Shown here: piece by piece, positions 1 to 64,000 of the stretch
Numbering within the stretch: the stretch's first letter is position 1
Layout: every line of letters starts with the position of its first letter
DNA from: Kiritimatiellia bacterium
Lineage (GTDB): Bacteria; Verrucomicrobiota; Kiritimatiellia; RFP12; JBMNHG01
Assembly (NCBI GenBank): GCA_050950285.1
Contig: JBMNHG010000003.1
Coordinates: 428,337 to 492,336 of the forward strand
Direction of reading: 5' to 3'
Length of the DNA stretch: 64,000 nucleotides
Made by a program: the position numbers and the translations under genes
Notes under the pieces: model-generated
Told to the model about the DNA's origin: nothing
What the model saw: the letters and a program-made list of their open reading frames with translations, nothing else
Database searches by the model: none

Positions 1-3000
1 GCGGCGTGTTCGAGGCGGCGGCGGCTTCGGCCGCCTGGCGGGGGCGGAACACCTGCTTGAAGATGCGGCCGTTGCGCAGGCGGGCGGAGACGACCAGGTC
101 GGCCGAGGTGTCGAGGGGGCGGGGGAGCAGGGCGACCAGCGAGCAGCCGTCCCCGGTGAAGTACGCCGGGACGGCCTGGCCGCCGAGCTGCACGTCCTGT
201 GCGTCGAGCGCGCGGTTCGGCCAGGGGAGCGTCGATTCGATCCTCACGGCGTCGGGCGGTTCGGAGAGCAGTTCCGCGCGCAGGCCGGGGCCCGTGGGCG
301 GGGTTACGCCCCATGCGACGACGGCGCGCCGCGGATCGACGGATTTCGGGAGTTCGAGGGTGGAGACGCGTCCTCCGGGCATCTTCCCCGCGGCCGCCTC
401 CAGTTCGTCCAGCGTGGCCCGCAGTTCCGCCGGGCCGGAAAGGAGCGGCGGGCCGTTGAGGATGGGGCGCAGGTTGCGGATGGCATACCAGGCGCCGGGC
501 GGCGTGGCGGTCAGGCCCTGCTGCGCCTCGCCGGGCTGGAAGACGCCGAAGCCCTCGAACTCGACGTACAGGTTGGTCAGGGCCTTTTCCGGGGGGATCC
601 AGGCGGTCACGGGCGTCCAGACCCGCTCCTTCGCGCCTTCGGGCGTGGCGGGGACGTCCGCCGATCCCGCGAGGCGCCGGGGGCCTCGCGTTTCGAAGCC
701 TCCTCCCAGCGGGAAGGAGTAGAGCGCGTTCGTGATGCCGGAGGCCTCGCACAGGGCGAATCCCAGTTCGGGGCGCGCCTTCGGGTGGCGCGCCACCTCG
801 AAGCTCCAGCCGAGGATGGTGTGCAGCGGCTTGGGCGGAAGGGTGGATCGCACGGAGAACTCGCCTCCGCCGAGGCTCGCTTCCACGCGCATCGTGGGGC
901 GCCCGTCCCGGTCGGCGGCGAAGGAGAGCCGGGGGCGGCTCACGGGGTCCGCCGCGACCCAAAGCGAAGGATCCAGCATTTCGACCGGCCACGTCGAGGC
1001 CAGCACGTTGGTGATGCCGGACGGCACGGCGGCGGGCGGCGTCTTCCGGGACGGGGCCTTCGTGGCGGCCGCGTCCGCGGGCAGTTCGCGCATGCCGAAC
1101 CGCCGGGGCCGGATCTCCTCCGCGAGGATGCGGACGCGGGAGACCATCATCGAGTTGCGGTAGGTCCAGATGCCGAACAGCCCGGAGGCGATGGGATCGG
1201 GGTCTTCCCACGCGAAGACGGGCACGTTGTCGAAGAAGTACTCCAGGCGCGCGCCGAGGCGGCGCAGGCGCATCGCGTACCAGGCGCCGTGCACGTCGCG
1301 GCCCGCCGCCACGAGGGGCTCGACGACGAGCCGCGCGTTGCCGCTGCGGAAGCGCGGCGCGAGGTAGCGGTCGGAGACGGCCTGGGTTTCGCCGTCGCGG
1401 AGCAGGCGGGTGCGGAGCTGCGAGGAGTCCGGATCCCAGCCGGTGCAGATCACGGAGTACCCGTCGCCCGTCGCGCCCTTCCGGCTGCAGACCGTGAGAT
1501 TGAAGTCGCCGATGCGGTCGTACCAGCCGTGGCGGTTGCCGGCGTAGAACTCCATGCTGAAGTCGCCGCCCACCTCCATTTTCGACCACAGCGCGGCGAG
1601 GGAGTCGGCGTTCTCGCCGTTCATGTGCGACCAGGACGGCTCGCACTGGAAGCGGTTCACCACCTCCCACCGTCCGCCGTTGATGGTCCAGGCGGCAAGC
1701 GACTCGTTGAAGAGGCAGTCCACCACGTGGTCGCGGACGACGCGCGTGCGTCGCAAGTGGTCGATGGACAGCCCCGTGACGCGCACCCGCCGCCCGCCGG
1801 GACGTCCGGGGAGATGCACGCGGGCCAGCAGGCCCGTGGAGCAGTCCACCCAGAAGAGGCGGCCGTCGAGATGGGCGGTGGCGATGCGGTGGTCCGCCGC
1901 GGCCACCGCGCCTTCCGCGGCGAAGTGCGCGTTGGGAATGGCCTCCAGCGGGAAAGAAACCTCCGCGAGGGGCGCGCCGGCCGCGTCGGTCGCCCGCAGG
2001 ACGACCGTCCCGTCCCTCACGGCGACCTGGCAGGCCCCGGGAAGCGCTTCGGGCGTGGGGGCGACGATCGGGGCGCCCGGCGCGGGCGGCGGCGGCGCGA
2101 AGTCCTCGCCCTCCTTGTGCTCCGGTTCGGGGACGGCGAGGTGCAGCTCCATCGGATCCGCGAACGGAAGGCTCACGTCGATTCGCCCGAGGAAGTCGGA
2201 GCGGAACCAGGCGTTGCCATCGGCGACCTGCAGCCATTGGCCCTCCGGCGAGGCCCAGTTCTTCATGAAGAGGTCCCGCACGAAGCTCGGGTTCTTCTCG
2301 AAGCGGTCGCGGTAGACGGGGACGGAGGCACGGGCGAGCGGCAGGAGGGCCCGGGTTCCCGTGCCGGCGCCGACCCACAGGCCGCACGCGCCCTCGACGG
2401 GGCCGCGCACGGAGGCCATGACAAGCCGTTCGCCGTCGAGGAAGCCGGCGATTCCGCCGTCTTCCGTCGCGTCCAGCACGAGGTGGAAGTTCTTCGCGCC
2501 CGAGGCGGGCAGGCGGTGTTCGTCCACCGTTTCGCCGCCGAACGCCAGGCGCACGACGAGGGCGTCCGGCCCGCGTTCCACGCCGAGACGCCAGCAGGGG
2601 GCGTCCGGGCCCGTCCAGCCCGCGAGGAGGCCGAACGCGGTGCAGCCGGAGTCGGGGGTGAAGACGGTTTCGAAGCGTCGGGCGGGATCGGCCGTCGAAC
2701 CGGCGACCCAAATCCCCTCGGTGCCTTTTTCCGCCGCGAGCGAGAGGTGCGAGGCGGTCGCGAAGGGCGTGTCGCGCGGCGGCGGCGTCTTGTTGGGGAG
2801 GCCCGCGTGCGCGCGGACGCGCGCGGTGGCCGCCAGCGTCTGGAAGGCCAGGTCGCCGGGGCCGTCGAGCAGGAGGTCGCCGTGCGTGCCCGCCGCGACG
2901 TCGTCGAACCGCGCGCCGTCCCCGCCGTCCTGGAAGAGGCCGAACTGCCCGCCGGGCGGGAGCGCGCCCTCGTAGGAGAAGACGGCGACGCCGTCCACGA

Positions 3001-3967
3001 GGCAGTCGATGCGTCCCGGGAAGACGCGCGCTTCGAGGGCGTACCATTGGCCGGGAAGGAGGTCGGTCGCCACGGAGCGCAGCGTTTCGCGGGGTGCGGC
3101 GGAATCGTCGAGCCGCCCGCGCCACAGGTCGAAGGCGAGGCATCCGTCCTCCGGGTTGTCGCGGCAGGTGAAGCCGTAGGCGCGGAGATCCCCGCCCACG
3201 AGGAAGACGATGCCGTTGGTGCCGCCGTCGTGGTGGAGGGCGGCCTTCATGCGGTAGTTGCAGTAGAAGGTTTCGCCCGCCACGATCGAGGCGTGTTCGC
3301 CGCGGCCTTCGAGGCTGTAGAAGTTCGGGCTGTGCGCGGCGGTGGGCTGGCGCCCGAGTTTCGCCTTGGCGACCGCGCCGCTCACGGTGCCGGTCACCGT
3401 GTGCATCCGCCAGTCGCCGGCGAGGATCTCCCAGTTGCGGAGCGGGTCGGCGGTGTCTTCGGGCACCATGAAGGCGTCCTCGAAGCGGAAGGAGCCAAGG
3501 CGCTGCTGGTAGTCGGAAGGGGCGCCCATCTCATCGGGCGGGAGACGGTCCGCGGGCGTGCAAAGGCGCACCGATCCCTCCCACGGCTCGGGGAAGCGCG
3601 CCGCGGGATGGCGGTCCACGAACAGGGTCCAGCCGTCCGGAAGGCGGCGCCACGCGAGCTCGATCCACTCGCCTTCGGGCGCGGCGAAGGGCGTCGGCTC
3701 GAAGGCGCGCGGCGCGAACGAGCCTTTCGCAAGCTGGGCGCCCTTCTTCGGCACGAGCGACAGTTCCACCGCCTCGCCCGTGGCGGCGTTCTCGAGGCGC
3801 ACGGGCAGCGAGCCGTCCTTCCACAGGCAGGAGACCGTGGCCAGCAGGCTCCGCTCCGCCGATTCGGTCCGGGGCGACCACGCGCCGGCGCCTGCCGCTT
3901 CCGCCCGGACGCTCCACGGCCCCCCCGTCATCCAGGCCGCCAGGCAAAATAGGAAAACCTTCTTCAT
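1..3967 (-). CDS. Large secreted protein (>1300 aa, runs off the left edge) with several concanavalin/LamG/DUF1080-like beta-sandwich regions
   Basis: Missing from the ORF track, apparently because it has no stop inside the window. ATG at 3967 follows GGAGG. N-terminus MKKVFLFCLAAWMTGGPWSVRA looks like a signal peptide. Segments such as WEILAGDWR, WTINGGRWEVVNRF and EYFFDNVPVFAWEDPDPIASGLFGIW fit beta-sandwich domains. It is the exact antisense frame of the + ORF 785..3952. Confidence 0.8.
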   Translation of the reverse strand, partial: MKKVFLFCLAAWMTGGPWSVRAEAAGAGAWSPRTESAERSLLATVSCLWKDGSLPVRLENAATGEAVELSLVPKKGAQLAKGSFAPRAFEPTPFAAPEGEWIELAWRRLPDGWTLFVDRHPAARFPEPWEGSVRLCTPADRLPPDEMGAPSDYQQRLGSFRFEDAFMVPEDTADPLRNWEILAGDWRMHTVTGTVSGAVAKAKLGRQPTAAHSPNFYSLEGRGEHASIVAGETFYCNYRMKAALHHDGGTNGIVFLVGGDLRAYGFTCRDNPEDGCLAFDLWRGRLDDSAAPRETLRSVATDLLPGQWYALEARVFPGRIDCLVDGVAVFSYEGALPPGGQFGLFQDGGDGARFDDVAAGTHGDLLLDGPGDLAFQTLAATARVRAHAGLPNKTPPPRDTPFATASHLSLAAEKGTEGIWVAGSTADPARRFETVFTPDSGCTAFGLLAGWTGPDAPCWRLGVERGPDALVVRLAFGGETVDEHRLPASGAKNFHLVLDATEDGGIAGFLDGERLVMASVRGPVEGACGLWVGAGTGTRALLPLARASVPVYRDRFEKNPSFVRDLFMKNWASPEGQWLQVADGNAWFRSDFLGRIDVSLPFADPMELHLAVPEPEHKEGEDFAPPPPAPGAPIVAPTPEALPGACQVAVRDGTVVLRATDAAGAPLAEVSFPLEAIPNAHFAAEGAVAAADHRIATAHLDGRLFWVDCSTGLLARVHLPGRPGGRRVRVTGLSIDHLRRTRVVRDHVVDCLFNESLAAWTINGGRWEVVNRFQCEPSWSHMNGENADSLAALWSKMEVGGDFSMEFYAGNRHGWYDRIGDFNLTVCSRKGATGDGYSVICTGWDPDSSQLRTRLLRDGETQAVSDRYLAPRFRSGNARLVVEPLVAAGRDVHGAWYAMRLRRLGARLEYFFDNVPVFAWEDPDPIASGLFGIWTYRNSMMVSRVRILAEEIRPRRFGMRELPADAAATKAPSRKTPPAAVPSGITNVLASTWPVEMLDPSLWVAADPVSRPRLSFAADRDGRPTMRVEASLGGGEFSVRSTLPPKPLHTILGWSFEVARHPKARPELGFALCEASGITNALYSFPLGGGFETRGPRRLAGSADVPATPEGAKERVWTPVTAWIPPEKALTNLYVEFEGFGVFQPGEAQQGLTATPPGAWYAIRNLRPILNGPPLLSGPAELRATLDELEAAAGKMPGGRVSTLELPKSVDPRRAVVAWGVTPPTGPGLRAELLSEPPDAVRIESTLPWPNRALDAQDVQLGGQAVPAYFTGDGCSLVALLPRPLDTSADLVVSARLRNGRIFKQVFRPRQAAEAAAASNTP

Positions 3968-4015
3968 GAAACCTCCCGAAAATCGTTCGCGCACGCGGCG
4001 CACGGTAAGACGGAT

Positions 4016-4031
4016 AGCACAAGACGTGCCA
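4016..4031 (-). promoter_or_regulatory. Sigma-54 (-24/-12) promoter
   Basis: Minus strand reads TGGCACGTCTTGTGCT, which has GG-N10-GC spacing and nearly matches TGGCACG-N4-TTGC. It lies about 50 bp upstream of the ATG at 3967. Confidence 0.7.
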
Positions 4032-4130
4032 TTGATGGTCCGAGGCATGTGATCCATCTCCCCGGAATCGTGCGTTTCGGATCGTGCGTTTCGGAGTGCA
4101 TCTTGTTCCGTCCTGCGGTATCATGGCTCC

Positions 4131-7100
4131 ATGCTGCGTTTGGATTTGCTCTTGTGCCTGCTTGCGCTCGTCTCCGGCGCGGCGTCGCTTTGCGGCGGCG
4201 TCGCGGCGGCGGGATGCATGCCGTCCGGGGGGATTGCCCCTGCCGCGGCGTTTGCGGCGGGCCTGGCGCCGGCCGTTCTTGCGGCCTCGTCCGTGCGGGT
4301 TTCGCGGCGGACGGAAGCGCTGGCGTTGTGCGTGTTGCACATCGTTTTGGCAGGGATCCTCCCGTTCGCGTCCGGGTCGGCGGGTCTGGCGGCCGCCACG
4401 CTGGTTCTCGACGGTGTCGTGGCGGGCGCATCGGGGATCTTTCTCGCGCACGTCGCGCTGGGGTGCCCTTCGGGGCGTGGCGGCTTCACGCTTGCGGGCG
4501 CGCCGCGCGTGGCGACGATCGCGGCCTGGATGGCGCTTGGCGCGGCGGCGGGGTGGGTCGCCGGCGGGATGCTGGCCGCGCCTGCGGGCGGATTCCGCGC
4601 GGTCTCGCGGGTTGCCGGCGGATGCTCGGGGCTGGCGGCGCTGCTGTCCCTGCCGCTGGCGGCGGGCGTTTCGAAGTTGCAGGACTCGGCCCCCCCCGTC
4701 GCGCCGGGCCGCGTGGTGTTGCTTCCGGCTTTTCCGGGCATGCTGCTGCTGGGGGTTCTCGCCGCGGTTGGATTGGGCGCGTGGAACCGGATTTTCCGGG
4801 TTGTCCTTGGTGCGCAGGCGTGGACGTCCGTGCAACTTGCGGCGGTGGTCCTGGTCGCGGCGGCGCTGGGCCTCCTTGCGGGGGCGCGCCGTGCCCGGAA
4901 CAGCGTGACGCCGTTGGCCGTGGCGGCGCTGTGCACGGCATCGGGCGGGCTTTTCCTGCTGTTGCCGCTCGCGTGGATCTCCTCGACGATCGAACTGGGG
5001 CTGTGGCCGAAGGCGGCGGACGCCTTCGGGCGGGTGCTGGCCTTCCGATGGATGGCCATGGCCACGGCCGTGGCGCCGGCGGCCTTTCTGCTCGGCCATG
5101 CCGCCGCGACGCTGCTGGAGGCGACGGCCCGGCGGATCCCCGGCTGGGCTCCGGGCGACGATCCCCCCCGGTGGCTTTATGGGATGTGGGGCGTCTCGCT
5201 GGGGCTGGGCGGCTGGGCGGGCGCGCTCCTGCTGCCGCAGCTGACGCCGCGTCTGGGCGTGGTGGGCCTGTTGCGGGCCGGAGCCGTCCTGGGGGCGGTT
5301 TCCCTTTCGATCCCCCTTGTCTTCCTCCATCGCAGGCCGGCGCAGGACAAGAGGCGGATGGTCCTTGATGTCGCTCTTCCTGGCGCGGGGATGGCCGCGG
5401 CGCTTCTGGCGGGGATCCTGTGGAGAGCGCCGGACGTTCCGCTCCTGTCGGACGGCGTCTTCTCCCGTTCCCTCCGGGCGGGCCGCGCGATACGGGGCCC
5501 GAACGGGCCGATCCGCTTCCACTCCGACGGCGCGAAGCGCGCGGTGTCCGTCGCCGGGTTCCCCGACGGGACGCTCGAACTGGATCTGGACGGCAAACCG
5601 GAGATGAACTCGGCGGGCGACCTCCCGAACCAGCTGCTGGTGGCGCACGTGCCGCTGCTTCTCCATCCGCATGCGGAGCGGGTGGCCGTCGTGGGGCTGG
5701 GTTCGAGCGTCGCCGCGGGCGCGGCGGCGGCCTACCCCGTGAAGAAGGTCGAGTGCGTGGACGACGAGCCGGCGGTCTTGGAGGCCGCGCGGCTTTTCGG
5801 CAGCGTCAACGCGGAGGTCTTCGACGACCCGCGCGTGGAGGTCGCGTGCGGCGACGTCCGGCGCTTCCTGCTCGATCGCCCCGGGCGCTACGACGTGGTG
5901 ATCTCCCAGCCGTCCAACCCCTGGCTCGCCGGGATGGAGTTCCGCTTCACGCGGGAATACTTCGATGCGGCGCGGGGTTCGCTGGGCCCCGACGGCATCT
6001 TCTGCGGCTGGATTGAAGGGTACGGAATGGACTTCGGCTCCTTCCGGCGCGTGGTCGCGACCTTCCTCGATGTGTTTCCAAACGCGATGCTGTGGTGCGG
6101 ACAGCCCTGCGAATACCTGGTCGTGGGGTCGATGGAACCCTTCTCCGTCCCCGCCGACCGGCTTCTGGCGCATTTCGAGTGGCCCGACGTCTCGCGCAGC
6201 CTCTCCGTGCTGGGCATCCGTTCGCTGCCCGACTTCGCCTCCGCGTTCGTGGCCGACACCGACGGACTCCGCGGGCTGGCCGGCGACGCCCGGCCGCTGA
6301 CGGACGCGACCACTCCGCTCGCCTTCGCCGCCGCGCGGTCGATGCGCGATCCCGCCACCCCCGCCCGGGCCATGGAGGGGGTCGAGGCGCACCGCGCGAA
6401 ACGCGCCACGTGGCTCTCTCTCGGGCGCATGGACCCTGCGGTCTTCGCGGCGCTCGACGATCGCATCACGCGCTACCTCGCCGCGCGCGGGGAGGCCACC
6501 GCCGCACGGCATGTCGCCTTCTTCACGAACCGCGAACAGGGCTTCGCCCGCGCCCGCGCCGGCGCCCGCCTCAATCCGGACGATGCCTTCCTCCTCCGGA
6601 TGGCGGACGACATCACGCAGGAGGGACGCTGGGCGATGGCCAACAAAGACTACGCGCTCGCGTCGCTCCGCTACTCCGAACTGCTCGACCTCCAGACGAA
6701 TTCCGTGATCGCCCATCTCGGCTCCGGAGCGGCCGACAAGCATCTCGGGCGGAAGGAGTCGGCCTACTGGCACTTCATCCGCGCCGTCGCGATCGACCCC
6801 ATCCGCCTCGACAGCCGCCTCGCCCTCGCGGGCGCCGCCTGGGAAGTCGGCGACGTCGCCGAAAGCATCCGCCAGTACCGCTATGCGCTTGAACTGGATC
6901 CGGAGAGCATCCCGGCACTTCACAACCTCGCCGTGCTCCTCGGCCATGCCGACGAGTCGCTGCGGGATCCGGAGGAAGCCGTCGCCCTCGCCACGCGCGC
7001 CTGCGAACTGGAGGGCTGGGCGAACGATCGCCTGGTGACGACGCTGGTGAACCTCTGCAACGAGTTTGGACGCCCGATGGACGCCCTCCAGGCCCGCGAA

Positions 7101-7133
7101 CGCTTCCGCGAGGCGCAACGGAGGAGCCACTGA
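4131..7133 (+). CDS. Fused multi-TM / spermidine-synthase-like SAM-binding protein with C-terminal TPRs
   Basis: Multi-TM N-half, then LDGK, VVGLGSS, GDVRRFL, YDVVISQPSNPW and FTREYF motifs. C-terminal TPR-like helices (ALELDPESIPALHNLAVLL). Confidence 0.8.
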   Translation: MLRLDLLLCLLALVSGAASLCGGVAAAGCMPSGGIAPAAAFAAGLAPAVLAASSVRVSRRTEALALCVLHIVLAGILPFASGSAGLAAATLVLDGVVAGASGIFLAHVALGCPSGRGGFTLAGAPRVATIAAWMALGAAAGWVAGGMLAAPAGGFRAVSRVAGGCSGLAALLSLPLAAGVSKLQDSAPPVAPGRVVLLPAFPGMLLLGVLAAVGLGAWNRIFRVVLGAQAWTSVQLAAVVLVAAALGLLAGARRARNSVTPLAVAALCTASGGLFLLLPLAWISSTIELGLWPKAADAFGRVLAFRWMAMATAVAPAAFLLGHAAATLLEATARRIPGWAPGDDPPRWLYGMWGVSLGLGGWAGALLLPQLTPRLGVVGLLRAGAVLGAVSLSIPLVFLHRRPAQDKRRMVLDVALPGAGMAAALLAGILWRAPDVPLLSDGVFSRSLRAGRAIRGPNGPIRFHSDGAKRAVSVAGFPDGTLELDLDGKPEMNSAGDLPNQLLVAHVPLLLHPHAERVAVVGLGSSVAAGAAAAYPVKKVECVDDEPAVLEAARLFGSVNAEVFDDPRVEVACGDVRRFLLDRPGRYDVVISQPSNPWLAGMEFRFTREYFDAARGSLGPDGIFCGWIEGYGMDFGSFRRVVATFLDVFPNAMLWCGQPCEYLVVGSMEPFSVPADRLLAHFEWPDVSRSLSVLGIRSLPDFASAFVADTDGLRGLAGDARPLTDATTPLAFAAARSMRDPATPARAMEGVEAHRAKRATWLSLGRMDPAVFAALDDRITRYLAARGEATAARHVAFFTNREQGFARARAGARLNPDDAFLLRMADDITQEGRWAMANKDYALASLRYSELLDLQTNSVIAHLGSGAADKHLGRKESAYWHFIRAVAIDPIRLDSRLALAGAAWEVGDVAESIRQYRYALELDPESIPALHNLAVLLGHADESLRDPEEAVALATRACELEGWANDRLVTTLVNLCNEFGRPMDALQARERFREAQRRSH

Positions 7134-7172
7134 GCGGATGCGAAACCATCGCCCGCCCCTCGACTTCCGTCA

Positions 7173-7202
7173 TTGCCTCCCCCCTTCGTGCTTTAGTATA
7201 CT
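7173..7202 (+). promoter_or_regulatory. Sigma-70-type promoter (near-leaderless)
   Basis: TTGCCT-N18-TATACT, 9 nt before ATG 7212, with no SD sequence. Confidence 0.55.
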
Positions 7203-7211
7203 CCCCCGAAA

Positions 7212-8312
7212 ATGAGATTGCTTTTCCATCGCGTGGCGTGCGTTGCGCTGGCCGTTTGCCTCGGCGCATCCTCCGGGATCGCGCAGCAGGCCGCGAAAAA
7301 GGCCGCTTCCAAGGTGTCCGGTGCGGCGCCCGTGAAGGCGCGCGTCTTCCTGGTGGACGCCGAAACGGATCAGACGATGGTCTTCAGCGGCATCGGCGAT
7401 GGGTTTGTGGTCGCCGTCAGGGATGGCTCCGCCGCCCCTCCGCAAAAGCTCGAGTTCAAGGCGATCGAACGCGTCGAGTTCCTGGTCGACCTCGATCGTT
7501 TCGCCGTGGCGCGCGCGGTCCGCAAGTCGGACTGGGTCACCGCCATCCGGCTGCTCGGGAAGGCGCTCAACCCCGCGCTCCCGTACCTTGCCGTTCCCGA
7601 AAACAACGCCGCCCAGGACGCCCTCGACCTCGGCACCTACATGATCCGCGCCGCCGAGCGCACCGTGCGCGACGGGCGGGACGAAGCCCGGCTCGCCATG
7701 GCGAAGAAGCAGTACGAAGCCGCCATCGAGGTCTTCAAGTGCGGGTCGAAGGCCGAGTGGTGCAGCGTCGGCCAGCTCTCCGTCCTCAAGGGATGCCGCT
7801 GCCAGCTCGCGATCGGAAAGCCCAAGACCGCCCGCTACTACCTGGACCAGATGGACGAGCCGCAACCCGGCGACGCCGCCTACGGCCACTACTGGCTCGT
7901 CCGCGGCGAAATCGATGCCGTGAACGGCGACTTCCGCTCCGCGATGGATGCGGCCGTGAAGTCGGTCTGCTTCGAGAGCAAGGATGTCGAGACCTTCCCG
8001 GACGCCCTGCTCCTCTCCGCCCGATGCTACGAGGAACTCTTCGAACCCCACCGCGCCCGCGACGTCTACTACGAAGTCGCCAAACTCTTCCCCGGCACCG
8101 ATTGGGCCGCGACCGCGCGCGAGAAGCTCCGCGCGCTCATGGCGGACGGCAAGACCCGCGACAAGGAGTCCGAGCCCGTCGAAAGTGTCTTTTTCGCCTT
8201 CAACGAAGACATGGACGCCCTGGCCGACGCCCTCCTCGCCGAAACCCCCGTTCCCGACGAAGAGGAAGAGGACGACGAGCCGGAGGCTCCCGGCCCCCCC
8301 GACGAAGACTGA
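7212..8312 (+). CDS. Exported TPR protein (CpoB/BamD-like helices) heading the exbBD operon
   Basis: Signal peptide, TPR-type motif PDALLLSARCYEEL...ARDVYYEVAKLFPGTDWA and an acidic tail. Directly upstream of exbB. Confidence 0.7.
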   Translation: MRLLFHRVACVALAVCLGASSGIAQQAAKKAASKVSGAAPVKARVFLVDAETDQTMVFSGIGDGFVVAVRDGSAAPPQKLEFKAIERVEFLVDLDRFAVARAVRKSDWVTAIRLLGKALNPALPYLAVPENNAAQDALDLGTYMIRAAERTVRDGRDEARLAMAKKQYEAAIEVFKCGSKAEWCSVGQLSVLKGCRCQLAIGKPKTARYYLDQMDEPQPGDAAYGHYWLVRGEIDAVNGDFRSAMDAAVKSVCFESKDVETFPDALLLSARCYEELFEPHRARDVYYEVAKLFPGTDWAATAREKLRALMADGKTRDKESEPVESVFFAFNEDMDALADALLAETPVPDEEEEDDEPEAPGPPDED

Positions 8313-8346
8313 CCGTTTCCCGTTCCCGCCATCCCTTGGAGAAACC

Positions 8347-9105
8347 ATGCACAAGAAGACGAACCTGATCGTGATGATGGGCGCATTGCTCGTGGCCGCA
8401 ACGCTGGCCGTGCGCGCGCAGGACCCCGCACCGGCCGACGGCCCTGGCTACCGCGAGCCCCCGACGAAGACGCTTCTCGACTACTGGAAGGTGGGCGGGC
8501 CCACGATGTATCCCATCGCCCTCTGCTCGGTGGTGGCCATCGCCTTCACCATCTACTGCGGCATACAGTACACCGAAAAGAAGATGATCCGCCCGGACCT
8601 CCTGCCCGTCCTCCGCGACTCCCTCGGGAAACTCGACGTGCCCGGCACCCTCTCCATCTGCAACGGGAACCCCAGCATCCTCACCAACCTGCTCGCCGCC
8701 GGCCTCAACCGCATCGGCGAGAGCGGCGTGGTGGACGTGCCCGCCATGGAGAAGGCCATGGAAGAGGCCTCCGTGGAGGAGGTCGCCGCCGGCATGAAGC
8801 CCCTCAACTACATCTCGATAGCCTCCCAGATCGCCCCGATGCTCGGCTTGCTCGGCACCGTCACCGGCATGATCGGCGCCTTCAACAAAATCGGCATGGG
8901 CAAGATGGGCGACCCCGAGGCGCTCGCCTCGAACATCGGCGAAGCCATGATCACCACCGCCGCAGGCCTGATGGTGGCCATCCCCGCGATGTTCGCCTAC
9001 TTCGCCCTGAAGGGCGTCTACATCGCCAACGTCTCGCGCATCTCGCGCGTGCTGGGCGACATGCTCCACCACCTCGCCGAGTCCACCCTCAGGCAGGAGG
9101 CCTGA
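8347..9105 (+). CDS. MotA/TolQ/ExbB proton channel protein
   Basis: GGPTMYPI, APMLGLLGTVTGMIGAF and LASNIGEAMITTAAGLMVAIPA signatures. ATG follows GGAGA. Confidence 0.93.
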   Translation: MHKKTNLIVMMGALLVAATLAVRAQDPAPADGPGYREPPTKTLLDYWKVGGPTMYPIALCSVVAIAFTIYCGIQYTEKKMIRPDLLPVLRDSLGKLDVPGTLSICNGNPSILTNLLAAGLNRIGESGVVDVPAMEKAMEEASVEEVAAGMKPLNYISIASQIAPMLGLLGTVTGMIGAFNKIGMGKMGDPEALASNIGEAMITTAAGLMVAIPAMFAYFALKGVYIANVSRISRVLGDMLHHLAESTLRQEA

Positions 9106-9140
9106 TCCCTCCCCCTTCCCGTTCCCGGAGGCGACCCCCC

Positions 9141-9566
9141 ATGCGCATCCCGATCGAAGACAAGGAAGAGACAAAGCTCCAGATGGCGCCGATGATCGAC
9201 ATGGTCTTCCTGTTGATCATCTTCTTCATGACGGCCTCCCACCTGAGCGCCAGCAAGAACATCGAGCTCGACATCCCCGACGCCTCGCGCGGCGTCGTGC
9301 CCAAAGACCGGCCGGACCGCTGGACCGTCAACATCCTCCGCGACGGCACGCTCTTCAGCGGCTCGGACGCCGTCACCCTCGAGGAGCTTTCCCGTCTCGT
9401 GGCCGATCGCGTCCTGGCCAATCCGGACATGAAGGTCTACCTCCGCGCGGACAAGGCCACGCCCCACAAGGAGGTCCGCGCCGTCATGAACGCCATGGCC
9501 GCCGCCGGCGTGGGCGACTTCATCTTCGGCGTGCACGGCCGCGACGGCGAGGAGTTCGACGAATGA
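9141..9566 (+). CDS. ExbD/TolR family biopolymer transporter subunit
   Basis: MAPMIDMVFLLIIFFM transmembrane motif with conserved Asp, and LRADK. Confidence 0.92.
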   Translation: MRIPIEDKEETKLQMAPMIDMVFLLIIFFMTASHLSASKNIELDIPDASRGVVPKDRPDRWTVNILRDGTLFSGSDAVTLEELSRLVADRVLANPDMKVYLRADKATPHKEVRAVMNAMAAAGVGDFIFGVHGRDGEEFDE

Positions 9567-10000
9567 AGGTCTCCCTCCCCGAACAGCAGGAGCCGGATCT
9601 CGACATGGCCCCGCTCATCGACATGACCTTCCTGCTGCTGATCTACTTCATCTGCACCTGCTCGTTGGTCAGCCCGGAGGCCGATCTCGGCATCCGCCTG
9701 CCCGGCATGGTCGCACAGGCCGCCACCGTCGAAATGCCCGACGAGCAGATGATCGAGGTGCGCGCCAACGGGCAGGTCTTCCTGAACGACCGCGAGTTCG
9801 ACTCCGCCACCGCCACCGAACTCCCCGAACTCGTCGCGACGCTCCAGCAATACCGCGCCTCGTCCGTCGCCAGCGGCAACAAGCCCCTCATCACCATCTG
9901 GGCGGACGACGAAACCGAACACCAGCGCGTGGTCGATGTGATGAACGCCTGCGCCGTCGCGAAAATCAAGGACGTGACCTTCGCCTCCTCCGGCCCATGA
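9563..10000 (+). CDS. Second ExbD/TolR family subunit
   Basis: MAPLIDMTFLLLIYF and IWADDETEHQRVVDVMNAC. ATGA overlap with the previous gene. Confidence 0.92.
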   Translation: MKVSLPEQQEPDLDMAPLIDMTFLLLIYFICTCSLVSPEADLGIRLPGMVAQAATVEMPDEQMIEVRANGQVFLNDREFDSATATELPELVATLQQYRASSVASGNKPLITIWADDETEHQRVVDVMNACAVAKIKDVTFASSGP

Positions 10001-10058
10001 GGCCGGGTCGGCGCCGGGAGCCGGCCAATGCGCAATGCGCGCGACGGTCATTTTCCAG

Positions 10059-10088
10059 TTGCGCCGGTTCGGGTGGTTGGGATAGAAT
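10059..10088 (+). promoter_or_regulatory. Sigma-70-type promoter of rplM-rpsI
   Basis: TTGCGC-N18-TAGAAT about 50 bp upstream of rplM. Confidence 0.5.
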
Positions 10089-10137
10089 GCACCCTTACTT
10101 TTCCCGAAGTGGACTCTGATGAACTGAAGCATCGATC

Positions 10138-10569
10138 ATGAAGACAACGATTCCCCAAGACCCTGGCGCCAGCCGCGAATGGCTGCTCGTGGATGCCGCC
10201 GGCAAGCCGCTCGGCCGCCTGGCCGTGGCCATTGCCAATGTCCTGCGCGGCCGCGACAAGCCAACATGGATGCCCAGCGCCGACACCGGCGCGTTCGTGG
10301 TGGTCACCAATGCCGGGAAGGTGAAGCTCACCGGCAAGAAAGACACGTGGAAGACCTACCAGCGCTACAGCGGCTGGCGGGGCGGCCGTCGCGTGATCTC
10401 CGCCGAGGTCATGCGCGCCAGGCACCCCGACCGCATGATTACGCTCGCCGTCCGCGGCATGCTGCCCAACAACAACCTCGCCACCCGCATGATGCGCCGC
10501 CTGCGCGTCTACGCCGGGAACGAGCATCCCCATGCCGCCCAGCAGCCCAAGGCCGTGGAGTTGATCTGA
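10138..10569 (+). CDS. rplM: 50S ribosomal protein L13
   Basis: WLLVDAAGKPLGRLA...LRGRDKP...RGMLP...HPHAAQQP; paired with rpsI. Confidence 0.98.
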   Translation: MKTTIPQDPGASREWLLVDAAGKPLGRLAVAIANVLRGRDKPTWMPSADTGAFVVVTNAGKVKLTGKKDTWKTYQRYSGWRGGRRVISAEVMRARHPDRMITLAVRGMLPNNNLATRMMRRLRVYAGNEHPHAAQQPKAVELI

Positions 10570-10629
10570 CGGCTCCCGGGCGCCCCTTCGCGCGGCGCCC
10601 GAAGCAAAGTGAAGTAAGGTACGACAATC

Positions 10630-11022
10630 ATGGTGAAAGAAATCGCTTCCGCCACCGGCCGTCGTAAAACGGCCGTCGCCCGCGTCCGTCTCGTGGACGG
10701 ATCGGGGAACGTGAAGATCAATGACCGCGACATGGCCGAGTACTTCCCGGTCGAGGCCCTTCGCATCTACATGCTGGAACCCCTCGACATCACCAGCACC
10801 CGCGAGAAGTTCGACGTGCTCGTCTCCGCCAAGGGCGGCGGCACGAGCAGCCAGGCCGGCGCCGTGCGCCACGCGCTGTCCCGCGCGCTTTGCGCCTTCG
10901 ACCTCTCGTTCCGCGAGCCCCTCAAGGCCAAGGGATGCCTCACCCGCGATCCTCGCACGAAGGAGCGCAAGAAGCCCGGCCAGCCCGGCGCCCGCAAACG
11001 CTTCCAATTCTCGAAGCGTTAG
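10630..11022 (+). CDS. rpsI: 30S ribosomal protein S9
   Basis: [15 protein letters not shown] and [19 protein letters not shown]. Confidence 0.99.
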
Positions 11023-11060
11023 TCTTCCGCCGCCAGTTCCATTTGTCTGGCGTTTTTGCG

Positions 11061-11088
11061 AACGGGCGCCGATTCTGGCGCCCGTTTT
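11061..11088 (+). terminator. Rho-independent terminator after rpsI
   Basis: AACGGGCGCC-gattct-GGCGCCCGTT followed by TT. A second weaker hairpin plus T-run lies at 11031-11057. Confidence 0.7.
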
Positions 11089-11112
11089 GTGTATTGTCCA
11101 TTTGGATTTCCC

Positions 11113-13173
11113 ATGCCTCTGAAGAAATTCCTCAAGAAGATCGGAAGTTCGCTTTTCCAGTCTTCCAGCGCCAAGCCGACCGCCTCCACAACCTCCCGGC
11201 ATCGCGGCGGCACATCCAAAGACGCCTCTTCCGGCTCCCGCAAGAGGAGCCGCCCCGAAGGCGGCCGCAAGCCCGCCGCGAGTTCCGGGAAACCCTCCCG
11301 CAAGAGGAATCGCGCCCAGCCCGCGCCCGGCGGACGCCGCGAGGGCGACGCGAAGCGCGGATCCCGTCCCGCGGAAACGCGGCCCGCCGCCGAAACGGGC
11401 GACGCTTCCCCGGATCGTCCCGCCAAGAGCCGTTCCGGCTCCCGCCGCAACGGCGGCGAACGCCGTCGCGGCGAGGGCCGTCGGGGGGACGATCGCCGAG
11501 GCGGCCGTCGTAGCGCCGGGACGCGCGCTTCCCGCCGCCCCCAGCGCGAGCTTCCCCCCACCGCCGACGAGCTCAAGGCCAAGGACGGGAAGGCCCCCGT
11601 CGTGGATTCGGCCTGGAGCATCGACCAGTTCGTCGTGGCCCCGCAGGAAGGCAAGAAGCGCTTCCATGACTTCGATCTGCCCGTCGAAATCATGCGCGCG
11701 ATCGCCGACCTGGGCTTCCGGTACTGCACGCCCATCCAGGCCGAGTCGCTTGCCCTCGCCCTCGAGGGACGCAACGTCGCCGGGCGCGCGCAGACCGGCA
11801 CCGGCAAGACCGCCGCGTTCCTCGTCGCCATTCTCGCCCGCTTCCTCCGCAGCCCCGAGTCCCGCCCCGACAAAAACGGCACGCCGCGCGCGCTGATCAT
11901 CGCCCCCACCCGCGAGCTCGTGATCCAGATCTGCCGCGACGCCGAAGCCCTCGGCCGCTACTGCAACCTGCGCAGTTTCGCCGTCTACGGCGGCATGGAC
12001 TACAATGCCCAGCTGCGCCAGCTCCAGGAAGGCCCCATCGACCTGCTCGTGGCCACCCCCGGCCGGCTGATCGACTTCCAGCGCCAGCACGCCGTGGATC
12101 TCTCCCGCGTGGACACCCTCGTGATCGACGAGGCGGACCGCATGCTCGACATGGGATTCATCCCCGACGTGCGGAAGATCATCCGCTGCCTCCCGCCCCG
12201 CGACCAGCGCCGCACCATGCTCTACTCCGCCACCCTCTCGGACGAGGTGATGAAGCTCGCTTCGCAGTGGATGCCCGATCCGGTGAAGGTCGAGATCGAG
12301 GCCGAATCCGCCGCGGCGGAGACCGTCAGGCAGTACGTCTTCATCACCACGACGCAGGAGAAGTACGTCCTCCTCTGCAACCTCCTCCAGCGCTACGAAG
12401 GCCAGCGCGTGCTGGTCTTCTGCAACCGCCGCGTCACCACCGACCGCCTCGCCGAGAGGCTCGAACGCCAGGGCTTCGCCTGCGAGGTGCTTTCCGGCGA
12501 CGTGGACCAGCGCCGCCGCCTGCGCGTGATCGAGGCCTTCCGTTCCGGCACCGTGAAGATCGTTGTCGCCACCGACGTCGCCGGCCGCGGGCTCCACATC
12601 GCGGACATCGGGCTCGTCGTGAACTACGAGCTCCCCTACGAGGCCGAGGACTACGTGCACCGCATCGGCCGGACCGGCCGCGCCGGGCACGTGGGCACCG
12701 CCGTCTCCTTCGCCGACCCCGACGAATCGTTTGTGATCCCCGCCATCGAGGAGTACATCGGCGAGGAACTCAAGTGCGAGATGCCGGAGGCGGCGCTCCT
12801 GGCCCCCCTTCCGCCTCCCCGCCGCCGGAAATCCTCCCCCCGCCGTTCGAAGGCCTCCGCCGCCTCCGGGGCTTCCGCCGGGCAGGACGAATCCCCCGAG
12901 CCGGAAGCCGGGCCCGAGGCGCCCCCCGCCGCTTCCCGCGAGACGGAGGCGGCGGATGCGGAATCCGAAGAACCGGCCTCCGCTCCAACCCCCGCCCCGC
13001 AGGCCGCCGGGAGCGAGGCTTCCGACAAGCCTTCCCGCCGCTCCGGCGCCCGCCGCGGCGGGCGCGGCTCCCGCCCGTCTTCCCCGAAAAGCGATGCGGA
13101 GAAGGCCGCTCCACCGCCCGGGATCCAGGGGGCCCGCGCCAAGGCGCAGGAGTGGACGCCCGGGCAACCCTGA
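11113..13173 (+). CDS. rhlB: DEAD-box RNA helicase, RhlB-like, with long disordered N- and C-termini
   Basis: Q motif (GFRYCTPIQ), GTGKT, PTREL, DEAD, SAT and HRIGRTGR. The EGKKRFHDF pre-core segment resembles RhlB. Confidence 0.88.
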   Translation: MPLKKFLKKIGSSLFQSSSAKPTASTTSRHRGGTSKDASSGSRKRSRPEGGRKPAASSGKPSRKRNRAQPAPGGRREGDAKRGSRPAETRPAAETGDASPDRPAKSRSGSRRNGGERRRGEGRRGDDRRGGRRSAGTRASRRPQRELPPTADELKAKDGKAPVVDSAWSIDQFVVAPQEGKKRFHDFDLPVEIMRAIADLGFRYCTPIQAESLALALEGRNVAGRAQTGTGKTAAFLVAILARFLRSPESRPDKNGTPRALIIAPTRELVIQICRDAEALGRYCNLRSFAVYGGMDYNAQLRQLQEGPIDLLVATPGRLIDFQRQHAVDLSRVDTLVIDEADRMLDMGFIPDVRKIIRCLPPRDQRRTMLYSATLSDEVMKLASQWMPDPVKVEIEAESAAAETVRQYVFITTTQEKYVLLCNLLQRYEGQRVLVFCNRRVTTDRLAERLERQGFACEVLSGDVDQRRRLRVIEAFRSGTVKIVVATDVAGRGLHIADIGLVVNYELPYEAEDYVHRIGRTGRAGHVGTAVSFADPDESFVIPAIEEYIGEELKCEMPEAALLAPLPPPRRRKSSPRRSKASAASGASAGQDESPEPEAGPEAPPAASRETEAADAESEEPASAPTPAPQAAGSEASDKPSRRSGARRGGRGSRPSSPKSDAEKAAPPPGIQGARAKAQEWTPGQP

Positions 13174-13374
13174 TGGACCTTCCCCGCGAGTGCCCCCGGC
13201 CCCTGGCATGGGAGACGGGCATGCGAACGCTTTCCGTTCCAGGAAAGGGCAGCCTTACGGGGTTCCCGTGCCGCGCGCCAAAGGGAAGGACGATGGCCGC
13301 CCGATGAGACGGGGGTGGTACGGAAACTGCTTTTCCAACTCGTTCGCCTGTCCCTCTCAACGCCTGCCCGGGAG

Positions 13375-14382
13375 ATGAATTCCATGAACAGCCGCCTGTG
13401 GATCCAGACCCTCCCCTCGTTGCATCGTCCGCTTCCCATCCTGTCCTTCCCGGCCGTGCATCTGCTCGGCGTGACGGTGCGGCAGTTCACCCACGACGCC
13501 GTCCTGCAGGCCCGGGGCATCCGGAAGGTCGCGGAGCGCGTCCCTTCCGCCGCCGCCGTGACCGCCATGGATCTTTCGGTCGAGGCCGAGGCCTTCGGAT
13601 GCCGCGTGCAGGCGGGCGACGACGACATCCCCACCATCGCCGGCACACGCGTGCCGGACGCCGAAGCGGCCGACGCGCTGTCGGTCCCGGACGTGGGCGA
13701 TGCGCGCACCGGACTCTACATCGACGCCGCCCGCCGGGCGAAGGCCGCCGTCGCCGACCGCCCCGTCCTCGCCGGGTTGATCGGCCCCTATTCCCTCGCG
13801 GGACGCCTGATGGACGTTGCCGAAGCGCTCGCCAACTGCCTCGCCGAGCCCGGACTCGTCCACGCCGTGATGCGCAAGTCCACCGATTTCCTCATCGCCT
13901 ACGCCCGGGCGTACAAGGCGGCCGGACTGGACGGCATGATGATGGCCGAACCCCTCGCCGGCCTCCTCTCGCCCGCGCTGGAAAGGGAGTTCTCCGCGCC
14001 CTATGTGGCCGAGCTGGTCGAAGCCGTGCAGGACGATGGTTTCGTGGTGATCTACCACAACTGCGGCCCCAACACGCCGCACATGCTCGACTCGCTTGCC
14101 GCCAACGGCGCCGCCGCCTACCACTTCGGAGACGCCGTGGATCTGGCCGGCATCCTCGCGCGCATGCCCACCGACAAGCCCATCTGCGGCAACGTCTCGC
14201 CTTCCGCGCACTTCCTCGGAGGCACGCCCGCCTCGGTGCGCGAGGCTACGCTGGCGCTTCTCGAACCATGCGCCTCCGACCCGCGCTTCGTCCTCTCCTC
14301 CGGCTGCGACATCCCGCCCGGCAGCCCGTGGGAGAACATCGACGCCTTCTTCCAGGCCTCCCGCGCCTTCTACGGGGCTTGA
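13375..14382 (+). CDS. URO-D family / MtaA-CmuA-like methylcobamide methyltransferase
   Basis: DLSVEAEAFG, GPYSLAGRL, HNCG and SSGCDIPP motifs. Confidence 0.82.
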   Translation: MNSMNSRLWIQTLPSLHRPLPILSFPAVHLLGVTVRQFTHDAVLQARGIRKVAERVPSAAAVTAMDLSVEAEAFGCRVQAGDDDIPTIAGTRVPDAEAADALSVPDVGDARTGLYIDAARRAKAAVADRPVLAGLIGPYSLAGRLMDVAEALANCLAEPGLVHAVMRKSTDFLIAYARAYKAAGLDGMMMAEPLAGLLSPALEREFSAPYVAELVEAVQDDGFVVIYHNCGPNTPHMLDSLAANGAAAYHFGDAVDLAGILARMPTDKPICGNVSPSAHFLGGTPASVREATLALLEPCASDPRFVLSSGCDIPPGSPWENIDAFFQASRAFYGA

Positions 14383-14418
14383 CCCCTGCGGCGTGCCGCC
14401 CCTCCAACCCGCTTCGAC

Positions 14419-16680
14419 ATGCCCGATTCCCCCGTTTCGACCTCCGCGCCCTCCGCATCCGCACCAGCCGATCCCACCCGAATCACGGGAACGGTCAAGA
14501 GCGTCGTCTTCCACAACGACGCCAACGGCTACACCATCTGCTCCGTGGAGGTCGCGGGCGAAAAGGATCCCTGCACCGTGGTCGGCACGTGCGCCGTCAT
14601 CTGGGAAGGCGAGGAGCTCGACGCCACCGGACGCTGGGTCCGCCATCCGCAGTTCGGACGGCAGTTCCAGGCGGACACCATCACCTGCGTCACGCCCACC
14701 TCCACGGAAGGCATCGAGAAGTTCCTCGCCGGCGGCATGATCCGCGGGATCGGCCCCGTGCAGGCCAAGCGCATCGTCACGCACTTCGGGCAGGACACCC
14801 TCCGCGTGATCGACAACGAGTCCGCGCGCCTCGAAGAGGTGCCGGGGATCGGTCCGAAGCGGCGCGCGCTCATCAAGGAGTCGTGGGTCGAGTCGCGCGG
14901 CATCCGCGACATCATGATCTTCCTGCAAAGCAACGGCGTGGGCACCGCCCAGGCCGCCCGCATCTACCGCCAGTACGGGCAGGACGCCATCGCCATCGTG
15001 AAGAAGAACCCCTACCGCCTTTGCCACGACGTGTGGGGGATCGGCTTCAAGAGCTCCGACGCCATCGCCTTGCGCGTGGGCGTCCCCAGGGAGTCGCTCG
15101 AACGCGCCCGCGCCGGAATCGCCTACGTGCTCTCCACCCTTTCCGAGGAAGGCCACTGCTTCTGCCCCGAGAGCGAACTGCTCCTCACCGCGCAGGAGAT
15201 GCTCGGCATCCCGCTCGAGGTCGTGGCCGAAGCCCTCGCCGACGAAGCCGCCCGCGGCGGCACCCTCGTGCGCGACGGCGAGCGCGTCTACCTCCGGGAA
15301 CTCTTCGCCGCCGAGGTGCGCGTGGCCGTGAAGCTCCGCCGGCTGCTCGACGGCACGCCGCGCTTCAAGCCCATCGACGCCCCGCGCGCCGTGGACTGGG
15401 CGGAATCGCGCATGGGGATGACCCTCGCCCCCGAGCAGCGCCTCGCCCTCCAGGACGCCCTTTCCGGCAAGGTCACCGTCATCACCGGCGGGCCCGGCGT
15501 GGGCAAGACCACCATCATCCGCGCCCTGGCCGAGGTGTTCGACGCCCGCCGTGCCGTCCTCCGCCTCGCCGCCCCCACGGGCCGCGCCGCGAAGCGCATG
15601 GCCGAATCCACCGGCCGCGAGGCCGTCACCCTCCACCGGCTGCTCTGCTTCCAGCCCGGCGGACGCGGCTTCAAGTACAACGCCGACAACCCCCTCGACG
15701 CGGACGTCGTCATCCTGGACGAATCGTCGATGATCGACCTCGATCTCATGGACAACCTCCTCCAGGCCGTTCCCGACCACTGCTGCCTCGTGCTGGTGGG
15801 CGATGTCGACCAGCTTCCCAGCGTGGGCCCCGGCAACGTGCTGCGCGACATCCTCTCCTCCGGCGTCGTCCCCAGCCGCCGCCTCACCTGCATCTTCCGC
15901 CAGGACACGCGCGGCCTCATCGTGCGCAACGCCCATCGCATCAACCGGGGCGAACGCATCGAGCGCGCCCAGGGAAGCGACTTTTTCTTCATCGAGACCT
16001 CCGAGCCCGACCTCATGATCGCCCGCGCGCGCGAACTGGTCTCCCGCCGCATCCCCCGCAAATTCGGCTTCGACCCCCTCACGGACATCCAGGTCCTGAC
16101 CCCGATGCGCCGCAACGCCTTGGGTTCGGACAACCTGAACCACGTGCTCCAGGAGGCGTTGAACCCGCGCGGCGAAGCCCTGCTGCGCGGCGGCTCCGCC
16201 TTCCGCATCCGCGACCGCGTGATGCAGCTGCGCAACAACTACGACAAGGAGGTCTTCAACGGCGACATCGGCTTCATCCGCGAGGTCGATCGCGGCGAAC
16301 TCACCCTCACGGTGGACTTCGATGGCCGGGAGGTCTCCTACCGCTCCGACGAACTCGACGAGCTCGTGCTCGCCTACGCCACCACCATCCACAAGTCGCA
16401 GGGCAGCGAATACCCCGCTGTGGTCATCCTCCTCGCCACGCAGCATTTCAAGCTGCTCCAGCGCAACCTGCTCTACACCGCGGTCACCCGCGGGAAGAAG
16501 CTCGTGTGCATCGTGGGCTCCTCCAAGGCCGCCTACATCGCCACGCAGAACAACACCGTGCGCGAACGCCGCACGTGGCTCGCGGAACGCCTCCGCGCCA
16601 AGCCGGGCGAAGCCGATGCCCCGGAGCCAGCCCCCGGCCCCGGCGGAAGCGGGCCGGAAGCGGACGGGCCGCATCCATGA
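14419..16680 (+). CDS. recD2: ATP-dependent RecD2-type DNA helicase
   Basis: N-terminal OB/HhH region (GIGPKR, NPYRL), GGPGVGKT, APTGRAAKR, DESSM, GDVDQLPSV and LAYATTIHKSQGSEY. Confidence 0.95.
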   Translation: MPDSPVSTSAPSASAPADPTRITGTVKSVVFHNDANGYTICSVEVAGEKDPCTVVGTCAVIWEGEELDATGRWVRHPQFGRQFQADTITCVTPTSTEGIEKFLAGGMIRGIGPVQAKRIVTHFGQDTLRVIDNESARLEEVPGIGPKRRALIKESWVESRGIRDIMIFLQSNGVGTAQAARIYRQYGQDAIAIVKKNPYRLCHDVWGIGFKSSDAIALRVGVPRESLERARAGIAYVLSTLSEEGHCFCPESELLLTAQEMLGIPLEVVAEALADEAARGGTLVRDGERVYLRELFAAEVRVAVKLRRLLDGTPRFKPIDAPRAVDWAESRMGMTLAPEQRLALQDALSGKVTVITGGPGVGKTTIIRALAEVFDARRAVLRLAAPTGRAAKRMAESTGREAVTLHRLLCFQPGGRGFKYNADNPLDADVVILDESSMIDLDLMDNLLQAVPDHCCLVLVGDVDQLPSVGPGNVLRDILSSGVVPSRRLTCIFRQDTRGLIVRNAHRINRGERIERAQGSDFFFIETSEPDLMIARARELVSRRIPRKFGFDPLTDIQVLTPMRRNALGSDNLNHVLQEALNPRGEALLRGGSAFRIRDRVMQLRNNYDKEVFNGDIGFIREVDRGELTLTVDFDGREVSYRSDELDELVLAYATTIHKSQGSEYPAVVILLATQHFKLLQRNLLYTAVTRGKKLVCIVGSSKAAYIATQNNTVRERRTWLAERLRAKPGEADAPEPAPGPGGSGPEADGPHP

Positions 16681-17270
16681 ACCCCCTGCTCGAACGTCCG
16701 GCACGGTGCGTCCGCTTCGTCGCGATGGATTTCGAAACGACGGGATCCGTGCGCGGCTGGGAGGTCGAACCGTGGCAGTTCGGGATGATCGACCTCGCGG
16801 AAGGGCGCATCCGCCCCGAAACCGCATTCGAAAGCTGGCTTCGCATCGACGCGGACCGGCCGTTCAATCCATACGCGCCGGGCCGTCACGGACAGGTCCG
16901 CGACCGGCTGGCCGCCGCCCCTTCCCTGGCGGAACTGTACGGGACGCTGGCCACCCGCTTCGCGGGCGCCGTGCTCGTGGCGCACAACGTGGGGACCGAA
17001 CGCACCCTGCTCGCCAAAGCGTTCCCGCTCCATCGCCTGGGGCCGTGGGTGGACACGCTGAAACTCGTGCGGAACTTCCATCCCGAACTCCCCGGCGGAA
17101 GCCTCGGACAGGTCCTTGAAAGCCTCGGCTTGCGGCCGCGCGTCGATGCCGCCTGCCCCGGCCGAACCTGCCACGACGCCCTCTACGACGCCGTCGCCTG
17201 CGCCGTCCTCCTCGAGTACTTCCTGGGCCTCCCCGGCTGGGAATCCGTCCCGGTGCAGGCCCTTCTCTGA
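16677..17270 (+). CDS. DEDDh 3'-5' exonuclease (DnaQ/PolC epsilon-like)
   Basis: DFETTG, AHN, WVDTL and HDALYDA motifs. ATGA overlap with recD2. This is the real part of track ORF 13398..17270. Confidence 0.88.
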   Translation: MNPLLERPARCVRFVAMDFETTGSVRGWEVEPWQFGMIDLAEGRIRPETAFESWLRIDADRPFNPYAPGRHGQVRDRLAAAPSLAELYGTLATRFAGAVLVAHNVGTERTLLAKAFPLHRLGPWVDTLKLVRNFHPELPGGSLGQVLESLGLRPRVDAACPGRTCHDALYDAVACAVLLEYFLGLPGWESVPVQALL

Positions 17271-17296
17271 CGGCCCGCCGGCCGGCGCCTTTCCCC

Positions 17297-17326
17297 TTGC
17301 CGCCCCATCCCCGCGCGGCGTACACT
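17297..17326 (+). promoter_or_regulatory. Sigma-70-type promoter, leaderless era transcript
   Basis: TTGCCG-N18-TACACT, 6 nt before ATG 17333. Confidence 0.55.
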
Positions 17327-17332
17327 CCCGCC

Positions 17333-18265
17333 ATGGAAGAATCCCGGAACACGAAGGAACGCCGCTGCGCGATCGTCGGCATCGTCGGGCGGACGAACGC
17401 CGGCAAATCCACGCTGGTGAACGCGCTCGTGGGCGACAAGGTGAGCATCGTCTCGCCCGTGGCGCAGACCACCCGCAGCGTCGTGCGCGGCGTCTTCACC
17501 GACCCTCGCGGCCAGCTCGTTCTGGTGGATACCCCGGGCCTCCACAAGAGCGAAAGCCCTCTCGGCACCCTCATGAACCGCATGGCCCGCCAGGCTTCCG
17601 CGAACGTCCAGATCCTTGTGGTGGTGGTGGACGCCTCGCGTCCGCCGCAGCTCGAGGACGAAGGGTGGTTCCGGCGCGCCCTCTTTGCCGGGCAGCCCGT
17701 CTTCTTCCTCCTGAACAAGTGCGACCGCGGCCCCACGCCCCACGTCCCCGCGTTCCATGCCGCCTGGAAGGCCATCCAGGACGAGAAGGGCCACCATCGC
17801 GACGACGTGGTCTGGATGGAGATCTCCGCCGCGACCCGCCGCAACCTGCCGCAGCTGCTCGAGGCGTTGTTTGCCCGCGCCGAGCCGGGCGAACCGTATT
17901 TCCCCGACGACACGGTCACCGACTATCCCCGTCCCCTCGCGATCGCGGACGTGATCCGGGAGAAGCTCTTCCGGCACCTGTCGCAGGAGCTTCCCCACGA
18001 GATCGGCGTGCGGATCGACGACATCCGCGAGGATGGGCGCCGCTGGCATGTGCGCGCCACGATCCTCGTGAACCGTCCGTCGCAGAAGCCGATCGTCCTG
18101 GGCGAGCGCGGGCGGGTGATCCGGTCGGTGCGCCGGGCGGCGGAGCCGGAGATCTCCGCGATGTTCGACGTCGATGCCGACCTCGAACTGTGGGTGAAGG
18201 TCGAGAAAAACTGGGCGAAGAACTTCTGGCTGCTTCGCCAGATGGGCTACGACGCGCCCCGGTGA
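17333..18265 (+). CDS. era: GTPase Era
   Basis: GRTNAGKST, QTTR, DTPG and NKCD motifs plus a C-terminal KH domain (LELWVKV..NW). Confidence 0.96.
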   Translation: MEESRNTKERRCAIVGIVGRTNAGKSTLVNALVGDKVSIVSPVAQTTRSVVRGVFTDPRGQLVLVDTPGLHKSESPLGTLMNRMARQASANVQILVVVVDASRPPQLEDEGWFRRALFAGQPVFFLLNKCDRGPTPHVPAFHAAWKAIQDEKGHHRDDVVWMEISAATRRNLPQLLEALFARAEPGEPYFPDDTVTDYPRPLAIADVIREKLFRHLSQELPHEIGVRIDDIREDGRRWHVRATILVNRPSQKPIVLGERGRVIRSVRRAAEPEISAMFDVDADLELWVKVEKNWAKNFWLLRQMGYDAPR

Positions 18266-18309
18266 GGGGGACCGCCCCCGGCAGGCTCCTTCTCCCGCGC
18301 GCGCACGCG

Positions 18310-19554
18310 CTACGATTTGGATTCGTTCGTGCCGTGCACGGCCCCGAGCGGCGCGAGGCGTGTCTCGAGCCGTTTCGCGAGGTAGGGGGCGCCTTGGCAG
18401 AAGGCGGCGAGGGAGAGGTATTCCTCGATGGCGGCGGAGATGCCGGGCTTGGCGCCTTTTTCGGCCCGGAGGAGAAGGTTGCGGGCGGTGGCGGCGGGCT
18501 CCACGAACTCCTGGATCTTCACGCGGTATCCCAGGATGCGCAGGATCTGCGCGCGGAAGGCGTCGGTGAAGAGGTCCGCCAGGCGTTCGCGCAGGATGCC
18601 GTGGCGGAGCACGGCGCGCAGCGGTCCGGCTCCGCCGGATCCGAGGTGCTCCTGGAGGTCGTGCTGGCAGCAGGGCGCCGCGAGGATGTAGGGGCATCCC
18701 CATTCGACGCCGCGGGCGATGGCTTCGTCGGTGGCGGTGTCGCAGGCGTGCAGGCTCAGCAGGAGATGGGGCGCGAGATCGAGGGGCGCGGTTGCGATGT
18801 CGCCCGCCACGAAGCGCGCCTCGTCTTCCGGAAGGCCGAGATCGCGGGCCATGCGGTCGCAGTCGGCCACGAGGGCGGGGTCGTGGTCGATGCCGCGGAT
18901 GCGCACGGAGTCGCCGCGGACGCGGGAGAGGTAGAGATGGGCGGCGAAGGTGAGGTAGGCCCGGCCGCATCCGCAATCGACGATGTCGAGGTCGCGCGGG
19001 GGGCGTTCCCTGCCGAGGGTGGCATCGATGGCGCGAAGGAATTCGTTTACCTGGCGGAGCTTGTCGCGCATCGAGGCCCGGATGTGCCCGGAGCCGTCGG
19101 CAAAGCCCAGGACGCGGAGGTAGGCCGCGGCGTCGAAGGCGTCGAGGGGCTGGCTTTTGACGCGGTCGTGGCCGGAGGTCGCGCGGGGTGCGGAGGGGGC
19201 GGCAGATGCCTTCGAGCGGGAGACGAGGGCGTTGCCTTTGCGGGTGACGCGCAGGTGGAGGTCGCCTTCCCCGGTGACGAGGTGGGCTTCGCGCGGGCCG
19301 CCTGTGGCGAGGAGCGCTTCGGCCAGCTGCCGGGCGTCGCCGGCGCCGAGGTTGCGGGCGGTGGCGCGCTTGTCCGCGAAGCGCTCGCATTGCCAGAGCG
19401 CCTCGCCGCGCAGGGTCACGGGGTGGAGGCTGGTTTTTTCGACCTTGCCGCCGCGGCGGGTGACGCAGGTGAGGCGGATGGCGCCCGGGCGATCGAAGAG
19501 GCGGTCGAGGATTTCCGGGATCACGGAGGACAAGGGATTGTTCACGGTCTGCAA
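18310..19554 (-). CDS. SAM-dependent methyltransferase (Methyltransf_32-like)
   Basis: KLRQVNEF, DCGCGRAYLTF, SLHACDTATD, APCCQH and TARNLLL motifs. Confidence 0.88.
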   Translation of the reverse strand: MQTVNNPLSSVIPEILDRLFDRPGAIRLTCVTRRGGKVEKTSLHPVTLRGEALWQCERFADKRATARNLGAGDARQLAEALLATGGPREAHLVTGEGDLHLRVTRKGNALVSRSKASAAPSAPRATSGHDRVKSQPLDAFDAAAYLRVLGFADGSGHIRASMRDKLRQVNEFLRAIDATLGRERPPRDLDIVDCGCGRAYLTFAAHLYLSRVRGDSVRIRGIDHDPALVADCDRMARDLGLPEDEARFVAGDIATAPLDLAPHLLLSLHACDTATDEAIARGVEWGCPYILAAPCCQHDLQEHLGSGGAGPLRAVLRHGILRERLADLFTDAFRAQILRILGYRVKIQEFVEPAATARNLLLRAEKGAKPGISAAIEEYLSLAAFCQGAPYLAKRLETRLAPLGAVHGTNESKS

Positions 19555-19609
19555 AGGAAGGTTTCCATTTTCCGGGTTGCGCCGGGGGCCGAACGGCCCT
19601 CCGTTGGCG

Positions 19610-21871
19610 TCAGGAGACGGGCGCGGCGTCGAAGCGGGCCACGCGCGAGACGTCCCGGTAGTCGTCCCACGTCCACGGGGGGCGCTGGAGGCGGGCGAGG
19701 GCTTGTTCCATCCCGGCGTCGTCCAGGGTGGATGCGGCGCACAGCGAGAAGCGCAGGGAGACGGGGCCTTCGTCGGTTCCGAAGCGCCGGAAGAGGCCGG
19801 GGAGTTCGTCCGCGGGGATGCGGGCGCAGCTGTGGTAGGCGTGGAGCGAGTTCCGCAGCAGGGTGGGGCGGATCGATCGGGCCGTCACGTCCACCGCGAA
19901 CGAATCGGGGAGGAGCACGCCGTAGGCGCGTCCGGCGGATTCCACGCGGAGCGCGTGGTGGAGCGGGCGTTCCGCGCCGTCCGCGGCGCGGTCGATCCAT
20001 CCGCCGCCCACGCGGTCGCGGCGCGCCGCGACGGGTCCGGGAAGGCCGATGGAGGCCTTGAAGACGGTCATCGGCTCCTGGTAGTTCACATCGAGGCGGC
20101 AATGCACGAACGGATCGTCGCGGTCAAGCGAGACGAAGAGGCGGCACGGGCTCGAACCGAGGCGCCCGCGCAGCAGGACGGTGGCGCGGAAGCCGCCCGA
20201 CTCGACGGGTTCGGGCGCTTCGAAGCGGGCGACGGCGTGGAGGGGGCCGGTGGGGCCGGCGTAGCGGTCGATGCCGTGCGACCAGGTGTCCGAGCCGTCG
20301 GCGAGGGCGTTGAGGGTGATCGGTCGCGCGAGAAGCGGCGCGCCGTCGACGGGGTCGCGCAGCATCGCGATGCCGTCGGGACCGAAGGAGACCGCGAGAA
20401 GCCCGTTCGACAGCGCCGGCCCCCCGGCGGAGGGCGCGAAAAACGGCGCGCCGTCTTTCGCGGGGGGTGGGGCGGCGGCGGCGGCCCCGGCGGCGTCCGG
20501 CACGATGCGGAGGGCGAGCGCGGCGCGGGGAGGGAGGTCGACGGGCAGGAGCAGGCGCGGGAAGGGGATGGGCGAGGCGGACTCGCGCATCAGGCATTCG
20601 GGCGGAACCGTCTGGTGGGGGACGACACGCCCGCCGGCGTCTTCGAGATGGTGGTGCCAGGACTGGCCGTCGAGGGGGATTTCGGCCTCGGCGAGGCCGG
20701 TCCAGCGGACGTCGGCGCGGTTCACGACGTGAAGGCGGTGGCCGGCGGGTTCGGCCCGGGCGAGCGAACGCGCGCGCAACGCGTCGTACGCGAGCGCTTC
20801 GGCGGCCTCCCGTGCGCCCCCCGTCTGGCGGCGCGCCGCCGCCGTGGCCGAGGCGATCGAACTCCCCGGAAGAAGATCGTGGAATTGGTTGAAGCAGACC
20901 GTGCGCCAGGCTTCGTCCAACATGCGGCCGGGCCCGGCCGCCTTCCCGCCCCCGCAACGGGGTGCGGGGCTTTCGCCCGACAACCGTTCCGCGTCCAGGA
21001 GGGCGAGTTCGGCGTCGCGCAGGTCGCGCTTGAGGCCGGAGCAGACCGAGTAGCAGCCGATGGCGTGCATCTGGAGTTCGCCCTCGACCAGCGGGGCGGC
21101 GGGGATTTCGGCGGCCACCGCCTCGAAATAGTCCCGCACGGTGGAGAACTCCAGGCGGACATCCGGCGCGAAGTCGCGATGGGCGTCGAGCCATTCCACG
21201 AGACGCCGGGAAGGGCCGCCCCCGTGGTTGCCGACGCCGTAGAAGCACATCGCATGGGCATGGCCCGCGGCGCGGGCGTCCGCGACGGCCCCTTCGATGT
21301 GTCCGGCGAGGGAGCCGGGCGCGGCGCAGAGGTAGGCGCCGTGGATGCGGAAGGCGGGGATTTCCGCGCCGTCGGGGGCGCGCCAGCGGAAGAGGTGCGA
21401 GGGAAGGGTGCGCTCGTGCGGGCCGGGCCGCATGAAGACGAAGCATTCCTGGCCCGTCTCGCGGAGGAGCGAAGGGAGGTAGGCGCCGTGGCCGAAGGTG
21501 TCCACGAGGTAGCCCACGGGGATGTCCGCGACGCCGAGATGGCGGGCGAACCAGTCGCGGCCCAGTCGCGCCGTGGCGCGGAGGGCGTCGTGGGAGGGCA
21601 GGTTCGTGTCCGCCTGCACCCACCACCCGTTCACGACCTCCCAGCGTCCGGCGTCGATATGGCCCCGGATGCGGCGGAGCAGGGAGGGGTCGAGGCGCCG
21701 GACTTGTTCGTAGACCCAGGCCTCCCCCCGCGTGAAGGTGGCGAAGGGGTAGCGGTCGAGGATGTCGCAGGCGCTGCGGCAGGTTGCGACCGCTTCGTCC
21801 GCCCCGCGCTGCCAGGGCCAAAGCCAAACCGGATCCAGGTGGGCGTTCCCGATGAGATGGACGGTGATCAT
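19610..21871 (-). CDS. GH38 alpha-mannosidase
   Basis: GNAHLDPVWLW, DTFGH, YGVGNHGGGP and NQFHDLLPGSSI. True start MITVHL at 21871. Confidence 0.92.
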   Translation of the reverse strand: MITVHLIGNAHLDPVWLWPWQRGADEAVATCRSACDILDRYPFATFTRGEAWVYEQVRRLDPSLLRRIRGHIDAGRWEVVNGWWVQADTNLPSHDALRATARLGRDWFARHLGVADIPVGYLVDTFGHGAYLPSLLRETGQECFVFMRPGPHERTLPSHLFRWRAPDGAEIPAFRIHGAYLCAAPGSLAGHIEGAVADARAAGHAHAMCFYGVGNHGGGPSRRLVEWLDAHRDFAPDVRLEFSTVRDYFEAVAAEIPAAPLVEGELQMHAIGCYSVCSGLKRDLRDAELALLDAERLSGESPAPRCGGGKAAGPGRMLDEAWRTVCFNQFHDLLPGSSIASATAAARRQTGGAREAAEALAYDALRARSLARAEPAGHRLHVVNRADVRWTGLAEAEIPLDGQSWHHHLEDAGGRVVPHQTVPPECLMRESASPIPFPRLLLPVDLPPRAALALRIVPDAAGAAAAAPPPAKDGAPFFAPSAGGPALSNGLLAVSFGPDGIAMLRDPVDGAPLLARPITLNALADGSDTWSHGIDRYAGPTGPLHAVARFEAPEPVESGGFRATVLLRGRLGSSPCRLFVSLDRDDPFVHCRLDVNYQEPMTVFKASIGLPGPVAARRDRVGGGWIDRAADGAERPLHHALRVESAGRAYGVLLPDSFAVDVTARSIRPTLLRNSLHAYHSCARIPADELPGLFRRFGTDEGPVSLRFSLCAASTLDDAGMEQALARLQRPPWTWDDYRDVSRVARFDAAPVS

Positions 21872-21921
21872 GGCGGTGGAATCCTTGGGGACAGGCGAAA
21901 GAAGCCTTTGGAGACGATGCG

Positions 21922-22596
21922 CTACCGAACCTCTTCGAGACGGATGTCGTCGAGGAAAAGGTCGCCCACGGCGCCGATGGCGACGATGTGGACGGTGACG
22001 AACTGCACCCGCTCCCGGCTCTGGCGCTGGAGGTCCGAGAATTTCTTTCCCTTGGCGCTTGCGAGACCGGGGATGAGGAGCGACTTCTTCGTCCATACCC
22101 TTGGAATCTCGGCCATTCCGCCGGCGTCGCCCGCCGTGAAGTAGACCATGGGGAAGCGCTCGGCGCGGCGGAGGTCCGTGCGCACGGGGATGGGCGCGGT
22201 CTTGTCCTTGGCCTTGGGGCTGCGGCGCCAGCCCTCCAGCATGATGCGGGCCTTGGGGCCGGTGCTGCGCGCTTCGACGGTGAGCTTGTAGCTCTTGGCG
22301 GGGTCGACGGGGATGGCGAAGCTGTCCGCCTTCACGCCCTGGTTCTCGGCGATGGAGACGTTCGGGACATGGATCTTCAGGACGTGCTTGCGGGTGCCGT
22401 CGGCGACCACCCCGACATACTCGTGGTTCTGGAAATAGAAGCTCTCGCCCGGCTGGTCGTACCGGGTGTTCCAGTGGGCGAGGGGGGATCCGGCGTTGTC
22501 GAAGTGGCCGTTCGCGACGAGGTTCGTGGCGGCGCGCGAGAAGGGCGCGGCGGACAGGAGGGCGGATGCGAGGAGAAGGCGGACCGGGCTTTTCAT
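21922..22596 (-). CDS. Secreted protein with CBM4/9-like galactose-binding-type domain
   Basis: Signal peptide, NLVANGHFD start and LFLDDIRLEEV end, typical of this jelly-roll fold. Confidence 0.65.
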   Translation of the reverse strand: MKSPVRLLLASALLSAAPFSRAATNLVANGHFDNAGSPLAHWNTRYDQPGESFYFQNHEYVGVVADGTRKHVLKIHVPNVSIAENQGVKADSFAIPVDPAKSYKLTVEARSTGPKARIMLEGWRRSPKAKDKTAPIPVRTDLRRAERFPMVYFTAGDAGGMAEIPRVWTKKSLLIPGLASAKGKKFSDLQRQSRERVQFVTVHIVAIGAVGDLFLDDIRLEEVR

Positions 22597-22667
22597 GGGG
22601 GGAATCATACTCCGGGGAGGGGGCTTTTGCCATAGCGGATTTTCTTTCCGGTCGCGGATTTTCATCC

Positions 22668-22696
22668 TTGCCATCCGGAAGGCCGCCAACTATACT
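22668..22696 (+). promoter_or_regulatory. Sigma-70-type promoter of the surface polysaccharide operon
   Basis: TTGCCA-N17-TATACT about 100 bp upstream of the wza-like gene. Confidence 0.65.
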
Positions 22697-22799
22697 GAAT
22701 GACGAAACTTTCCTGGGCAGGGGAAGGGCTTTCGCCCGCCGCGCTCCGAAGAACCCCCCCGTTGCGCTTCGAGAACCCATTCCACAAGACCCGACACCG

Positions 22800-23612
22800 A
22801 TGGATACGACCCGTCCAACCCGTTCCGGGGCGCCGCTGGCGTTCCCGTTTCTTTTTCTCGCCTCGCTGGCCTTCGCCGTCGCGGGGGCGGGTTGCGCCCT
22901 CCTGCCGCACGGCGATGACGGCGCCGACTCCGGCTTCGACTCCATGCTGGGAGGCCTCCTTCCTCCGCTTCCGGGCGGCGGAAGCCCTTCCGGGGCCGGC
23001 GTCGCGGCGGTGCCGGGGGAAAACGGCGCGCCGCCGGCCGGGGAGGATCTCCCGGCGGGCGTGGTCCCGGTGTTGGGCGAAGACGGCGAGCCGCAGCTCC
23101 GCGTGGGGTTGGTGCTGTCGATATCGGTGCTGGTGAACGACAAGGTCGAGGTGCCCGAACAGAACTACCTCATTTCGTTGGACAACACGGTGGCCCTTCC
23201 CTTCGTGGGGGCGGTCTCGTGCGAGGGGCTCACGCTGAGCCAGTTCCGGCGCCGGTTGACGGAACTCTACTCCGACTACCTGCACGACCCGAACGTGCGG
23301 GCGGACTTCGTGACGACCGAAAGCGGCGAGTCGCCATGGGGGAAGGTGCGCGTGATGGGGCATGTGGGGCACGAGGGCTGGATCAACATCCCCCCGACGC
23401 GCGACCTCTCGCTCCTGAGGGCGTTGCAGCTTGCGGGGGGTGTCGCGCGCGGCGCGAAGCGTTCGGACGTGCGGATCACGCGGATCCTCCCGGACGGCAC
23501 GAAGCAGACCTTCCGCGCGGACTTGGACAAACTGGGCCGGCAGGGGGACGTCGAGCAGGACATCCCGCTGGAGCCGGGCGACACGATATGGGTGGACGAA
23601 CGGATTTGGTAG
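22800..23612 (+). CDS. Polysaccharide export lipoprotein (Wza/Poly_export + SLBB)
   Basis: Lipobox-like AGAGC, VALPFVGAV...GLTL...YLHDPNV, and SLBB LLRALQLAGG...DIPLEPGDTIWV. Confidence 0.88.
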   Translation: MDTTRPTRSGAPLAFPFLFLASLAFAVAGAGCALLPHGDDGADSGFDSMLGGLLPPLPGGGSPSGAGVAAVPGENGAPPAGEDLPAGVVPVLGEDGEPQLRVGLVLSISVLVNDKVEVPEQNYLISLDNTVALPFVGAVSCEGLTLSQFRRRLTELYSDYLHDPNVRADFVTTESGESPWGKVRVMGHVGHEGWINIPPTRDLSLLRALQLAGGVARGAKRSDVRITRILPDGTKQTFRADLDKLGRQGDVEQDIPLEPGDTIWVDERIW

Positions 23613-23711
23613 GCACTTTCCCCTTGCGGACCAAGGGAGGTATGACGTAAATTCGCATTGCGCTACGGACGTTGCCACGAGAGTCCGTGCGTTGAGTAGA
23701 AAGGCACGACA

Positions 23712-24557
23712 ATGAAGAAGACAATGGCTCTGTTGGTGGGCTGCGCCTTTGTAGCGGCCCTTTCGGTTCGCGCGGACGCCCCTGGCGTGGGCGATGCCGT
23801 GCTCGACCCTTCGAAGATCCCCGCGATGCTGGCGGCCGTGGAAGACCTGGGCGGCAAGGTGTCCCTCCTGGAAGAGGCGGTGTCGGCGGCGGCGGAGCTT
23901 CCGATTGACCCCTCGGATCGCCTGGGGCGGATCGCGGGCGTCGTGTCCGGCGGTCTCGATGCGCTTCCGGAGGAGGTGCGCCCCGGCGCCCTCGCCGCGA
24001 TGGTCTGCAACATTCCCTTCGACCTGCTTCCCGGCGCAGCCGACGCGCTGTCCCCCGCCATGAAGCAGCGCACGGCCGCGATGGACGCGGAGGCCCTCCA
24101 GCGCTATATGGCGGAGGCGGTCGGAACGGTTTACCGCCAGGGGCTGGACGCCGACGCCGCCGACATCTACGCCGCGTTCGTCATCGCGCTTCTCTCGGCG
24201 GAAAACCTGGAGCCCGCGCTCGAGGCGGTCCCTGCGAGATCCCACGACACGGTTCGCGCCTACGTGGCCGCGATCCAGACGGACGACTACGCGGCCATCT
24301 TCGGCGCCGAAGGCGCGGAGGAACTCATCTTCGCGCTGACCCCGACGGATCGCCCCTTCGGCGAGGCCGCCCTGGCGAGCGGCATCATCGCGCTTCCCCC
24401 AATTTCCGCGATGATGGACATCGGCCTGGAACGCCCGGCGATCATCGAAGTCGACAAGGGCAGGTATATCGGTTCCAGCGGGTATATCGGTTCCAGCAGC
24501 GGTCCGCCCATCCCGCCGCCCTACAAAGGCCAGTTCAAACCGAAAGACCCGGCTTAG
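23712..24557 (+). CDS. Exported Ala-rich helical hypothetical protein with Pro-rich C-terminus
   Basis: Signal peptide MKKTMALLVGCAFVAALSVRA, AAAGG RBS, acidic/helical body, ends PPIPPPYKGQFKPKDPA. Confidence 0.75.
   Translation: MKKTMALLVGCAFVAALSVRADAPGVGDAVLDPSKIPAMLAAVEDLGGKVSLLEEAVSAAAELPIDPSDRLGRIAGVVSGGLDALPEEVRPGALAAMVCNIPFDLLPGAADALSPAMKQRTAAMDAEALQRYMAEAVGTVYRQGLDADAADIYAAFVIALLSAENLEPALEAVPARSHDTVRAYVAAIQTDDYAAIFGAEGAEELIFALTPTDRPFGEAALASGIIALPPISAMMDIGLERPAIIEVDKGRYIGSSGYIGSSSGPPIPPPYKGQFKPKDPA
24463..24497 (+). repeat. Tandem duplication, 18-bp period (17-bp exact match), encoding YIGSS(G) twice
   Basis: GGTATATCGGTTCCAGC at 24463 and 24481. Confidence 0.9.
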
Positions 24558-24616
24558 CCGAACCCGCCGCCGCCGTCTGATCCGATCTGATGAAGCCTAC
24601 AATCCCAGGAACAGCC

Positions 24617-25843
24617 ATGAAGCACCCCTCCCTCCTTTTCGCGGCCTCGCTGGCCCTCCTTGCGTCCGCGTCGGCCTTCGCCCAGGACATGTTCCTCCCG
24701 AACGACCGTTACGGGATCATCCTCGGCTCCGCCCGCGTCTCCCCCCACGCGAGCGCGGGCGTCTTCTTCGACTCGAACCCCGACTACGTGCGCGAGGGCG
24801 AGGAAGACGCGCGCTTCGGCACCGCCGAGGACTACGACTCGTGGGGCTACAGCGTCCAGCCCGGCGTCGACCTGAAGTGGCAGGCCAACCATTGGCTTCT
24901 GGCCGCGGACGCATGGTACACCATGGAACGCTTCGAGAAGGAGTTCCTGGAATCCCGCGACTCGTGGGGCGAATCCGCTTCGCTCTCGTTCGAAGGGCAG
25001 CGCGATCTGTATGTGACCGTGGCGGAGTCCTACAAGTATGTCCGCGAGACCGACGAAGACGCCGCCCGCTGGAAGGACCGCTACGAGCTGGCCGCAGGGA
25101 TCGACGTGGACAAGGCCCTTGGCGAGAAGACGATCGTGGGGGCGGGTGCGAAGTACAGGTCGCTGGACTACGACAGCTCCCTGCTCAACGACTGGTCGAA
25201 GGTCTCCTTGGACGCCCGTCTCGCCCGCGCCATCACCGAGAAGATGAACGCCACGCTGACGGGCCGCTACGAGACGGACGAGTCCGAGCACCAGGACGGC
25301 AGCGCCGACACGTGGACCGGGCTGCTGGGCGTCTCCTCCCGCGCGACGGACAAGATCTCCTACTCCCTCGGGGTGGGCGTGCACTTCTACACCGGCTTCG
25401 ACGACAGCGAGAAGACCAAGTTCGCCTACCATGCGCAGGCCAAATGGGCCCCCACCGAAAAGTTCGACCTGTCGCTTGCGGGCAACACCTCCTTCTATCC
25501 CGCCGAAGACGAGTTCGACAGCTCGATCTACGAGATCGGGGCCGGCTTGGTCGCCCGCTACCGTCCGATCTCCCGTTGGCTTCTCTCCGCTTCGTTGAAC
25601 TACCAGCGCGAAGACTACACCCAGGAAGTCCGGACCGGCTCCAACGTGATCATGGACGAGTCGGCGATCCTGGGACGGCACCGCGTCGACAACTACGTTA
25701 CCGCCGTGGCGGGCGCTTCCTTCGCCCTCTCGCAGTACGCCTCCGTCAACGGCCGCTTCGCCTACTCTTTCGACGATTCCACCATCGCCGAATATGAGTA
25801 CGACCGCTGGCGCGCCACGCTCGGCGTGACACTCCGCTACTAG
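24617..25843 (+). CDS. Outer-membrane beta-barrel protein (BBP2-type, EPS-locus associated)
   Basis: Signal peptide, FDSN motif, alternating beta-strands, C-terminal YEYDRWRATLGVTLRY. Confidence 0.85.
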   Translation: MKHPSLLFAASLALLASASAFAQDMFLPNDRYGIILGSARVSPHASAGVFFDSNPDYVREGEEDARFGTAEDYDSWGYSVQPGVDLKWQANHWLLAADAWYTMERFEKEFLESRDSWGESASLSFEGQRDLYVTVAESYKYVRETDEDAARWKDRYELAAGIDVDKALGEKTIVGAGAKYRSLDYDSSLLNDWSKVSLDARLARAITEKMNATLTGRYETDESEHQDGSADTWTGLLGVSSRATDKISYSLGVGVHFYTGFDDSEKTKFAYHAQAKWAPTEKFDLSLAGNTSFYPAEDEFDSSIYEIGAGLVARYRPISRWLLSASLNYQREDYTQEVRTGSNVIMDESAILGRHRVDNYVTAVAGASFALSQYASVNGRFAYSFDDSTIAEYEYDRWRATLGVTLRY

Positions 25844-25889
25844 ATCCAACCCCAGCCCCGCGGGGAAAGGCGCAGGCAATGATACAGGC

Positions 25890-27542
25890 ATGATCCGGAA
25901 CCTACCCCGCATCGCGGTGATGCTCCATGTGGCATTCATCGCCATTTATCTCGCTTGGCTCCGCGGCGGAACGGTCCCCGACCATTACGGCCCGATCCCC
26001 TGGCTGTCGCTCTTCCTCATCGAGATGATCCTTCTCTTCCCCGTTCTCAAGAAGGGGGAGACGGATGCCATGGGGCGCACGCGCGTGGTGCGTTCCCTTT
26101 TGACGGATCCCATCCTCTACCTCGGCCTCGGCTTCCTCCTCTTCGTCGGCATCCAGTGCTGGAACGGTCCCTGCACCCTCTTCCGCGACGTCGAGGCCGG
26201 GCGGTGGAGGTACACCGATCCGCCCTATCCGGGCTGGCCCTTCAGCGTGAACCGCGAGGAGGCGGGGCACATGCTCTACTGGTTTGCGCCGGTCTACGCG
26301 GTCATCCTCGCCATGCGCCACGGCTTGAGCCGCAAGGCGAAGATGAACCTGCTCCGCGTGCTGATTGCGAGTTCCGCGCTGCTTTCGCTGTTCGGGATCG
26401 TGCAGTTTGCGTCGGGCACCGACAAGATGTACTGGGTGACGCCCATCGGAACGCAGTTCTTCGCCTCCTTCGGCTATCCGAACCATGCGGGGAGTTACTT
26501 CACCCTTGCCTTCGCCATCTCCGTCGGCGTCCTGCTCCAGGACCTTTCCGCGAGCGAGAACAAGCCTCCCGCCGCCTGGATCGCCGTCTGCGCCGCGTGT
26601 GTGGTCCTGAACCTCCTGGGGGCGACGCTGTCCCTTTGCCGCGCCGCGATCCTCCTTTCGTGGGCGATCGCGCTGTTCGCCCTCGTCTTCGGGTCTCTTT
26701 ACCTCGCTCCGTTGCTTACGCGGGCGATGAAGCTCCGCATGGGCGTCTCCCTGTTCATCGGCATCGGAATCGCCCTGTTCCTCTTCTTCGTGGCCTATCC
26801 CCGGAATCCCGTGCAGAAGGAGCTCGGCACCCTGTTCACGAAGATCCAGGGCAAGGCCGCAACCGCGGAGACCGTGCAGGGCGGACAGAACGCCGCAGCC
26901 CAAGAGGCGGACGCGGCCACCTGGCATTTCGACAACCCCTTCGGCAAGGACCGCCGGCGCCTCGCCAAGGCCGCGGTGGACATTTGGCAGGACTATCCGT
27001 GGACGGGCGTGGGCGGCTGGGGTTTCCGCCACCACGTCGGCTTGTACGTCCCGAAGTCCGATTGGAAGTCTCTCCGTACCTTCGGCAGGGCCAATGTCCA
27101 CAACGACGCCCTCCAGTACCTCTGCGAACACGGCATCATCGGTTCCGGACTCCTGCTGGGCACCGTCATCGTCCTGCTCGTCCCCTTCTGGAACCGGTTG
27201 ATCCGCGCCCTCCTGAAGAAGCCCGACGACGAGGAAGCCTACCGGTCCGCGATCTTCCGCGTCTCCCCGGTAGCCTGGTTCCTTCTGATCGGAACGCTGG
27301 CCGTCGTGGTGCACAGCCTGATCGATCTCCCCTTCCGTTGTCCGGCGATCCTCGTGCTTTGGTTCATCTGCCTGTGCACCATGACATCGGTGCTCCCCAA
27401 GCCCAAGCCCCGCGCCGCCGAAGCCGAGGGTTCGCGAGGCGAACCGCGCCGCCGCCATCGTTCGCACCGGCGTTCGAAGGGAGGGGCCTCCAATTCCGCT
27501 CCCGCCCCGCAGGCGCCGCAGGACGACGAGCCGGATGCCTAG
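25890..27542 (+). CDS. O-antigen ligase/polymerase family (Wzy_C) membrane protein
   Basis: Multi-TM with FGYPNHAG, SLCRAA, PWTGVGGWGF, HNDALQYLCEHG and HSLIDLP. Confidence 0.88.
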   Translation: MIRNLPRIAVMLHVAFIAIYLAWLRGGTVPDHYGPIPWLSLFLIEMILLFPVLKKGETDAMGRTRVVRSLLTDPILYLGLGFLLFVGIQCWNGPCTLFRDVEAGRWRYTDPPYPGWPFSVNREEAGHMLYWFAPVYAVILAMRHGLSRKAKMNLLRVLIASSALLSLFGIVQFASGTDKMYWVTPIGTQFFASFGYPNHAGSYFTLAFAISVGVLLQDLSASENKPPAAWIAVCAACVVLNLLGATLSLCRAAILLSWAIALFALVFGSLYLAPLLTRAMKLRMGVSLFIGIGIALFLFFVAYPRNPVQKELGTLFTKIQGKAATAETVQGGQNAAAQEADAATWHFDNPFGKDRRRLAKAAVDIWQDYPWTGVGGWGFRHHVGLYVPKSDWKSLRTFGRANVHNDALQYLCEHGIIGSGLLLGTVIVLLVPFWNRLIRALLKKPDDEEAYRSAIFRVSPVAWFLLIGTLAVVVHSLIDLPFRCPAILVLWFICLCTMTSVLPKPKPRAAEAEGSRGEPRRRHRSHRRSKGGASNSAPAPQAPQDDEPDA

Positions 27543-27563
27543 CCTTTCCATCGAGTTGTATCC

Positions 27564-30035
27564 ATGAGCGAAAACGAACACCCCCGTGTGTCCACCACGT
27601 CCGAATCCGCCCCCGCCGAAGACGCATCGTCGCGCCATGGCCCCGCGTACTACTACGGCCGCGGCCCGGCCTACTACTACGGCTCCGGCGGAGCGAGCTA
27701 CGGCGGCGGCAGCTACGGCGCCGCCTACTACGGCGGCGACACGGAAGGCAGTGGCGGGGGCGAAGACTCGATGCTGGGGTCGCTCTCGATCCAGCGCGTC
27801 TTCCGCGTGATGTTGCAGAAGTGGCCCACGCTGCTGGTTTCCGTTCTCCTCGGCCTGGCCTTCGGCTTTGCCTACTACAAGACGGCGCCGGTTGTCTACA
27901 AGGCCTCCAGCACCATCGAAATGTCGGTCCGCCCGAAGCGCGCCCTCAACGTGAGCGCCGTGTATGACGAATCGGGCGGCGCCTCCACCGACGAGATCCT
28001 CAACACCCGCCTCATCAAGCTCCGAAGCCGCGAGGTGATCGACAAGGTGGCCGAGCGCGTCCGCGCCGAATTCCCCAACCTCGATCTCAGCGACGACGAG
28101 ATGTACCTGCTGCTCTACCAGAACGTCAGCATGGATGTGCGCCGTCGCACCAAGCTCGTGGACATTTCGGCGCGCCACACCAGGCCCGAAGTGGCCCAGG
28201 CCATCGCCAACGCCTACGCGGATACGGCGGAGAAGTACGATATCGAGCAGAACCGCATCGCCTCCGAAAACGCCGTCTCCTACCTGAGGGAAACCGCCGA
28301 GAAGCGCCGGATCTCCATCGAGGAGGACGAGCAGAAGGCGCTCGACTTCCGCGTGGCGAACAAGATCGACGTGCTGGAGAGCCAGAAGAACACCCTCGAC
28401 TCCGTCCTTCTCCAGATCAACGGGAGCATCGCGTCCCTGGAAAGCCAGGAATCGCGGTACATGGAGCTCCTCCGGGCGCTCAACGAGGCGCTGGACAATC
28501 CCGGGCAGGCCGTCTCGCTCCCCGACAGTGTCCCGCGGGCCGAAGAGATCAACGCCGCCCAGGAAAAGCTCCAGAACCTCACGGCGGAGCGCGACGTCCT
28601 CTTGGTCACCTACACGCCCAAGCATCCGGACGTAATCGCCAAGGACACCGTTTTGGAAATCGCGGAACGCCAATACGTCGACGCCGTGAATCGCTCCCGC
28701 GACACCGCCGGGGCGAATCTCGATCTCGTCCGCAAGCAAATCGCCGCCCTCCGGCAGAAGAAGGAGCAGAACGAGGCCGACATCGCCGCCCTCGAGGTCC
28801 AAATCGTGAACGCCAAGATGCGTTTCGAGGCCCTCCAGCGCGACAGCGGCGTGAGCGAGACCATCTACGACGGCATCCTCCGCCGCATGGAGGAGGCCCA
28901 GCTCGCCGCGGACCAGTCCGCCACGACGACCACCCTCGTCGCCAGGGCCAACCTGCCCCGCGCGCCCATCAGCCCGAAGGCCTCCGTCGCCTTCTCCGTG
29001 GGGCCCATCGTCGGCTTCCTGCTGGGCTTCCTGTTCGTGCTCGTCATCGACCGCCTCGAGGACCGCATCACCGGGACCTCGGACATCGAAAGGCACATGG
29101 GCACGAAGGTGCTGGCGCTCATCCCCCACGTGCCGCGTTCCAAGCGCGAGGTTCTCGGCAAGATGTCCTTCGACCGCAAGTTCAGCCGGCTGGCCGAAGC
29201 CTTCGCCGGCTTGCGAGGCCTGCTCGATTCCCCGCGATATCGCGATTTGACCCGCTCCATCCTCGTGGTTTCCACACAGCCCGCCGAAGGCAAGACGATC
29301 ATCGCCAGCAACATCGCCATCGCCTCCGCGATTTCGGGCAAGAAGACGCTCCTCATCGACTTCGACATGCGCCGCCCGCGACTGGGCCGCATCTTCGACG
29401 TGCGCGACCAGAACCCGCCCAGCCTCGTCCACGTCCTGCACGAGGGCGACACCTCCCGCCTGGACAGCCTCGCCATCCCCTCCGGCGTCCCCAACCTCGA
29501 CCTCGTCACCTCCCGCCCCTCGAACCACATCTCCCCCTCGGACCTGATGGGATCCTCCATCGTCGCGGAGTTCGTGAAGTGGGCCTGCGACAACTACGAA
29601 CGCGTGGTGATCGACTCGCCGCCCTTCGGGCTCGTGAGCGACTCCGTGGTGCTCGGAGCCCTCGTGGGATCCGTCATCCTCGTCTGCCGTCCGGCGCATT
29701 CCCGCGGTCGTGCCATGCGCCACGCCATCCGCCACCTCAACGAGGCCGGATCCCGCGTGCTGGGCGTGGTCGTGAACGATGTGGACTTCGGCCCAAGCTC
29801 CTACTTCGGCAGCTACGACTACCAGTCGAGCGGCTACGCCTACGGCTACCGCTACGGCAGGTACGGCAGGTACGGACGCTACTACTCCTATCTGTCCGAA
29901 CAGAAGGACGAGGCGGGCGATTCCGCCTCGCACGGGGCGCCGCCGCACGAGGCCCAGCCCGTCCCGGGCGACGACGACGAACCCAAGCCCATGCCCGCGA
30001 CCGAAAGCGTGCTGGACGTGGACGACGAGGAGTAG
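27564..30035 (+). CDS. wzc: Wzc-type polysaccharide co-polymerase / BY tyrosine kinase
   Basis: Two TMs around a coiled-coil (YTPKHPDV), AEAF, Walker A PAEGKT, A' IDFDMRRP, B IDSPP and a C-terminal Tyr cluster. Confidence 0.92.
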   Translation: MSENEHPRVSTTSESAPAEDASSRHGPAYYYGRGPAYYYGSGGASYGGGSYGAAYYGGDTEGSGGGEDSMLGSLSIQRVFRVMLQKWPTLLVSVLLGLAFGFAYYKTAPVVYKASSTIEMSVRPKRALNVSAVYDESGGASTDEILNTRLIKLRSREVIDKVAERVRAEFPNLDLSDDEMYLLLYQNVSMDVRRRTKLVDISARHTRPEVAQAIANAYADTAEKYDIEQNRIASENAVSYLRETAEKRRISIEEDEQKALDFRVANKIDVLESQKNTLDSVLLQINGSIASLESQESRYMELLRALNEALDNPGQAVSLPDSVPRAEEINAAQEKLQNLTAERDVLLVTYTPKHPDVIAKDTVLEIAERQYVDAVNRSRDTAGANLDLVRKQIAALRQKKEQNEADIAALEVQIVNAKMRFEALQRDSGVSETIYDGILRRMEEAQLAADQSATTTTLVARANLPRAPISPKASVAFSVGPIVGFLLGFLFVLVIDRLEDRITGTSDIERHMGTKVLALIPHVPRSKREVLGKMSFDRKFSRLAEAFAGLRGLLDSPRYRDLTRSILVVSTQPAEGKTIIASNIAIASAISGKKTLLIDFDMRRPRLGRIFDVRDQNPPSLVHVLHEGDTSRLDSLAIPSGVPNLDLVTSRPSNHISPSDLMGSSIVAEFVKWACDNYERVVIDSPPFGLVSDSVVLGALVGSVILVCRPAHSRGRAMRHAIRHLNEAGSRVLGVVVNDVDFGPSSYFGSYDYQSSGYAYGYRYGRYGRYGRYYSYLSEQKDEAGDSASHGAPPHEAQPVPGDDDEPKPMPATESVLDVDDEE

Positions 30036-30084
30036 CCCGGCATCCGGGCCTCCCGCTTCCCTTTGAAAGGGCAGGAAGAGAGAC

Positions 30085-31056
30085 ATGAAGGTATTGGTCA
30101 CTGGCGGCGCAGGCTACATCGGCAGCGTGGTGGTCGCCGCCCTGCGGGAGGCCGGCCATGCGGTGGTCGTCTTCGACAACCTGGAGTGCGGCCACCGCGA
30201 GGCCCTTTCCGCGGACGTCCCGCTCGTCGTGGGCGACCTCCGCAATCCCGGCGAAATCCGCGACGCCATGGCCCGGGAGCGGCCCGACGCCGTGATGCAC
30301 TTCGCCGCCTACGCCCTCGTGGGGGAGTCGATGCGCCAGCCCGAGCGCTACTTCGGCAACAACGTGGTGGGAGGCTTCAACCTTCTCGAGGCCATGCGCC
30401 TCGCGGAGGTCCGCCAGATCGTCTTCTCCTCCTCCTGCGCCACCTTCGGACAGCCCTCCACGCCCACCATCGTGGAGGACACCCCCCAGCATCCGACGAA
30501 CCCCTACGGCGAGACGAAGCTCATGTTCGAGCAGATGCTCCGCTGGTACGGCGAAATCCACGGCCTGAACTGGTCCGCCCTCCGCTACTTCAACGCCTGC
30601 GGCGCCACCGAAACCCTCGGCGAAGACCATGCGGTCGAGACGCATCTGATTCCGCTCGTCCTCCGCGTGGCGCTCGGGCAGAGCGACCATTGCACGGTCT
30701 TCGGCACGGACTACGACACGCCGGACGGAACCTGCCTGCGCGACTACGTGCATGTGCTGGATCTCGCCGACGCCCACCTTCGCGCCCTCGAGCAAAAGGG
30801 GCAGGGCGCCTACAACCTCGGCATCGGCCACGGCTTCTCCGTGCTCGAGGTCGTCGAGTCCGCCCGCCGCGTCACCGGCCACCCCATCCCCGCCGTCATG
30901 GGGGAACGCCGCCCCGGCGACCCCGCGCGCCTCGTCGCGGGCGTGGGCCGCGCCCGCACGGAACTCGGCTGGACCCCCCGGTTCACGGAGATTGACGCCA
31001 TCGTCGAATCCGCCTGGAAGTGGCACGCGGCCCACCCTCGCGGCTATTCCGCCTGA
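30085..31056 (+). CDS. galE: UDP-glucose 4-epimerase
   Basis: TGGAGYIGS, HFAA..LVGES, YGETK, LRYFNACG and DGTCLRDYVHV. Confidence 0.96.
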   Translation: MKVLVTGGAGYIGSVVVAALREAGHAVVVFDNLECGHREALSADVPLVVGDLRNPGEIRDAMARERPDAVMHFAAYALVGESMRQPERYFGNNVVGGFNLLEAMRLAEVRQIVFSSSCATFGQPSTPTIVEDTPQHPTNPYGETKLMFEQMLRWYGEIHGLNWSALRYFNACGATETLGEDHAVETHLIPLVLRVALGQSDHCTVFGTDYDTPDGTCLRDYVHVLDLADAHLRALEQKGQGAYNLGIGHGFSVLEVVESARRVTGHPIPAVMGERRPGDPARLVAGVGRARTELGWTPRFTEIDAIVESAWKWHAAHPRGYSA

Positions 31057-33422
31057 TGCATCCGGACCCCTCTCCCTCCGCGGCTCCCTCTTCCGGGCCG
31101 CGCCTCCGCAGGCCCTTCGCCTCCCTCGGAGGGAGGCGCGCCCCCGTCGCGTTCGTCCTGGCGGGCCTCGTCCTCTCCTTCCTGGCCTTTTCGCCCGTCC
31201 TGCGCGCCCCCTATCTGTACGACGACGAATCCATCGTCGAGCGGGGCGTCCTCCAGCGCTTCGCCGGCGAAGAACACCGGGGATGGCACTCCTTCTTCGA
31301 AGGTCTCGTCCTCTCCCCGCGCCCGCTCCGACAGCTCACGCATCGCATCGAAGGGCGCCTCTTCGGGCCGCGCCCGGTCCCGATGCACGTCGTGAACCTG
31401 CTCCTTCATCTGGGCGTCGCCCTGGCGGGGTTCTTTCTCCTCCGCACCTTGCGCAAGGGCGACGGCGCGGCCTTCGCCGCGGCCCTGCTCTTCCTGCTGA
31501 ACCCGGTCGTCGTCGAAACGGCAGGCATCCTCTCCCACCGCAAGGAATCGCTTTCCGCCCTCTTCTGCCTTTGCGCCCTCATCGTCGTCCTGCGCGGCAA
31601 CTCCGTGCGGCGCCCTCCGCCGCGTCCCGCGCAGGCGGAAGAAGCGCCCGGCGGAAGGCGGCGGAGCTGGCTCGCCCGCGCGAAGGCCGGGTGGCCTCGC
31701 TCCCGGCGATGGGGGTTGACCGCCCTCCTGCTCTTCCTCGCCCTGGCGGGCAAAGAGACCGCCGTGGTCTTCCCGCTGCTCTGGGTCGCGGTAACCCTCC
31801 CGGACGTCTTGTCCCCGGAGCCGTCGGACGAATCCCCCCCCCGCTCCTCCGTCTGGCGCGCCTACCTGTCGACGCTGGCGGGCCTCTGCCTCCTGACCGC
31901 CGTGCTGGGCGTCCTTTTCGCCCTCCAGATTCGGGGCGGCATGATGGAGGCGGGCTGGCAGCCGTACGCAAGCGGCGTGCGCGCCGGCCATTTCACGGGC
32001 CATGTCCCGTTTTCCGCCTCCCTCGCGGCCGCCTTCCGGGCCTTCGCGGCCTATCTCCTCTCGTTCGTGCGGATGACGGGCCACACCATCCACCCCAACG
32101 TGGCGGGATGGGGATCGTGGCGCACGCCGGCCGCCGCCGTCTCGCTTGCCGTGGCGCTGGCCTACCTCGTCCTGCTCGTCCTGCTTCGCCGCGACCGGCG
32201 CTTCTTCCCCCCGCTCGCATGGATCGCCGCCGCGCTCTCCCCCTATCTCCTCCCCCCGCTTCTCCGCGCCGGGCACACCGCCCTCTTCGCCGACCGCTAC
32301 GCCTACCTCGCGTCGTTCGGCTTCGCCTGGCTCGTGGTGGAGGGCGCGCGCGCCCTGTGCCACCGCCTTCTCCCCCGACGGGCCTGCCCGCCGGTGCTGG
32401 GCCTCCTTTGCGCCGCCGCGACGGCCTGCCTCGTGGCCTTCTCCCGCGCCGCCGCCCTGCCCTACCGCTCGAACGAGGCCTTCTGGGCGCATGCCGTCCG
32501 TTGCGATCCGACGTCCGTCCAGGCCCGCTACAACCTCGCCTACGCGCTGTGGAAGGAGCGTGGCGACCTCCCCGCGGCCGAAGCGGAATTCCGCCGCATG
32601 GCGCAGATGGACCCCTCGTTCGCCTACGGGATCCGGAGGATGTCCGATTTCCTCGCGGCGCAAGGACGCTTCCAAGACGCCCTGGACGGGCTCGACGCCT
32701 CCCTCGCCCACATCCCTTGGGATACCGGCCTCCGCGCCCGCCGCGCCCGATGCCTCTTCCATCTGGGCGACCTCCCCCGCTCGCTGGCGGAGTACGAGGC
32801 CCTGGAGCGCGCCGGCTGCGGCGGCGCCGTGTTCCATGCGGATTTCGGCGACGCCTGCCGCGCTTCCCTGCTGTGGGCGGAGACCCGCCGCCACTACGAG
32901 ACCGCCGCCCGCGAGAACGGCGACGCCGACTGGGCGACCCGCTACACGGCCTTCACGCAGGATCCGCCGCCGCGCGGCGGAAACACCCTCGTCGTGTTCG
33001 GCGACCCCCTCTTCGCCGACGGCCTCTCCAGGCAGCTCCCCGGGTGGGACTGCCGGGTCCTCCCGCTTCCCGGCGGCACCGTGGGCGGGCTCAATGCGGA
33101 CTTCCGGAACCAGACGGCTTCCCTGCCGCCCGCCGACCGCTGCGTGCTCGTCGTTCCGCCGCTCCCCGCCGCGCTCGCGGCGAACGAACCAATCGCGGCG
33201 CGCCTCGCCATGGAAGTCGCCGGATGCGTCTTCAAGGCGCGCATGGCGGGGATGCGCCCCGTCGTGGTCGGCCCGGGCGCCGATGCGGAGTCGCCCCTCG
33301 CCCGCACCCTCGGCGCCTCCCTCCGCTCCGCCGGCGTGCCGTACGCGCCGGCCCCCCCGGAGGATTTCGCCGCATCCCTCCTGCGCGACGATCCGCCGCC
33401 CCTTCCCCCCTCCGGCTTTTGA
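31056..33422 (+). CDS. TMTC-like GT-C glycosyltransferase (protein O-mannosyltransferase-like) with TPRs
   Basis: YDD loop motif, RPL..LT, HVVNLLLH, R.E.L..LF, LALAGKETA and ADRYAYL, followed by TPRs. Start overlaps the galE stop. Confidence 0.78.
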   Translation: MHPDPSPSAAPSSGPRLRRPFASLGGRRAPVAFVLAGLVLSFLAFSPVLRAPYLYDDESIVERGVLQRFAGEEHRGWHSFFEGLVLSPRPLRQLTHRIEGRLFGPRPVPMHVVNLLLHLGVALAGFFLLRTLRKGDGAAFAAALLFLLNPVVVETAGILSHRKESLSALFCLCALIVVLRGNSVRRPPPRPAQAEEAPGGRRRSWLARAKAGWPRSRRWGLTALLLFLALAGKETAVVFPLLWVAVTLPDVLSPEPSDESPPRSSVWRAYLSTLAGLCLLTAVLGVLFALQIRGGMMEAGWQPYASGVRAGHFTGHVPFSASLAAAFRAFAAYLLSFVRMTGHTIHPNVAGWGSWRTPAAAVSLAVALAYLVLLVLLRRDRRFFPPLAWIAAALSPYLLPPLLRAGHTALFADRYAYLASFGFAWLVVEGARALCHRLLPRRACPPVLGLLCAAATACLVAFSRAAALPYRSNEAFWAHAVRCDPTSVQARYNLAYALWKERGDLPAAEAEFRRMAQMDPSFAYGIRRMSDFLAAQGRFQDALDGLDASLAHIPWDTGLRARRARCLFHLGDLPRSLAEYEALERAGCGGAVFHADFGDACRASLLWAETRRHYETAARENGDADWATRYTAFTQDPPPRGGNTLVVFGDPLFADGLSRQLPGWDCRVLPLPGGTVGGLNADFRNQTASLPPADRCVLVVPPLPAALAANEPIAARLAMEVAGCVFKARMAGMRPVVVGPGADAESPLARTLGASLRSAGVPYAPAPPEDFAASLLRDDPPPLPPSGF

Positions 33423-33442
33423 CGGACGGAGGCGGCGTTGCG

Positions 33443-33471
33443 CTCGTGTCCCCCTCGTGTGAGGCTCGTGT
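33443..33471 (+). promoter_or_regulatory. Three CTCGTGT direct repeats with exact 11-bp period (candidate regulator binding site)
   Basis: CTCGTGT at 33443, 33454 and 33465, about 20 bp upstream of a -35 box. Confidence 0.6.
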
Positions 33472-33490
33472 GATTTTTGCCATTATGCGC

Positions 33491-33519
33491 TTGCGCACCG
33501 CGTCCGTTTCCAGTACGCT
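33491..33519 (+). promoter_or_regulatory. Sigma-70-type promoter of the coiled-coil/lipoprotein/tolB/pal operon
   Basis: TTGCGC-N17-TACGCT, followed by a GAGGTGA RBS before ATG 33557. Confidence 0.5.
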
Positions 33520-33556
33520 ACACGATATCGTTTGAACCACATGAGGTGATTTGACC

Positions 33557-34705
33557 ATGGGTAACGTACTTCGAGTTTTGGTCGTCCTGATGTTTCTTCT
33601 GGGCCTTGGAGCGCTCTTCCTCTCCATCCAGAACTACGGCAAGCGGGAATTGCTGGTGGGCCGAACCCACCAGTTGGAAGAAGGCTACATCCGCCTCGCA
33701 AAGACCATCGAGGCCAAGGATATGCCCGATGTCCCGCCGCCCGAACTGCCGCTGCGCGACATCTCGCCCGTGACGAGCCGCGAAATGGAGAACCCGGAAG
33801 TCTCCGACTTCTGGGACGGCTACCGCTTCCAGCTCGAGCCGCCGGCCACCGCTATCCCGATGCTCGACCTCGGCACGGACGAAAACCGCTTCCAGCTTCG
33901 CCAGCTCTACCAGATCGGCTCCGATGGGAAGGTCGTTCCGGACAGCCTCACGGGACGTCCCTCCCAGAAGGGGCCCGGCACGATGGCCGACCTGATGGAC
34001 TCCACCCTCAAGCGCGCCATGGCGCAAAGCGCCCTGCTCGGCACCACCCGCGCCGAACTCAAGAAGGTCCGCGAAGAACTCGTCGTCGTCATCGAGGAGT
34101 TCAACTCCCTCAAGAAGGCCGGCCGCAAGGACAAGAAGACCATCGAGGATCTCAACGCCACCATCTCGCGGCTTGAGGACGACAAGCGCCAGCTCGCCGC
34201 CAAGGTCTCCAATCTGGAAAGCCAGATCGACGACCTCAACGAAGAGGTGGCCGAGGCCAGGCTCGAAGTCGAAAAGCAGCTGGAGACCATCAGCGATTTC
34301 GAACGCCAGGTGAAGAAGCTGAACGAAGACATCGCCAAGCTCACCCAGCGCAACCTCTCCGTCCCGACCGGCGTCGGCATCGCCGCACCGGCCGTCACCG
34401 CGCTGGAAGGCCAGCTTACCCCCGGCCCCTGCGGCACGGTTGTCGAGGCAAACAACGACTACCGCTTCGCGATCCTCCGCCTGGACGACCGCTTCCTCGA
34501 CGAGCTGATCGGGCCCCAGCGCGACCAGCCCATGCCCCAGGCCGAACTGCTGATCCACCGCGAAGGCTTCAATCCCGACGTCGGCGACATGGTGGCCAAG
34601 GTCCGCCTCCGCCAGATCGTCCGCGAAAAGAACCTCGTCGTGGCCGAGATCCTCGTGGATTGGATGCAGACCTCCGTGATGGTCGGCGACACGGTCATCT
34701 TCTAA
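33557..34705 (+). CDS. Single-TM-anchored long coiled-coil protein with C-terminal beta domain
   Basis: N-terminal TM, a heptad region of roughly 130 aa, and C-terminal GTVVEANNDYRFAIL...VAKVRL...VVAEIL.DW...VGDTV. Confidence 0.8.
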   Translation: MGNVLRVLVVLMFLLGLGALFLSIQNYGKRELLVGRTHQLEEGYIRLAKTIEAKDMPDVPPPELPLRDISPVTSREMENPEVSDFWDGYRFQLEPPATAIPMLDLGTDENRFQLRQLYQIGSDGKVVPDSLTGRPSQKGPGTMADLMDSTLKRAMAQSALLGTTRAELKKVREELVVVIEEFNSLKKAGRKDKKTIEDLNATISRLEDDKRQLAAKVSNLESQIDDLNEEVAEARLEVEKQLETISDFERQVKKLNEDIAKLTQRNLSVPTGVGIAAPAVTALEGQLTPGPCGTVVEANNDYRFAILRLDDRFLDELIGPQRDQPMPQAELLIHREGFNPDVGDMVAKVRLRQIVREKNLVVAEILVDWMQTSVMVGDTVIF

Positions 34706-34729
34706 GGCCCTTCCCCCGCACGATCCTCC

Positions 34730-34888
34730 ATGGGAACCCTGGCACGCGCCCTCCTGTCCATCCTTCTGCTGGCCCTGTTGCTGGCGCAGGCGGGGTGCGC
34801 CACCATGGAGGCCAATTCGGACCAGCCTTGGGGCATGCAGGAATCGTGGGAGGGTTCCGTGACCCTCCCCGGTTTCTCCGGCAACTGA
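34730..34888 (+). CDS. 52-aa small lipoprotein (not in ORF track)
   Basis: MGTLARALLSILLLALLLAQAGC-ATMEANSDQPWGMQESWEGSVTLPGFSGN*. Hydrophobic core plus lipobox (AGC). Fills the gap between the coiled-coil gene and tolB. Confidence 0.75.
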   Translation: MGTLARALLSILLLALLLAQAGCATMEANSDQPWGMQESWEGSVTLPGFSGN

Positions 34889-34939
34889 CCTTCCCGCGGC
34901 ACGCCGCGTTTCCGTACCGCTTTATCCTCTTCCCGCCCC

Positions 34940-36142
34940 ATGCGCACCCTCCCGCTGTTTCTCCTGTCCCTTGCGACGGCCCTCCTCGTGTCCCTCCACG
35001 CGTTTTCCGCGGACATCCGGATTGTCAAAGAGGGCCATGGCAAGAATGCGATCTCCCTCTCCGGGATTCGTTCCGGCGGAGTTGGCGGGGAAACCTTCGC
35101 CGCAACCCTCAAGAGCGATTTGGAACGCTCCGGATGGTTTGTCGTGACGGGCCCGGACAGCGCCTCCGTGCACGTCTCCGGAAGCGCCGCGACCAGCGTG
35201 GCCCTCGACGTCGCCTGGGGATCCGGGCGTTTCTCGTGGTCGGCCCCTTCCAACGACCAGGAGGCGGCGCGCCGTGCCGCGCATCGCGCCTGCGATGAAA
35301 TACTGCGCCGCGTGCTGGGGAAACAGGGCATCGCCTCCACCCGCATCGCCTTCGTGGGCAAGCGCGGGGGAAGCCAGGATCTCTACCTGTGCGACGCCGA
35401 CGGCGCTTCCGTCCGGCAAATCACCCACCTCGGCGCCATCTGCCTCTCGCCCAAGTGGACTCCCGACGGCTCCTCGCTTTTCTACACGGGATACCAGACG
35501 GGCGCGCCCTTCATCTACCGCGCCCCGGTCAACGGCGGCGGCATCCAGCGCCTCGCCAATTTCAACGGGCTCAACGCCGGCGGCACCGCTTCGCCCGACG
35601 GCCGACTGATGGCCTTGATCCTGTCCAAGGACGGGAATCCCGAACTCTACATCCTCAACCTCTCCAGCGGAAACCTCACGCGCCTCACCCGGACGCCGTA
35701 CGCCGTGGAGTCGAGCCCGAGCTGGTCCCCCGACGGCCGTTCCATCGCCTACGTGTGCGATGCGCCGGGGAGTCCGCAGATCTACGTGGTCAACGAAGCG
35801 AAGCAAACCCGGCGCATCTCCTTCAGAGGATCCGAAAACGTCGCGCCGGACTGGGGCCCCGACGGCCGCATCGCCTATTGCACCAAGCAGGGCGGCTACC
35901 AGATCGCGATCCATGATCCGCGCGACGGAAGCACCCGCGTGATCACCGACGGCGCGCCGCACGAAGACCCCTCCTGGGCCCCGGACGCACGGCATCTCGT
36001 CTGCTCGCGCGGCGAGAACGGGCGCCGCCAGCTCGTGATCCTCGACGACCCCGCTCCCGCGCTTGACATCTCCGGCGATCCTCCGCTACCCTTGTTCTCC
36101 ATTTCCGGGGACTGGACAGCCCCGGATTGGTCCGAACGCTAG
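34940..36142 (+). CDS. tolB: Tol-Pal system beta-propeller protein TolB
   Basis: Signal peptide, DLERSGWF, AHRACDEI...GIASTRIAFV, and PD40 repeats (SPKWTPDG, SPSWSPDG, DPSWAPD). Confidence 0.92.
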   Translation: MRTLPLFLLSLATALLVSLHAFSADIRIVKEGHGKNAISLSGIRSGGVGGETFAATLKSDLERSGWFVVTGPDSASVHVSGSAATSVALDVAWGSGRFSWSAPSNDQEAARRAAHRACDEILRRVLGKQGIASTRIAFVGKRGGSQDLYLCDADGASVRQITHLGAICLSPKWTPDGSSLFYTGYQTGAPFIYRAPVNGGGIQRLANFNGLNAGGTASPDGRLMALILSKDGNPELYILNLSSGNLTRLTRTPYAVESSPSWSPDGRSIAYVCDAPGSPQIYVVNEAKQTRRISFRGSENVAPDWGPDGRIAYCTKQGGYQIAIHDPRDGSTRVITDGAPHEDPSWAPDARHLVCSRGENGRRQLVILDDPAPALDISGDPPLPLFSISGDWTAPDWSER

Positions 36143-36205
36143 CCGAAACGCTTTCCTTGGCCTCCACCCGAACAACCACCTCCCTCCGCATTGGAGTCTG
36201 ATACC

Positions 36206-36736
36206 ATGCACTTCCACACCTCCGCCATCCTCCTCGCCTCCCTTTGCGTCCTCGTCGCGGCCAGCGGTTGCCGCAAGGGCCCGAAGAGTTCCGCCGCCGA
36301 CGCCGACTTCGGCAGCACGATGTTTACGGATCTCACCCAGGACGGCATTCCGCTGGCTTCCGGAATCCCCTTCGACGAGCAGGGCCGCGAAATCGCCCTC
36401 GACGCTCCGACGGATCCCGTCTACTTCGGCTACGACTCCTACTCCCTTCCCTCGTCCGAACTCAGGAAGGTCGAGGCCGTCGCCAGCTACATGGCCGCCA
36501 ACGGCGGGACCGTCCTCATCATCGAAGGCCACTGCGACGAGCGCGGCAGCAACGAATACAACCTCTCCCTCGGCGAACAGCGCGCCCTTTCCGTGCGCGC
36601 CGGCCTCGTCAGCCTGGGCATCGGCGCCGAGCGCATCCAGACCCGTTCCTTCGGCGAAGAACAGCCTGCCGTGCAGGGCTACGGCGAGCACGCCTGGAGC
36701 CTGAACCGCCGCGGCGAGTTCCGCATCTTCAAGTAG
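36206..36736 (+). CDS. pal: Peptidoglycan-associated lipoprotein Pal
   Basis: Lipobox ASGC, VYFGYDS, IEGHCDERGSNEYNLSLGEQRA, SFGEE.P and NRR. Confidence 0.95.
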   Translation: MHFHTSAILLASLCVLVAASGCRKGPKSSAADADFGSTMFTDLTQDGIPLASGIPFDEQGREIALDAPTDPVYFGYDSYSLPSSELRKVEAVASYMAANGGTVLIIEGHCDERGSNEYNLSLGEQRALSVRAGLVSLGIGAERIQTRSFGEEQPAVQGYGEHAWSLNRRGEFRIFK

Positions 36737-36756
36737 CCGCCGGGCGCAATCCCCTG

Positions 36757-36805
36757 AAAAACGGCGCGCCGCGGAATCAACCCGATTCCGCGGCGCGCCG
36801 TCTTT
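36757..36805. terminator. Bidirectional terminator between convergent pal and argD
   Basis: Perfect 18-bp stem ACGGCGCGCCGCGGAATC/GATTCCGCGGCGCGCCGT with a 5-nt loop, flanked by an A-run and TCTTT. Confidence 0.85.
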
Positions 36806-36842
36806 GTACGCCGGGCCCCGCCGTGGGCGGGCGGCGAGGGGC

Positions 36843-38054
36843 TTACTCCCCGCCGTCGCCGTAGAGTTCCTCGAGGGCGTCGGCGAGCATGTCGAGGGCC
36901 TCCTCCATGTCGGCGTCGTTGACGTTGAGAGGGGGGATGAAACGCACGGTGTGCGGCCCGGCGACGCAGCAGAGCAGGCCCATGTCGCGGCAGGCGTCGA
37001 CCACTTCCCGGGCCTCGCCTTCCACCACGAGACCGCACATCAGGCCCACGCCGCGCACTTCGAGCACCTGCTCGTATTGGTCGACGAAGACCTGCAGGCC
37101 CTGGCGGAAGAGGTCGCCGGCCTCGGTGGCGCGCTGGAGGAGGCCCTCCTCCTCGATGACGGCGATGGTGGCGAGCGCGGCGGCGCAGGCGAGCGGGTTG
37201 CCGCCGAAGGTGCTGGCGTGGGTGCCGGGGGTGAAGACGCCGGAGAGCTTGGGCGAGGCCACGAGGGCGCCCATCGGCACGCCGCTGGCGATGGCCTTGG
37301 CGAGCGAGAAGGCGTCGGGGGCGGCGTCGGCGCACATCTGCCAGCCGAACCAGTTGCCGGTGCGGCCCATGCCGCACTGCACCTCGTCGCAGAGCATGAG
37401 GATTCCCTTCCCGTCGCAAAGCGTGCGGACGCCGCGCAGGAACTCCGGCGTGGCCGGGATCACGCCGCCTTCGCCCTGGACGGCCTCGAGCATCACGGCC
37501 ACGGTGTGTTCGTTGATGGCGGCCTCGACGCTTTCCAGGTCGTTGAACTCCGCGTAGGCGAAGCCGAGGGGGAGGGGATCGAAGCCTTTCTGGACCTTCG
37601 ATTGCCCCGTGGCGGCGATCATCCCCAGCGTACGGCCATGGAAGGAGTTCCGCATCGTGACCACTTCGTACTTGCCGGCGTCGTGCCCCCAGAGGCGGGC
37701 GAGTTTCACCATGGCTTCGTTGGCTTCGGCGCCGGAGTTGCAGAAGAAGCACTTGCCGCCGAGGGAAAGCTTCGAGAGCTTCTGGGCGAGAAGGGCCTGG
37801 TTCACGTTGTAGTAGAGGTTCGAGCAGTGGACCATCGTCTGGGCCTGCTCCTGGATGGCCGCGACCACCTTCGGATGGGTATGGCCCACGTTCAGCACGG
37901 CGATGCCGGCGGTGAAGTCCAGGTACTGGCTGTTTTTATCGTCCCAGACACGGGAGCCGGAGGCGCGCAGGATCGGCACCGTCGGCGCGTACGTGTTCAT
38001 CACGTACTGGTCGAAGAGGGCTGCGATTTCATTGCTTTCATTTTTCTTGCTCAT
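36843..38054 (-). CDS. argD: Acetylornithine aminotransferase
   Basis: YLDFTAGIAV, NSGAEANE, SFHGRT, DEVQCGMGRTG, LAKAI and HASTFGGNP; in the arg operon. Confidence 0.93.
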   Translation of the reverse strand: MSKKNESNEIAALFDQYVMNTYAPTVPILRASGSRVWDDKNSQYLDFTAGIAVLNVGHTHPKVVAAIQEQAQTMVHCSNLYYNVNQALLAQKLSKLSLGGKCFFCNSGAEANEAMVKLARLWGHDAGKYEVVTMRNSFHGRTLGMIAATGQSKVQKGFDPLPLGFAYAEFNDLESVEAAINEHTVAVMLEAVQGEGGVIPATPEFLRGVRTLCDGKGILMLCDEVQCGMGRTGNWFGWQMCADAAPDAFSLAKAIASGVPMGALVASPKLSGVFTPGTHASTFGGNPLACAAALATIAVIEEEGLLQRATEAGDLFRQGLQVFVDQYEQVLEVRGVGLMCGLVVEGEAREVVDACRDMGLLCCVAGPHTVRFIPPLNVNDADMEEALDMLADALEELYGDGGE

Positions 38055-38925
38055 CGGGAATAATCTCCGTTCCCACGCCTTTGTGCGTGAAGATTTCCAA
38101 TAACAACGAATGGGGCATGCGGCCGTCGACCAGGTGGACTTTGCCCACCCCGTCGCGGATGGCGGCGGCGCAACTGTCGAGTTTGGGCAGCATTCCGCCT
38201 CCGGCGATCCCGGCCTGCCGGAGTGCGGCGATTTCGCCGACACGCAGGGTGGCGACGAGCGACGCGGGGTCGCGGGGGTCGCGCAGGAGGCCCGGCACGT
38301 CCGAAAGGAAGGCGAGCTTCTCCGCGCGGACGGCCGGGGCCAGGGCGGCGGCCGCGGTGTCGGCGTTCACGTTGTACAGCTGCCCGGAAGCGTCGCGCCC
38401 GAGCGGCGTCACCACCGGCACTGCGCCGGCGGCGAGCACGGCCAGAACCGGCGCGGGGTCCACGGCGACCGGGACGCCCACAAAGCCCCAGTCGATCGGG
38501 GCTCCGGTGGAAGGGTCGACTCCACGCTTGCGCTCGGCCAGGAGGATGTCCTCGCCGCGTACCGACGCCGCGGCCACGTGTTTGGCCCGAAGCAGCTTCA
38601 CCAGCTGGTCGTTTACGCCGCCCAGTGCCTCCTCGGCCACGCGGACGGCCATCTCGTCGGTCACGCGCAGGCCGTTCAGGAAGACGGGTTTCACGCCGGC
38701 CTTCTCCATGCTTCGCGAAATGGCCTTGCCGCCGCCGTGCACGAGCACGGGGCGCAGTCCGACGGTCGCGAGGAAGGCGATGTCGGTAAGCACGCGGTCC
38801 ATCGACTCCACATCGTCCATGAGGCTCCCGCCGATCTTGACGACGGCGACGGATCCCTTGAACGCCTGGAGATAGGGCAGCGCCTCGATCAGCGTCTCGG
38901 CCTTTTCGATGTATCGTTGCATCAT
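38038..38925 (-). CDS. argB: Acetylglutamate kinase
   Basis: LIEALPY, VKIGGS, VHGGG, GLRVTD, NVNADTAA and GGMLPKL. ATGA overlap with argJ. Confidence 0.96.
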   Translation of the reverse strand: MMQRYIEKAETLIEALPYLQAFKGSVAVVKIGGSLMDDVESMDRVLTDIAFLATVGLRPVLVHGGGKAISRSMEKAGVKPVFLNGLRVTDEMAVRVAEEALGGVNDQLVKLLRAKHVAAASVRGEDILLAERKRGVDPSTGAPIDWGFVGVPVAVDPAPVLAVLAAGAVPVVTPLGRDASGQLYNVNADTAAAALAPAVRAEKLAFLSDVPGLLRDPRDPASLVATLRVGEIAALRQAGIAGGGMLPKLDSCAAAIRDGVGKVHLVDGRMPHSLLLEIFTHKGVGTEIIPDEQEK

Positions 38926-40148
38926 GTGGTGTAGTCCGCGTTGATGTTCACGTAGTCGCAGGAGAAGTCGCAGGTGAGGACGGTGTCCTCGCCGTCGCCG
39001 AGGCCGAGATCCACGAGCACGTCGAAGGCCCGGCCGGACATCGCCTGCCTGAGGCGGGCGAGGGTGGCTTTGTCGGCCAGGACGCCGCGGTCGTAGGCGG
39101 CGATGCCGCCGTAGGAGATGCGCGCCAGGCGGTCGTCCACCTCGGCCCCGGAATAGCCGGCGGCGGCGATGACCCGGCCCCAGTTGGGATCGCACCCGAA
39201 CCACGAAGTCTTGGCCAGGGGCGAGCGGGCGATGGCGCGGGCGGCGAGGCGGGCGTCGCGTTCGTTGCGTGCGCCGCGGACCGTGACGGTCACGAACTTG
39301 GTGGCGCCTTCGCCGTCCATGGCCATTTTCTTCGCGAGTTCGCGGCACAGGGCGCGGAGCGCGGCTTTGAAGGAGGGGAAATCGGGGTGCGACGCGTCGA
39401 TCTCGGGAGCCCCCGATGCGCCGTTCGCGAGGAGGATCGCGGTGTCGTTGGTGCTGCGGTCCCCATCGACCACCACGCGGTTGAAGCTGGCGTCCACGGC
39501 CTCGCGCAGGGCGGCGTCGAGGGCATCCCGGGCCACGGCGGCGTCGGTGGCGAGGAAGGCGAGCATGGTGGCCATGTGCGGATCGATCATGCCGGAGCCC
39601 TTGCACATGCCTCCGAGCGTCACGGTGCGCCCGCCGATTTCCATGCGCACGGCCGCGTGCTTGGGGACGGTGTCGGTGGTCATGATGGCCCGCGCCGCAT
39701 CGTCCCCGCCGTCGCGGGAAAGGGCGGCGGCGGCGGCCTTGGCTCCGGCTTCGACGCGCTCGACGGGGAGGGGCGCCCCGATGACGCCGGTCGAGCAGAC
39801 CAGCACACGTTTTTCGTCGATGCCGAGGGCGTCCGCCGCGGCCTTGGCCATCGCGCGGGCGGCGACAAGGCCCTGGGGCCCGGTGCAGGCGTTGGCGCAT
39901 CCGCTGTTCACGGCCACGGCCTGGATCCGATGGCCTGCGGCAATGCGTTCGCGGTCGAGCAGCACGGGGGCCGCAGCCACCTGGTTGGTGGTGAACACGG
40001 CCGCAGCGTTGGCCGGTTCGTCCGAGACTAGCAAGGCATAGTCCTTGCGCCCAGCGTATTTGATCGCCGCTTCGACGCCTGCGGCGCGGAAACCGAGCGG
40101 CGAGGTCACGCCACCTGCGGTGGCTTCGAAAAAAGGTTCGTTAAGCAT
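38922..40148 (-). CDS. argJ: Bifunctional ornithine acetyltransferase/N-acetylglutamate synthase
   Basis: NSGCANACTG, STGVIG, IMTTD, KGSGMI.P.MATML, DGEGATK, DPNWGR and YVNINADYTT. Confidence 0.97.
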   Translation of the reverse strand: MLNEPFFEATAGGVTSPLGFRAAGVEAAIKYAGRKDYALLVSDEPANAAAVFTTNQVAAAPVLLDRERIAAGHRIQAVAVNSGCANACTGPQGLVAARAMAKAAADALGIDEKRVLVCSTGVIGAPLPVERVEAGAKAAAAALSRDGGDDAARAIMTTDTVPKHAAVRMEIGGRTVTLGGMCKGSGMIDPHMATMLAFLATDAAVARDALDAALREAVDASFNRVVVDGDRSTNDTAILLANGASGAPEIDASHPDFPSFKAALRALCRELAKKMAMDGEGATKFVTVTVRGARNERDARLAARAIARSPLAKTSWFGCDPNWGRVIAAAGYSGAEVDDRLARISYGGIAAYDRGVLADKATLARLRQAMSGRAFDVLVDLGLGDGEDTVLTCDFSCDYVNINADYTT

Positions 40149-40226
40149 GGGGATGAAGGGGCAAAATGGGATGAAGTTTATGAGTATGAACTCTTTCCCT
40201 GCCCAAGTCGAGCAAAAGCGGACACC

Positions 40227-40400
40227 TACGCACCGCCGACCGCATGGCCGCCCTCGCGTCCAGCTTGCCGGAGGCGCGTCCCTCGCGTCCCCTGCGTCCC
40301 TCGGTCTCACCGCCTGGCACTACGACCCCGCCACAAGCCTTGTCACCACCTGCGGCAACGCCGACGGCTCCGCCGTTTCCTACACCCACACACCCGGCGG
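40227..40400 (+). pseudogene. Decayed RHS/YD-repeat gene fragment
   Basis: Frameshifted pieces Y(D)TADRMAALAS and TAWHYDPATSLVTTCGNADGSAVSYTHTPGG resemble RHS core repeats (T.W.YD..TGL...K.YADG....Y.YT..G). No proper start or length. Confidence 0.6.
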
Positions 40401-40438
40401 TTCAAGAATCCAGATTCAAAACTCCGTATTCCTTTTGC

Positions 40439-41758
40439 TCATTCTTCCGGCCATTGAATGGCCTGGGAGATCAGTCGCGGCAGGTCGCTATTCTCGAGCG
40501 GCTCCACGAAGCGCTCGGCGCCGGGGCCTTGCGCGTGGGCGAGCACCTTGGTGGTGCTGTGGCCGCCGGTGGTGTAGCGGATACCCACCCGGGCGTCGCG
40601 CCAGATCGCGGCCTGCTTGACCGCCTTGCGCAGCTCGTCCGTCGGATTGCCTGCGTCGAGCGCCACGCCAAACAACTCCTTGAGCTTGGCACGCTCCTCC
40701 TCCGTGAAGGTCATGCCGAGCTGCTGCTCCAGCGCCTCGAGCAACGACTGCGTGCGCTGCCGGCGCACGGCGGCGGCATCCACACCCTCCAGCTTGACCT
40801 CCAGCACCTTCATGGCCCAGCCCAGATCGGCGAGGGGCGACTGCTGCCCGCGCAGCAACTGAGCCTTCTCCTTGTTGCACGACTCAAGCTGCAATCCGCC
40901 GGTCTCGTGGTCGGCGGCGACAACCACCAGCGTCTCATTGGGGCGTCTGGCCTGGAAGGCCAGCGCAACCTCGACCGCCTCCTCGAAGGCCAGTACCTCG
41001 CGCCAGGTCATGGCGGCGTCGTTGTCGTGTCCGGCATAGTCGATGTGACCGTTCTCGAGCATGATGAAGAAGCCGTTGGGGTTGTCGAGCACCTCGATGG
41101 CCTTGGCCAGGTATTCCGCCAGCGTGGGGGTGGCGGGCTTTGTATTCGGCCAGGCGGTGTAGGGATTGCTATTGACAAAGGTCTGTCCCTCCGGCTTGAC
41201 CTGTGCGAGGACGTTGGTCCCCTCGATCACATTCCAGCCGGCCATGCGCAGGTCGTCGAGCGTAAGCTTGTCATGCACTCCGGCGCCGCCGGCGAAGGCG
41301 ATGCCGCTTCCGGCCAGGTCGTGCCCGATCTCGCGGTGCATCGTGCGCATCTCCCGATGTGCGTAGTGGGCGGCGGGCGTGGCGTCGGTCAGCGGCGAGG
41401 AGGAGATCAGGCCGATCCTGAAGCCCTGCTTCTGCAGTTTCATGGCCAGGCTCCCGACGGGCTGCTTATCCTTGTCCACACCGATGGCGCCGTTGTAGGT
41501 CTTGATGCCGCAGGCGATGGCGGTGCCCGAGGCGGCGGAGTCGGTGATATTGCTGGTGACGTCCAGCGTGCCCATGCGGGCATGAACGGGCATGCGGTCC
41601 ATGGCCAGCTTGCGTCCGGCCACGAGTTCCGTGAGGGCGGCCTGGTCCGGGCCGAAGCCGTCGCCGATGAGCAGGAAGACATACCTCGCACCACCGGCGA
41701 ATGCCATCGTAGCGCAACAGAGAAAGAGGAAGATGAGCAGGAAACGGGGCTTGAACAT
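40439..41758 (-). CDS. Alkaline phosphatase (PhoA family)
   Basis: Signal peptide, IGDGFG, TDSAASGTA (Ser nucleophile), DATPAAHYAH, ENGHIDYAGHDND and ADHETGG. Confidence 0.93.
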   Translation of the reverse strand: MFKPRFLLIFLFLCCATMAFAGGARYVFLLIGDGFGPDQAALTELVAGRKLAMDRMPVHARMGTLDVTSNITDSAASGTAIACGIKTYNGAIGVDKDKQPVGSLAMKLQKQGFRIGLISSSPLTDATPAAHYAHREMRTMHREIGHDLAGSGIAFAGGAGVHDKLTLDDLRMAGWNVIEGTNVLAQVKPEGQTFVNSNPYTAWPNTKPATPTLAEYLAKAIEVLDNPNGFFIMLENGHIDYAGHDNDAAMTWREVLAFEEAVEVALAFQARRPNETLVVVAADHETGGLQLESCNKEKAQLLRGQQSPLADLGWAMKVLEVKLEGVDAAAVRRQRTQSLLEALEQQLGMTFTEEERAKLKELFGVALDAGNPTDELRKAVKQAAIWRDARVGIRYTTGGHSTTKVLAHAQGPGAERFVEPLENSDLPRLISQAIQWPEE

Positions 41759-41783
41759 TGGAAGTGTCTTTCGTTAAGCGGGG

Positions 41784-41812
41784 ATTATAGACGGAGAAAC
41801 CGTATACTTGAA
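41784..41812 (-). promoter_or_regulatory. Sigma-70-type promoter of the alkaline phosphatase gene
   Basis: Minus strand TTCAAG-N17-TATAAT. The palindrome ATGAAT-A-ATTCAT lies immediately upstream at 41815-41827. Confidence 0.6.
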
Positions 41813-41837
41813 GTATGAATAATTCATGCTGCAAAAC

Positions 41838-41888
41838 AGGGGCACGGGTTTTCCAACCCGTGACACGGACAGGAAGGTCCGTGCCCCT
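41838..41888. repeat. REP-like composite palindrome (two inverted hairpin units)
   Basis: AGGGGCACGG...CCGTGCCCCT outer inverted repeat enclosing CACGGGTT-ttcc-AACCCGTG and CACGGAC-aggaag-GTCCGTG. Confidence 0.65.
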
Positions 41889-41953
41889 TTCCCAACTCCA
41901 AATTCCAGCTCCCCATGCCTGAATCTCCGTGCGCAGCGCTATTTGTGGCCGAG

Positions 41954-42676
41954 TTAGTCGTGGGTCGTCATTGTGCTTTTCGCCCCGTCCAGGCGGCTCA
42001 GGACGGGCGGCAGGGGGCGGCCGAGCCACGGATACTTCGCGCCGGCGACAACGTTGAAGGGGAGATGCTCCACAGGGGAATCGCCGACGAGCTTGGCAAA
42101 CGCCGCGCGATCCCGGGGCGTGTCGTTGACGCCGGGGACGTCCGGAATGCGGATGCAGAACGGGACGCCCGAGGTCTTCAGCCAATCGAGATTGCGGAGC
42201 ACCACGCCGAGGTCGCCGCCGCACCACGCGCGGAAGGCGTCGGGGTCGTGGTGCTTCAAATCCTGGTAGACGAAGTCCATCCGCCCGACCACCGCTTGAT
42301 AGACTTCAAGCGGCGCGTAGCCGCTCGTCTCGATCGCCAGATGCAGCGACGCCGCCTTCAGCAGCGGAACGAGCGCCAGAAGAAAGTCCGCCTGGGCGAG
42401 CGGCTCGCCGCCGGAAAACGTGACGCCGCCGCCGGATTGCATCAGGATGTCGGCGTTCTTCAGCAATTCGGCCGCCAGGGCGTCGGCGTCCCAATCCACG
42501 CCGCAGGTGGCGCGCTCTCCGTTCGCCCGGGTCATCGTCTCGATCTCGGGCGACTGTCCTTCGGGGTTGTGGCACCAGGCGCACCGCAGGGGGCAGCCCT
42601 TGAAGAACACGGTGGTTCGCACCCCGGGGCCGTCATGGAGCGTAAACTCCCGAATCTCGAACACGCGTCCCTTCAT
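41954..42676 (-). CDS. Glycyl-radical enzyme activating enzyme (radical SAM), no ferredoxin insert
   Basis: HDGPGVRTTVFFKGCPLRCAWCHNPEG, GGVTFSGGEPL, IETSG, DLKH and PGVND. True start MKGRVFEI at 42676. Confidence 0.95.
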   Translation of the reverse strand: MKGRVFEIREFTLHDGPGVRTTVFFKGCPLRCAWCHNPEGQSPEIETMTRANGERATCGVDWDADALAAELLKNADILMQSGGGVTFSGGEPLAQADFLLALVPLLKAASLHLAIETSGYAPLEVYQAVVGRMDFVYQDLKHHDPDAFRAWCGGDLGVVLRNLDWLKTSGVPFCIRIPDVPGVNDTPRDRAAFAKLVGDSPVEHLPFNVVAGAKYPWLGRPLPPVLSRLDGAKSTMTTHD

Positions 42677-42693
42677 GCGCCGTCCGTCGCCTT

Positions 42694-44781
42694 TTACGAC
42701 GCCGTCGCGCCGAGTTCCACGCGCTGGATGATCTGGTTTTGATAGCAGGGGTCGAGCTCGACGAAATAGCCGCTCCATCCCCAGACGCGGACGATCAGGT
42801 GGCGGTGGTTTTCGGGATGCTGTTGCGCGTCGAGCAGCGTCTCGCGGTTGATCGTGTTGATCTGCAGTTGATGGCCGCCGCGGTCGATGAAGAACTTGAC
42901 GAGGTGCGCCACTTTCTCGACGCCGTCGGGATGGGCGAACGCCGAATCGTGGAGTTCGAGGGTGAGCGGCCCACCATTGCACACGGGGCTGAGGTCGGGC
43001 GCCGTGAACGAACGGACGACGGAGACCGGCCCCTTCACCGGCACGCCCAGCGACGGCGCGTAGTTCGCGGGGAGCGGCTGTCCCTTGAGCCTGCCGTCCG
43101 CGGAGGCCGGCACCTCGCGCGCATGCCAGATGTAGTACATCGCGCTGCCCGTGCCGGGCCGGTAGATTCCGCCGCGCCCGTTGCGCTTGCCGTCGAAGGC
43201 GCGCCCCCAAAAGGCGACGAGCCGTTTCGCAAGGTCGTCGGCGCGGGGGTCGGCGTTGCCCATCTTCGGCGCCGCCTTCGCCGCGGCGAGCACGTCCGGG
43301 CGTCCGGCGTAGTCGGTGTCGAGAAAATCGACAAGCTCGGACAACGTGACAAGCTGCTTCTCGAACACCAGCTCGCGCACGGAGGCGAGCGAATCGACCG
43401 CCACGGCGATGCCGGTGCCGTGGATGCCGAAATTGTTGTACTTCGCGCCTTGGCTGATGTCGCGCGCCTTGTCGATGCAATCGCGGGAAATCACCGAGGC
43501 GAACGGCCCGGGGAGGATTTCGACATACGCATACTTTGCCGCCAGCGCATCGGCGCGGCGCTGGATTTCCGCCTCGAACGCGGCGACCACCTCGTCGAAC
43601 GCCTTCGCGGAAGCGGCGACCTGGCGGAGCGCCGTGTCGAGACAGCCTACGAAAGAGACGGCGTCGATGTTGTTGACGTCCATCCCGCAGCCGGGAATAA
43701 TGAACTCCCAGCAGGCGGCGACGGTGTAGTCGCGCGCGTCCTCGGGGTCGTACCCCCACCTCTCCAGCGCGGGGATCACGACATCGTCGTTGGCGTACTG
43801 GGGGAAGCCAAGGCCTTTCTTTGTCAGCGCCGTCCCGAGCTTGAAGATCTCGAGGGGCGTCCGGCTGTCGACGCGCAGGTTGATCTTGGGATCGACGAGC
43901 TTCACGTCGCCGCACGCCTGGAGGCAAAGGCGCGAAAGCGCGTTGAACGCGGTTTCGCCGTCGGCCGGATGGCGCGGCTTGCCGCCGAGCATCACGCTCT
44001 GCCCGTTGTCGCCCTGCTGCACGCCGATGTAGAGGTCGCTGTCGCGGTTGCACGCGATGAAGAACTCCTGCAACTTCTCCAGCGCGGCATCGTCGGTCAG
44101 ACGCCCCGCCTGGATGTCGGCTTCGTAGTAGGGGAGGAGATACTGGTCGATGCGCCCGAGACCGCAGTGGTATTCCCCTTCGCACCACAGCGCGTAGTGG
44201 AGGATGCGCAGGCTCTGCAGCGCCTCGTGGAAGGTCCGCGCCCCCTTCGCCGGCACCTGCGCGAGCGTTTCCGCGATCGTCGCCAGCCCTTTCTCCTCCG
44301 CAGCCCGTCGGTACCGCGCCGCCAAATCCAGGACGGCCTTGACGCAGCGGATCGCGTTGCCGAGGAAGTTCACGCCCTCGGCGTCGCCCTCCGCCTTCGC
44401 GCGCGCCAGCCGCGCCTCCATCTCCGCGAGCCGCGCATCGAGCCCGTCGCGGATCGTCGGCTCGAAATCGGCCGTGAAGTTGAAGACCACGCCCTTTTCG
44501 GCGAACGCCGTTCCCGTCGCCTTTCGCGCGTCCAGCTCCTCCTCGGTGTGGAGGTCGGGGATCTGCCGCACGGTGCGCAGGAAGGCGATCGTTTCGCCTT
44601 CCAGAAACGCCGGCGTCTCGGCCTTCAGCATTTCCTCGAGGCCGATCCGCGCGCGCGTCGTGTCGTCGAGCCCCTCGGCGACGAACCGCTTGAGCAGCGG
44701 CCGCCAATCGACGTCGCGTCGGAATGCGTCCTGCGCCTTGTCAAACGTCCTGTCGAGCAAGCTCTTGATTCGATCGTTCAT
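42694..44781 (-). CDS. Glycyl radical enzyme (PFL-family fold) of unknown reaction
   Basis: ARTFHEALQ, LGRIDQYLLPYY, GFPQYAND, Cys loop VAACWE, KMGN.D, ASADGR and Gly loop HLIVRVWGWSGYF; adjacent activase. Confidence 0.93.
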   Translation of the reverse strand: MNDRIKSLLDRTFDKAQDAFRRDVDWRPLLKRFVAEGLDDTTRARIGLEEMLKAETPAFLEGETIAFLRTVRQIPDLHTEEELDARKATGTAFAEKGVVFNFTADFEPTIRDGLDARLAEMEARLARAKAEGDAEGVNFLGNAIRCVKAVLDLAARYRRAAEEKGLATIAETLAQVPAKGARTFHEALQSLRILHYALWCEGEYHCGLGRIDQYLLPYYEADIQAGRLTDDAALEKLQEFFIACNRDSDLYIGVQQGDNGQSVMLGGKPRHPADGETAFNALSRLCLQACGDVKLVDPKINLRVDSRTPLEIFKLGTALTKKGLGFPQYANDDVVIPALERWGYDPEDARDYTVAACWEFIIPGCGMDVNNIDAVSFVGCLDTALRQVAASAKAFDEVVAAFEAEIQRRADALAAKYAYVEILPGPFASVISRDCIDKARDISQGAKYNNFGIHGTGIAVAVDSLASVRELVFEKQLVTLSELVDFLDTDYAGRPDVLAAAKAAPKMGNADPRADDLAKRLVAFWGRAFDGKRNGRGGIYRPGTGSAMYYIWHAREVPASADGRLKGQPLPANYAPSLGVPVKGPVSVVRSFTAPDLSPVCNGGPLTLELHDSAFAHPDGVEKVAHLVKFFIDRGGHQLQINTINRETLLDAQQHPENHRHLIVRVWGWSGYFVELDPCYQNQIIQRVELGATAS

Positions 44782-46214
44782 GCCTCTCCTCTTGTGTTCG
44801 GCTTGGTTTTGCCGATGAACTCGAGAAAGTCCACCAAGTCGTCCTTGTCGAACACCCGTGCGCCGGTTCCCTGCGATTCGATCTCGGCGAGGTTGTCGTC
44901 ATTGATGACGTCGAGGCGATCGGGGTAGCGGTACTGGAGCCCGGCCTTCGGGCGACCGTGGTAGCGGCAAATCGGTTCGCCGCCGGAAATCCAGCGGTTC
45001 TCCGCCATCTCCAAGTCCTCGCGCCAGTCGTTGAAAAAGCGGAAGAGGCAGTCTTCGGACTGGGAGAACACATTGCGGGCGACCCGGAACCCGCGCGTGT
45101 CGGCCGTGGTGTCGTAGAACATGAGGTGCGCGGCGTTGGGGTTCCAGCGCTGGACGTGCCCCCAGCCCTTGCCGGCGTCGCGAAAGACGTTGTCTTCCAC
45201 GCGCACGTTTTCGGTGACGGCCCCGTCGCCCTGCTGCCAGTATTCGTAGGAGTACTCGCAATTCCAGACTTCGTTGTTTCGCCAGACGATGTTCCGCTGC
45301 GCGGTGTCGTCGAGGCTCGACTGGTTGGTCAGGCCGGCGTCCCAGCATTCCCACACGTGGTTGGACTCGACGAGGACGTCCTCCGCCGCCCCCCAGAACT
45401 CGATGCCGTTGCCGTAGCGGACGCCGTCCCCCTTGTTGTTGAAATAGAGGTAGCCGCCGCCGATCCAGGAGATGTCGCAGTTGCGGATGACGATGCGCTT
45501 CGCCTGATCGCCGCCGAAACCGTGCGCGGCCGAGTAGCGGATGGCAAGCCCGTCATAGACGACGTCGTGCATGTGGGCCTGGTTCACGCCGTTGATTTTC
45601 TCGGCCAGCTCGATGGACTTCCAGCGCAAGGCCGGATTGGAAGCGGATTTCACATGGATGCGAAACGCCGCCGGATCGCACCAGAAGTCCCGGTCGCGCG
45701 TCAGGTCGTCGCGACGGTTCCGCTTGAACAGGCATCCCGAATCGCCGTGGTCGAGGATCACGTTGCCGATGTCGGCCGCGGCATCGGTTCCGGCGCTCCA
45801 CGTTCCATCGGACTCGCGCCGCCAGTCCTCCGGCCGGCTCCGGTCGTAGCTCGGTTGGATGGCGGGCTTCGCCCCGGCGCCATACGCGCCATACGTGATC
45901 GGGTGCCCCGGCTTGCCCGAGCGCGGCTGCAACTGCCCGCGCCACACCCCGCCGCGTTTGAACAGCACCGTTGCGCCGGGGTTCAACGCCATGGCGTTCA
46001 CCTCGTCGAGCGTGATGCTCTCGTCGATGTGGAAGACGGCATCCGACACGGGGCGCGCCATCGCCGCCTCGGCTTCCGCCGCCGCTTCCTCGGCCTTTCG
46101 GCCGGCCACGAACTTCCGGATCCCGGCTTCCACGACCCAATGGCCTTGGGGCTTCTTGGCGACATTCGGCGCAGGTGCGTTGCGGCTGCCATTCGTGCTC
46201 TGTTTAAACATCAT
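44778..46214 (-). CDS. Right-handed parallel beta-helix protein (pectate-lyase-like fold), no signal peptide
   Basis: PGATVLFKRGGVWRG, YGAYGAGAKP, IRNCDISWIGG, RYGNGIEFW and DAGLTNQ. AAAGGA RBS before 46214; stop overlaps the GRE start. Confidence 0.78.
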   Translation of the reverse strand: MMFKQSTNGSRNAPAPNVAKKPQGHWVVEAGIRKFVAGRKAEEAAAEAEAAMARPVSDAVFHIDESITLDEVNAMALNPGATVLFKRGGVWRGQLQPRSGKPGHPITYGAYGAGAKPAIQPSYDRSRPEDWRRESDGTWSAGTDAAADIGNVILDHGDSGCLFKRNRRDDLTRDRDFWCDPAAFRIHVKSASNPALRWKSIELAEKINGVNQAHMHDVVYDGLAIRYSAAHGFGGDQAKRIVIRNCDISWIGGGYLYFNNKGDGVRYGNGIEFWGAAEDVLVESNHVWECWDAGLTNQSSLDDTAQRNIVWRNNEVWNCEYSYEYWQQGDGAVTENVRVEDNVFRDAGKGWGHVQRWNPNAAHLMFYDTTADTRGFRVARNVFSQSEDCLFRFFNDWREDLEMAENRWISGGEPICRYHGRPKAGLQYRYPDRLDVINDDNLAEIESQGTGARVFDKDDLVDFLEFIGKTKPNTRGEA

Positions 46215-46248
46215 GGATTCAGTCCTTTGCACAAATTCTTTGTTGTCC

Positions 46249-47577
46249 TCATCCGTCCAAACGAGGAAGTTTGTCAGGCATGGTTGAATCGATGTTCGCA
46301 ATGCCTTTTGGAAGGTGGCAGGCCACGCATTCGACGCCGGTGGAGTCGGCGATGCTCATCGCATGTTTCCAGCCCGGGTGGTCGGTTGTCCAGTGGAGTC
46401 GGACGCCGTCGAAGACGACGTCGCGCGCCTTGTAGACGCGGAAAGCGCAATCGGTCGATCCGCGCCCCCACCATTCGCCTCGGACGTGCCCCGGGTAGGG
46501 GCCCACGCCGCCGCAGCGCATGTCGAGATCGCGTACGCGGATGTCGGCGATTTCGCCGCCATCGATGCCGATGATGTTGAACGTGCAGCGCACGTCGGCC
46601 GAAATGTCGGCAAGCGACACGCGGCGGATGTGGCGCGGCGTCGCAAGCGGCGGGTCGGTATCGAAGTTCGCGAGCTTGATGTTCGCCAAACGGTGCGCCT
46701 GGACCTGCAGATGGCGGAAGGAGACGTCCTCGATGTCGACGCCGGTTGAGCCGGCTCCGTACCGTGCGACGAGGCAGATCGCCGTACGGGTGTCCTCGAT
46801 CACGAGATTGCTGAAAAGACAGCGGCGGATGAGTCCGTCTCCGACGCCGACGCGGATCGCGTTGTCGTTGTAGCTGGAAAGGATGCAGCCGGTGACGACG
46901 ATGTTCTCGCACGGGCGCGCCGTCGTGAGACGCTCGCCGTTGGCGCGGACGGCGATCGCGTCGTCGCCGGTGCGGATGATGCAGCCGGAGACGACGACGT
47001 CGCGGCAGCAATCGATGTCGATGCCGTCGTTGGTCGCCTGGCGCTTTTCGCCGTCGATGCGGAGGCGGCTCAGGCGCGCGTTCTCGCATCCGTGGAGGAA
47101 GAGGTGCCAGTAAGGGGCGTTGCGCAGCTGGAGGCCATCGACGACGAGGCCCCTGCATTCGCAGAGGAAGACCATCTGCCCCGGGCGGCCGGGCTCCGGG
47201 AGGTAGGCCGGCGTCGTGTCGGAGAAACGACGATTCCAGAAGCCGCAATCGCCGTCGATCGCGCCGCCGCCCGTGAGCGACACGTCCTCCACGCCAACGG
47301 CGGAAAGGAGGTGTGCGCCGGTCACGGTCTCCTGTGTGAAGACTCCGTTTTGCGGGCAGTAGTCGTCGGCGTTGTAGTCGGCGCGGTCGCGGCTCGCGAG
47401 GAGCGTTGAGCCGCACTCGAGGTGCAGTCCGCCATGGCTTCGCAGGTGGATCGTGCCCGAGCGGTAGGTTCCGGGCGGGAGCAGGGCCACCCCGCCCGAG
47501 TCGACTGCGCGCTGGATCGCCGCCGTGTCGTTCGCAATGCCGTCGCCGACGGCGCCAAAGTCTTTTACGTTTTTCAT
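46249..47577 (-). CDS. GH28-family glycoside hydrolase (polygalacturonase-like), cytoplasmic
   Basis: NVKDFGAVGDG..NDTAAIQRA, PPGTY..GTI.L, NAPYWH, NDGIDID and TGDDAIAV. Confidence 0.85.
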   Translation of the reverse strand: MKNVKDFGAVGDGIANDTAAIQRAVDSGGVALLPPGTYRSGTIHLRSHGGLHLECGSTLLASRDRADYNADDYCPQNGVFTQETVTGAHLLSAVGVEDVSLTGGGAIDGDCGFWNRRFSDTTPAYLPEPGRPGQMVFLCECRGLVVDGLQLRNAPYWHLFLHGCENARLSRLRIDGEKRQATNDGIDIDCCRDVVVSGCIIRTGDDAIAVRANGERLTTARPCENIVVTGCILSSYNDNAIRVGVGDGLIRRCLFSNLVIEDTRTAICLVARYGAGSTGVDIEDVSFRHLQVQAHRLANIKLANFDTDPPLATPRHIRRVSLADISADVRCTFNIIGIDGGEIADIRVRDLDMRCGGVGPYPGHVRGEWWGRGSTDCAFRVYKARDVVFDGVRLHWTTDHPGWKHAMSIADSTGVECVACHLPKGIANIDSTMPDKLPRLDG

Positions 47578-47622
47578 AGGTCCAAGATCGGGAGGTTGGA
47601 TGTCCAAAGTCCAGGGTCGGGG

Positions 47623-50600
47623 TCAGTTGCCAAGGCGGATCCTCGGCACGTCGGCGAATCCCGGAGTCGCCTTGAGGCGCGGCGGGAGTTCGGCCGAGGC
47701 CGAGCCGGCCCGGGTGTTGAAGCGGTAGGTTCCGGGGCGCGGGAAATCGAACCATGCGCGGCCGTCACGGTCGGCGCGGACGCCCGTGCGCTCGCCGGAG
47801 GCGGAGATGGACCAGACGTCCGTGCCGGGAGCGGCGCCCTCGACGACCGCCTCGGCGGCGCCGCCCTCCCGCAACGCGGGCTGCGGGCGCAAGGTGTCGC
47901 GGTAGGCGTCGTTCACGGCGTTGCGGACATGCGAGGGATGGTCGGGGTCGAACCAGTTGATCATGTCGCAGCCGTATTGGTCGTTGTCGGTTCGCACGTG
48001 CAGGGGCTTCTCGCCGCGGCCCGAGAGCGAGGGCCAGGCCACGGCGCTCCAGCGGTGCTCTTTGAGCTCGGAGCGTTTGTAGCCCCACGGGTTGCCGAGA
48101 CCGGTCTCGTCGGCCTGGATGAAGCCGTCGAGTCCGAGGCCCATCGTGATGAAGCCGGGCACGCTCTCGTCGATGTAAACCGGGATCACGGCACGGACGA
48201 TGCGCGCCTTCTTCTCGACCTGTTCGGGCACGGCGCCGATGAAGTTGTCCCACGCGCCGTAGCTGCAGTAAAGCGTCTCGCCGAAGAGCGCCGGACGCCA
48301 GGCGTAGAGTTCGGGCCAGTTGCGGACAAGCTGCGCGACGTCGAAATCCGGGTAGTGGTAGTTGGCGGTATCGCACGGCGGCTCCTCGAACCACCGCGCG
48401 GAGGGGCTGTGCGTGCCGACGTCGCCGTCGCGCGTGAGGACGCGCGTCGGATCGAGCGATTTCACGAACTTCTCGTAGAGCGCGCCGATGCGGTCGTTGC
48501 GAACGTTGAACTCGGCCTTGTCGGCGGTGTCCCACGCCTGCGTGAGGATCTCGTTGTCGGTCGAGAGCACGACGACGGACGGGTGGTTGCGGATCCGCAA
48601 GTGCCAACGCCGGTAGTTGGCGAGGTTCCATGCGTGCGCGGCAGTGCCTTCCCACTGCTCGAAGGGGAGGAAATTCTCCTCGTAGGGCGTTGTCTCGGTC
48701 GCGTCGTGGATGCGCGGATACATCTGCGCGTAGACGAGCATGCCCATGCGGTCGGCGTCTTCAAGCGACTTGGCGTCGACGTTGGGCGACGAGATGCGGA
48801 CGATGTTGATGCCGTCGGCGCGGATGAGCGGCCAATAGATCTCGCGAAAGCGCGACTGCATGTCCAAGCGGTCCTGCCCGGTCGTGTCGCCCTGCAGGTG
48901 GATGTGGCGTCCGTTGAGGAAGAAATCGGTCTGGAATATCCAGAACTCGCGGAATCCGAAGCTTTCGCGGTGGCGGTCGACGAGGCGCCCGTCCGCGTAA
49001 AGGTCGGTCACCAGTTCGTAGAGATCCGGGCTGCCGTATGCGCCGCCGATGCCCCAGACCTTCGGGTCGGCCCAGCCGGAGGCGGTGCGGAGTGTCGCGG
49101 CGGAGCCGGGCGCGAGCGTCGCGCGCACGGGCGGGAGCCGGAGCCGGACGCGGTCGCCGGCCTCCACAACGGAGGCGCGGACTTCGACTTCGACGGCGGA
49201 CGGGGCGGCGTTCGTGAGGTCGATCTCGGCGTCGAGCGCCGCGCGCCGCCAGCTTGGACGCGCCCACACGCCGGCGACACGAACGCCCGAGGGCACGTAG
49301 TCGATGTAAACGCTTCCGCGCAACCCCTCGCACGAGTGCTCGCCCCAGTCCTGACGCGACCACTCGACCTCCAGTTCGTTGGCGCCGTCCACGAGGCCGG
49401 CGGCGAGCGGGACGCGCACCTCGCCGCAGATGCCGTCGTAGGCGCCGCAGACGGTGCCGTTCACGCGAACGACGGCGCGGCCGACAATGCCCTCGGAGAC
49501 GAACTCCGCCGTGCCGCGTCCATCCCAGTCGAACCGGGTGCGGTAGAAGGCGCGCGGCTCGGTGATGCAGGCATGGAACGACGTCTCGCCGTAGGCGGGG
49601 TCTGGAAACTTCGCGCTGTGCGGGTCGCCGGGGACGGACGCCTTCGCAGGCACATGCCAGCCGACGAAATAAGGAGAGCTCTGGATTCCCGGCACGGATG
49701 CGGGATGCCACGTGGCGCGGTCCTTCGAGACCTCCCAGACGCCGTTGAGGCAGAGTCTCGAACGGAGCGGAGCCGGAGGGACCGCGAGCGGCTCGTCCAG
49801 CGACCGCGGCGCGGCGGCGACCGCCGCCGCGCGCTCACGCGCATAGATCGCCTCGCGAGCCGCATAGGCTGCGGCGCGCGCGGCCTTGGCGTCTTCGCGC
49901 TGTTGCGCGAGCGCGGCAACACGCGCCTCCAGCGCGGGGATCGTCGCATTGCGCAACGTTCCGATTTCCCGCGCGAGCGCGACGTTCTCCTCCCGCAACG
50001 CGTCGATCGGACGCGGCGGATGCAGCCGCGCGCCGAGCGCGGCGATCGCCTCGTCGCCCGGATCGGCGGAAACGGCGAGTCCGGGCACGGGCGCGCCGTC
50101 CTTGTCCAGAAGCTGCACGCAGAAGCCGCCGCCGCCGCGCCGGTTGCCGATCTTGACGAGCAACACGTTGAGGCCTTCGGCGAGGCGCGCGTCGTACAGG
50201 AAGTTCCCCGGGATGACACCCTGCGACGAGAACCGCTCGCCAATCACGCGGCCGTTGAGAAACACCCGGTTGTCGTCGTCGGAACCGACGGCGACCACGA
50301 CGTCGCATGCCTTGGGCGCGTCAATGTAGCAACAGGCGTAGGCGACGAACCATTCCTCGACCGGCGTGAAAAATCCGTCGAAATAGATCACGCCGTTCGC
50401 GAACGCATGGGGCTTCCAGGCGACGTCGATTTCACGCGTCTCCTTCCAGCCCCATTCGTTCACCGCGCCGACGCCGGCGATGAGTTTGGCCTTGTCCGCG
50501 ACGAACGTGGCGCGAGTGGCCTGCCCCGGTCGCGGCAACGCATCGCTTTCGCCGCCGAACGGCACAAGCAGGTCCGCGCGGATGCCCTTGCCCGTGCCGT

Positions 50601-50757
50601 CCTCCTGCTGCTCGTTCGGGAACGGCCCGGCGACAAGCCAGTCGAGAAGGAACCCCTTGTCGTCCGGCGCCCCCGCCGGCAGCGCTCCCGATTCCGTTGG
50701 GAAGAACGCGAACGGCAGGGGAAGGATCCAGGGAAGCAGGAAAGACGCGTTTCTCAT
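47623..50757 (-). CDS. Secreted GH2-family glycoside hydrolase with N-terminal PA14-like domain and leucine-zipper linker
   Basis: WLVAGPFPN...GSDD...LNG...GLNVLLVK domain, then LNGVW, W...PDLY, FGFREF...FFLNG, ADRMGMLV and RNHPSVV..STDNE. Confidence 0.85.
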   Translation of the reverse strand: MRNASFLLPWILPLPFAFFPTESGALPAGAPDDKGFLLDWLVAGPFPNEQQEDGTGKGIRADLLVPFGGESDALPRPGQATRATFVADKAKLIAGVGAVNEWGWKETREIDVAWKPHAFANGVIYFDGFFTPVEEWFVAYACCYIDAPKACDVVVAVGSDDDNRVFLNGRVIGERFSSQGVIPGNFLYDARLAEGLNVLLVKIGNRRGGGGFCVQLLDKDGAPVPGLAVSADPGDEAIAALGARLHPPRPIDALREENVALAREIGTLRNATIPALEARVAALAQQREDAKAARAAAYAAREAIYARERAAAVAAAPRSLDEPLAVPPAPLRSRLCLNGVWEVSKDRATWHPASVPGIQSSPYFVGWHVPAKASVPGDPHSAKFPDPAYGETSFHACITEPRAFYRTRFDWDGRGTAEFVSEGIVGRAVVRVNGTVCGAYDGICGEVRVPLAAGLVDGANELEVEWSRQDWGEHSCEGLRGSVYIDYVPSGVRVAGVWARPSWRRAALDAEIDLTNAAPSAVEVEVRASVVEAGDRVRLRLPPVRATLAPGSAATLRTASGWADPKVWGIGGAYGSPDLYELVTDLYADGRLVDRHRESFGFREFWIFQTDFFLNGRHIHLQGDTTGQDRLDMQSRFREIYWPLIRADGINIVRISSPNVDAKSLEDADRMGMLVYAQMYPRIHDATETTPYEENFLPFEQWEGTAAHAWNLANYRRWHLRIRNHPSVVVLSTDNEILTQAWDTADKAEFNVRNDRIGALYEKFVKSLDPTRVLTRDGDVGTHSPSARWFEEPPCDTANYHYPDFDVAQLVRNWPELYAWRPALFGETLYCSYGAWDNFIGAVPEQVEKKARIVRAVIPVYIDESVPGFITMGLGLDGFIQADETGLGNPWGYKRSELKEHRWSAVAWPSLSGRGEKPLHVRTDNDQYGCDMINWFDPDHPSHVRNAVNDAYRDTLRPQPALREGGAAEAVVEGAAPGTDVWSISASGERTGVRADRDGRAWFDFPRPGTYRFNTRAGSASAELPPRLKATPGFADVPRIRLGN

Positions 50758-50775
50758 GGTGGACGGATCTCCTCG

Positions 50776-51384
50776 CTAGGGATCGGACTTCTCGTAGACC
50801 TTCACGTTGCGGAACCAGACCTTGCCGGTGCCGCCGCCGGGGCCGTAGGAGAGCATGAAGCCCCCGCCGTGCGGAACGGCGTACTCGAAGGCGACCGGCG
50901 TCCAGTCGAAAGTCCCCGCGCCGACGTTGGCGCTCGGCCAGTTCGGCGAAGCCCCCGCAACCGGCGCATAGGCGCCAAACTTCAGGTTGCGCGTCCCGAC
51001 GAGGTTTTCGCACTTCACGTCGGCCTCGCAACGGTAGGTGCGGCCGGGTGCGAGCTTGAGCCAAATGTCGCGGTTCTTCTGGTTCCCGGGCGTCGCGTCG
51101 AAGAAGCACGGCGCATTCGTCTCGTAGGCATGAAGAAGCCGCCAGCGGGGTTTGGCGGACGGCGGCTCGGCGCGTTCGCCGGTCATGAGCTCGGCGACCG
51201 TCTTCTCGATGCGAATCGATCGCTCGAGCCGCTCGCATTCGTTGCTCAGTTCGGCTTCGCGCGTCCGCAGCGCGTTTTTCTCCGCCCGGAGGCGGGTGTT
51301 CAGCTCCTGTTCAGGCGATGATGCGGCGAAAGCGGCGAGGGCGGCGAGTGGCATGAGAAAAAGAAGGCGGGAGGGAAGGTGCAT
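50776..51384 (-). CDS. Small secreted protein: leucine zipper plus CBM4/9-like domain
   Basis: Signal peptide, heptad L repeats, then LAPGRTYR...GTFDWT...GTGKVWFRNVKV. Confidence 0.7.
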   Translation of the reverse strand: MHLPSRLLFLMPLAALAAFAASSPEQELNTRLRAEKNALRTREAELSNECERLERSIRIEKTVAELMTGERAEPPSAKPRWRLLHAYETNAPCFFDATPGNQKNRDIWLKLAPGRTYRCEADVKCENLVGTRNLKFGAYAPVAGASPNWPSANVGAGTFDWTPVAFEYAVPHGGGFMLSYGPGGGTGKVWFRNVKVYEKSDP

Positions 51385-51408
51385 GGATCGGGGTTCGGAA
51401 GCCGGGAA

Positions 51409-53106
51409 TCACTTCATGTAGTCCTCGGAGACGACGCGACCGAGGAGGTAGTATTTGGCGCTCCCCGGATACCAGAGGACGCCTTCGTCGCCGAGCATCG
51501 TGTAGCTCGTGTAGTAGGAGTTCCAGTGCGTGTTGGGCTCGACGAGTTTTGGCGTGCCGTCGAACGCAACAGGCTGATGCGCGCCGGGCACGTAGCGTCC
51601 GGGCACGAGGTAGAGCGGGCCGCGGTGGTCGGTGACCTCCAGGTGGAAGAGGCCGAAATAGAGGCCGCTCGCGGCCTCGGGCCCCTTCCAGTCGTAGCAT
51701 GGGCAGGGGGAGACGGAATGCGCGATCGCGGAACCTCCGTCGCGAACGAGGAGCGGTTCGGTCTTCGACCACGTGCGCCCGTCGTCCGCGCTCGCGCTCC
51801 AGACGGGCGAACCGCCCGACGCGCGCATCACCGCGAAAAGGCGCCCGTCGGGGAGCTTCATGAGCGAGGGCTCCTCGCAGATCGCCTTGCCCTCGGCGTC
51901 GGGCTCCACGCGAAGCATGTCGTCGCCCACGGCGTAACGCGAGATGCGGATGTCGCGCACGGGCGGATCGTCGTCGATGTTCTCGTATTCCCAGATCTCG
52001 CATCCGCCGGCGCGAGAGGAGCCGACAAGGAACCGGCCGTCCCTGCCGAGGCGCAGCGGGCGCTGCCAGTTGCACCACCAGCGGGTGCCGGCCTCGCCGC
52101 GCGCGATCTCCCCCGGGGTGCGCAAGTCGATCGGAACCTTCTCCGGCTCGCTCCATGTCAGGCCGCCATCGTCGCTGTAGATGCCGGCCATCGACTTGTC
52201 GGCCGGGCTCCACAGGCAGTAGAGGCGGCCGCTTCTCGAGAGCATCGGCTGCTGCCACGAGGCCGTGTCGACGCGCTCGGCGCGGTTGGTCGTCATCGAA
52301 CCGGCGAGCGCGCGCGGCTCGCTCCAGGTGAGGCCGCCGTCGACGGAGCGCGAATAGGCGGTGTGGTGGTCCGCGGCCGTCTCCAGCGTCGCCTGCGTCC
52401 AGAACGCATGGAAGACGCCGCGGGGGTCGTCGCGGATCACCTGGAAGTGGTCGTTGTAGGTGTCGTGCGCCCCGGCTTTCACCTGCTCCCAGCGGCGTTC
52501 GGGGCGCTTGGGGATGTAGACCGCGAAGTCGGGCTTCGTGGAGAGGATGCCGCTCACGACGTCGGGCGGATAGGACGCGCGGAGGCGCTCGGCAAGCGCG
52601 CGGTTTCGCGCGGTCGGGCGCTGGACGGGGAGGTTCGAGCCGTCGAAGCCGAAGATCACGGCCCACTTGCCGAACGCGAATGTCTCGCCGGCCTCGACTT
52701 CCTTGCGCCAGACGGTCGCGACATCAACGAGGTTGCGACCCCACGCCTGGAAGGGCGCGACCGAATCGTCGCGGACGAACCCGGCCGCGCGCAGCGCCTT
52801 CTCCTGGGAGACGTTCGACGTGCGCTGCGCGGGCGACAGGACGAAGAGCGCGCCCGCCCGTTCGACCGTCGCCGCGGAGCCGTCGTGGAACGAGCCGCGC
52901 AGGAAGAGTTCGCCCTTGAGCGCGTCGGGGATCGAGCCGAGCGCGAAGGAGCGGTCGCGGAAGAGCAGCGCGCCGGGAGTGAGCTCGGCGGCGGCGAGCG
53001 GCCCGGGCGCGAGCATCGCGCGGGGCGTGTCCGCCGCGTCGGCGGGCGCGGCGATCAGGGCCGCCGCCAAAAACGGAATCGGGAAAAATGCGGGGAGTCT
53101 TTTCAT
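51409..53106 (-). CDS. Secreted sialidase-like BNR/Asp-box beta-propeller (GH33-like)
   Basis: Signal peptide, Asp boxes SVDGGLTWS, SDDGGLTWS and SADDGRTWS, and EEPSLMKLPDGRLF..MR. Confidence 0.8.
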   Translation of the reverse strand: MKRLPAFFPIPFLAAALIAAPADAADTPRAMLAPGPLAAAELTPGALLFRDRSFALGSIPDALKGELFLRGSFHDGSAATVERAGALFVLSPAQRTSNVSQEKALRAAGFVRDDSVAPFQAWGRNLVDVATVWRKEVEAGETFAFGKWAVIFGFDGSNLPVQRPTARNRALAERLRASYPPDVVSGILSTKPDFAVYIPKRPERRWEQVKAGAHDTYNDHFQVIRDDPRGVFHAFWTQATLETAADHHTAYSRSVDGGLTWSEPRALAGSMTTNRAERVDTASWQQPMLSRSGRLYCLWSPADKSMAGIYSDDGGLTWSEPEKVPIDLRTPGEIARGEAGTRWWCNWQRPLRLGRDGRFLVGSSRAGGCEIWEYENIDDDPPVRDIRISRYAVGDDMLRVEPDAEGKAICEEPSLMKLPDGRLFAVMRASGGSPVWSASADDGRTWSKTEPLLVRDGGSAIAHSVSPCPCYDWKGPEAASGLYFGLFHLEVTDHRGPLYLVPGRYVPGAHQPVAFDGTPKLVEPNTHWNSYYTSYTMLGDEGVLWYPGSAKYYLLGRVVSEDYMK

Positions 53107-53131
53107 GCGTGCAGGGTCCGTTCGCGTCGTC

Positions 53132-56100
53132 CTATCGTACGATGACAACCGTTGCGGGGGATGGGCGATAGAGAAGGCCTTCGGCGGCGAGCGCGCCGCG
53201 CGAGACGCGCCACTCGTCGATCGATCCAACGAAACCCGGGGCATCGGTGCCGGTCGCCGGGGCGCCGATCGCGAACGAGCCGAGCGCCCAGGCGCGGCCG
53301 GTCGGCGCGAGGCAATCCGCGACGGAGCCTGAGGGGCGACCGTTCACATAGAGCGTCCACGTGCCGGCGGAGGCGTCGCGGGCGAGCGCGATGTGCGTGC
53401 AGGCGTCGGCCCAGGGCGCGGGATCCGCCGTAAATGCGCCATCGGCGACAATGCCGCTCCAGGAAAAGGGCGACTTGGCGAAGATGCGCACGCAGGGCGC
53501 CTCGCCGGTGGCGTCGAGCAGGAGCCGCCAGCCCCCGAGGCGCGAATCGGACCAGGTTCCGAAGAGCGTGAGGGGAGCCGATCCCGTGGCGCCGTTCCAA
53601 AGAAGCCAGCCCTCGACTGTGAACGAGGTGCCGGGATCAAGGCGGTTGCCAAGGTATGGGGCGCGGAGTGCGCCCGCCGAGGCGAACGCGACCGACCCGT
53701 CGTTGCGCGCGGCGTCGCCGTCGAAACCGGCGGTGGCGTCGGCGTTGGGGACGCGCGCGACCAATGGGGCGGACGAGCCGGAGGCGACGCCCGATTCGTC
53801 AACGAGCGCGTAGCCCGATGTGACGGCGCTCGAAAGGCCGGCCGCGCCCGCGTCGTCGTCGAACTCCCAGTAGGCGAGCGTCGCCAACTCGGTCGATTCC
53901 GAGAGCACCGGCGCCTCGGGCGGGGCGCAGAGGAACTGCGAGGGTTCGAGGGCGGCGCGGCTGACGCGGATCGGCCCGAGGGCGCCCCAGAGCGCGTTGC
54001 CGCTCGGGCGGGAGCCGATGCCGATGCCGCTGAAGGTCGAGGCGCGGTAGGTCCTCTGCGTGAGCGCGCCCGCGAGCGCGCCGTCGAGGTAGAGCTCGGT
54101 GATGACGTCGAGGGACGACCCCTTTCGCCTGTGCGTGAGCGCGAGATGGTGCCAGGCGTCGGTGTCCGCGATGAGATCCGCCGTGCCTGGAAACAGGACG
54201 TCCATCGTGCCGGTCGTGTCGGCCGAGAGTCGGAAGCCTGCTTTGCGCGACGTAAGTGCGAAGGGGATGGAGCCTGCGCCGTCGTTGTTGTAGAGGTCGC
54301 CGTAGATCAGGATCTCCCAGTCGCGCATCGCGCTGGCGCGCTTCAGGTAGAACTCCACCGTCCACGGGTCGTAGCGGCTGCCGAGGAGGCTGCACACCGC
54401 GCGGTCGCCGGTCCAGAAGCCGCCGGTGGCGCCATTGCCGCCGCCCGTGCAGAGGATCGTGGAGCCGGTCGTGACCGCGCTGTCGCCGCGGAAAGCGGGC
54501 GTGGCGTCCGGGTTCGTCACCGTCGGCGCGTCCGAGGAGCCGGTGTTCGAGCAGTGGGCAAGCCTGGTGATGGAGTCGTCGGTGGAGAAGGCGTAGTTGC
54601 CGGTCTCCGACGCGCCGGAGAGGAAGAGGCGGTTCCGCACGCCGAGCGGCCAGTAGGCGAGCGCGGCCGCGGCGCTCCCGGACGAGGCGTTGAGGAACTG
54701 CGCCGGCGCGAGCGCGGAAGCGCATGCGCGCCAGCAGTCGAAGTGGCCGTAGACTTGATCTCCGGCGTCGCCCGTCGTGCCGGTGAATGCAGGATAGGAC
54801 GGATACTTGCCGCCGAAGACGGACGTGCCGGCAAGATAGGCGTTCGTGGCGGCGAGGCCGCCCGCAAGGAGCGGCGCGCGCGTGTTCGAGACCGAGCCGC
54901 AATGTTCCCCGTCCTTGTAGAGCGTCCACGCGCCGTTGCCGGCCGTGGCGTCGTAGACGAGCGCGAGGTGCATCCAGCCCGTCGCGCCGAGACCGAACGC
55001 GCCGCCGGGAAACGCGCCGTCGGCAAGGCCCTCGCCCGAGTCGTCGGCGGCCGCGATGCGGAACGAGCGCACGCCGTGCCCGCCGTTGGTGATGATGAGC
55101 GACCAGCCGTAGGCGGGGTCGCGCGTGGCGAAAAGCCGTCCGGACGCATTGCTCGCGGAGGCGGAGAATCCTTCCTCTTGCTCCGGGCGGTACCAGCCCT
55201 CGACCGTGAAGCTGGAAGCGGGCGTGAGCGCCGAGCCGAGCCCGGGCGCGACAAGCGCCGCGCCAGGAGTCTGGGCGGAAGCGCAGCCCGTCTTGGAGGA
55301 CGAGAGCGCGGCGGCGCCGTTGGGCGGCTGGCCGGTCGGAAGAGCCGTGTCGTCGGGTTCGGGAAGCATCGCGGAAACGAACCGGGACGAATTGAGGACG
55401 AACTTGCCCAAGTCTGCCGCGCCGACGTGGTCGGCGACGTCGAAGACGCCGTCCGCATGGCCCATCGTCCAGTAGGCGACCGTCGTCGAGGGCGGGTTGC
55501 GGCATGCGGCGCCGACGAGGCCGGAGCCCGGCGCGCCGCAGAGGAGGCTCGCCGGCCCGAGCGATGCGTCGGAGAGGCGCCAATAGTCCATCGCGCCACG
55601 GAAGGCCTTGCCGTCGCCGCGGCCGCCGAGCCGGAACGCGCCGGCCGCCGTCGGGAGGTTCGCGCCCGCGCCATAGCCTCCCGAAACGACGGTGCCGACG
55701 GCCACGCCATCGAGGTACATCGTGAACGAGCCGCCGAGGCGGCCGGCGAGCGCGATGTGGTGCCATGCGCCCGTGAACATTTCACTGAAGTCGGCCTCGG
55801 AGTAGGCCGCGAACTTCCGATCCATGTTCGAGAGCGAGTCGTAGAATTCAAACGAATAGAGGTAGTTGCCGCCGGCGTCCTTGGAATTGTGGCGGATCGA
55901 CCAGATCCACGTGCAGGACGGGCGGGGGACGCCGTCGCCGCCCGTCGCCGCCGCGACGTTGAAATAGGCGACCACCATCCATTCGCCGCGTTCGGGCGGG
56001 GTGTCGAGGCGGCACCAGCCCTCGAGGGTGAAGGCGTTGGTCTGCGCGAACACGCCGGTGAAGTCCGCGGACACGCCGGAGAAGTAGTAGCCGTACTCGG

Positions 56101-56404
56101 TCCCGGCGGCGGCGGGCGCCGTCTCGTTGGCGGAATCGAACATGCGGGCGGTGGCGTCCGGGTTGGGCGGAAGGCCCCAGCCGACGGTGGCCCTTTCGTA
56201 GGCGAGGTCGGCCTTGGTCGTGCATGGGGCGAGATCGAACACCGTGTCGATCTGCGAACGTCCGTCGAGCGCGCCCGCTTCGGCATTGTATTCCAATGGC
56301 CAGAGAGCAAGCGTTCGGGCAGCGGCGGGCGAGACGGTTGCGGCGGCGAGGCAAAGCGGGAGAAACCTCGAGAAACGTGCCATCCAGCGGAATTTCGGAA
56401 TCAT
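53132..56404 (-). CDS. Secreted protein with four tandem LamG-like domains and C-terminal PATVVIVR tail
   Basis: Four units starting TLALW/TVAYW/ALAYW/TLAYW, each with FTVEGW-type and W.H.AL motifs and ending G..D.WR.S..AL. Signal peptide present. Alternative start 56383. Confidence 0.85.
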   Translation of the reverse strand: MIPKFRWMARFSRFLPLCLAAATVSPAAARTLALWPLEYNAEAGALDGRSQIDTVFDLAPCTTKADLAYERATVGWGLPPNPDATARMFDSANETAPAAAGTEYGYYFSGVSADFTGVFAQTNAFTLEGWCRLDTPPERGEWMVVAYFNVAAATGGDGVPRPSCTWIWSIRHNSKDAGGNYLYSFEFYDSLSNMDRKFAAYSEADFSEMFTGAWHHIALAGRLGGSFTMYLDGVAVGTVVSGGYGAGANLPTAAGAFRLGGRGDGKAFRGAMDYWRLSDASLGPASLLCGAPGSGLVGAACRNPPSTTVAYWTMGHADGVFDVADHVGAADLGKFVLNSSRFVSAMLPEPDDTALPTGQPPNGAAALSSSKTGCASAQTPGAALVAPGLGSALTPASSFTVEGWYRPEQEEGFSASASNASGRLFATRDPAYGWSLIITNGGHGVRSFRIAAADDSGEGLADGAFPGGAFGLGATGWMHLALVYDATAGNGAWTLYKDGEHCGSVSNTRAPLLAGGLAATNAYLAGTSVFGGKYPSYPAFTGTTGDAGDQVYGHFDCWRACASALAPAQFLNASSGSAAAALAYWPLGVRNRLFLSGASETGNYAFSTDDSITRLAHCSNTGSSDAPTVTNPDATPAFRGDSAVTTGSTILCTGGGNGATGGFWTGDRAVCSLLGSRYDPWTVEFYLKRASAMRDWEILIYGDLYNNDGAGSIPFALTSRKAGFRLSADTTGTMDVLFPGTADLIADTDAWHHLALTHRRKGSSLDVITELYLDGALAGALTQRTYRASTFSGIGIGSRPSGNALWGALGPIRVSRAALEPSQFLCAPPEAPVLSESTELATLAYWEFDDDAGAAGLSSAVTSGYALVDESGVASGSSAPLVARVPNADATAGFDGDAARNDGSVAFASAGALRAPYLGNRLDPGTSFTVEGWLLWNGATGSAPLTLFGTWSDSRLGGWRLLLDATGEAPCVRIFAKSPFSWSGIVADGAFTADPAPWADACTHIALARDASAGTWTLYVNGRPSGSVADCLAPTGRAWALGSFAIGAPATGTDAPGFVGSIDEWRVSRGALAAEGLLYRPSPATVVIVR

Positions 56405-56487
56405 GGGGAACTCCTCGTTGTTTGTTTTCAGTGTTTCGGTGATCGTGTGGGCGAAGGCTCTCGTCTCGGGGATCGCCTTGAATCGTC

Positions 56488-56554
56488 ATTGTACCATGCA
56501 ACCCTTTGCCCTGTGGATGCGAACGCGCAAATTCCTTATTGCCTTTTCGCGCAA
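56488..56554 (-). promoter_or_regulatory. Extended -10 promoter with upstream TTGCGCG direct repeats (candidate AraC-type activator site)
   Basis: Minus strand TGGTACAAT at 56496-56488. TTGCGCG occurs twice with 24-bp period, overlapping the 3' end of the regulator gene. Confidence 0.45.
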
Positions 56555-57699
56555 CGACAGTCGCTGGGCGTGACGCCAAAGCGGCGGACGAAGACCCGGG
56601 TGAAATAAGCGGCGGAAACAAACCCGCATTCCGCTGCGATCCGTGCGATGGACTTCCGCGTGGCAAGCAGGGACGCGCGGGCGGCGGCGAGCTTCGCCTC
56701 GGTGATTGCCTTCGAGACGGTCGTGTCGGCGGCGGCGAAGAGATAGTTGACGGAACGGATCGACATGCCCAGCTCGGCAGCCACGTCGCCTACGCGGATG
56801 CCGTCTTTCGCGCGACGGTTGATGAAGTCCAGCGCCTGGACGTATCGCCAGTTCGTCTTTCCCGCCGGTTCGCGCGTCGAGGCGCGGCGCCTCACGTCAA
56901 GCGGCCCGAACCGCTCGATTGCCGGCGTCCGCACGTTTCCCTTCATGACGTGGTCGAGCAGCTTCGCCGCCTTGTACCCGCATGCCTGGAAATCAACCAG
57001 GATGGAAGACAGTTCGGGGGCGGCCGTCTCGCAGACGAGATCGTCGTCGTCCACGCCGAGAATGGCGACATCGTCCGGGACCTTCAACTCCAGGATCATG
57101 GCGGCGTCCGCGCAAATGCGCGCGAACTTGTCGTTCGCGGCGAAAATGGCGACCGGCTTCGGCAACGTCTCCAGCCAGGCTGCCGCCCGTTTCCGGGCGG
57201 CTTCCGGGGCTTCGGAGGCGGGTGGCGGCTCCCCCGCGAAACGGCCGCCCATTCGCGTGACGGCTTCCGCGAACGCCCGGCCGCGACGATCGCTCCAGTC
57301 GTCTTCTTCGTGAATGTGGCTGCCTTCCTGCGGAAAGAAGGCATATGCGGCGAAGCGGCGGGAGAAAAGCGTTTTCGCGGCAAGTCGGCCGATGGCGGCG
57401 TTGTCGTTCAGCACGCTCGGATATCGTTGCGACAGAGCCGGCGAGCAGTCGATAAGCACCAGCGGCTTGCGCTTTGCCCACGCTGGAAGTTCGACGAATT
57501 CCACAAGGTCGCCGATGACCAGGCCATCGCAGCCCCTGAGAAGCTCGCTCTGAGAAAGCGCTTGCGTATAGGCGCCGTGGTCGAAGACATCGACCCTCCA
57601 GCCGACCTTCCTCGCATATTCGAAAACGCCGCGAAGCTGGTCCTGATGCGACCGGCTCAGCACCGGCACCGCCGCGCAAACAATCTTCGCCCCGCTCAT
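56536..57699 (-). CDS. XylR-type regulator (periplasmic-binding-like domain + AraC HTH)
   Basis: GVFEYA...W, WLETLPKPVAIFAAND, VPDDVAILGVDDD, PELSSI and IAAECGF.S..YF.RVF...G.TP. Alternative start 57762. Confidence 0.9.
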   Translation of the reverse strand: MSGAKIVCAAVPVLSRSHQDQLRGVFEYARKVGWRVDVFDHGAYTQALSQSELLRGCDGLVIGDLVEFVELPAWAKRKPLVLIDCSPALSQRYPSVLNDNAAIGRLAAKTLFSRRFAAYAFFPQEGSHIHEEDDWSDRRGRAFAEAVTRMGGRFAGEPPPASEAPEAARKRAAAWLETLPKPVAIFAANDKFARICADAAMILELKVPDDVAILGVDDDDLVCETAAPELSSILVDFQACGYKAAKLLDHVMKGNVRTPAIERFGPLDVRRRASTREPAGKTNWRYVQALDFINRRAKDGIRVGDVAAELGMSIRSVNYLFAAADTTVSKAITEAKLAAARASLLATRKSIARIAAECGFVSAAYFTRVFVRRFGVTPSDCRCAKRQ

Positions 57700-57773
57700 T
57701 TCCGCCCTCTCGTTCTCGCTGGATGAAGCATTCGGCTTGTCATTCTGCCCCAGCTCAGTCATGGTGTCAATAT

Positions 57774-57838
57774 TTCGCATATCGACATACGATTGTTCGC
57801 GGAAAGCCATTTTTTTGCCATGGAGCGTGTGGTATAGT
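57774..57838 (+). promoter_or_regulatory. Direct repeat TTCGC-N7-CAT (22-bp period) plus extended -10 TGGTATAGT
   Basis: TTCGCATATCGACAT at 57774 and TTCGCGGAAAGCCAT at 57796, followed by TGGTATAGT at 57830-57838. Confidence 0.5.
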
Positions 57839-57897
57839 CGAGGCCGTGATACGAAGGTGTATCCCGCGACAATCCACAACGAAGAAGGGAGAATGCA

Positions 57898-60558
57898 ATG
57901 CTCACGTTGAATGCAACGACTCGGCACGGGCGGGGAAGCCGGACCGTCTGTCTTGGTGTGGCGGCCCTGATGGCGGCTGTCCAGATCGCGTTTCCGCGAA
58001 CGGTGTACGACGGCGGCAAGGCGCTCCGCCAGAATTGCGAGAGCGGCGGCTACGTCGGAACCGATGGCTCGGTCTATACCGCCGCCGACGGCGGGAAGTG
58101 GCAGTACCTTCGCGCCCAGGACAGTCTGGCGACCACGACGGCTGCGTTTGGCGGCCATTACGCAACGGGCGACTACGACGGCATCGGCGGCGCGGCTTCG
58201 CCGTACATTCGCGTGAACATGAGCGGCGCATCGATCCCCGTCAGCGGAGGCGAGCCGATCGAGCCGGACGAGCTCTACATCCATCCAGGCAACCCGACGG
58301 CGGGGAATTCGTTTGCCGTGCTTCGGTTCATCGTGCCGGAAGACGGCTGGTATTCGGCATTCCTGTCGGCGCACGACGTGAACAAACAGCCTCCCGACCA
58401 CAACGTCAACGCCACGTCCGGCGCCGACGTGTGCTTCCTGGCAAACGGAAAGCTGCAGGCGAAGGGCGTCGTCTCGCTGGAAGACTACGCAGGCGGCGAC
58501 GCAAGCCCGCATCTGACGCACCGTTTCGACTTCCAAATGCCCGTGCGCTGGATGGCGGCAGGCGAGACGCTCGATTTCGTGATCGGCCCGAACGGCGGGC
58601 ACAACAGCGATGCAACGGGCATGAAGGCGTTTGTCGTCCGGGAAGACGCGGGAGCCTTCTACGATTCCGGCATCGCCTTCACGAACAATCTCGGCACGGC
58701 CTACTCGAATCCGTACGGCACAATCAAGAACGGCACATGGAACTACATGCTTTCATCGGTTCCGTCCGGCGTGGACTTCGCGACGTGGGCGCCGACAAAC
58801 TTCAGCCTTTCGTCATCCTTGCTGCCGACCCAGGCGACGCGGGCGAGCGCCGGCAACGAGCGAGGCTTTGCGAACGCCGCGACAGGGGCGTCTCCGTATC
58901 TGCTGGTGAACGAGACCGACACGCAGGACGCGGCGTTTGTCGCCCCGTTGGAACTGCACACCCATCCGAATCCGACGACGGGCTGGACGACGCTTCGTTT
59001 CCGTCCGCCTGTGAGCGGCTGGTATTCGGGGACGGTCGTCGTACGCGATGTCAGCAAGGGCACGGGCGGTGCGAATGGCGTCAGAGTCCATTTGAACATC
59101 GCCGATCAGGTCGTCACGAACGCCTACATTTCCGCCGAGCAGTTCTCCTCGACGGCGTTTCTTGCATTCGAGGCCCGGCTGTTGGCGACCGGCGAGCCGA
59201 TCGACATCATCGTTTCGCCTTGCGGCCAAATCAGCAGCGATGCGACAACCCTGTCCGCCATTTTCCGCCGCGAGGCAGGGGAGGTGTATGATGCGTCGAC
59301 GGCGTTTTCGGCGCAATGGTCGAGCGGCGGCACGGCGCACCCGTTCGCCGATGTGATCGGCGATGGCGCGACGTGGGATGTGGGCTACAAGGCGAACGCG
59401 CAAACGGTCCTGTTCACGACGATGCCCGCGAGCCTGTCGCTTTCCGGCACGGAGCTGGGCTGGTGCGTCTACGCCTTCGGCACGTCGCAGGCGAACGGCG
59501 ATCTGCCGCGCATCGCCCTCGCGACAAACGGCATTGCATCGGCGGACAGCGCATACTACCTGACGGGCAGCGCGCTCCTGGGCACGATTCCCAACGAACT
59601 GTGGGCCCACCCCGGCGCCCCCGGCGCCCCGAATGCAAGCCCGGTGGTGCGGGCGAACGTCCCGGCCGACGGCGTCTATCGCGTACGAGGCCACGCCCGG
59701 GATCTCAGCATCGGCAACGGCGGCAACAACGACGGCATACGCTTCAGCATTGCCGCGGACGGCTACGTCGCCGCATCGGCATGCGTCTCGCGCGACCCGA
59801 TTCGCTACAGCGGCAGTTCGGCCGAGGCTTCGATCGAATGCGACCGCCTTTGGCTGAAGGCGGGGGAAAGCTGGGACGCCGTTGTCGATCCCGTGGCAAA
59901 CTTCAACAATGACGGCACCGGCCTCGGCGTGTGCTACATCAAAGAGGGCGAGGCGGCGCCGAGCGTCGTGAACGTCGATTTTTCCGACACGGGCGCAGGC
60001 GCGTTCTCCGCATACCGGGGGCGCGGGCGCGAGGGCTGGAGCGACTGGACGAGGTGGAACACGGTTCGCCCGGACGGCACCGCCGTCGCACGGCAGGAGT
60101 ACTGCACCGAGGCCGACGGCGCCACGCGCCGCAACATGACCCTGACGCTCGCGCGCAACTCCAGTGCGCCAATCGCCAAAGGCAGCGCCGACGTTGGCGT
60201 TGGCTCCGTGCTTCTCGACAACTGGATCGTGTCGTCCGACGCGGGCGATGTCCACACCTTTACGATCGGCAAGCTCAAGAAGAGCGAGCCGTACACGCTC
60301 TGGCTCTACAGCTCGAAGGATGGCGCCGGCGGCAACGCCACATTCTCAGTGGGCGGCAAGACGAAGGGCGTGGAGGAAACGTGGTCGCTCGGCGCGACGG
60401 CGATGGCGACGCGCTTTGCGGTGGTGTCCGATGCAGACGGCACGATCACGGGCACGTTTGCAGCGGCGGATGGAACAGGCGGCGCCTTCAACGGCTTGAC
60501 GCTCGTTGGCGGATTGCCCGATTATTGCGCCCCGGCCTTTCTGTTGATTGTGAAGTGA
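57898..60558 (+). CDS. Secreted protein with three tandem ~200-aa beta domains, a fourth domain and C-terminal PAFLLIVK tail
   Basis: Repeats YD...EL(Y/H/W).HP...LRF..P..G.Y...GE..D....P.....D(A/G)T three times. GGGAG RBS and a hydrophobic N-terminal stretch. Confidence 0.82.
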   Translation: MLTLNATTRHGRGSRTVCLGVAALMAAVQIAFPRTVYDGGKALRQNCESGGYVGTDGSVYTAADGGKWQYLRAQDSLATTTAAFGGHYATGDYDGIGGAASPYIRVNMSGASIPVSGGEPIEPDELYIHPGNPTAGNSFAVLRFIVPEDGWYSAFLSAHDVNKQPPDHNVNATSGADVCFLANGKLQAKGVVSLEDYAGGDASPHLTHRFDFQMPVRWMAAGETLDFVIGPNGGHNSDATGMKAFVVREDAGAFYDSGIAFTNNLGTAYSNPYGTIKNGTWNYMLSSVPSGVDFATWAPTNFSLSSSLLPTQATRASAGNERGFANAATGASPYLLVNETDTQDAAFVAPLELHTHPNPTTGWTTLRFRPPVSGWYSGTVVVRDVSKGTGGANGVRVHLNIADQVVTNAYISAEQFSSTAFLAFEARLLATGEPIDIIVSPCGQISSDATTLSAIFRREAGEVYDASTAFSAQWSSGGTAHPFADVIGDGATWDVGYKANAQTVLFTTMPASLSLSGTELGWCVYAFGTSQANGDLPRIALATNGIASADSAYYLTGSALLGTIPNELWAHPGAPGAPNASPVVRANVPADGVYRVRGHARDLSIGNGGNNDGIRFSIAADGYVAASACVSRDPIRYSGSSAEASIECDRLWLKAGESWDAVVDPVANFNNDGTGLGVCYIKEGEAAPSVVNVDFSDTGAGAFSAYRGRGREGWSDWTRWNTVRPDGTAVARQEYCTEADGATRRNMTLTLARNSSAPIAKGSADVGVGSVLLDNWIVSSDAGDVHTFTIGKLKKSEPYTLWLYSSKDGAGGNATFSVGGKTKGVEETWSLGATAMATRFAVVSDADGTITGTFAAADGTGGAFNGLTLVGGLPDYCAPAFLLIVK

Positions 60559-60559
60559 C

Positions 60560-63500
60560 ATGAAACCCTCGATCGAGTGTACGACAAACAAGGAACCAAC
60601 CACCTACCGGACGGGTGAGACAATGGTGTTTACGCTGTCTTCGCGCGGCGGGCGTTTCGTTCGCTGGGAGCGGACGGGCGACGACGGCCGGACTGAAAAC
60701 GGCGAGGTGGAAGCCGACGCCCCGATCATCGTGAAGACATCGCTCGACCGTCCCGGTTTCGTACGGCTCGTGGCGCAGCTCGTGGACGGAGCGGGCAAGG
60801 AGGTGGCGCGGTTCGAAGGCGGCGCAGGTGCGGACGTAGGCAAGATTCGCCAGGATCATCCCGAGCCGGAAGACTTCGATGCCTTCTGGGAATGCCACAA
60901 GGCGAAGCTCGCGGAGGTGTCCATGGGCGGCGCCGCCTGCCGCGAGGTGCCGAGCGGACGTGCCGATGTGGCGCTGTACGAATTGTCGATACCCTGCGCG
61001 GGCCCTCGTCCTGCAACGGGGCTCCTGTCGGTTCCAACCAGGCCCGGAAGCCATCCAGCCCGAGTGCGCTTCTTTGGCTACGAGGAGAGCTGGCGGCCTG
61101 AAGCCCGCACGACGCCACGACCCGAGACGCTGTGCACGGACAGCCTCGTGCTCAGCCTCTCGGCCCATGGCTACGAGTTCAATCGGGAGGACGCCTACTA
61201 CAAGTCTCTTCGCGCGGCGAGCGGTTCGAACGGATACGATGTCGCATTCGATCCCGCGCAGAACGCAGACCCCTGGCAGTCGTACTTCTGCGGCATGGCC
61301 TATCGCGTGCTGCGTGGCATCGACTATCTGAAAAGCCGCCCCGAGTGGGATGGCAAGAGGCTCAGCGTCGAAGGAGGCAGCCAAGGAGGGTTGCAGTCCA
61401 TCTGGGCCGCGGCCCTTGATCCCGACGTCACGGACTGCCACTTGTTTTCCCCGTGGTGCTGCAATATCGGAGGGCCTGCGGCCGGGCGCGTTCACGACGA
61501 CTGGCACATCCCATGGGCGCCGGGGCTTGGCTACTACGATGGTGTGAACATGGCGCGACGAATTCCAACGACGTGTCGGATGACGGTGGCGTTGGCGGGC
61601 CTGGGCGACTACATTTGCCCGCCCTCCGGCGTGGCGGCGTTCTACAACAACCTGGCCTGTCCCAGGCAGATCACGTGGGTACAAGGCGCCACGCACGTTT
61701 CCATGCCACCTGCGGCGCAAGCATTCAAATACGCGGACGAAGCGCCAGGCGCAACGCCGCGACCGGCGTTTTCGTTCCGCTATGGCGGACGCGTTGTGAC
61801 CGGGAATGCATCCATGCAGGTGGACGATCGCCTGAAGGTGACGCTGGAGTCCGCCGGCCATCCGGAATACAACGCCACCGAATGGGTGCTGTGGTTCGAG
61901 AATCCCTCTTCCGAGAAGAGCGCCGTGTTGAGCGACATCCGCGATGGCGATTTCCTGGTGTCGCTGCCGCCTGCGCCGAAGAAGTTCCTCGGCGACATCG
62001 CCGTGCCCGGCGACCGCGCGGTCGTTTCGATGAATGGATGCGTTTCGGGGATCGACTACGCGACGAGCGACGCGGTCTCCGCCCGCGAGTTCGCAGCGTC
62101 CACGCATTATTTCCATCCGCTGCGCGACAAGGTGCATGAGATCGGGAACGACAGCGCCCGCTCGTCCGAGAACCAGGCCCCCTTTTTCGAGGTGACGCAG
62201 GATGGGCAAGGCGCGATCGTCGCCATTGGCTGGTCGGGCGGCTGGCGTGTCCGGTTCGAGGATGGCGACGAAGGCGTGCGCGTTGCCGCGGGGATGGCGC
62301 ATGCGCGGTTCTACCTGGAGCCCGGGGAGAAGCTGCGCACAAGCCGCATCCTCGTGATGAACTACGGACCGGGCGAGGACGCCGGGAACAAGTTCCGCCG
62401 CCTCCTGCGCAATCGCTTTTCCCACGTCGCGTCGCGTCCCGGGGTCCGGGAAGGCGTGTTCGCCTACGAGCTTTGGGGCGGAATCACCTCCGACGAGATG
62501 ATCCACCGCATCAAGACGCTGAAGGAAAAGGGACTTGCCTACGAAGATTTGTGGATTGACGCCGGCTGGTACGGGAACAGCAAGAAGTGCGACGACGCCT
62601 ACACCGGCGACTGGGGCGACTGGACCGGCGACTGGTTCCCGAACGCCCGCATCCATCCGGACGGCCTCGAAAACGTCCGCGATGCGGCGAAGGACGCCGG
62701 CATGGGAATCATGCTCTGGTTCGAGCCGGAGCATGTGGTGGACTCCACCCGGTTCGCCCGGGAGCATCCGGATCTTCTGGCGGGCCCGCTTCTGCATTAC
62801 GGCAACGAACGCGCGCGGGAGATCGTGCGCGACATGCTGGCGGACTACGCGGAACGGCTTGAATTTTCATGCTACCGCCAGGACTTCAACTTCGATCCTG
62901 CGGATGCCTTGAAAGCGCACGACGCCAAGGATCGCGAGGGAATCTCGGAAATCCGCCACATCACCGGCTTGTACCGTCTGTGGGACGAGCTTCTCGCTCG
63001 CTTTCCGAAGATGCTCATCGACAACTGCGCCAGCGGCGGCCGCCGCATCGACATCGAGACCTTGCGCAGGTCGGTCCCGTTCTTCCGCAGCGACTACCAG
63101 TGCGGCTTCAACATCAACGCCGACGTGCTCCAGGCCCACAACGCCGGGATTTCCCGGCTTCTCCCCTACAATGGCTGCACGGTGAAGCTGAGCGACGTCT
63201 ATTCGTTGCGCAGCGCCTATTCCTCCAGCCACGGGGTGGCTTATTGGAACACCGCGTTTCAGAAGGAGGAAGCCGTGGATTGGCCTGCGGCCAAGAAGTG
63301 CTGCGACGAATATCGCAGAATCCGCAAGTACTTCCCCTGCGACTTCTACAACCATGGCAGCGCCGGGATGGATCCCGCGGCGTGGGCGATCTGGCAGTAC
63401 CACGACCCCGAGCTGAACGAGGGCGTGGTGCTCGCGTTTCGCCGGGCGGCATCGCCGTCCAACCAGGCCGGCATGACGCTCAAGGGACTTCCGGAAGGCG

Positions 63501-63616
63501 CGTCGGTGGAAGTGGAGAACCTCGACTCCGGGGCGATCGCAAGGACGACCGGGGCCCTGGAGATCCTGCTTCCCGAACGCCGCTCATCGACCGTGCTGCT
63601 CTACCGTGCCACGTGA
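60560..63616 (+). CDS. Fusion of CE7-like acetylxylan esterase and GH36 alpha-galactosidase
   Basis: PEDFDAFW, GIDYLKSRPEWDGK, GGSQGG and GLGDYICPP in the N-half. IDAGWY, LWFEPE, YRQDFN, NCASGGRR and RSD in the C-half. Confidence 0.88.
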   Translation: MKPSIECTTNKEPTTYRTGETMVFTLSSRGGRFVRWERTGDDGRTENGEVEADAPIIVKTSLDRPGFVRLVAQLVDGAGKEVARFEGGAGADVGKIRQDHPEPEDFDAFWECHKAKLAEVSMGGAACREVPSGRADVALYELSIPCAGPRPATGLLSVPTRPGSHPARVRFFGYEESWRPEARTTPRPETLCTDSLVLSLSAHGYEFNREDAYYKSLRAASGSNGYDVAFDPAQNADPWQSYFCGMAYRVLRGIDYLKSRPEWDGKRLSVEGGSQGGLQSIWAAALDPDVTDCHLFSPWCCNIGGPAAGRVHDDWHIPWAPGLGYYDGVNMARRIPTTCRMTVALAGLGDYICPPSGVAAFYNNLACPRQITWVQGATHVSMPPAAQAFKYADEAPGATPRPAFSFRYGGRVVTGNASMQVDDRLKVTLESAGHPEYNATEWVLWFENPSSEKSAVLSDIRDGDFLVSLPPAPKKFLGDIAVPGDRAVVSMNGCVSGIDYATSDAVSAREFAASTHYFHPLRDKVHEIGNDSARSSENQAPFFEVTQDGQGAIVAIGWSGGWRVRFEDGDEGVRVAAGMAHARFYLEPGEKLRTSRILVMNYGPGEDAGNKFRRLLRNRFSHVASRPGVREGVFAYELWGGITSDEMIHRIKTLKEKGLAYEDLWIDAGWYGNSKKCDDAYTGDWGDWTGDWFPNARIHPDGLENVRDAAKDAGMGIMLWFEPEHVVDSTRFAREHPDLLAGPLLHYGNERAREIVRDMLADYAERLEFSCYRQDFNFDPADALKAHDAKDREGISEIRHITGLYRLWDELLARFPKMLIDNCASGGRRIDIETLRRSVPFFRSDYQCGFNINADVLQAHNAGISRLLPYNGCTVKLSDVYSLRSAYSSSHGVAYWNTAFQKEEAVDWPAAKKCCDEYRRIRKYFPCDFYNHGSAGMDPAAWAIWQYHDPELNEGVVLAFRRAASPSNQAGMTLKGLPEGASVEVENLDSGAIARTTGALEILLPERRSSTVLLYRAT

Positions 63617-63631
63617 CCGCAATCGGACGAC

Positions 63632-64000
63632 ATGAAAAACACATTTCTTTCGCTCACGCTCGCTTCCTCGACGCTTTTCGCCGACAACATCCCGGCGCCG
63701 CAGGAGATTTTGCCGCGTCCCCGGTTGGGACGCGGCAACGTGACCCTGCTCCTTCCGGACGGCGCCACCCTCCGTCCGTCAGACCTCACCGCCCGCCGCT
63801 CGCTCGCCGGGACGTGGAAGTTCAAGGGGCTGGATCGCCAGGCGGAGCCGTTCGGCCCCGCCCTCGACTCCGAACGCAAGTCGCTCTCGCCAGCGGCGGA
63901 CGACACGGGCTGGGTGACAATCGACGTGCCGTTCGACTGGTGGTCCGACCCGCGTTTCACCTTCGACAAGACATACGACCCCCAGGAGGTCTATTTCCGG
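63632..64000 (+). CDS. Secreted GH2-type glycoside hydrolase, N-terminal part (runs off the right edge)
   Basis: Signal peptide MKNTFLSLTLASSTLFA; SLAGTWKF...DDTGWVTIDVPFDW start of the sugar-binding domain. Confidence 0.7.
   Translation, partial: MKNTFLSLTLASSTLFADNIPAPQEILPRPRLGRGNVTLLLPDGATLRPSDLTARRSLAGTWKFKGLDRQAEPFGPALDSERKSLSPAADDTGWVTIDVPFDWWSDPRFTFDKTYDPQEVYFR

Follow-up and report, generated by a model that had tools for sequence, protein, structure and literature searches.

A monophyletic clade of glycyl radical enzymes with CWE and RVWGWS radical loops and a putative role in anaerobic sugar breakdown

Annotation of a 64,000-nt window from a Kiritimatiellia bacterium (GCA_050950285.1) placed a glycyl radical enzyme (GRE) gene near the end of a run of carbohydrate-related genes, which raises the questions of whether this enzyme belongs to a characterised GRE class and what it may act on. 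The run is co-oriented and extends over 14.45 kb, from 56404 to 41954. Its features and those flanking it, in positions of the window, are as follows.

41843..41862, minus strand: terminator-like hairpin of 8 pairs with a T-run, downstream of the activase (consensus scan only)
41954..42676, minus strand: GRE-activating radical SAM enzyme, 240 aa, short form (Pfam, TIGR02494)
42694..44781, minus strand: GRE of the AACWEF / RVWGWS clade, 695 aa (ORF, Pfam, profile alignment)
44778..46214, minus strand: right-handed beta-helix protein, 478 aa from the ATG common to homologues (Pfam Beta_helix)
46249..47577, minus strand: GH28 family glycosidase (PF00295, 55.5 bits), upstream in the run and outside the conserved cassette
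47623-50757, minus strand: GH2 (Pfam), in the secreted part of the run
50776-51384, minus strand: 202-aa protein of no family (p202; no Pfam match)
51409-53106, minus strand: BNR/sialidase-like protein (BNR_2; Pfam)
53132-56404, minus strand: protein with four LamG domains (Laminin_G_3 x4; Pfam)
56517-56488, minus strand: promoter-like site (consensus scan)
56536..57810, minus strand: XylR-like regulator with a periplasmic-binding-protein-like sugar domain and an AraC HTH, directly upstream of the run (domain annotation)

The first-pass annotation had described about 14.4 kb of co-oriented genes for LamG x4, sialidase-like, GH2, GH28 and beta-helix proteins, all of which were found with Pfam. 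Its label 'CBM' is unconfirmed, because the product concerned is the 202-aa protein without a Pfam match. N-terminal signal peptides, as read by eye, are present in the LamG, BNR, p202 and GH2 proteins and absent from GH28 (from the ATG at 47577), the beta-helix protein, the GRE and the activase, in agreement with the earlier reading of these four. The hairpin and T-run likely mark the end of the transcription unit, and the XylR-like regulator possibly controls the run.

The GRE was recognised by the Pfam models PFL-like (2e-88) and Gly_radical (3.2e-17), and both radical loops lie exactly where they had been reported, namely VAACWE, with Cys357 encoded at 43711-43713 and Glu359 in the same loop, and RVWGWS, with Gly668 encoded at 42778-42780. 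The published C-terminal fingerprint of GREs, given as RVxG[FWY]x6-8[FL]x4Qx2[IV]x2R and including the radical glycine (PMC13450708), is matched in the translation by RVWGWSGYFVELDPCYQNQIIQR. The AF2 model (pLDDT 90.8, pTM 0.91) superposes on glycerol dehydratase (GD), CutC, PflD, 1,2-propanediol dehydratase (PD) and HypD with TMq of 0.88-0.90. In the GRE superfamily the catalytic Cys is carried by a finger loop within a 10-stranded barrel; Cys357 was aligned with GD Cys433, and the model supports this placement.

The enzyme did not cluster with any characterised class: it fell below every NCBIfam equivalog cut-off and shares 22-26% identity with solved GREs, the nearest being GD and PflD, tied. 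Equivalogs of HypD (278 bits, cut-off 1100), HpsG (246, cut-off 1000) and CutC (235, cut-off 1050) belong to a set, together with HpfG and the indoleacetate and 4-hydroxyphenylacetate decarboxylases, that scored 182-278 bits against cut-offs of 1000-1150. On a FastTree phylogeny of 97 GREs all 29 RVWGW rows formed one clade with SH-like support of 100. RVWG co-occurs with CWE in 45 of 47 CWE representatives, and the unusual Trp residues pointed out earlier at the radical loops are thus a real, co-varying clade signature. Among the matches listed, all 119 close homologues carry RVWGWS, and 118 Kiritimatiellia-type homologues have 76-84% identity, with one further at 97%. In the clade alignment C357-W358-E359 was kept in 22 of 22 sequences, and Asn101 and His205 were invariant. 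Judged from these sequences, the AACWEF and RVWGWS motifs delimit a single monophyletic GRE clade outside the characterised classes; a literature search found no published paper on it.

The activase gene begins 17 nt past the GRE stop. Its product has a CX3CX2C motif, Pfam Radical_SAM and Fer4_12 domains and a TIGR02494 score above cut-off (199.5 versus 174.35 bits), and is short, as had been noted, with no Cys-rich ferredoxin-like insert and one extra Cys after CX3CX2C; 7-10 extra Cys follow this motif in 30 of 63 parsed clade activase ORFs. An activase adjoins the GRE in 62 of 80 related loci (tblastn), and the activase motif lies near it in 59 of the 85 non-duplicate loci that form the context set. 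The protein is assigned as the cognate radical SAM partner of the GRE, with radical formation predicted.

Whole GRE clades are still without experimental validation, according to the Summary and Outlook of the 2026 superfamily review. One such clade is now well delimited, by a two-motif signature, by monophyly and by its presence in 597 or more species-level genomes (of at least 600 stretches matched by motif, 597 of the 600 listed were confirmed) of six major lineages, Kiritimatiellia, Lentisphaerae, Planctomycetes, Clostridia, Bacteroidales and Spirochaetes. The carriers, which number in the hundreds, are anaerobes of guts, rumens and digesters, and the family belongs to the oxygen-sensitive radical enzymes.

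In the context set, where one representative of each neighbour cluster was annotated, the recurrent surroundings of the GRE are sugar import and exo-glycosidases. A transporter, a glycosidase or a mutarotase, or more than one of these, occurs in 54 of 85 loci; any sugar transporter in 47, including a sugar-porter MFS (XylE-like) in 30; and a GalM-type mutarotase in 7. RbsB-like ABC systems are also found, and the glycosidases include GH51 (10 loci), melibiase-like enzymes (10), GH127 (6) and GH36 (5), with LacI regulators in 12 loci and AraC regulators also recurrent. The link of the GRE to sugar use proposed at first pass therefore holds across phyla. Its expected co-occurrence with GH28 and GH2 does not, since 1 of 80 loci has GH28 close to the GRE and 2 of 80 have GH2, and both are missing beside the cassette copy described below. 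Sugar-related neighbours are absent in 31 of the 85 loci, some on short contigs, and in several of these the GRE lies amid housekeeping genes (methyltransferase, PS decarboxylase, Sua5/YciO, HisA/F-like, peptidase M16) without an adjacent activase. In the genome from which the window comes, 99.35% complete, neither a sugar-porter MFS nor a GalM-type mutarotase was found. Canonical sugar routes are mostly present in carrier genomes (AraA in 15 of 25, GalK over cut-off in 18, RhaA in 23, UxaC in 22), so that there is no obvious pathway gap for the GRE to fill.

By single sequence and by fold the best match is the B12-independent GD of Clostridium butyricum (PDB 1r8w; E 6.6e-76, Foldseek TMq 0.89), a GRE 1,2-eliminase. 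The two share the CXE Cys loop, an RxDQY segment, a DGR motif and the Gly-loop fingerprint, and Cys357, Glu359, Gly668 and His205 align with GD Cys433, Glu435, Gly763 and His281; catalytic roles of the first three GD residues are described in the 2026 superfamily review. However, identity is 26%, GD is longer by about 90 residues, chiefly at the N-terminus, the GD equivalog TIGR01774 scores 311.5 bits against a cut-off of 678.2, and GD has CVE and RVAGYS where the clade has CWE and RVWGWS. Tyr640 of GD, a pocket residue, corresponds to a conserved Gly545, so that a larger pocket is expected, and Gln636 corresponds to Arg541. GD His164 protonates the departing hydroxyl, according to the same review. 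In the clade alignment this proton donor of GRE dehydratases is absent and its position is taken by Asn101, and the leaving-group chemistry may therefore differ from that of the dehydratases.

The clade profile, when compared with solved GREs, scored highest on PflD (8yjo, 428.9 bits), tied with GD (426.9). PflD/YbiW isomerases (PDB 8yjo, 8id0, 8id7) open the rings of 1,5-anhydromannitol-6-P and 1,5-anhydroglucitol-6-P and are, within the literature covered, the sole characterised GREs acting on a sugar skeleton. In profile alignment the CWE loop matches both GD C433-V-E435 and the CXE motif of PflD, and a contact of the Glu with substrate is predicted. Identity to the PflD/YbiW structures is 23-25%, the equivalog NF007437 scores 258.2 bits against a cut-off of 1109, the clade is about 55 residues shorter in the N-terminal region, and PflD has His at the position of Asn101; the clade neighbours are non-PTS free-sugar transporters and mutarotase and no phosphosugar system. 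PD of Roseburia inulinivorans (PDB 5i2a), CutC, HypD, IslA and HpsG have the fold and the Cys/Glu/Gly set in common with the new GRE (TMq 0.81-0.90), but none has the CWE / RVWGW pair, and equivalog scores are far under cut-offs. No microcompartment, choline, hydroxyproline or sulfonate genes were found among annotated clade neighbours. At the active site the clade is thus distinct from the dehydratases as well as from the sugar-phosphate isomerases known so far.

These comparisons suggest, with a probability of roughly 0.55, that the gene is functional and belongs, with its own activase, to a monophyletic and so far uncharacterised clade of short (~690 aa) GREs, and that the product would be a cytoplasmic CXE-type eliminase or isomerase of a glycan-derived neutral monosaccharide or close derivative. 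The CXE motif is typical of eliminase and isomerase GREs (2026 superfamily review); the eliminase-like character proposed earlier is upheld to this extent, with PflD/YbiW-like isomerase chemistry equally open. Of the 'sugar or sugar acid' suggested before as substrate, the sugar stands. Sugar-porter MFS, RbsB-like ABC systems and GalM-type mutarotase as neighbours make a neutral sugar likelier than an acidic one. In the proposed mechanism the activase would install a radical on Gly668, which would move to Cys357; the Cys357 thiyl would take hydrogen from a hydroxyl-bearing carbon, Glu359 would deprotonate that hydroxyl, and the adjacent C-O bond, to a hydroxyl, ring oxygen or ether oxygen, would cleave. 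By analogy, this would be the chemistry of CXE eliminases and PflD/YbiW isomerases. Residues W358, W667 and W669 at the radical loops may form a stacking platform for the sugar ring. The substrate, predicted to be an exo-glycosidase product of pectin- or arabinogalactan-type glycans, would enter the cell in most lineages by a sugar-porter MFS or ABC system. The enzymes of the clade probably catalyse a radical reaction that is new to sugar degradation. If a free monosaccharide is indeed the substrate, GRE chemistry would gain a new substrate class, and the anaerobic breakdown of plant glycans in animal guts, rumens and anaerobic digesters would include a step so far unrecognised. With a small cassette, numerous orthologues and binding proteins encoded nearby, this question is open to a direct test.

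The high rank of GD and PD among sequence and fold matches would also be expected of a diol or polyol dehydratase, a GD/PD variant acting on a small fermentation intermediate derived from deoxy-sugars or pentoses, and not on the sugar itself; examples are 1,2-propanediol, lactaldehyde, glycolaldehyde and C4-C5 polyols. Candidate makers of such aldehydes do occur near the GRE (FucI/SftI-like isomerase in 3 of 85 loci, FGGY kinase in 4, class II aldolase), as do genes of rhamnosidase type, namely GH78 (2 of 85) and a GH106-like cluster (6 of 86, one duplicate locus still included), and RhaA is widespread in carriers, as given above. At locus L108 the GRE adjoins alcohol and aldehyde dehydrogenases and a split transketolase, and this dehydrogenase pairing would fit a small aldehyde-forming eliminase as well. 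We nevertheless regard such a dehydratase as unlikely, given the replacement of His164 by Asn, the larger pocket expected from Gly545, and neighbours that are sugar-porter MFS, RbsB-like ABC systems and GalM-type mutarotase instead of diol facilitators, reductases and microcompartment genes; no shell protein, PduP or PduL occurs among the annotated cluster representatives. The other tied match, PflD, together with the common CXE motif, would also fit an isomerase that would open the ring of a free or phosphorylated anhydro-sugar to a 1-deoxy-ketose, to be followed by a kinase and a class II aldolase, and loci L085 and L087 do contain an FGGY kinase and a class II ketose-bisphosphate-type aldolase. 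This is improbable, as the equivalog score is so far below its cut-off, kinases are scarce near the GRE (4 of 85), no PTS component occurs among annotated neighbours, a mutarotase is useless for a sugar without an anomeric hydroxyl, and anhydro-alditols are not released by exo-glycosidases.

Public annotation names the listed homologues 'pyruvate formate lyase family protein', and a housekeeping formate-lyase-like enzyme of central fermentation could account for the 76-84% identity among the 118 listed Kiritimatiellia-type homologues (the one at 97% excluded) and for the loci among housekeeping genes. It is very improbable in view of the patchy distribution, as 5 of 151 genomes drawn from the whole class have the GRE and a genome of the same genus (G001, 92% complete) does not. 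A Cys pair in the Cys loop is found only in PFL and TdcE (PMC13450708). Identity with either is ruled out, as the first-pass annotation had argued for PFL, because AACWE contains one Cys, not two, and the TIGR01255 score of 53.1 bits lies below the cut-off of 994.2.

Within the preferred reading of a sugar-directed eliminase or isomerase, a bolder version can be put forward tentatively, and we consider it rather doubtful. The clade would be the first GRE acting directly on a free, unphosphorylated glycan-derived aldose, perhaps anomer-specifically, which would explain the neighbouring GalM-type mutarotases. One conceivable reaction begins with hydrogen abstraction at or beside the anomeric carbon; on loss of the adjacent hydroxyl or methoxy, a galacto- or arabino-configured or methyl-ether sugar would become a deoxy-lactone or deoxy-keto sugar, with neither oxygen nor cofactors needed. 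Plant-wall sugars would thereby have a new and widespread anaerobic route into the metabolism of gut, rumen and digester bacteria, and the three-gene cassette of the clade would travel between lineages with a new beta-helix glycosidase.

This beta-helix partner is joined to the GRE by the ATGA overlap of its stop with the GRE start, preceded by AGGAGAGG, which had been noticed at first pass and is present in the sequence. The protein matched only Beta_helix in Pfam (28 bits) and no NCBIfam profile; a weak PDB sequence match was to a GH136 lacto-N-biosidase (6kqs, E 3e-4). Fold matches of its AF2 model (pLDDT 91.3) are tied at Z 21-26 and include the alginate lyase 6kfn, the glycoside hydrolase BT_1002 (5mqp), rhamnogalacturonan and pectate lyases, GH136 lacto-N-biosidases and GH28 polygalacturonases. 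On sequence and model, it is predicted to be a cytoplasmic, carbohydrate-active-like protein without a single best family among GH/PL beta-helices.

The cassette of beta-helix protein, GRE and activase (4.2 kb) recurs in another genome as a stretch of exactly 4212 bp with 96.3% nucleotide identity, and the other genes of that contig have 30-45% amino-acid identity to the window's genome or no match. The copy, at locus L029, begins directly past the GH28 stop, and the whole GH28-to-LamG block is missing. The secreted part of this block (47623..56404) is a context particular to the window's genome. Of the cytoplasmic module of GH28, beta-helix protein, GRE and activase suggested earlier, the last three recur as a unit, but GH28 lies outside it. 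In the preferred reading the beta-helix enzyme, putatively transferred together with the GRE, would make the substrate intracellularly in the window's genome. The three genes are also found together in genomes G035 and G028, in a different order. The beta-helix family lies near the GRE in 8 of 85 non-duplicate loci, and in loci L034, L041 and L042 the protein is fused to a melibiase-like domain.

Analysis of the 64-kb window revealed a 695-aa glycyl radical enzyme (GRE; 42694-44781, minus strand) with Pfam matches to the PFL-like (2e-88) and Gly_radical (3.2e-17) domains, and with a C-terminus that matches the published GRE fingerprint (PMC13450708). Its active-site codons lie exactly where the first-pass annotation had placed them, with the Cys of the AACWEF loop at 43711-43713 and the Gly of the RVWGWS loop at 42778-42780. 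The gene encodes a GRE of no CHARACTERISED class. It scores far below the cut-offs of all NCBIfam equivalogs, and even with the broad model of the PFL2/glycerol-dehydratase subfamily it reaches 311 against a cut-off of 678. When a profile was built from 22 sequences of the clade, PflD scored 428.9 bits and glycerol dehydratase 426.9 bits, a tie. The confident AlphaFold model of the window GRE (pLDDT 90.8, pTM 0.91), when superposed, fits the structures of glycerol dehydratase, CutC, PflD, propanediol dehydratase and HypD about equally well (TMq 0.88-0.90, 22-26% identity).

The window enzyme is an eliminase/isomerase-type GRE with a distinctive active site. In alignments with glycerol dehydratase (1r8w), Cys433 and Glu435 of the dehydratase match Cys357 and Glu359 of the window GRE, and Gly763 and His281 match Gly668 and His205. 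His164 of the dehydratase, the residue that protonates the leaving hydroxyl (PMC13450708), is also His in the alignments of PflD and propanediol dehydratase, whereas it is replaced by Asn101 in the window GRE, invariant in the clade. Gln636 and Tyr640 of the dehydratase are matched by Arg541 and Gly545. Deletions in the N-terminal part account for most of the length difference of about 90 residues between the window GRE and its longer relatives. Eliminases and the PflD/YbiW isomerases employ hydrogen abstraction by a thiyl radical, followed by Glu-assisted C-O cleavage (PMC13450708). Judging by its catalytic residues and CXE motif, the window GRE would work in this way too, with a thiyl radical abstracting hydrogen from a hydroxyl-bearing carbon of the substrate and the Glu assisting cleavage of a neighbouring C-O bond.

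The RVWGWS motif is present in every one of the 119 close homologues, which are 685-729 aa long and 76-97% identical, and AACWEF in the ten commonest motif combinations, which comprise 86 of the 119. Among the 150 best 50%-identity representatives, sequences as distant as about 36% identity still carry the motif pair, and weaker relatives carry RVWGF with CWE or CYE. For 81 of these 150 both motifs were parsed, and 45 of the 47 CWE sequences among them also have RVWG; this co-occurrence in sequence points to packing between the Trp residues of the Cys and Gly loops. On a FastTree phylogeny of 97 full-length GREs, five paralogues from the window's own genome (G000) included and characterised reference GREs excluded, all 29 RVWGW sequences form one clade with SH-like support of 100 (a value other than a bootstrap).

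In species-representative genomes, at least 600 stretches matched the back-translated motif patterns, and at least 597 of them were confirmed. The 80 loci kept belong to Kiritimatiellia, Lentisphaerae, Planctomycetes (Thermoguttaceae), Clostridia, Bacteroidales, Spirochaetes and Opitutales; most of the assemblies are of rumen, gut or digester origin. The distribution of the window GRE within its class is patchy: orthologues (at least 71% identity) were found in 5 of 40 relatives, with none in a same-genus genome, and in 5 of 151 genomes of a class-wide sample.

No paper on the AACWEF/RVWGWS clade was found in searches of the literature on glycyl radical enzymes, Kiritimatiellia and sugar links. 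The classification, 1,2-eliminase and isomerase sections of the June 2026 GRE review (PMC13450708) name no enzyme that matches the clade, and excerpts of a Kiritimatiellia preprint mention neither radical enzymes nor formate. The clade probably represents a new substrate class.

The G000 genome (4.05 Mb in 12 contigs, 68% GC, 99.35% complete), whose closest proteins are named as Kiritimatiellia in public sources, contains eight Gly_radical-domain genes. The seven besides the window GRE (C8:44361-46688, C2:193106-195553, C8:109569-112091, C2:578130-581285, C2:281271-283469, C8:636453-639002 and C4:1951-4353) encode proteins about 24-34% identical to it, with the Cys/Gly loops SCVE, GCVE/RVAGYS, ACVE/RVTGFT, GCTE/RVGGYA and GCQE/RVSGLS (two unparsed). 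Related genomes have up to 10 Gly_radical matches each. This repertoire of Kiritimatiellia is large and diverse, and no discussion of it was found in the portions of the literature searched on GREs and Kiritimatiellia.

The GRE gene belongs to a co-oriented minus-strand run extending from 56404 to 41954. Signal peptides were judged by eye. The features of the region are as follows.

36843-40310, minus: arginine-biosynthesis genes (ArgJ-family gene and class-III aminotransferase)
38038-38925, minus: further ORF among the arginine-biosynthesis genes (GC3 gene caller)
40439-41758, minus: secreted alkaline phosphatase, beyond the terminator-like site
41862-41843, minus: terminator-like hairpin, the best on the strand, directly 3' of the activase gene
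41954-42676, minus: 240-aa radical SAM activase, no signal peptide
42694-44781, minus: GRE, no signal peptide
44778-46214, minus: beta-helix protein, no signal peptide
46249-47577, minus: GH28, no signal peptide
47623-50757, minus: GH2, signal peptide
50776-51384, minus: 202-aa secreted protein (p202), signal peptide, no Pfam or NCBIfam family
51409-53106, minus: BNR/sialidase-like protein, signal peptide
53132-56404, minus: protein with four LamG domains, signal peptide
56536-57810, minus: XylR-like regulator, inside the larger glycan region
57958-60558, plus: 866-aa protein, no Pfam or NCBIfam family
60623-63616, plus: fusion of an AXE1 esterase and a melibiase-like domain
63632 onward, plus: GH2, 1137 aa (L114:69-3482)
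L114:3479-5173, plus: GH78-like rhamnosidase, after the 1137-aa GH2

The stop codon of the beta-helix gene overlaps the GRE start (ATGA), with a Shine-Dalgarno-like AGGAGAGG ahead of the overlap, and 17 nt separate the GRE stop from the activase start. Given the hairpin after the activase gene, the alkaline phosphatase and arginine-biosynthesis genes look like separate units; they have no relation to the GRE module. The AXE1-melibiase, 1137-aa GH2 and GH78-like genes extend the region on the plus strand, so the window is part of a larger polysaccharide-utilisation region. Inspection by eye agreed with the first-pass annotation that no signal peptide is present in the GH28, beta-helix, GRE and activase proteins, and it showed one in the LamG, BNR, p202 and GH2 proteins, but the CBM it saw in the 202-aa protein found no support in Pfam or NCBIfam. 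A 917-aa ORF (41954-44707, minus strand) is no gene, being the activase frame that stays open through the GRE gene in this 68% GC DNA. Such shadow ORFs are frequent on both strands and gave spurious conserved clusters in the comparison of loci. A search for riboswitches with Rfam gave no match above the gathering score in the window and seven loci.

To compare gene neighbourhoods, ORFs of at least 90 aa from 86 loci were clustered by single-linkage blastp and one representative of each recurrent cluster was annotated; the family counts rest on these clusters, only whose representatives were annotated among the 424 neighbour ORFs. After removal of one duplicate, counts were taken within 8 kb at 85 loci. 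The activase motif occurs at 59 of them and a sugar transporter of any kind at 47, including sugar-porter MFS proteins (30; one checked was XylE-like, with 375 bits against a TIGR00879 cut-off of 238), CUT2 ABC ATPases with RbsB-like binding proteins (10) and CUT1 permeases (8). Other neighbours are regulators of the LacI (12) and AraC (7) types, GH51 alpha-L-arabinofuranosidases (10), melibiase-like proteins (10), the window's beta-helix family (8), GalM-type mutarotases (7), GH127 (6), GH36 (5), FGGY kinases (4), FucI/SftI-like isomerases (3) and GH78 (2); a GH106-like cluster was counted at 6 loci when the duplicate was still included (86 in all). One or more of these transporters, glycosidases and mutarotases stand at 54 of the 85 loci, and some of the other 31 lie on short contigs. 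At several Kiritimatiellia and Lentisphaerae loci the GRE is found amid housekeeping genes with no adjacent activase. GH28 and GH2 are no conserved partners of the GRE: among 80 loci, a homologue of the window's GH28 stands beside it at only one and a homologue of the window's GH2 at only two. The clade activases take two forms: 30 of the 63 ORFs parsed at the 86 loci contain a ferredoxin-like insert rich in Cys (7-10 extra Cys), while 33 are insert-free (0-4 extra Cys), including that of the window and those of most Kiritimatiellia and some Bacteroidales.

Importers of neutral monosaccharides, exo-glycosidases of the pectin/arabinogalactan type, sugar-responsive regulators and the GalM-type mutarotase at seven loci point to a free aldose or close derivative as the substrate, and the three Trp residues would fit a sugar-stacking pocket. 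Against this stand a small diol or aldehyde and an anhydro-sugar, both kept alive by loci where the GRE is found alongside an isomerase, a kinase and a class II aldolase (L085 and L087) or alongside ADH, ALDH and a split transketolase (L108). L-arabinose was considered as the aldose; AraA is the least complete of the enzymes compared in 25 carrier genomes (15 of 25, against 18 for GalK, 23 for RhaA and 22 for UxaC), which is too weak to name it. Displacement of a pathway by the GRE was rejected, since the presence of these four enzymes in most carriers indicates that no canonical route is replaced; G000 itself has all four.

In G000, tblastn for the MFS, mutarotase and melibiase-like domain gave no match, and family searches of this 99.35% complete genome found no sugar-porter MFS (TIGR00879) and no aldose 1-epimerase/GalM-type mutarotase (PF01263). 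Monosaccharide uptake must therefore use other systems, and an aldose-type substrate would have to be set free intracellularly, in keeping with a cytoplasmic beta-helix enzyme and a cytoplasmic GH28.

The beta-helix protein is the specific partner of the GRE in the window's lineage. The gene order is beta-helix-GRE-activase in the window and in genome G040, and GRE-activase-beta-helix in G035 and G028. Three other loci encode secreted fusions of about 1040-1060 aa (L034:240-3425, L041:581-3691 and L042:307-3417), in which a melibiase-like barrel (clan GH-D type) precedes a window-type beta-helix domain (65-68% identical), with genes for MFS, GRE and activase directly downstream. These fusions indicate a functional link between the two unassigned domains. 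Another homologue carries a fused GH43 domain. The model of the beta-helix protein is confident (pLDDT 91.3), but beta-helices of lyases and of hydrolases match its fold equally well, and sequence and fold searches single out no family; it is best described as carbohydrate-active-like, with no assigned family.

Comparison with L029 (G040:C47) revealed a transfer or rearrangement that is recent and sharply bordered. Window positions 42015-46226 are 96.3% identical to L029 1970-6181 over exactly 4212 bp, beginning 12 nt before the beta-helix gene and stopping just short of the activase end; G040 being a binned assembly, the host of this contig is uncertain, but the different flanks are certain. 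A second stretch of 282 bp (window 63631-63912, at the start of the GH2 gene, and L029 1-282) is shared, both being 96-98% identical. The 17.4 kb between them (window 46227-63630) hold nine CAZyme, regulator and unknown genes, including GH28, GH2, p202, BNR, LamG, the XylR-like regulator, the 866-aa protein and the AXE1-melibiase protein, and correspond in L029 to 1.7 kb with a beta-lactamase-family gene. The remaining L029 genes have 30-45% amino-acid identity to G000 or no match. The beta-helix, GRE and activase genes thus behave like a single unit that can be transferred; the block from GH28 to LamG is accessory and particular to G000. DNA nearly identical to this cassette is present in bioreactor, anaerobic-digester, landfill and wastewater metagenomes, with at least part of its sampled words in 20 runs from 17 studies and at least half of them in 12 runs.

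Follow-up and report, generated by a model that had tools for sequence, protein, structure and literature searches.

A short C-terminal tag that looks like an undescribed cell-surface address label on about eighty unrelated exported proteins of a Kiritimatiellia bacterium

Behind each of the LPXTG, PEP-CTERM and GlyGly-CTERM signals and the T9SS domains a new enzyme or secretion system came to light; to our knowledge, every known C-terminal sorting signal depends on a membrane helix or on a folded domain. A membrane-spanning stretch is generally considered a requirement of exosortase substrates. In T9SS domains the last strand is hydrophobic and is followed by a basic residue, and the beta-signal recognised by BAM generally runs from a Gly, with hydrophobic residues at +3 and +5, to the C-terminus. 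Here we describe a tag, with the consensus (P)-x-[G/A]-[T/F/M], four hydrophobic residues, [R/K] and stop, that looks from its sequence like an undescribed cell-surface address label on about eighty unrelated exported proteins of one Kiritimatiellia genome; listings and abstracts of the literature yielded no description of it. Kiritimatiella glycovorans is described as having a diderm envelope and Sec, Tat and type II secretion (PMC5148204), in an article that does not use the terms C-terminal, PEP-CTERM and exosortase.

The tag is in part like several of these systems. It shares with the PEP-CTERM/exosortase signal (PF07589, TIGR02595) a position at the C-terminus of Sec-exported, often huge and repeat-rich surface proteins of diderms (PVC bacteria included), an order of parts in which a small Pro signature, a hydrophobic run and a basic end succeed one another, and the same passenger modules upstream. 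It differs in its length (7-9 residues versus about 25), in lacking both the PEP motif and a membrane-spanning helix, and in having one R/K where PEP-CTERM has a basic cluster; it matches no PEP-CTERM model, exosortase shows no clear co-variation with it, and classical PEP-CTERM tails coexist with it on other, smaller proteins. As with the T9SS C-terminal domains (types A and B), the cargo consists of large adhesins, lectins and hydrolases and the candidate signal is C-terminal; the role of those domains in outer-membrane crossing and surface attachment after Sec is one that we only propose for the tag. The strand-sized tag follows unrelated domains and lies outside the fold, whereas T9SS signals are themselves folded domains of 70-100 residues, although their last strand ends much as the tag does. 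SprA_N, PorV and PorP/SprF (PF14349, NF033710, PF11751) had no match in this genome, in searches whose positive controls were weak (two of the three gave a hit in none of the control genomes).

The BAM beta-signal is likewise short, strictly C-terminal, hydrophobic and strand-like, with a Gly a few residues upstream. The tag, in contrast, ends in a basic rather than an aromatic residue, its hydrophobic residues are contiguous instead of alternating, and its carriers are soluble multidomain beta-helix, lectin and jelly-roll proteins, not barrels. The LPXTG/sortase and GlyGly-CTERM/rhombosortase signals also combine a signature, a hydrophobic stretch and a basic end, placed at the very C-terminus of surface proteins that are exported, but the hydrophobic stretch of the tag is much shorter than a membrane anchor would require, there is no LPXTG motif, and no sortase (PF04203) was matched in this genome in a search whose controls were positive in 3 genomes. 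The GlyGly-CTERM/rhombosortase and MYXO-CTERM/myxosortase systems pair a dedicated intramembrane protease with a signal that has the membrane helix the tag lacks, and their signal models did not match the tails. The C-terminal translocator barrel of autotransporters (T5SS; PF03797) also had no match in this genome, despite the PATR repeats found on carriers (controls positive in 3 genomes). More generally, none of the sorting models in NCBIfam (12 tails) or Pfam (11 tails) matched the last 45 residues at E <= 10.

The locus at which the tag was recognised lies in the window, by which we mean the whole 64,000-nucleotide stretch of DNA that was analysed. A XylR-type regulator with a periplasmic-binding-protein-like sensor and an AraC HTH (56536..57750, minus strand; Peripla_BP_3 8.6e-25, HTH_18 2.4e-18, HTH_AraC 4.8e-14) sits between two divergent operons, and belongs to a family of six in this genome whose members lie no more than three genes away from a tag carrier. 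P0001, the first gene of the leftward operon (53132..56404, minus strand), encodes an exported protein of 1090 aa. Pfam finds Laminin_G_3 in it (E = 6.2e-43) in four stretches corresponding to LamG-type lectin modules, the last of them at residues 921-1075, and six homologues at 33-36% identity have the same architecture. The translation of 53132-56404 ends ...YRPSPATVVIVR*, with the tag PATVVIVR at 53135..53158 (minus strand) and the stop at 53132-53134; the LamG profile stops at residue 1075 of 1090, and the tag begins about 8 residues beyond the end of that last match. A Sec signal peptide is predicted at about residues 1-29 (56318..56404, minus strand) from reading the sequence. Our home-made heuristic failed to flag it, but in the homologues the mature protein that comes after the signal peptide begins in the same way, with ...T(V/L)ALWP, at which we place the probable cleavage site.

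P0002, the first gene of the rightward operon (57898..60558, plus strand), encodes an exported protein of 886 aa with tandem jelly-roll or carbohydrate-binding-module-like domains. No Pfam or NCBIfam family matched it, and 227 homologues were found at E <= 1e-5. Foldseek searches with the model of P0002 returned reelin repeats, CBM51 and malectin-like ectodomains at TM-scores that are low because the model is multidomain. The predicted Sec signal peptide covers about residues 1-33 (57898..57996, plus strand), residues 1-31 having pLDDT < 50, and in the homologues a signal peptide precedes the conserved mature start RTVYD(G/A)GK, which again marks a putative cleavage site. The translation of 57898-60558 ends ...DYCAPAFLLIVK*, with the tag PAFLLIVK at 60532..60555 (plus strand) and the stop at 60556-60558.

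The initial annotation had held that these two lead proteins are unrelated, bear signal peptides and end alike, while the hydrolases of their operons lack the tail, and all of this was confirmed. The best BLASTP hit between the two has E = 3.4, the N-termini of both are signal-peptide-like as judged from sequence and homologues, and their tails, found where they had been described, are A-T (P0001) and A-F (P0002) variants of one genome-wide tag. The C-termini of the five other operon genes were read, and these genes are therefore without the tail. They comprise a BNR/Asp-box (sialidase-like) protein downstream of P0001 (51409..53070, minus strand; BNR_2 2.3e-16; ...VVSEDYMK), a GH2-like glycoside hydrolase in the same leftward run (47623..50757, minus strand; Glyco_hydro_2 and Glyco_hydro_2_C; ...VPRIRLGN), a two-domain enzyme of the acetyl-xylan-esterase and melibiase types downstream of P0002 (60560..63616, plus strand; AXE1 7.1e-24, Melibiase 2.8e-21; ...STVLLYRAT), and the remaining genes of the two operons, which end ...VKVYEKSDP and ...AEILEMKFE. 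The wording of the motif stood only in part: there is a shared short tail, but its unit is [G/A]-[T/F/M]-four hydrophobic residues-[R/K]-stop and not 'PA ... IV'.

Genome-wide counts were made on a rough home-made gene call (2400 genes covering 84% of the bases of a 4.05 Mb genome that is 99% complete). The regular expression put forward with the original claim matches 79 of the 2400 predicted proteins where 3.6 are expected from its internal frequency; shuffling the last 30 residues 200 times gave a mean of 3.9 and a maximum of 9. A strict form (GT, four hydrophobic residues and R/K at the very end) was found in 54 of 2400, where its internal frequency predicts 0.03 and 200 shuffles gave a mean of 0.035 and a maximum of 1. 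A looser form picks out 86 of 2400, about ten of which look like chance matches (two polytopic membrane proteins and a sugar-kinase-like protein, for example); these 86 are referred to below as carriers. Their logo has G (67) or A (9) at -7, T (64) or A (7) at -6, hydrophobic residues from -5 to -2 and R (80) or K (6) at -1, and Pro is enriched at -9 to -11, often two or three residues ahead of the conserved unit. Thus, as had been claimed, the tail is too short for a transmembrane helix, with 4-5 hydrophobic residues, and has no terminal aromatic.

The tag is strictly terminal. When its pattern was back-translated into DNA, 47 occurrences preceded a stop-type codon, and for each of six other codon classes there were 0-1. 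Across 1.13 million positions the motif turns up internally 12 times, always 59 or more residues away from a C-terminus and never at 1-58. Read-through into a hidden membrane helix was considered and rejected: for all 86 carriers we counted how far away the next stop lies, and in the first 40, whose downstream frames were read over 30 in-frame codons, no hydrophobic or basic extension is encoded past the stop. TGA stops are rarer in carriers than in the other genes (23/86 versus 1249/2314, p = 7.5e-7), which suggests that the exact end matters and fits a stability role and a sorting role equally well.

Carriers are typically exported and large. By our home-made heuristic, 72 of the 86 are signal-peptide-like compared with 705 of 2314 other proteins (Fisher p = 1.7e-23), as are 48 of the 54 strict carriers, and the tag is thus not equally common in cytoplasmic proteins. 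Median length is 918 aa in carriers versus 358 aa in the others, and the tag is found on 59 of the 311 signal-peptide-like proteins of at least 500 aa, or about a fifth. When the last 300 residues minus the tag were compared by BLAST, the 86 carriers fell into 50 clusters, i.e. about 50 unrelated C-terminal contexts. Part of the carrier count does reflect paralogy, since 26 of the 86 share one beta-helix C-terminal family, and some neighbouring carrier genes have identical tails, from which we conclude that recombination helps the tail to spread. Domains in the last 700 residues of 20 carriers include Beta_helix, Gly_rich_2, PATR, F5/8 type C, PKD, Big_9 and FG-GAP. NCBIfam adds 'choice-of-anchor Q', which ends about 10 residues before the end of the protein, and 'T5SS/PEP-CTERM-associated repeat', both of which we take to be named for their position upstream of sorting signals. 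In many of the non-beta-helix carriers, a strand-like segment and a Pro/Gly turn precede the tag. One carrier has a second tail-coding remnant just past its stop.

The structural argument draws on one AlphaFold2 model, that of P0002 (mean pLDDT 90.1). Its last strand spans residues 866-870, secondary structure is absent from residues 871-886, and the mean pLDDT of the block 881-886 is 56; we therefore place the tag outside the fold of P0002 and do not regard it as the last strand of the folded domain. Homologues retain the tail. For P0002 (44-55% identity) the terminal R/K is present in 117 of 119 and G/A at -7 in 108, the -7/-6 pair being G-T in 29 and A-F in 24 and always five residues before the end, and for P0001 a hydrophobic run with an R/K end is found in five of six, the other ending in Q. 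Given that the tag is kept in these presumed orthologues at 33-55% identity while its hydrophobic residues vary, the tail appears to be under purifying selection. Four outcomes had been named beforehand as counting against the tag idea, namely a lack of genome-wide enrichment, equal frequency in cytoplasmic proteins, identity with the last strand of the fold and a match to a described sorting HMM. All four were looked for and none was found, and the interpretation is to that extent supported.

The initial annotation also expected the tag to be lineage-specific, and our sample of genomes bears this out. The tag abounds in certain lineages of Kiritimatiellia alone and is absent from most sampled Kiritimatiellia genomes. 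Groups f4, f5, f39, f38 and f43 are tag-rich and groups f2, f20, f21, f12, f33 and f41 tag-free, and a single-contig genome belonging to the same order (G334) has 9 strict hits, while 134 sampled genomes outside the class have at most 3 hits each, the control level, with a strict pattern that misses the A-F, M and K variants. In one relative from another family with different codon usage (G058), all 16 of the sampled pattern hits fall at the ends of ORFs, which range in length from 153 to at least 799 aa and encode Beta_helix, PKD, PATR, Chlam_PMP, LamG and F5/8-C domains; repeats of the Chlam_PMP type turned up nowhere but on a carrier of this relative. Where the choice-of-anchor Q motif occurs in four tag-free genomes, a further 99-280 residues come after it and never the tag (five loci with a readable stop). 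Tag-free relatives thus appear, from these sequences, to have alternative anchors in the tag's place.

Several candidates for co-occurring machinery were profiled, and none tracked the tag. Two exosortases are encoded in this genome, along with five or more classical PEP-CTERM proteins (PF07589 matches five proteins other than the carriers). Of 201 genomes of the class, 178 have an exosortase (PF09721), among them all 10 tag-free genomes of group f2; it is missing from all 18 of group f16, some of which have 2-3 pattern hits. An orthologue of the fused EpsH-EpsI exosortase of this genome occurs in 29 of 29 genomes, tag-rich and tag-free alike. Exosortase, nearly universal in the class, does not visibly track the tag and was set aside as a candidate for its machinery. 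An extra Omp85 paralogue was set aside as well, most tag-rich genomes having one copy, as was secretin copy number, which ranges from 2 to 13 across the 29 genomes (6 in this genome) and does not follow the tag either. A secretin encoded directly upstream of one carrier (C3:420357-423455) has an orthologue (E <= 1e-40) in none of the five tag-rich genomes of group f4 and in many tag-free ones. PDZ proteins, candidate readers of C-termini, are represented in this genome by only two PDZ_2 matches. Among the neighbours of carriers we found no recurrent small membrane or barrel gene and none resembling a sorting machine; those that do recur are RHS proteins, about 23 FlgD_ig/NHL giants, XylR-type regulators, and GH2-like and FGE-sulfatase proteins.

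We favor the possibility that the tails of P0001 and P0002 are divergent copies of one short sorting or anchoring tag carried by Sec-exported, mostly very large non-catalytic proteins of the lectin, beta-helix and adhesin-repeat types, and would put its probability at about 0.6. A plausible scenario is that a carrier is exported through Sec and folds, leaving its last 6-9 residues exposed; a component of the envelope would then recognise the tail together with its free C-terminus, probably by added beta-strand pairing, and would either pass the carrier across the outer membrane or hold it there. P0001, with its four LamG modules, and P0002, with its tandem jelly-rolls, may serve two polysaccharide-utilisation operons as their surface glycan-binding proteins, the untagged hydrolases of both presumably acting elsewhere. 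More tentative is the broader proposal that some Kiritimatiellia possess a sorting pathway of a new kind, in which a seven-residue signal with a free C-terminal arginine would be read by an outer-membrane or periplasmic receptor or enzyme that exports or anchors the carriers; this we consider possible, with the balance somewhat against it.

Other readings of the same tail have to be weighed. The tag could mimic the beta-signal of a barrel and dock by strand pairing on BamA or another general barrel, with no dedicated machinery at all. The Gly and the hydrophobic residues at +3 and +5 to the C-terminus would fit that form, BamA is present in every genome tested and our search turned up no gene for a dedicated machine; nevertheless, we think this unlikely given the R/K end in every carrier, the contiguous hydrophobic run and the soluble multidomain nature of the carriers, and a universal receptor leaves the tag's absence from most sampled Kiritimatiellia unexplained. 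A predicted complex of BamA 340-786 with P0002 690-886 scored 0.00 (mark 0.32) and is given no weight either way. We attach just as small a chance to the tail being a structural or stability element, whether through strand pairing between tagged proteins (in a surface layer or oligomers) or as a cap against proteases that read the C-terminus. A hydrophobic strand with an exposed end could make strand-swap contacts, the strand-like segment and Pro/Gly turn ahead of many tags would suit such a role, and the avoidance of TGA is as compatible with it as with the sorting role that we prefer. Against it stand the tie to exported proteins, the lack of structure in the tail of the one confident model, and the tail's location where relatives have their sorting domains, after 'choice-of-anchor' and PEP-CTERM-associated modules.

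Slightly less probable again is that the tag is a drastically shortened PEP-CTERM signal, cleaved by exosortase near P-x-G-T with the protein then handed to the surface or to exopolysaccharide. Its layout is a miniature of the three-part signals, exosortases and classical PEP-CTERM proteins are encoded in this genome and one carrier type has the 'T5SS/PEP-CTERM-associated repeat', but a run of four or five hydrophobic residues is too short to cross a membrane, no PEP-CTERM model matches even at E <= 10, and the classical tails found here look different and sit on small proteins. The distribution of exosortase, ubiquitous in tag-free f2 and missing throughout f16, speaks against it as well. Finally, we disfavour, as very improbable, a functionless tail spread by duplication and 3'-end gene conversion in expanded paralogous families. 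The large beta-helix family, the identical last residues of neighbouring genes and the remnant past one stop are what it would predict. Yet there are about 45 further unrelated C-terminal contexts, the tail persists in presumed orthologues with its hydrophobic residues varying, it recurs in another family with different codons, and it is never displaced from the exact C-terminus.

Should the tag indeed be a sorting or anchoring signal, a seven-residue, strictly terminal tag shared by about eighty giant proteins of the lectin and adhesin types would depart from the solutions that rely on a membrane helix or a folded domain, and would be the shortest known bacterial surface-sorting signal. A new family of sorting enzymes or translocons would then await discovery in a poorly studied group of polysaccharide-degrading anaerobes, serving to export or anchor about a fifth of the large exported proteins. 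The tag would also explain the layout of the locus, in which one regulator gene is flanked by two operons, each with a tagged glycan-binding lead protein and then untagged enzymes. It provides a rule by which the surface proteome of tag-bearing bacteria could be predicted from sequence, and a handle on the missing machinery, through phylogenetic profiling or peptide pull-down, and might itself serve as a very small surface-display tag. With regard to the locus itself, its DNA was detected in bioreactor, anaerobic-digester and landfill metagenomes, and a search of genome contigs for related loci returned one locus that is 95% identical.

The evidence supports a real, selected and strictly C-terminal tag on exported proteins of the surface type. 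In the window (C3:428337-492336 of its genome, G000), P0001 (53132-56404, minus strand; 1090 aa) and P0002 (57898-60558, plus strand; 886 aa) are the lead exported proteins of two operons, one on either side of a XylR-type regulator gene (56536-57750, minus strand; Peripla_BP_3 and AraC-HTH by Pfam), and their translations end in ...YRPSPATVVIVR and ...DYCAPAFLLIVK, respectively, directly before the stop. The initial annotation, which proposed both tails as a candidate sorting signal, had placed them correctly; it was also right that the two proteins are unrelated in sequence (best BLASTP E = 3.4) and that the hydrolases encoded behind them (BNR sialidase-like, GH2-like, and AXE1 plus melibiase proteins) have other C-termini. 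P0001 contains four Laminin_G_3 stretches, the final one at residues 921-1075 (Pfam), and P0002 matched no family in Pfam or NCBIfam searches. Foldseek related the P0002 body to tandem jelly-roll or CBM-like folds (reelin repeats, CBM51, malectin-like ectodomains), with TM-scores that were low because the model is multidomain, and the clusters that an Atlas search returned were all unnamed ones from Verrucomicrobiota and Kiritimatiellota. In the two operons, P0001 and P0002 would serve as surface glycan binders. Near-identical DNA to window positions 53100-60600 occurs in 20 public DNA runs (18 studies), which carry the labels bioreactor, anaerobic digester, biogas, wastewater or landfill metagenome; the source sample may account for four of these runs, and no RNA runs were among the matches listed.

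A codon-log-odds call on the genome of origin (G000; 4.05 Mb, 12 contigs, approximately 66% G+C) gave 2400 genes covering 84% of bases, and all gene counts for this genome are approximate because they come from that call. The regular expression suggested earlier proved enriched genome-wide (79 of 2400 proteins vs 3.6-3.9 expected). The strict form of the tag (GT, four hydrophobic residues and R or K at the end) closes 54 of 2400 proteins vs 0.03 expected, with a mean of 0.035 and a maximum of 1 under 200 shuffles, and the loose six-residue form defines 86 carriers. Among these, position -9 is P in 26, -7 is G in 67 and A in 9, -6 is T in 64 and A in 7, -5 to -2 are L, I, V, F or M, and -1 is R in 80 and K in 6; the A-T of P0001 and the A-F of P0002 are minority variants. 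When all ORFs of at least 60 aa were scanned from their stops, the loose form closed 112, 87 of them coding-like, and only two of those 87 were absent from the gene set. At the DNA level the back-translated pattern precedes TRR 47 times and each of six other codon classes 0-1 times. About 10 of the 86 loose carriers look like chance matches; two of these are polytopic membrane proteins, one is kinase-like and six form a cluster of small proteins.

The strict motif has 12 internal matches, none of them closer than 59 residues to an end, and reading the frames downstream of 40 of the 86 carriers showed no hydrophobic or basic continuation past the stop. Carriers use TAG 48, TGA 23 and TAA 15 times, and the other 2314 genes TGA 1249, TAG 746 and TAA 319 times, so that TGA is rarer in carriers (23/86 vs 1249/2314; p = 7.5e-7). 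We infer that this fits with the exact end being needed; the avoidance is not general, since TGA is common in carriers of some tag-rich relatives. Just past the TGA of one carrier (C2:956034-960080), in frame, lies a second tail-coding remnant (...YRPGTLFLLR and stop; G000:C2:960078-960160), a sign that carriers have undergone 3'-end duplication or recombined with one another. A G+C-rich palindrome, ...AAAACGGCGCGCCGCGAA..., recurs a few dozen bases 3' of the stop in many carriers, probably as a common terminator hairpin or as a small repeat element.

The expectation that tagged proteins would be enriched for signal peptides was borne out with a crude heuristic allowing alternative starts: 72/86 carriers are signal-peptide-like vs 705/2314 others (p = 1.7e-23), as are 48 of the 54 strict carriers and, among proteins of at least 500 aa, 59/69 carriers vs 252/661 others. 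The heuristic missed P0001, whose signal peptide can be recognised by eye and by comparison with homologues. Carriers are long (median 918 aa vs 358 aa) and diverse, their final 300 residues without the tag forming 50 BLAST clusters, mostly singletons apart from a beta-helix end (...DLGCYE) common to 26. Within the C-terminal 700 residues of 20 carriers, Pfam found Beta_helix, DUF1565, Gly_rich_2, PATR, F5/8 type C, PKD, Big_9 and FG-GAP, and NCBIfam found choice-of-anchor Q and a T5SS/PEP-CTERM-associated repeat. The Gly_rich_2 match stops at residue 689 of 700, choice-of-anchor Q stops approximately 10 residues short of the C-terminus, and in P0001 the LamG match stops at 1075 and the tag begins at 1083 (Pfam boundary).

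The tag stands where known sorting signals stand, yet its length falls short of what any of their mechanisms requires. We favor the possibility, at a probability of roughly 0.6, that it is recognised by a putative envelope component so that its bearers cross the outer membrane or are held on it. According to passages of PMC5148204, Kiritimatiella glycovorans, the type species, has a diderm envelope and secretes by Sec, Tat and type II routes. A rival reading is that the tag is a mini-PEP-CTERM processed by exosortase. Two exosortases are encoded in the genome, along with five or more classical PEP-CTERM tails, the latter on small proteins; exosortase does not track the tag, as nearly all genomes of the class have it, including tag-free ones. 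Consistent with the proposal that the signal is new, the last 45 residues matched none of the described sorting models at E <= 10 (12 tails with NCBIfam, 11 with Pfam), and a literature search at the level of titles and abstracts found no paper describing the tag. The tag might instead mimic the BAM beta-signal, or be an assembly or stability element. In the AlphaFold2 model of P0002 (72-row alignment; mean pLDDT 90.1) the final strand spans 866-870 (LTLVG), secondary structure is absent from 871-886 and block 881-886 has a mean pLDDT of 56, so that in this protein the tail is not the last strand of the folded domain.

It could also be argued that the tag spread without function, and this has to be set beside its conservation among homologues. 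P0002 has 227 at E <= 1e-5; of the 119 among the matches listed (own record excluded; 44-55% identical; "Kiritimatiellae bacterium" where named), 117 end in R or K, one in F and one in W, and the motif always lies equally far from the end. At -7, G is found in 76 and A in 32; at -6, T is found in 41, F in 34 and M in 26. G-T occurs in 29 and A-F in 24, and therefore the canonical G-T tail and the A-F tail interchange within one homologous family. Five of six P0001 homologues (33-36% identity) end in a hydrophobic run plus R or K, and one ends in Q.

With regard to other candidate machinery, SprA_N, PorV and PorP/SprF were not found in G000, in searches whose positive controls were weak, nor were an autotransporter barrel, a sortase or a recurrent small gene adjoining carriers. 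G000 has six secretins. Omp85 copy number, secretin copy number and one carrier-adjacent secretin were set aside because none tracks the tag across genomes. The left edge of the window (1-3967, minus strand) falls within the gene for a 2005-aa exported protein, whose operon runs on (G000:C3:420357-428336) with genes for a 173-aa protein, for the secretin at C3:423637-425646 and for a tag carrier of the PATR type.

Distribution was followed with the strict DNA pattern, which A-F, M and K variants escape, so a zero means that the strict form was not found. At least six matches occur in 10 of 201 Kiritimatiellia genomes (G000 47, G085 30, G058 29, G159 21, G074 14, G164 8, G112 8, G095 7, G001 6, G089 6) and at least four in 17 of 201; the total for a reversed-pattern control does not exceed 3. 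Family f2, of the same order as G000, has zero in 10/10 genomes. A phylum-level sample (201 genomes, completeness at least 90%) adds the tag-rich G331 (31) and the single-contig G334 (9), and 134 genomes outside the class have 0-3 matches, the control level. In G058, of a different family and lower G+C than G000, 16/16 sampled matches close ORFs (153 to at least 799 aa) with Beta_helix, PKD, PATR, Chlam_PMP, LamG and F5/8-C domains.

The choice-of-anchor Q motif was seen at seven loci in four tag-free genomes. In the five with a stop inside the locus, choice-of-anchor Q is followed by 99-280 residues and then the stop, and by the tag in none; the extension often ends ...F(F/Y)R(V/I)xV.... In tag-free Kiritimatiellia (L037, L041 and L044, loci of G016 and G107), choice-of-anchor Q precedes a different C-terminal domain, of approximately 100 residues and with the ending ...F(F/Y)R(V/I)xVxL(P). 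This domain also closes four G000 proteins (C1:47107-48387, C2:178015-180849, C3:56004-58127, C8:458424-464945); it may be a second sorting domain of Kiritimatiellia, so far without a name. Approximately 23 exported G000 giants (L021-L024 and about 19 more; 692-1751 aa) have an N-terminal FlgD_ig domain and NHL repeats and, in most, a conserved C-terminal ...P.LWG.F.F ending; 10 directly adjoin a tag carrier. Finally, small proteins without a Pfam family (161-245 aa) have tag-like ends (...GAVILLR, ...AAIFILR or ...HSILMIK). Five members of their cluster lie directly upstream of RHS/YD-repeat giants, at L027 (G000:C2:213195-213830), C10:19313-19843, C8:805030-805560, C6:56027-56512 and C11:371991-372728, and a sixth copy is on C4. 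Several copies are identical, and the arrangement may be a mobile toxin cassette with the tag on its helper protein.
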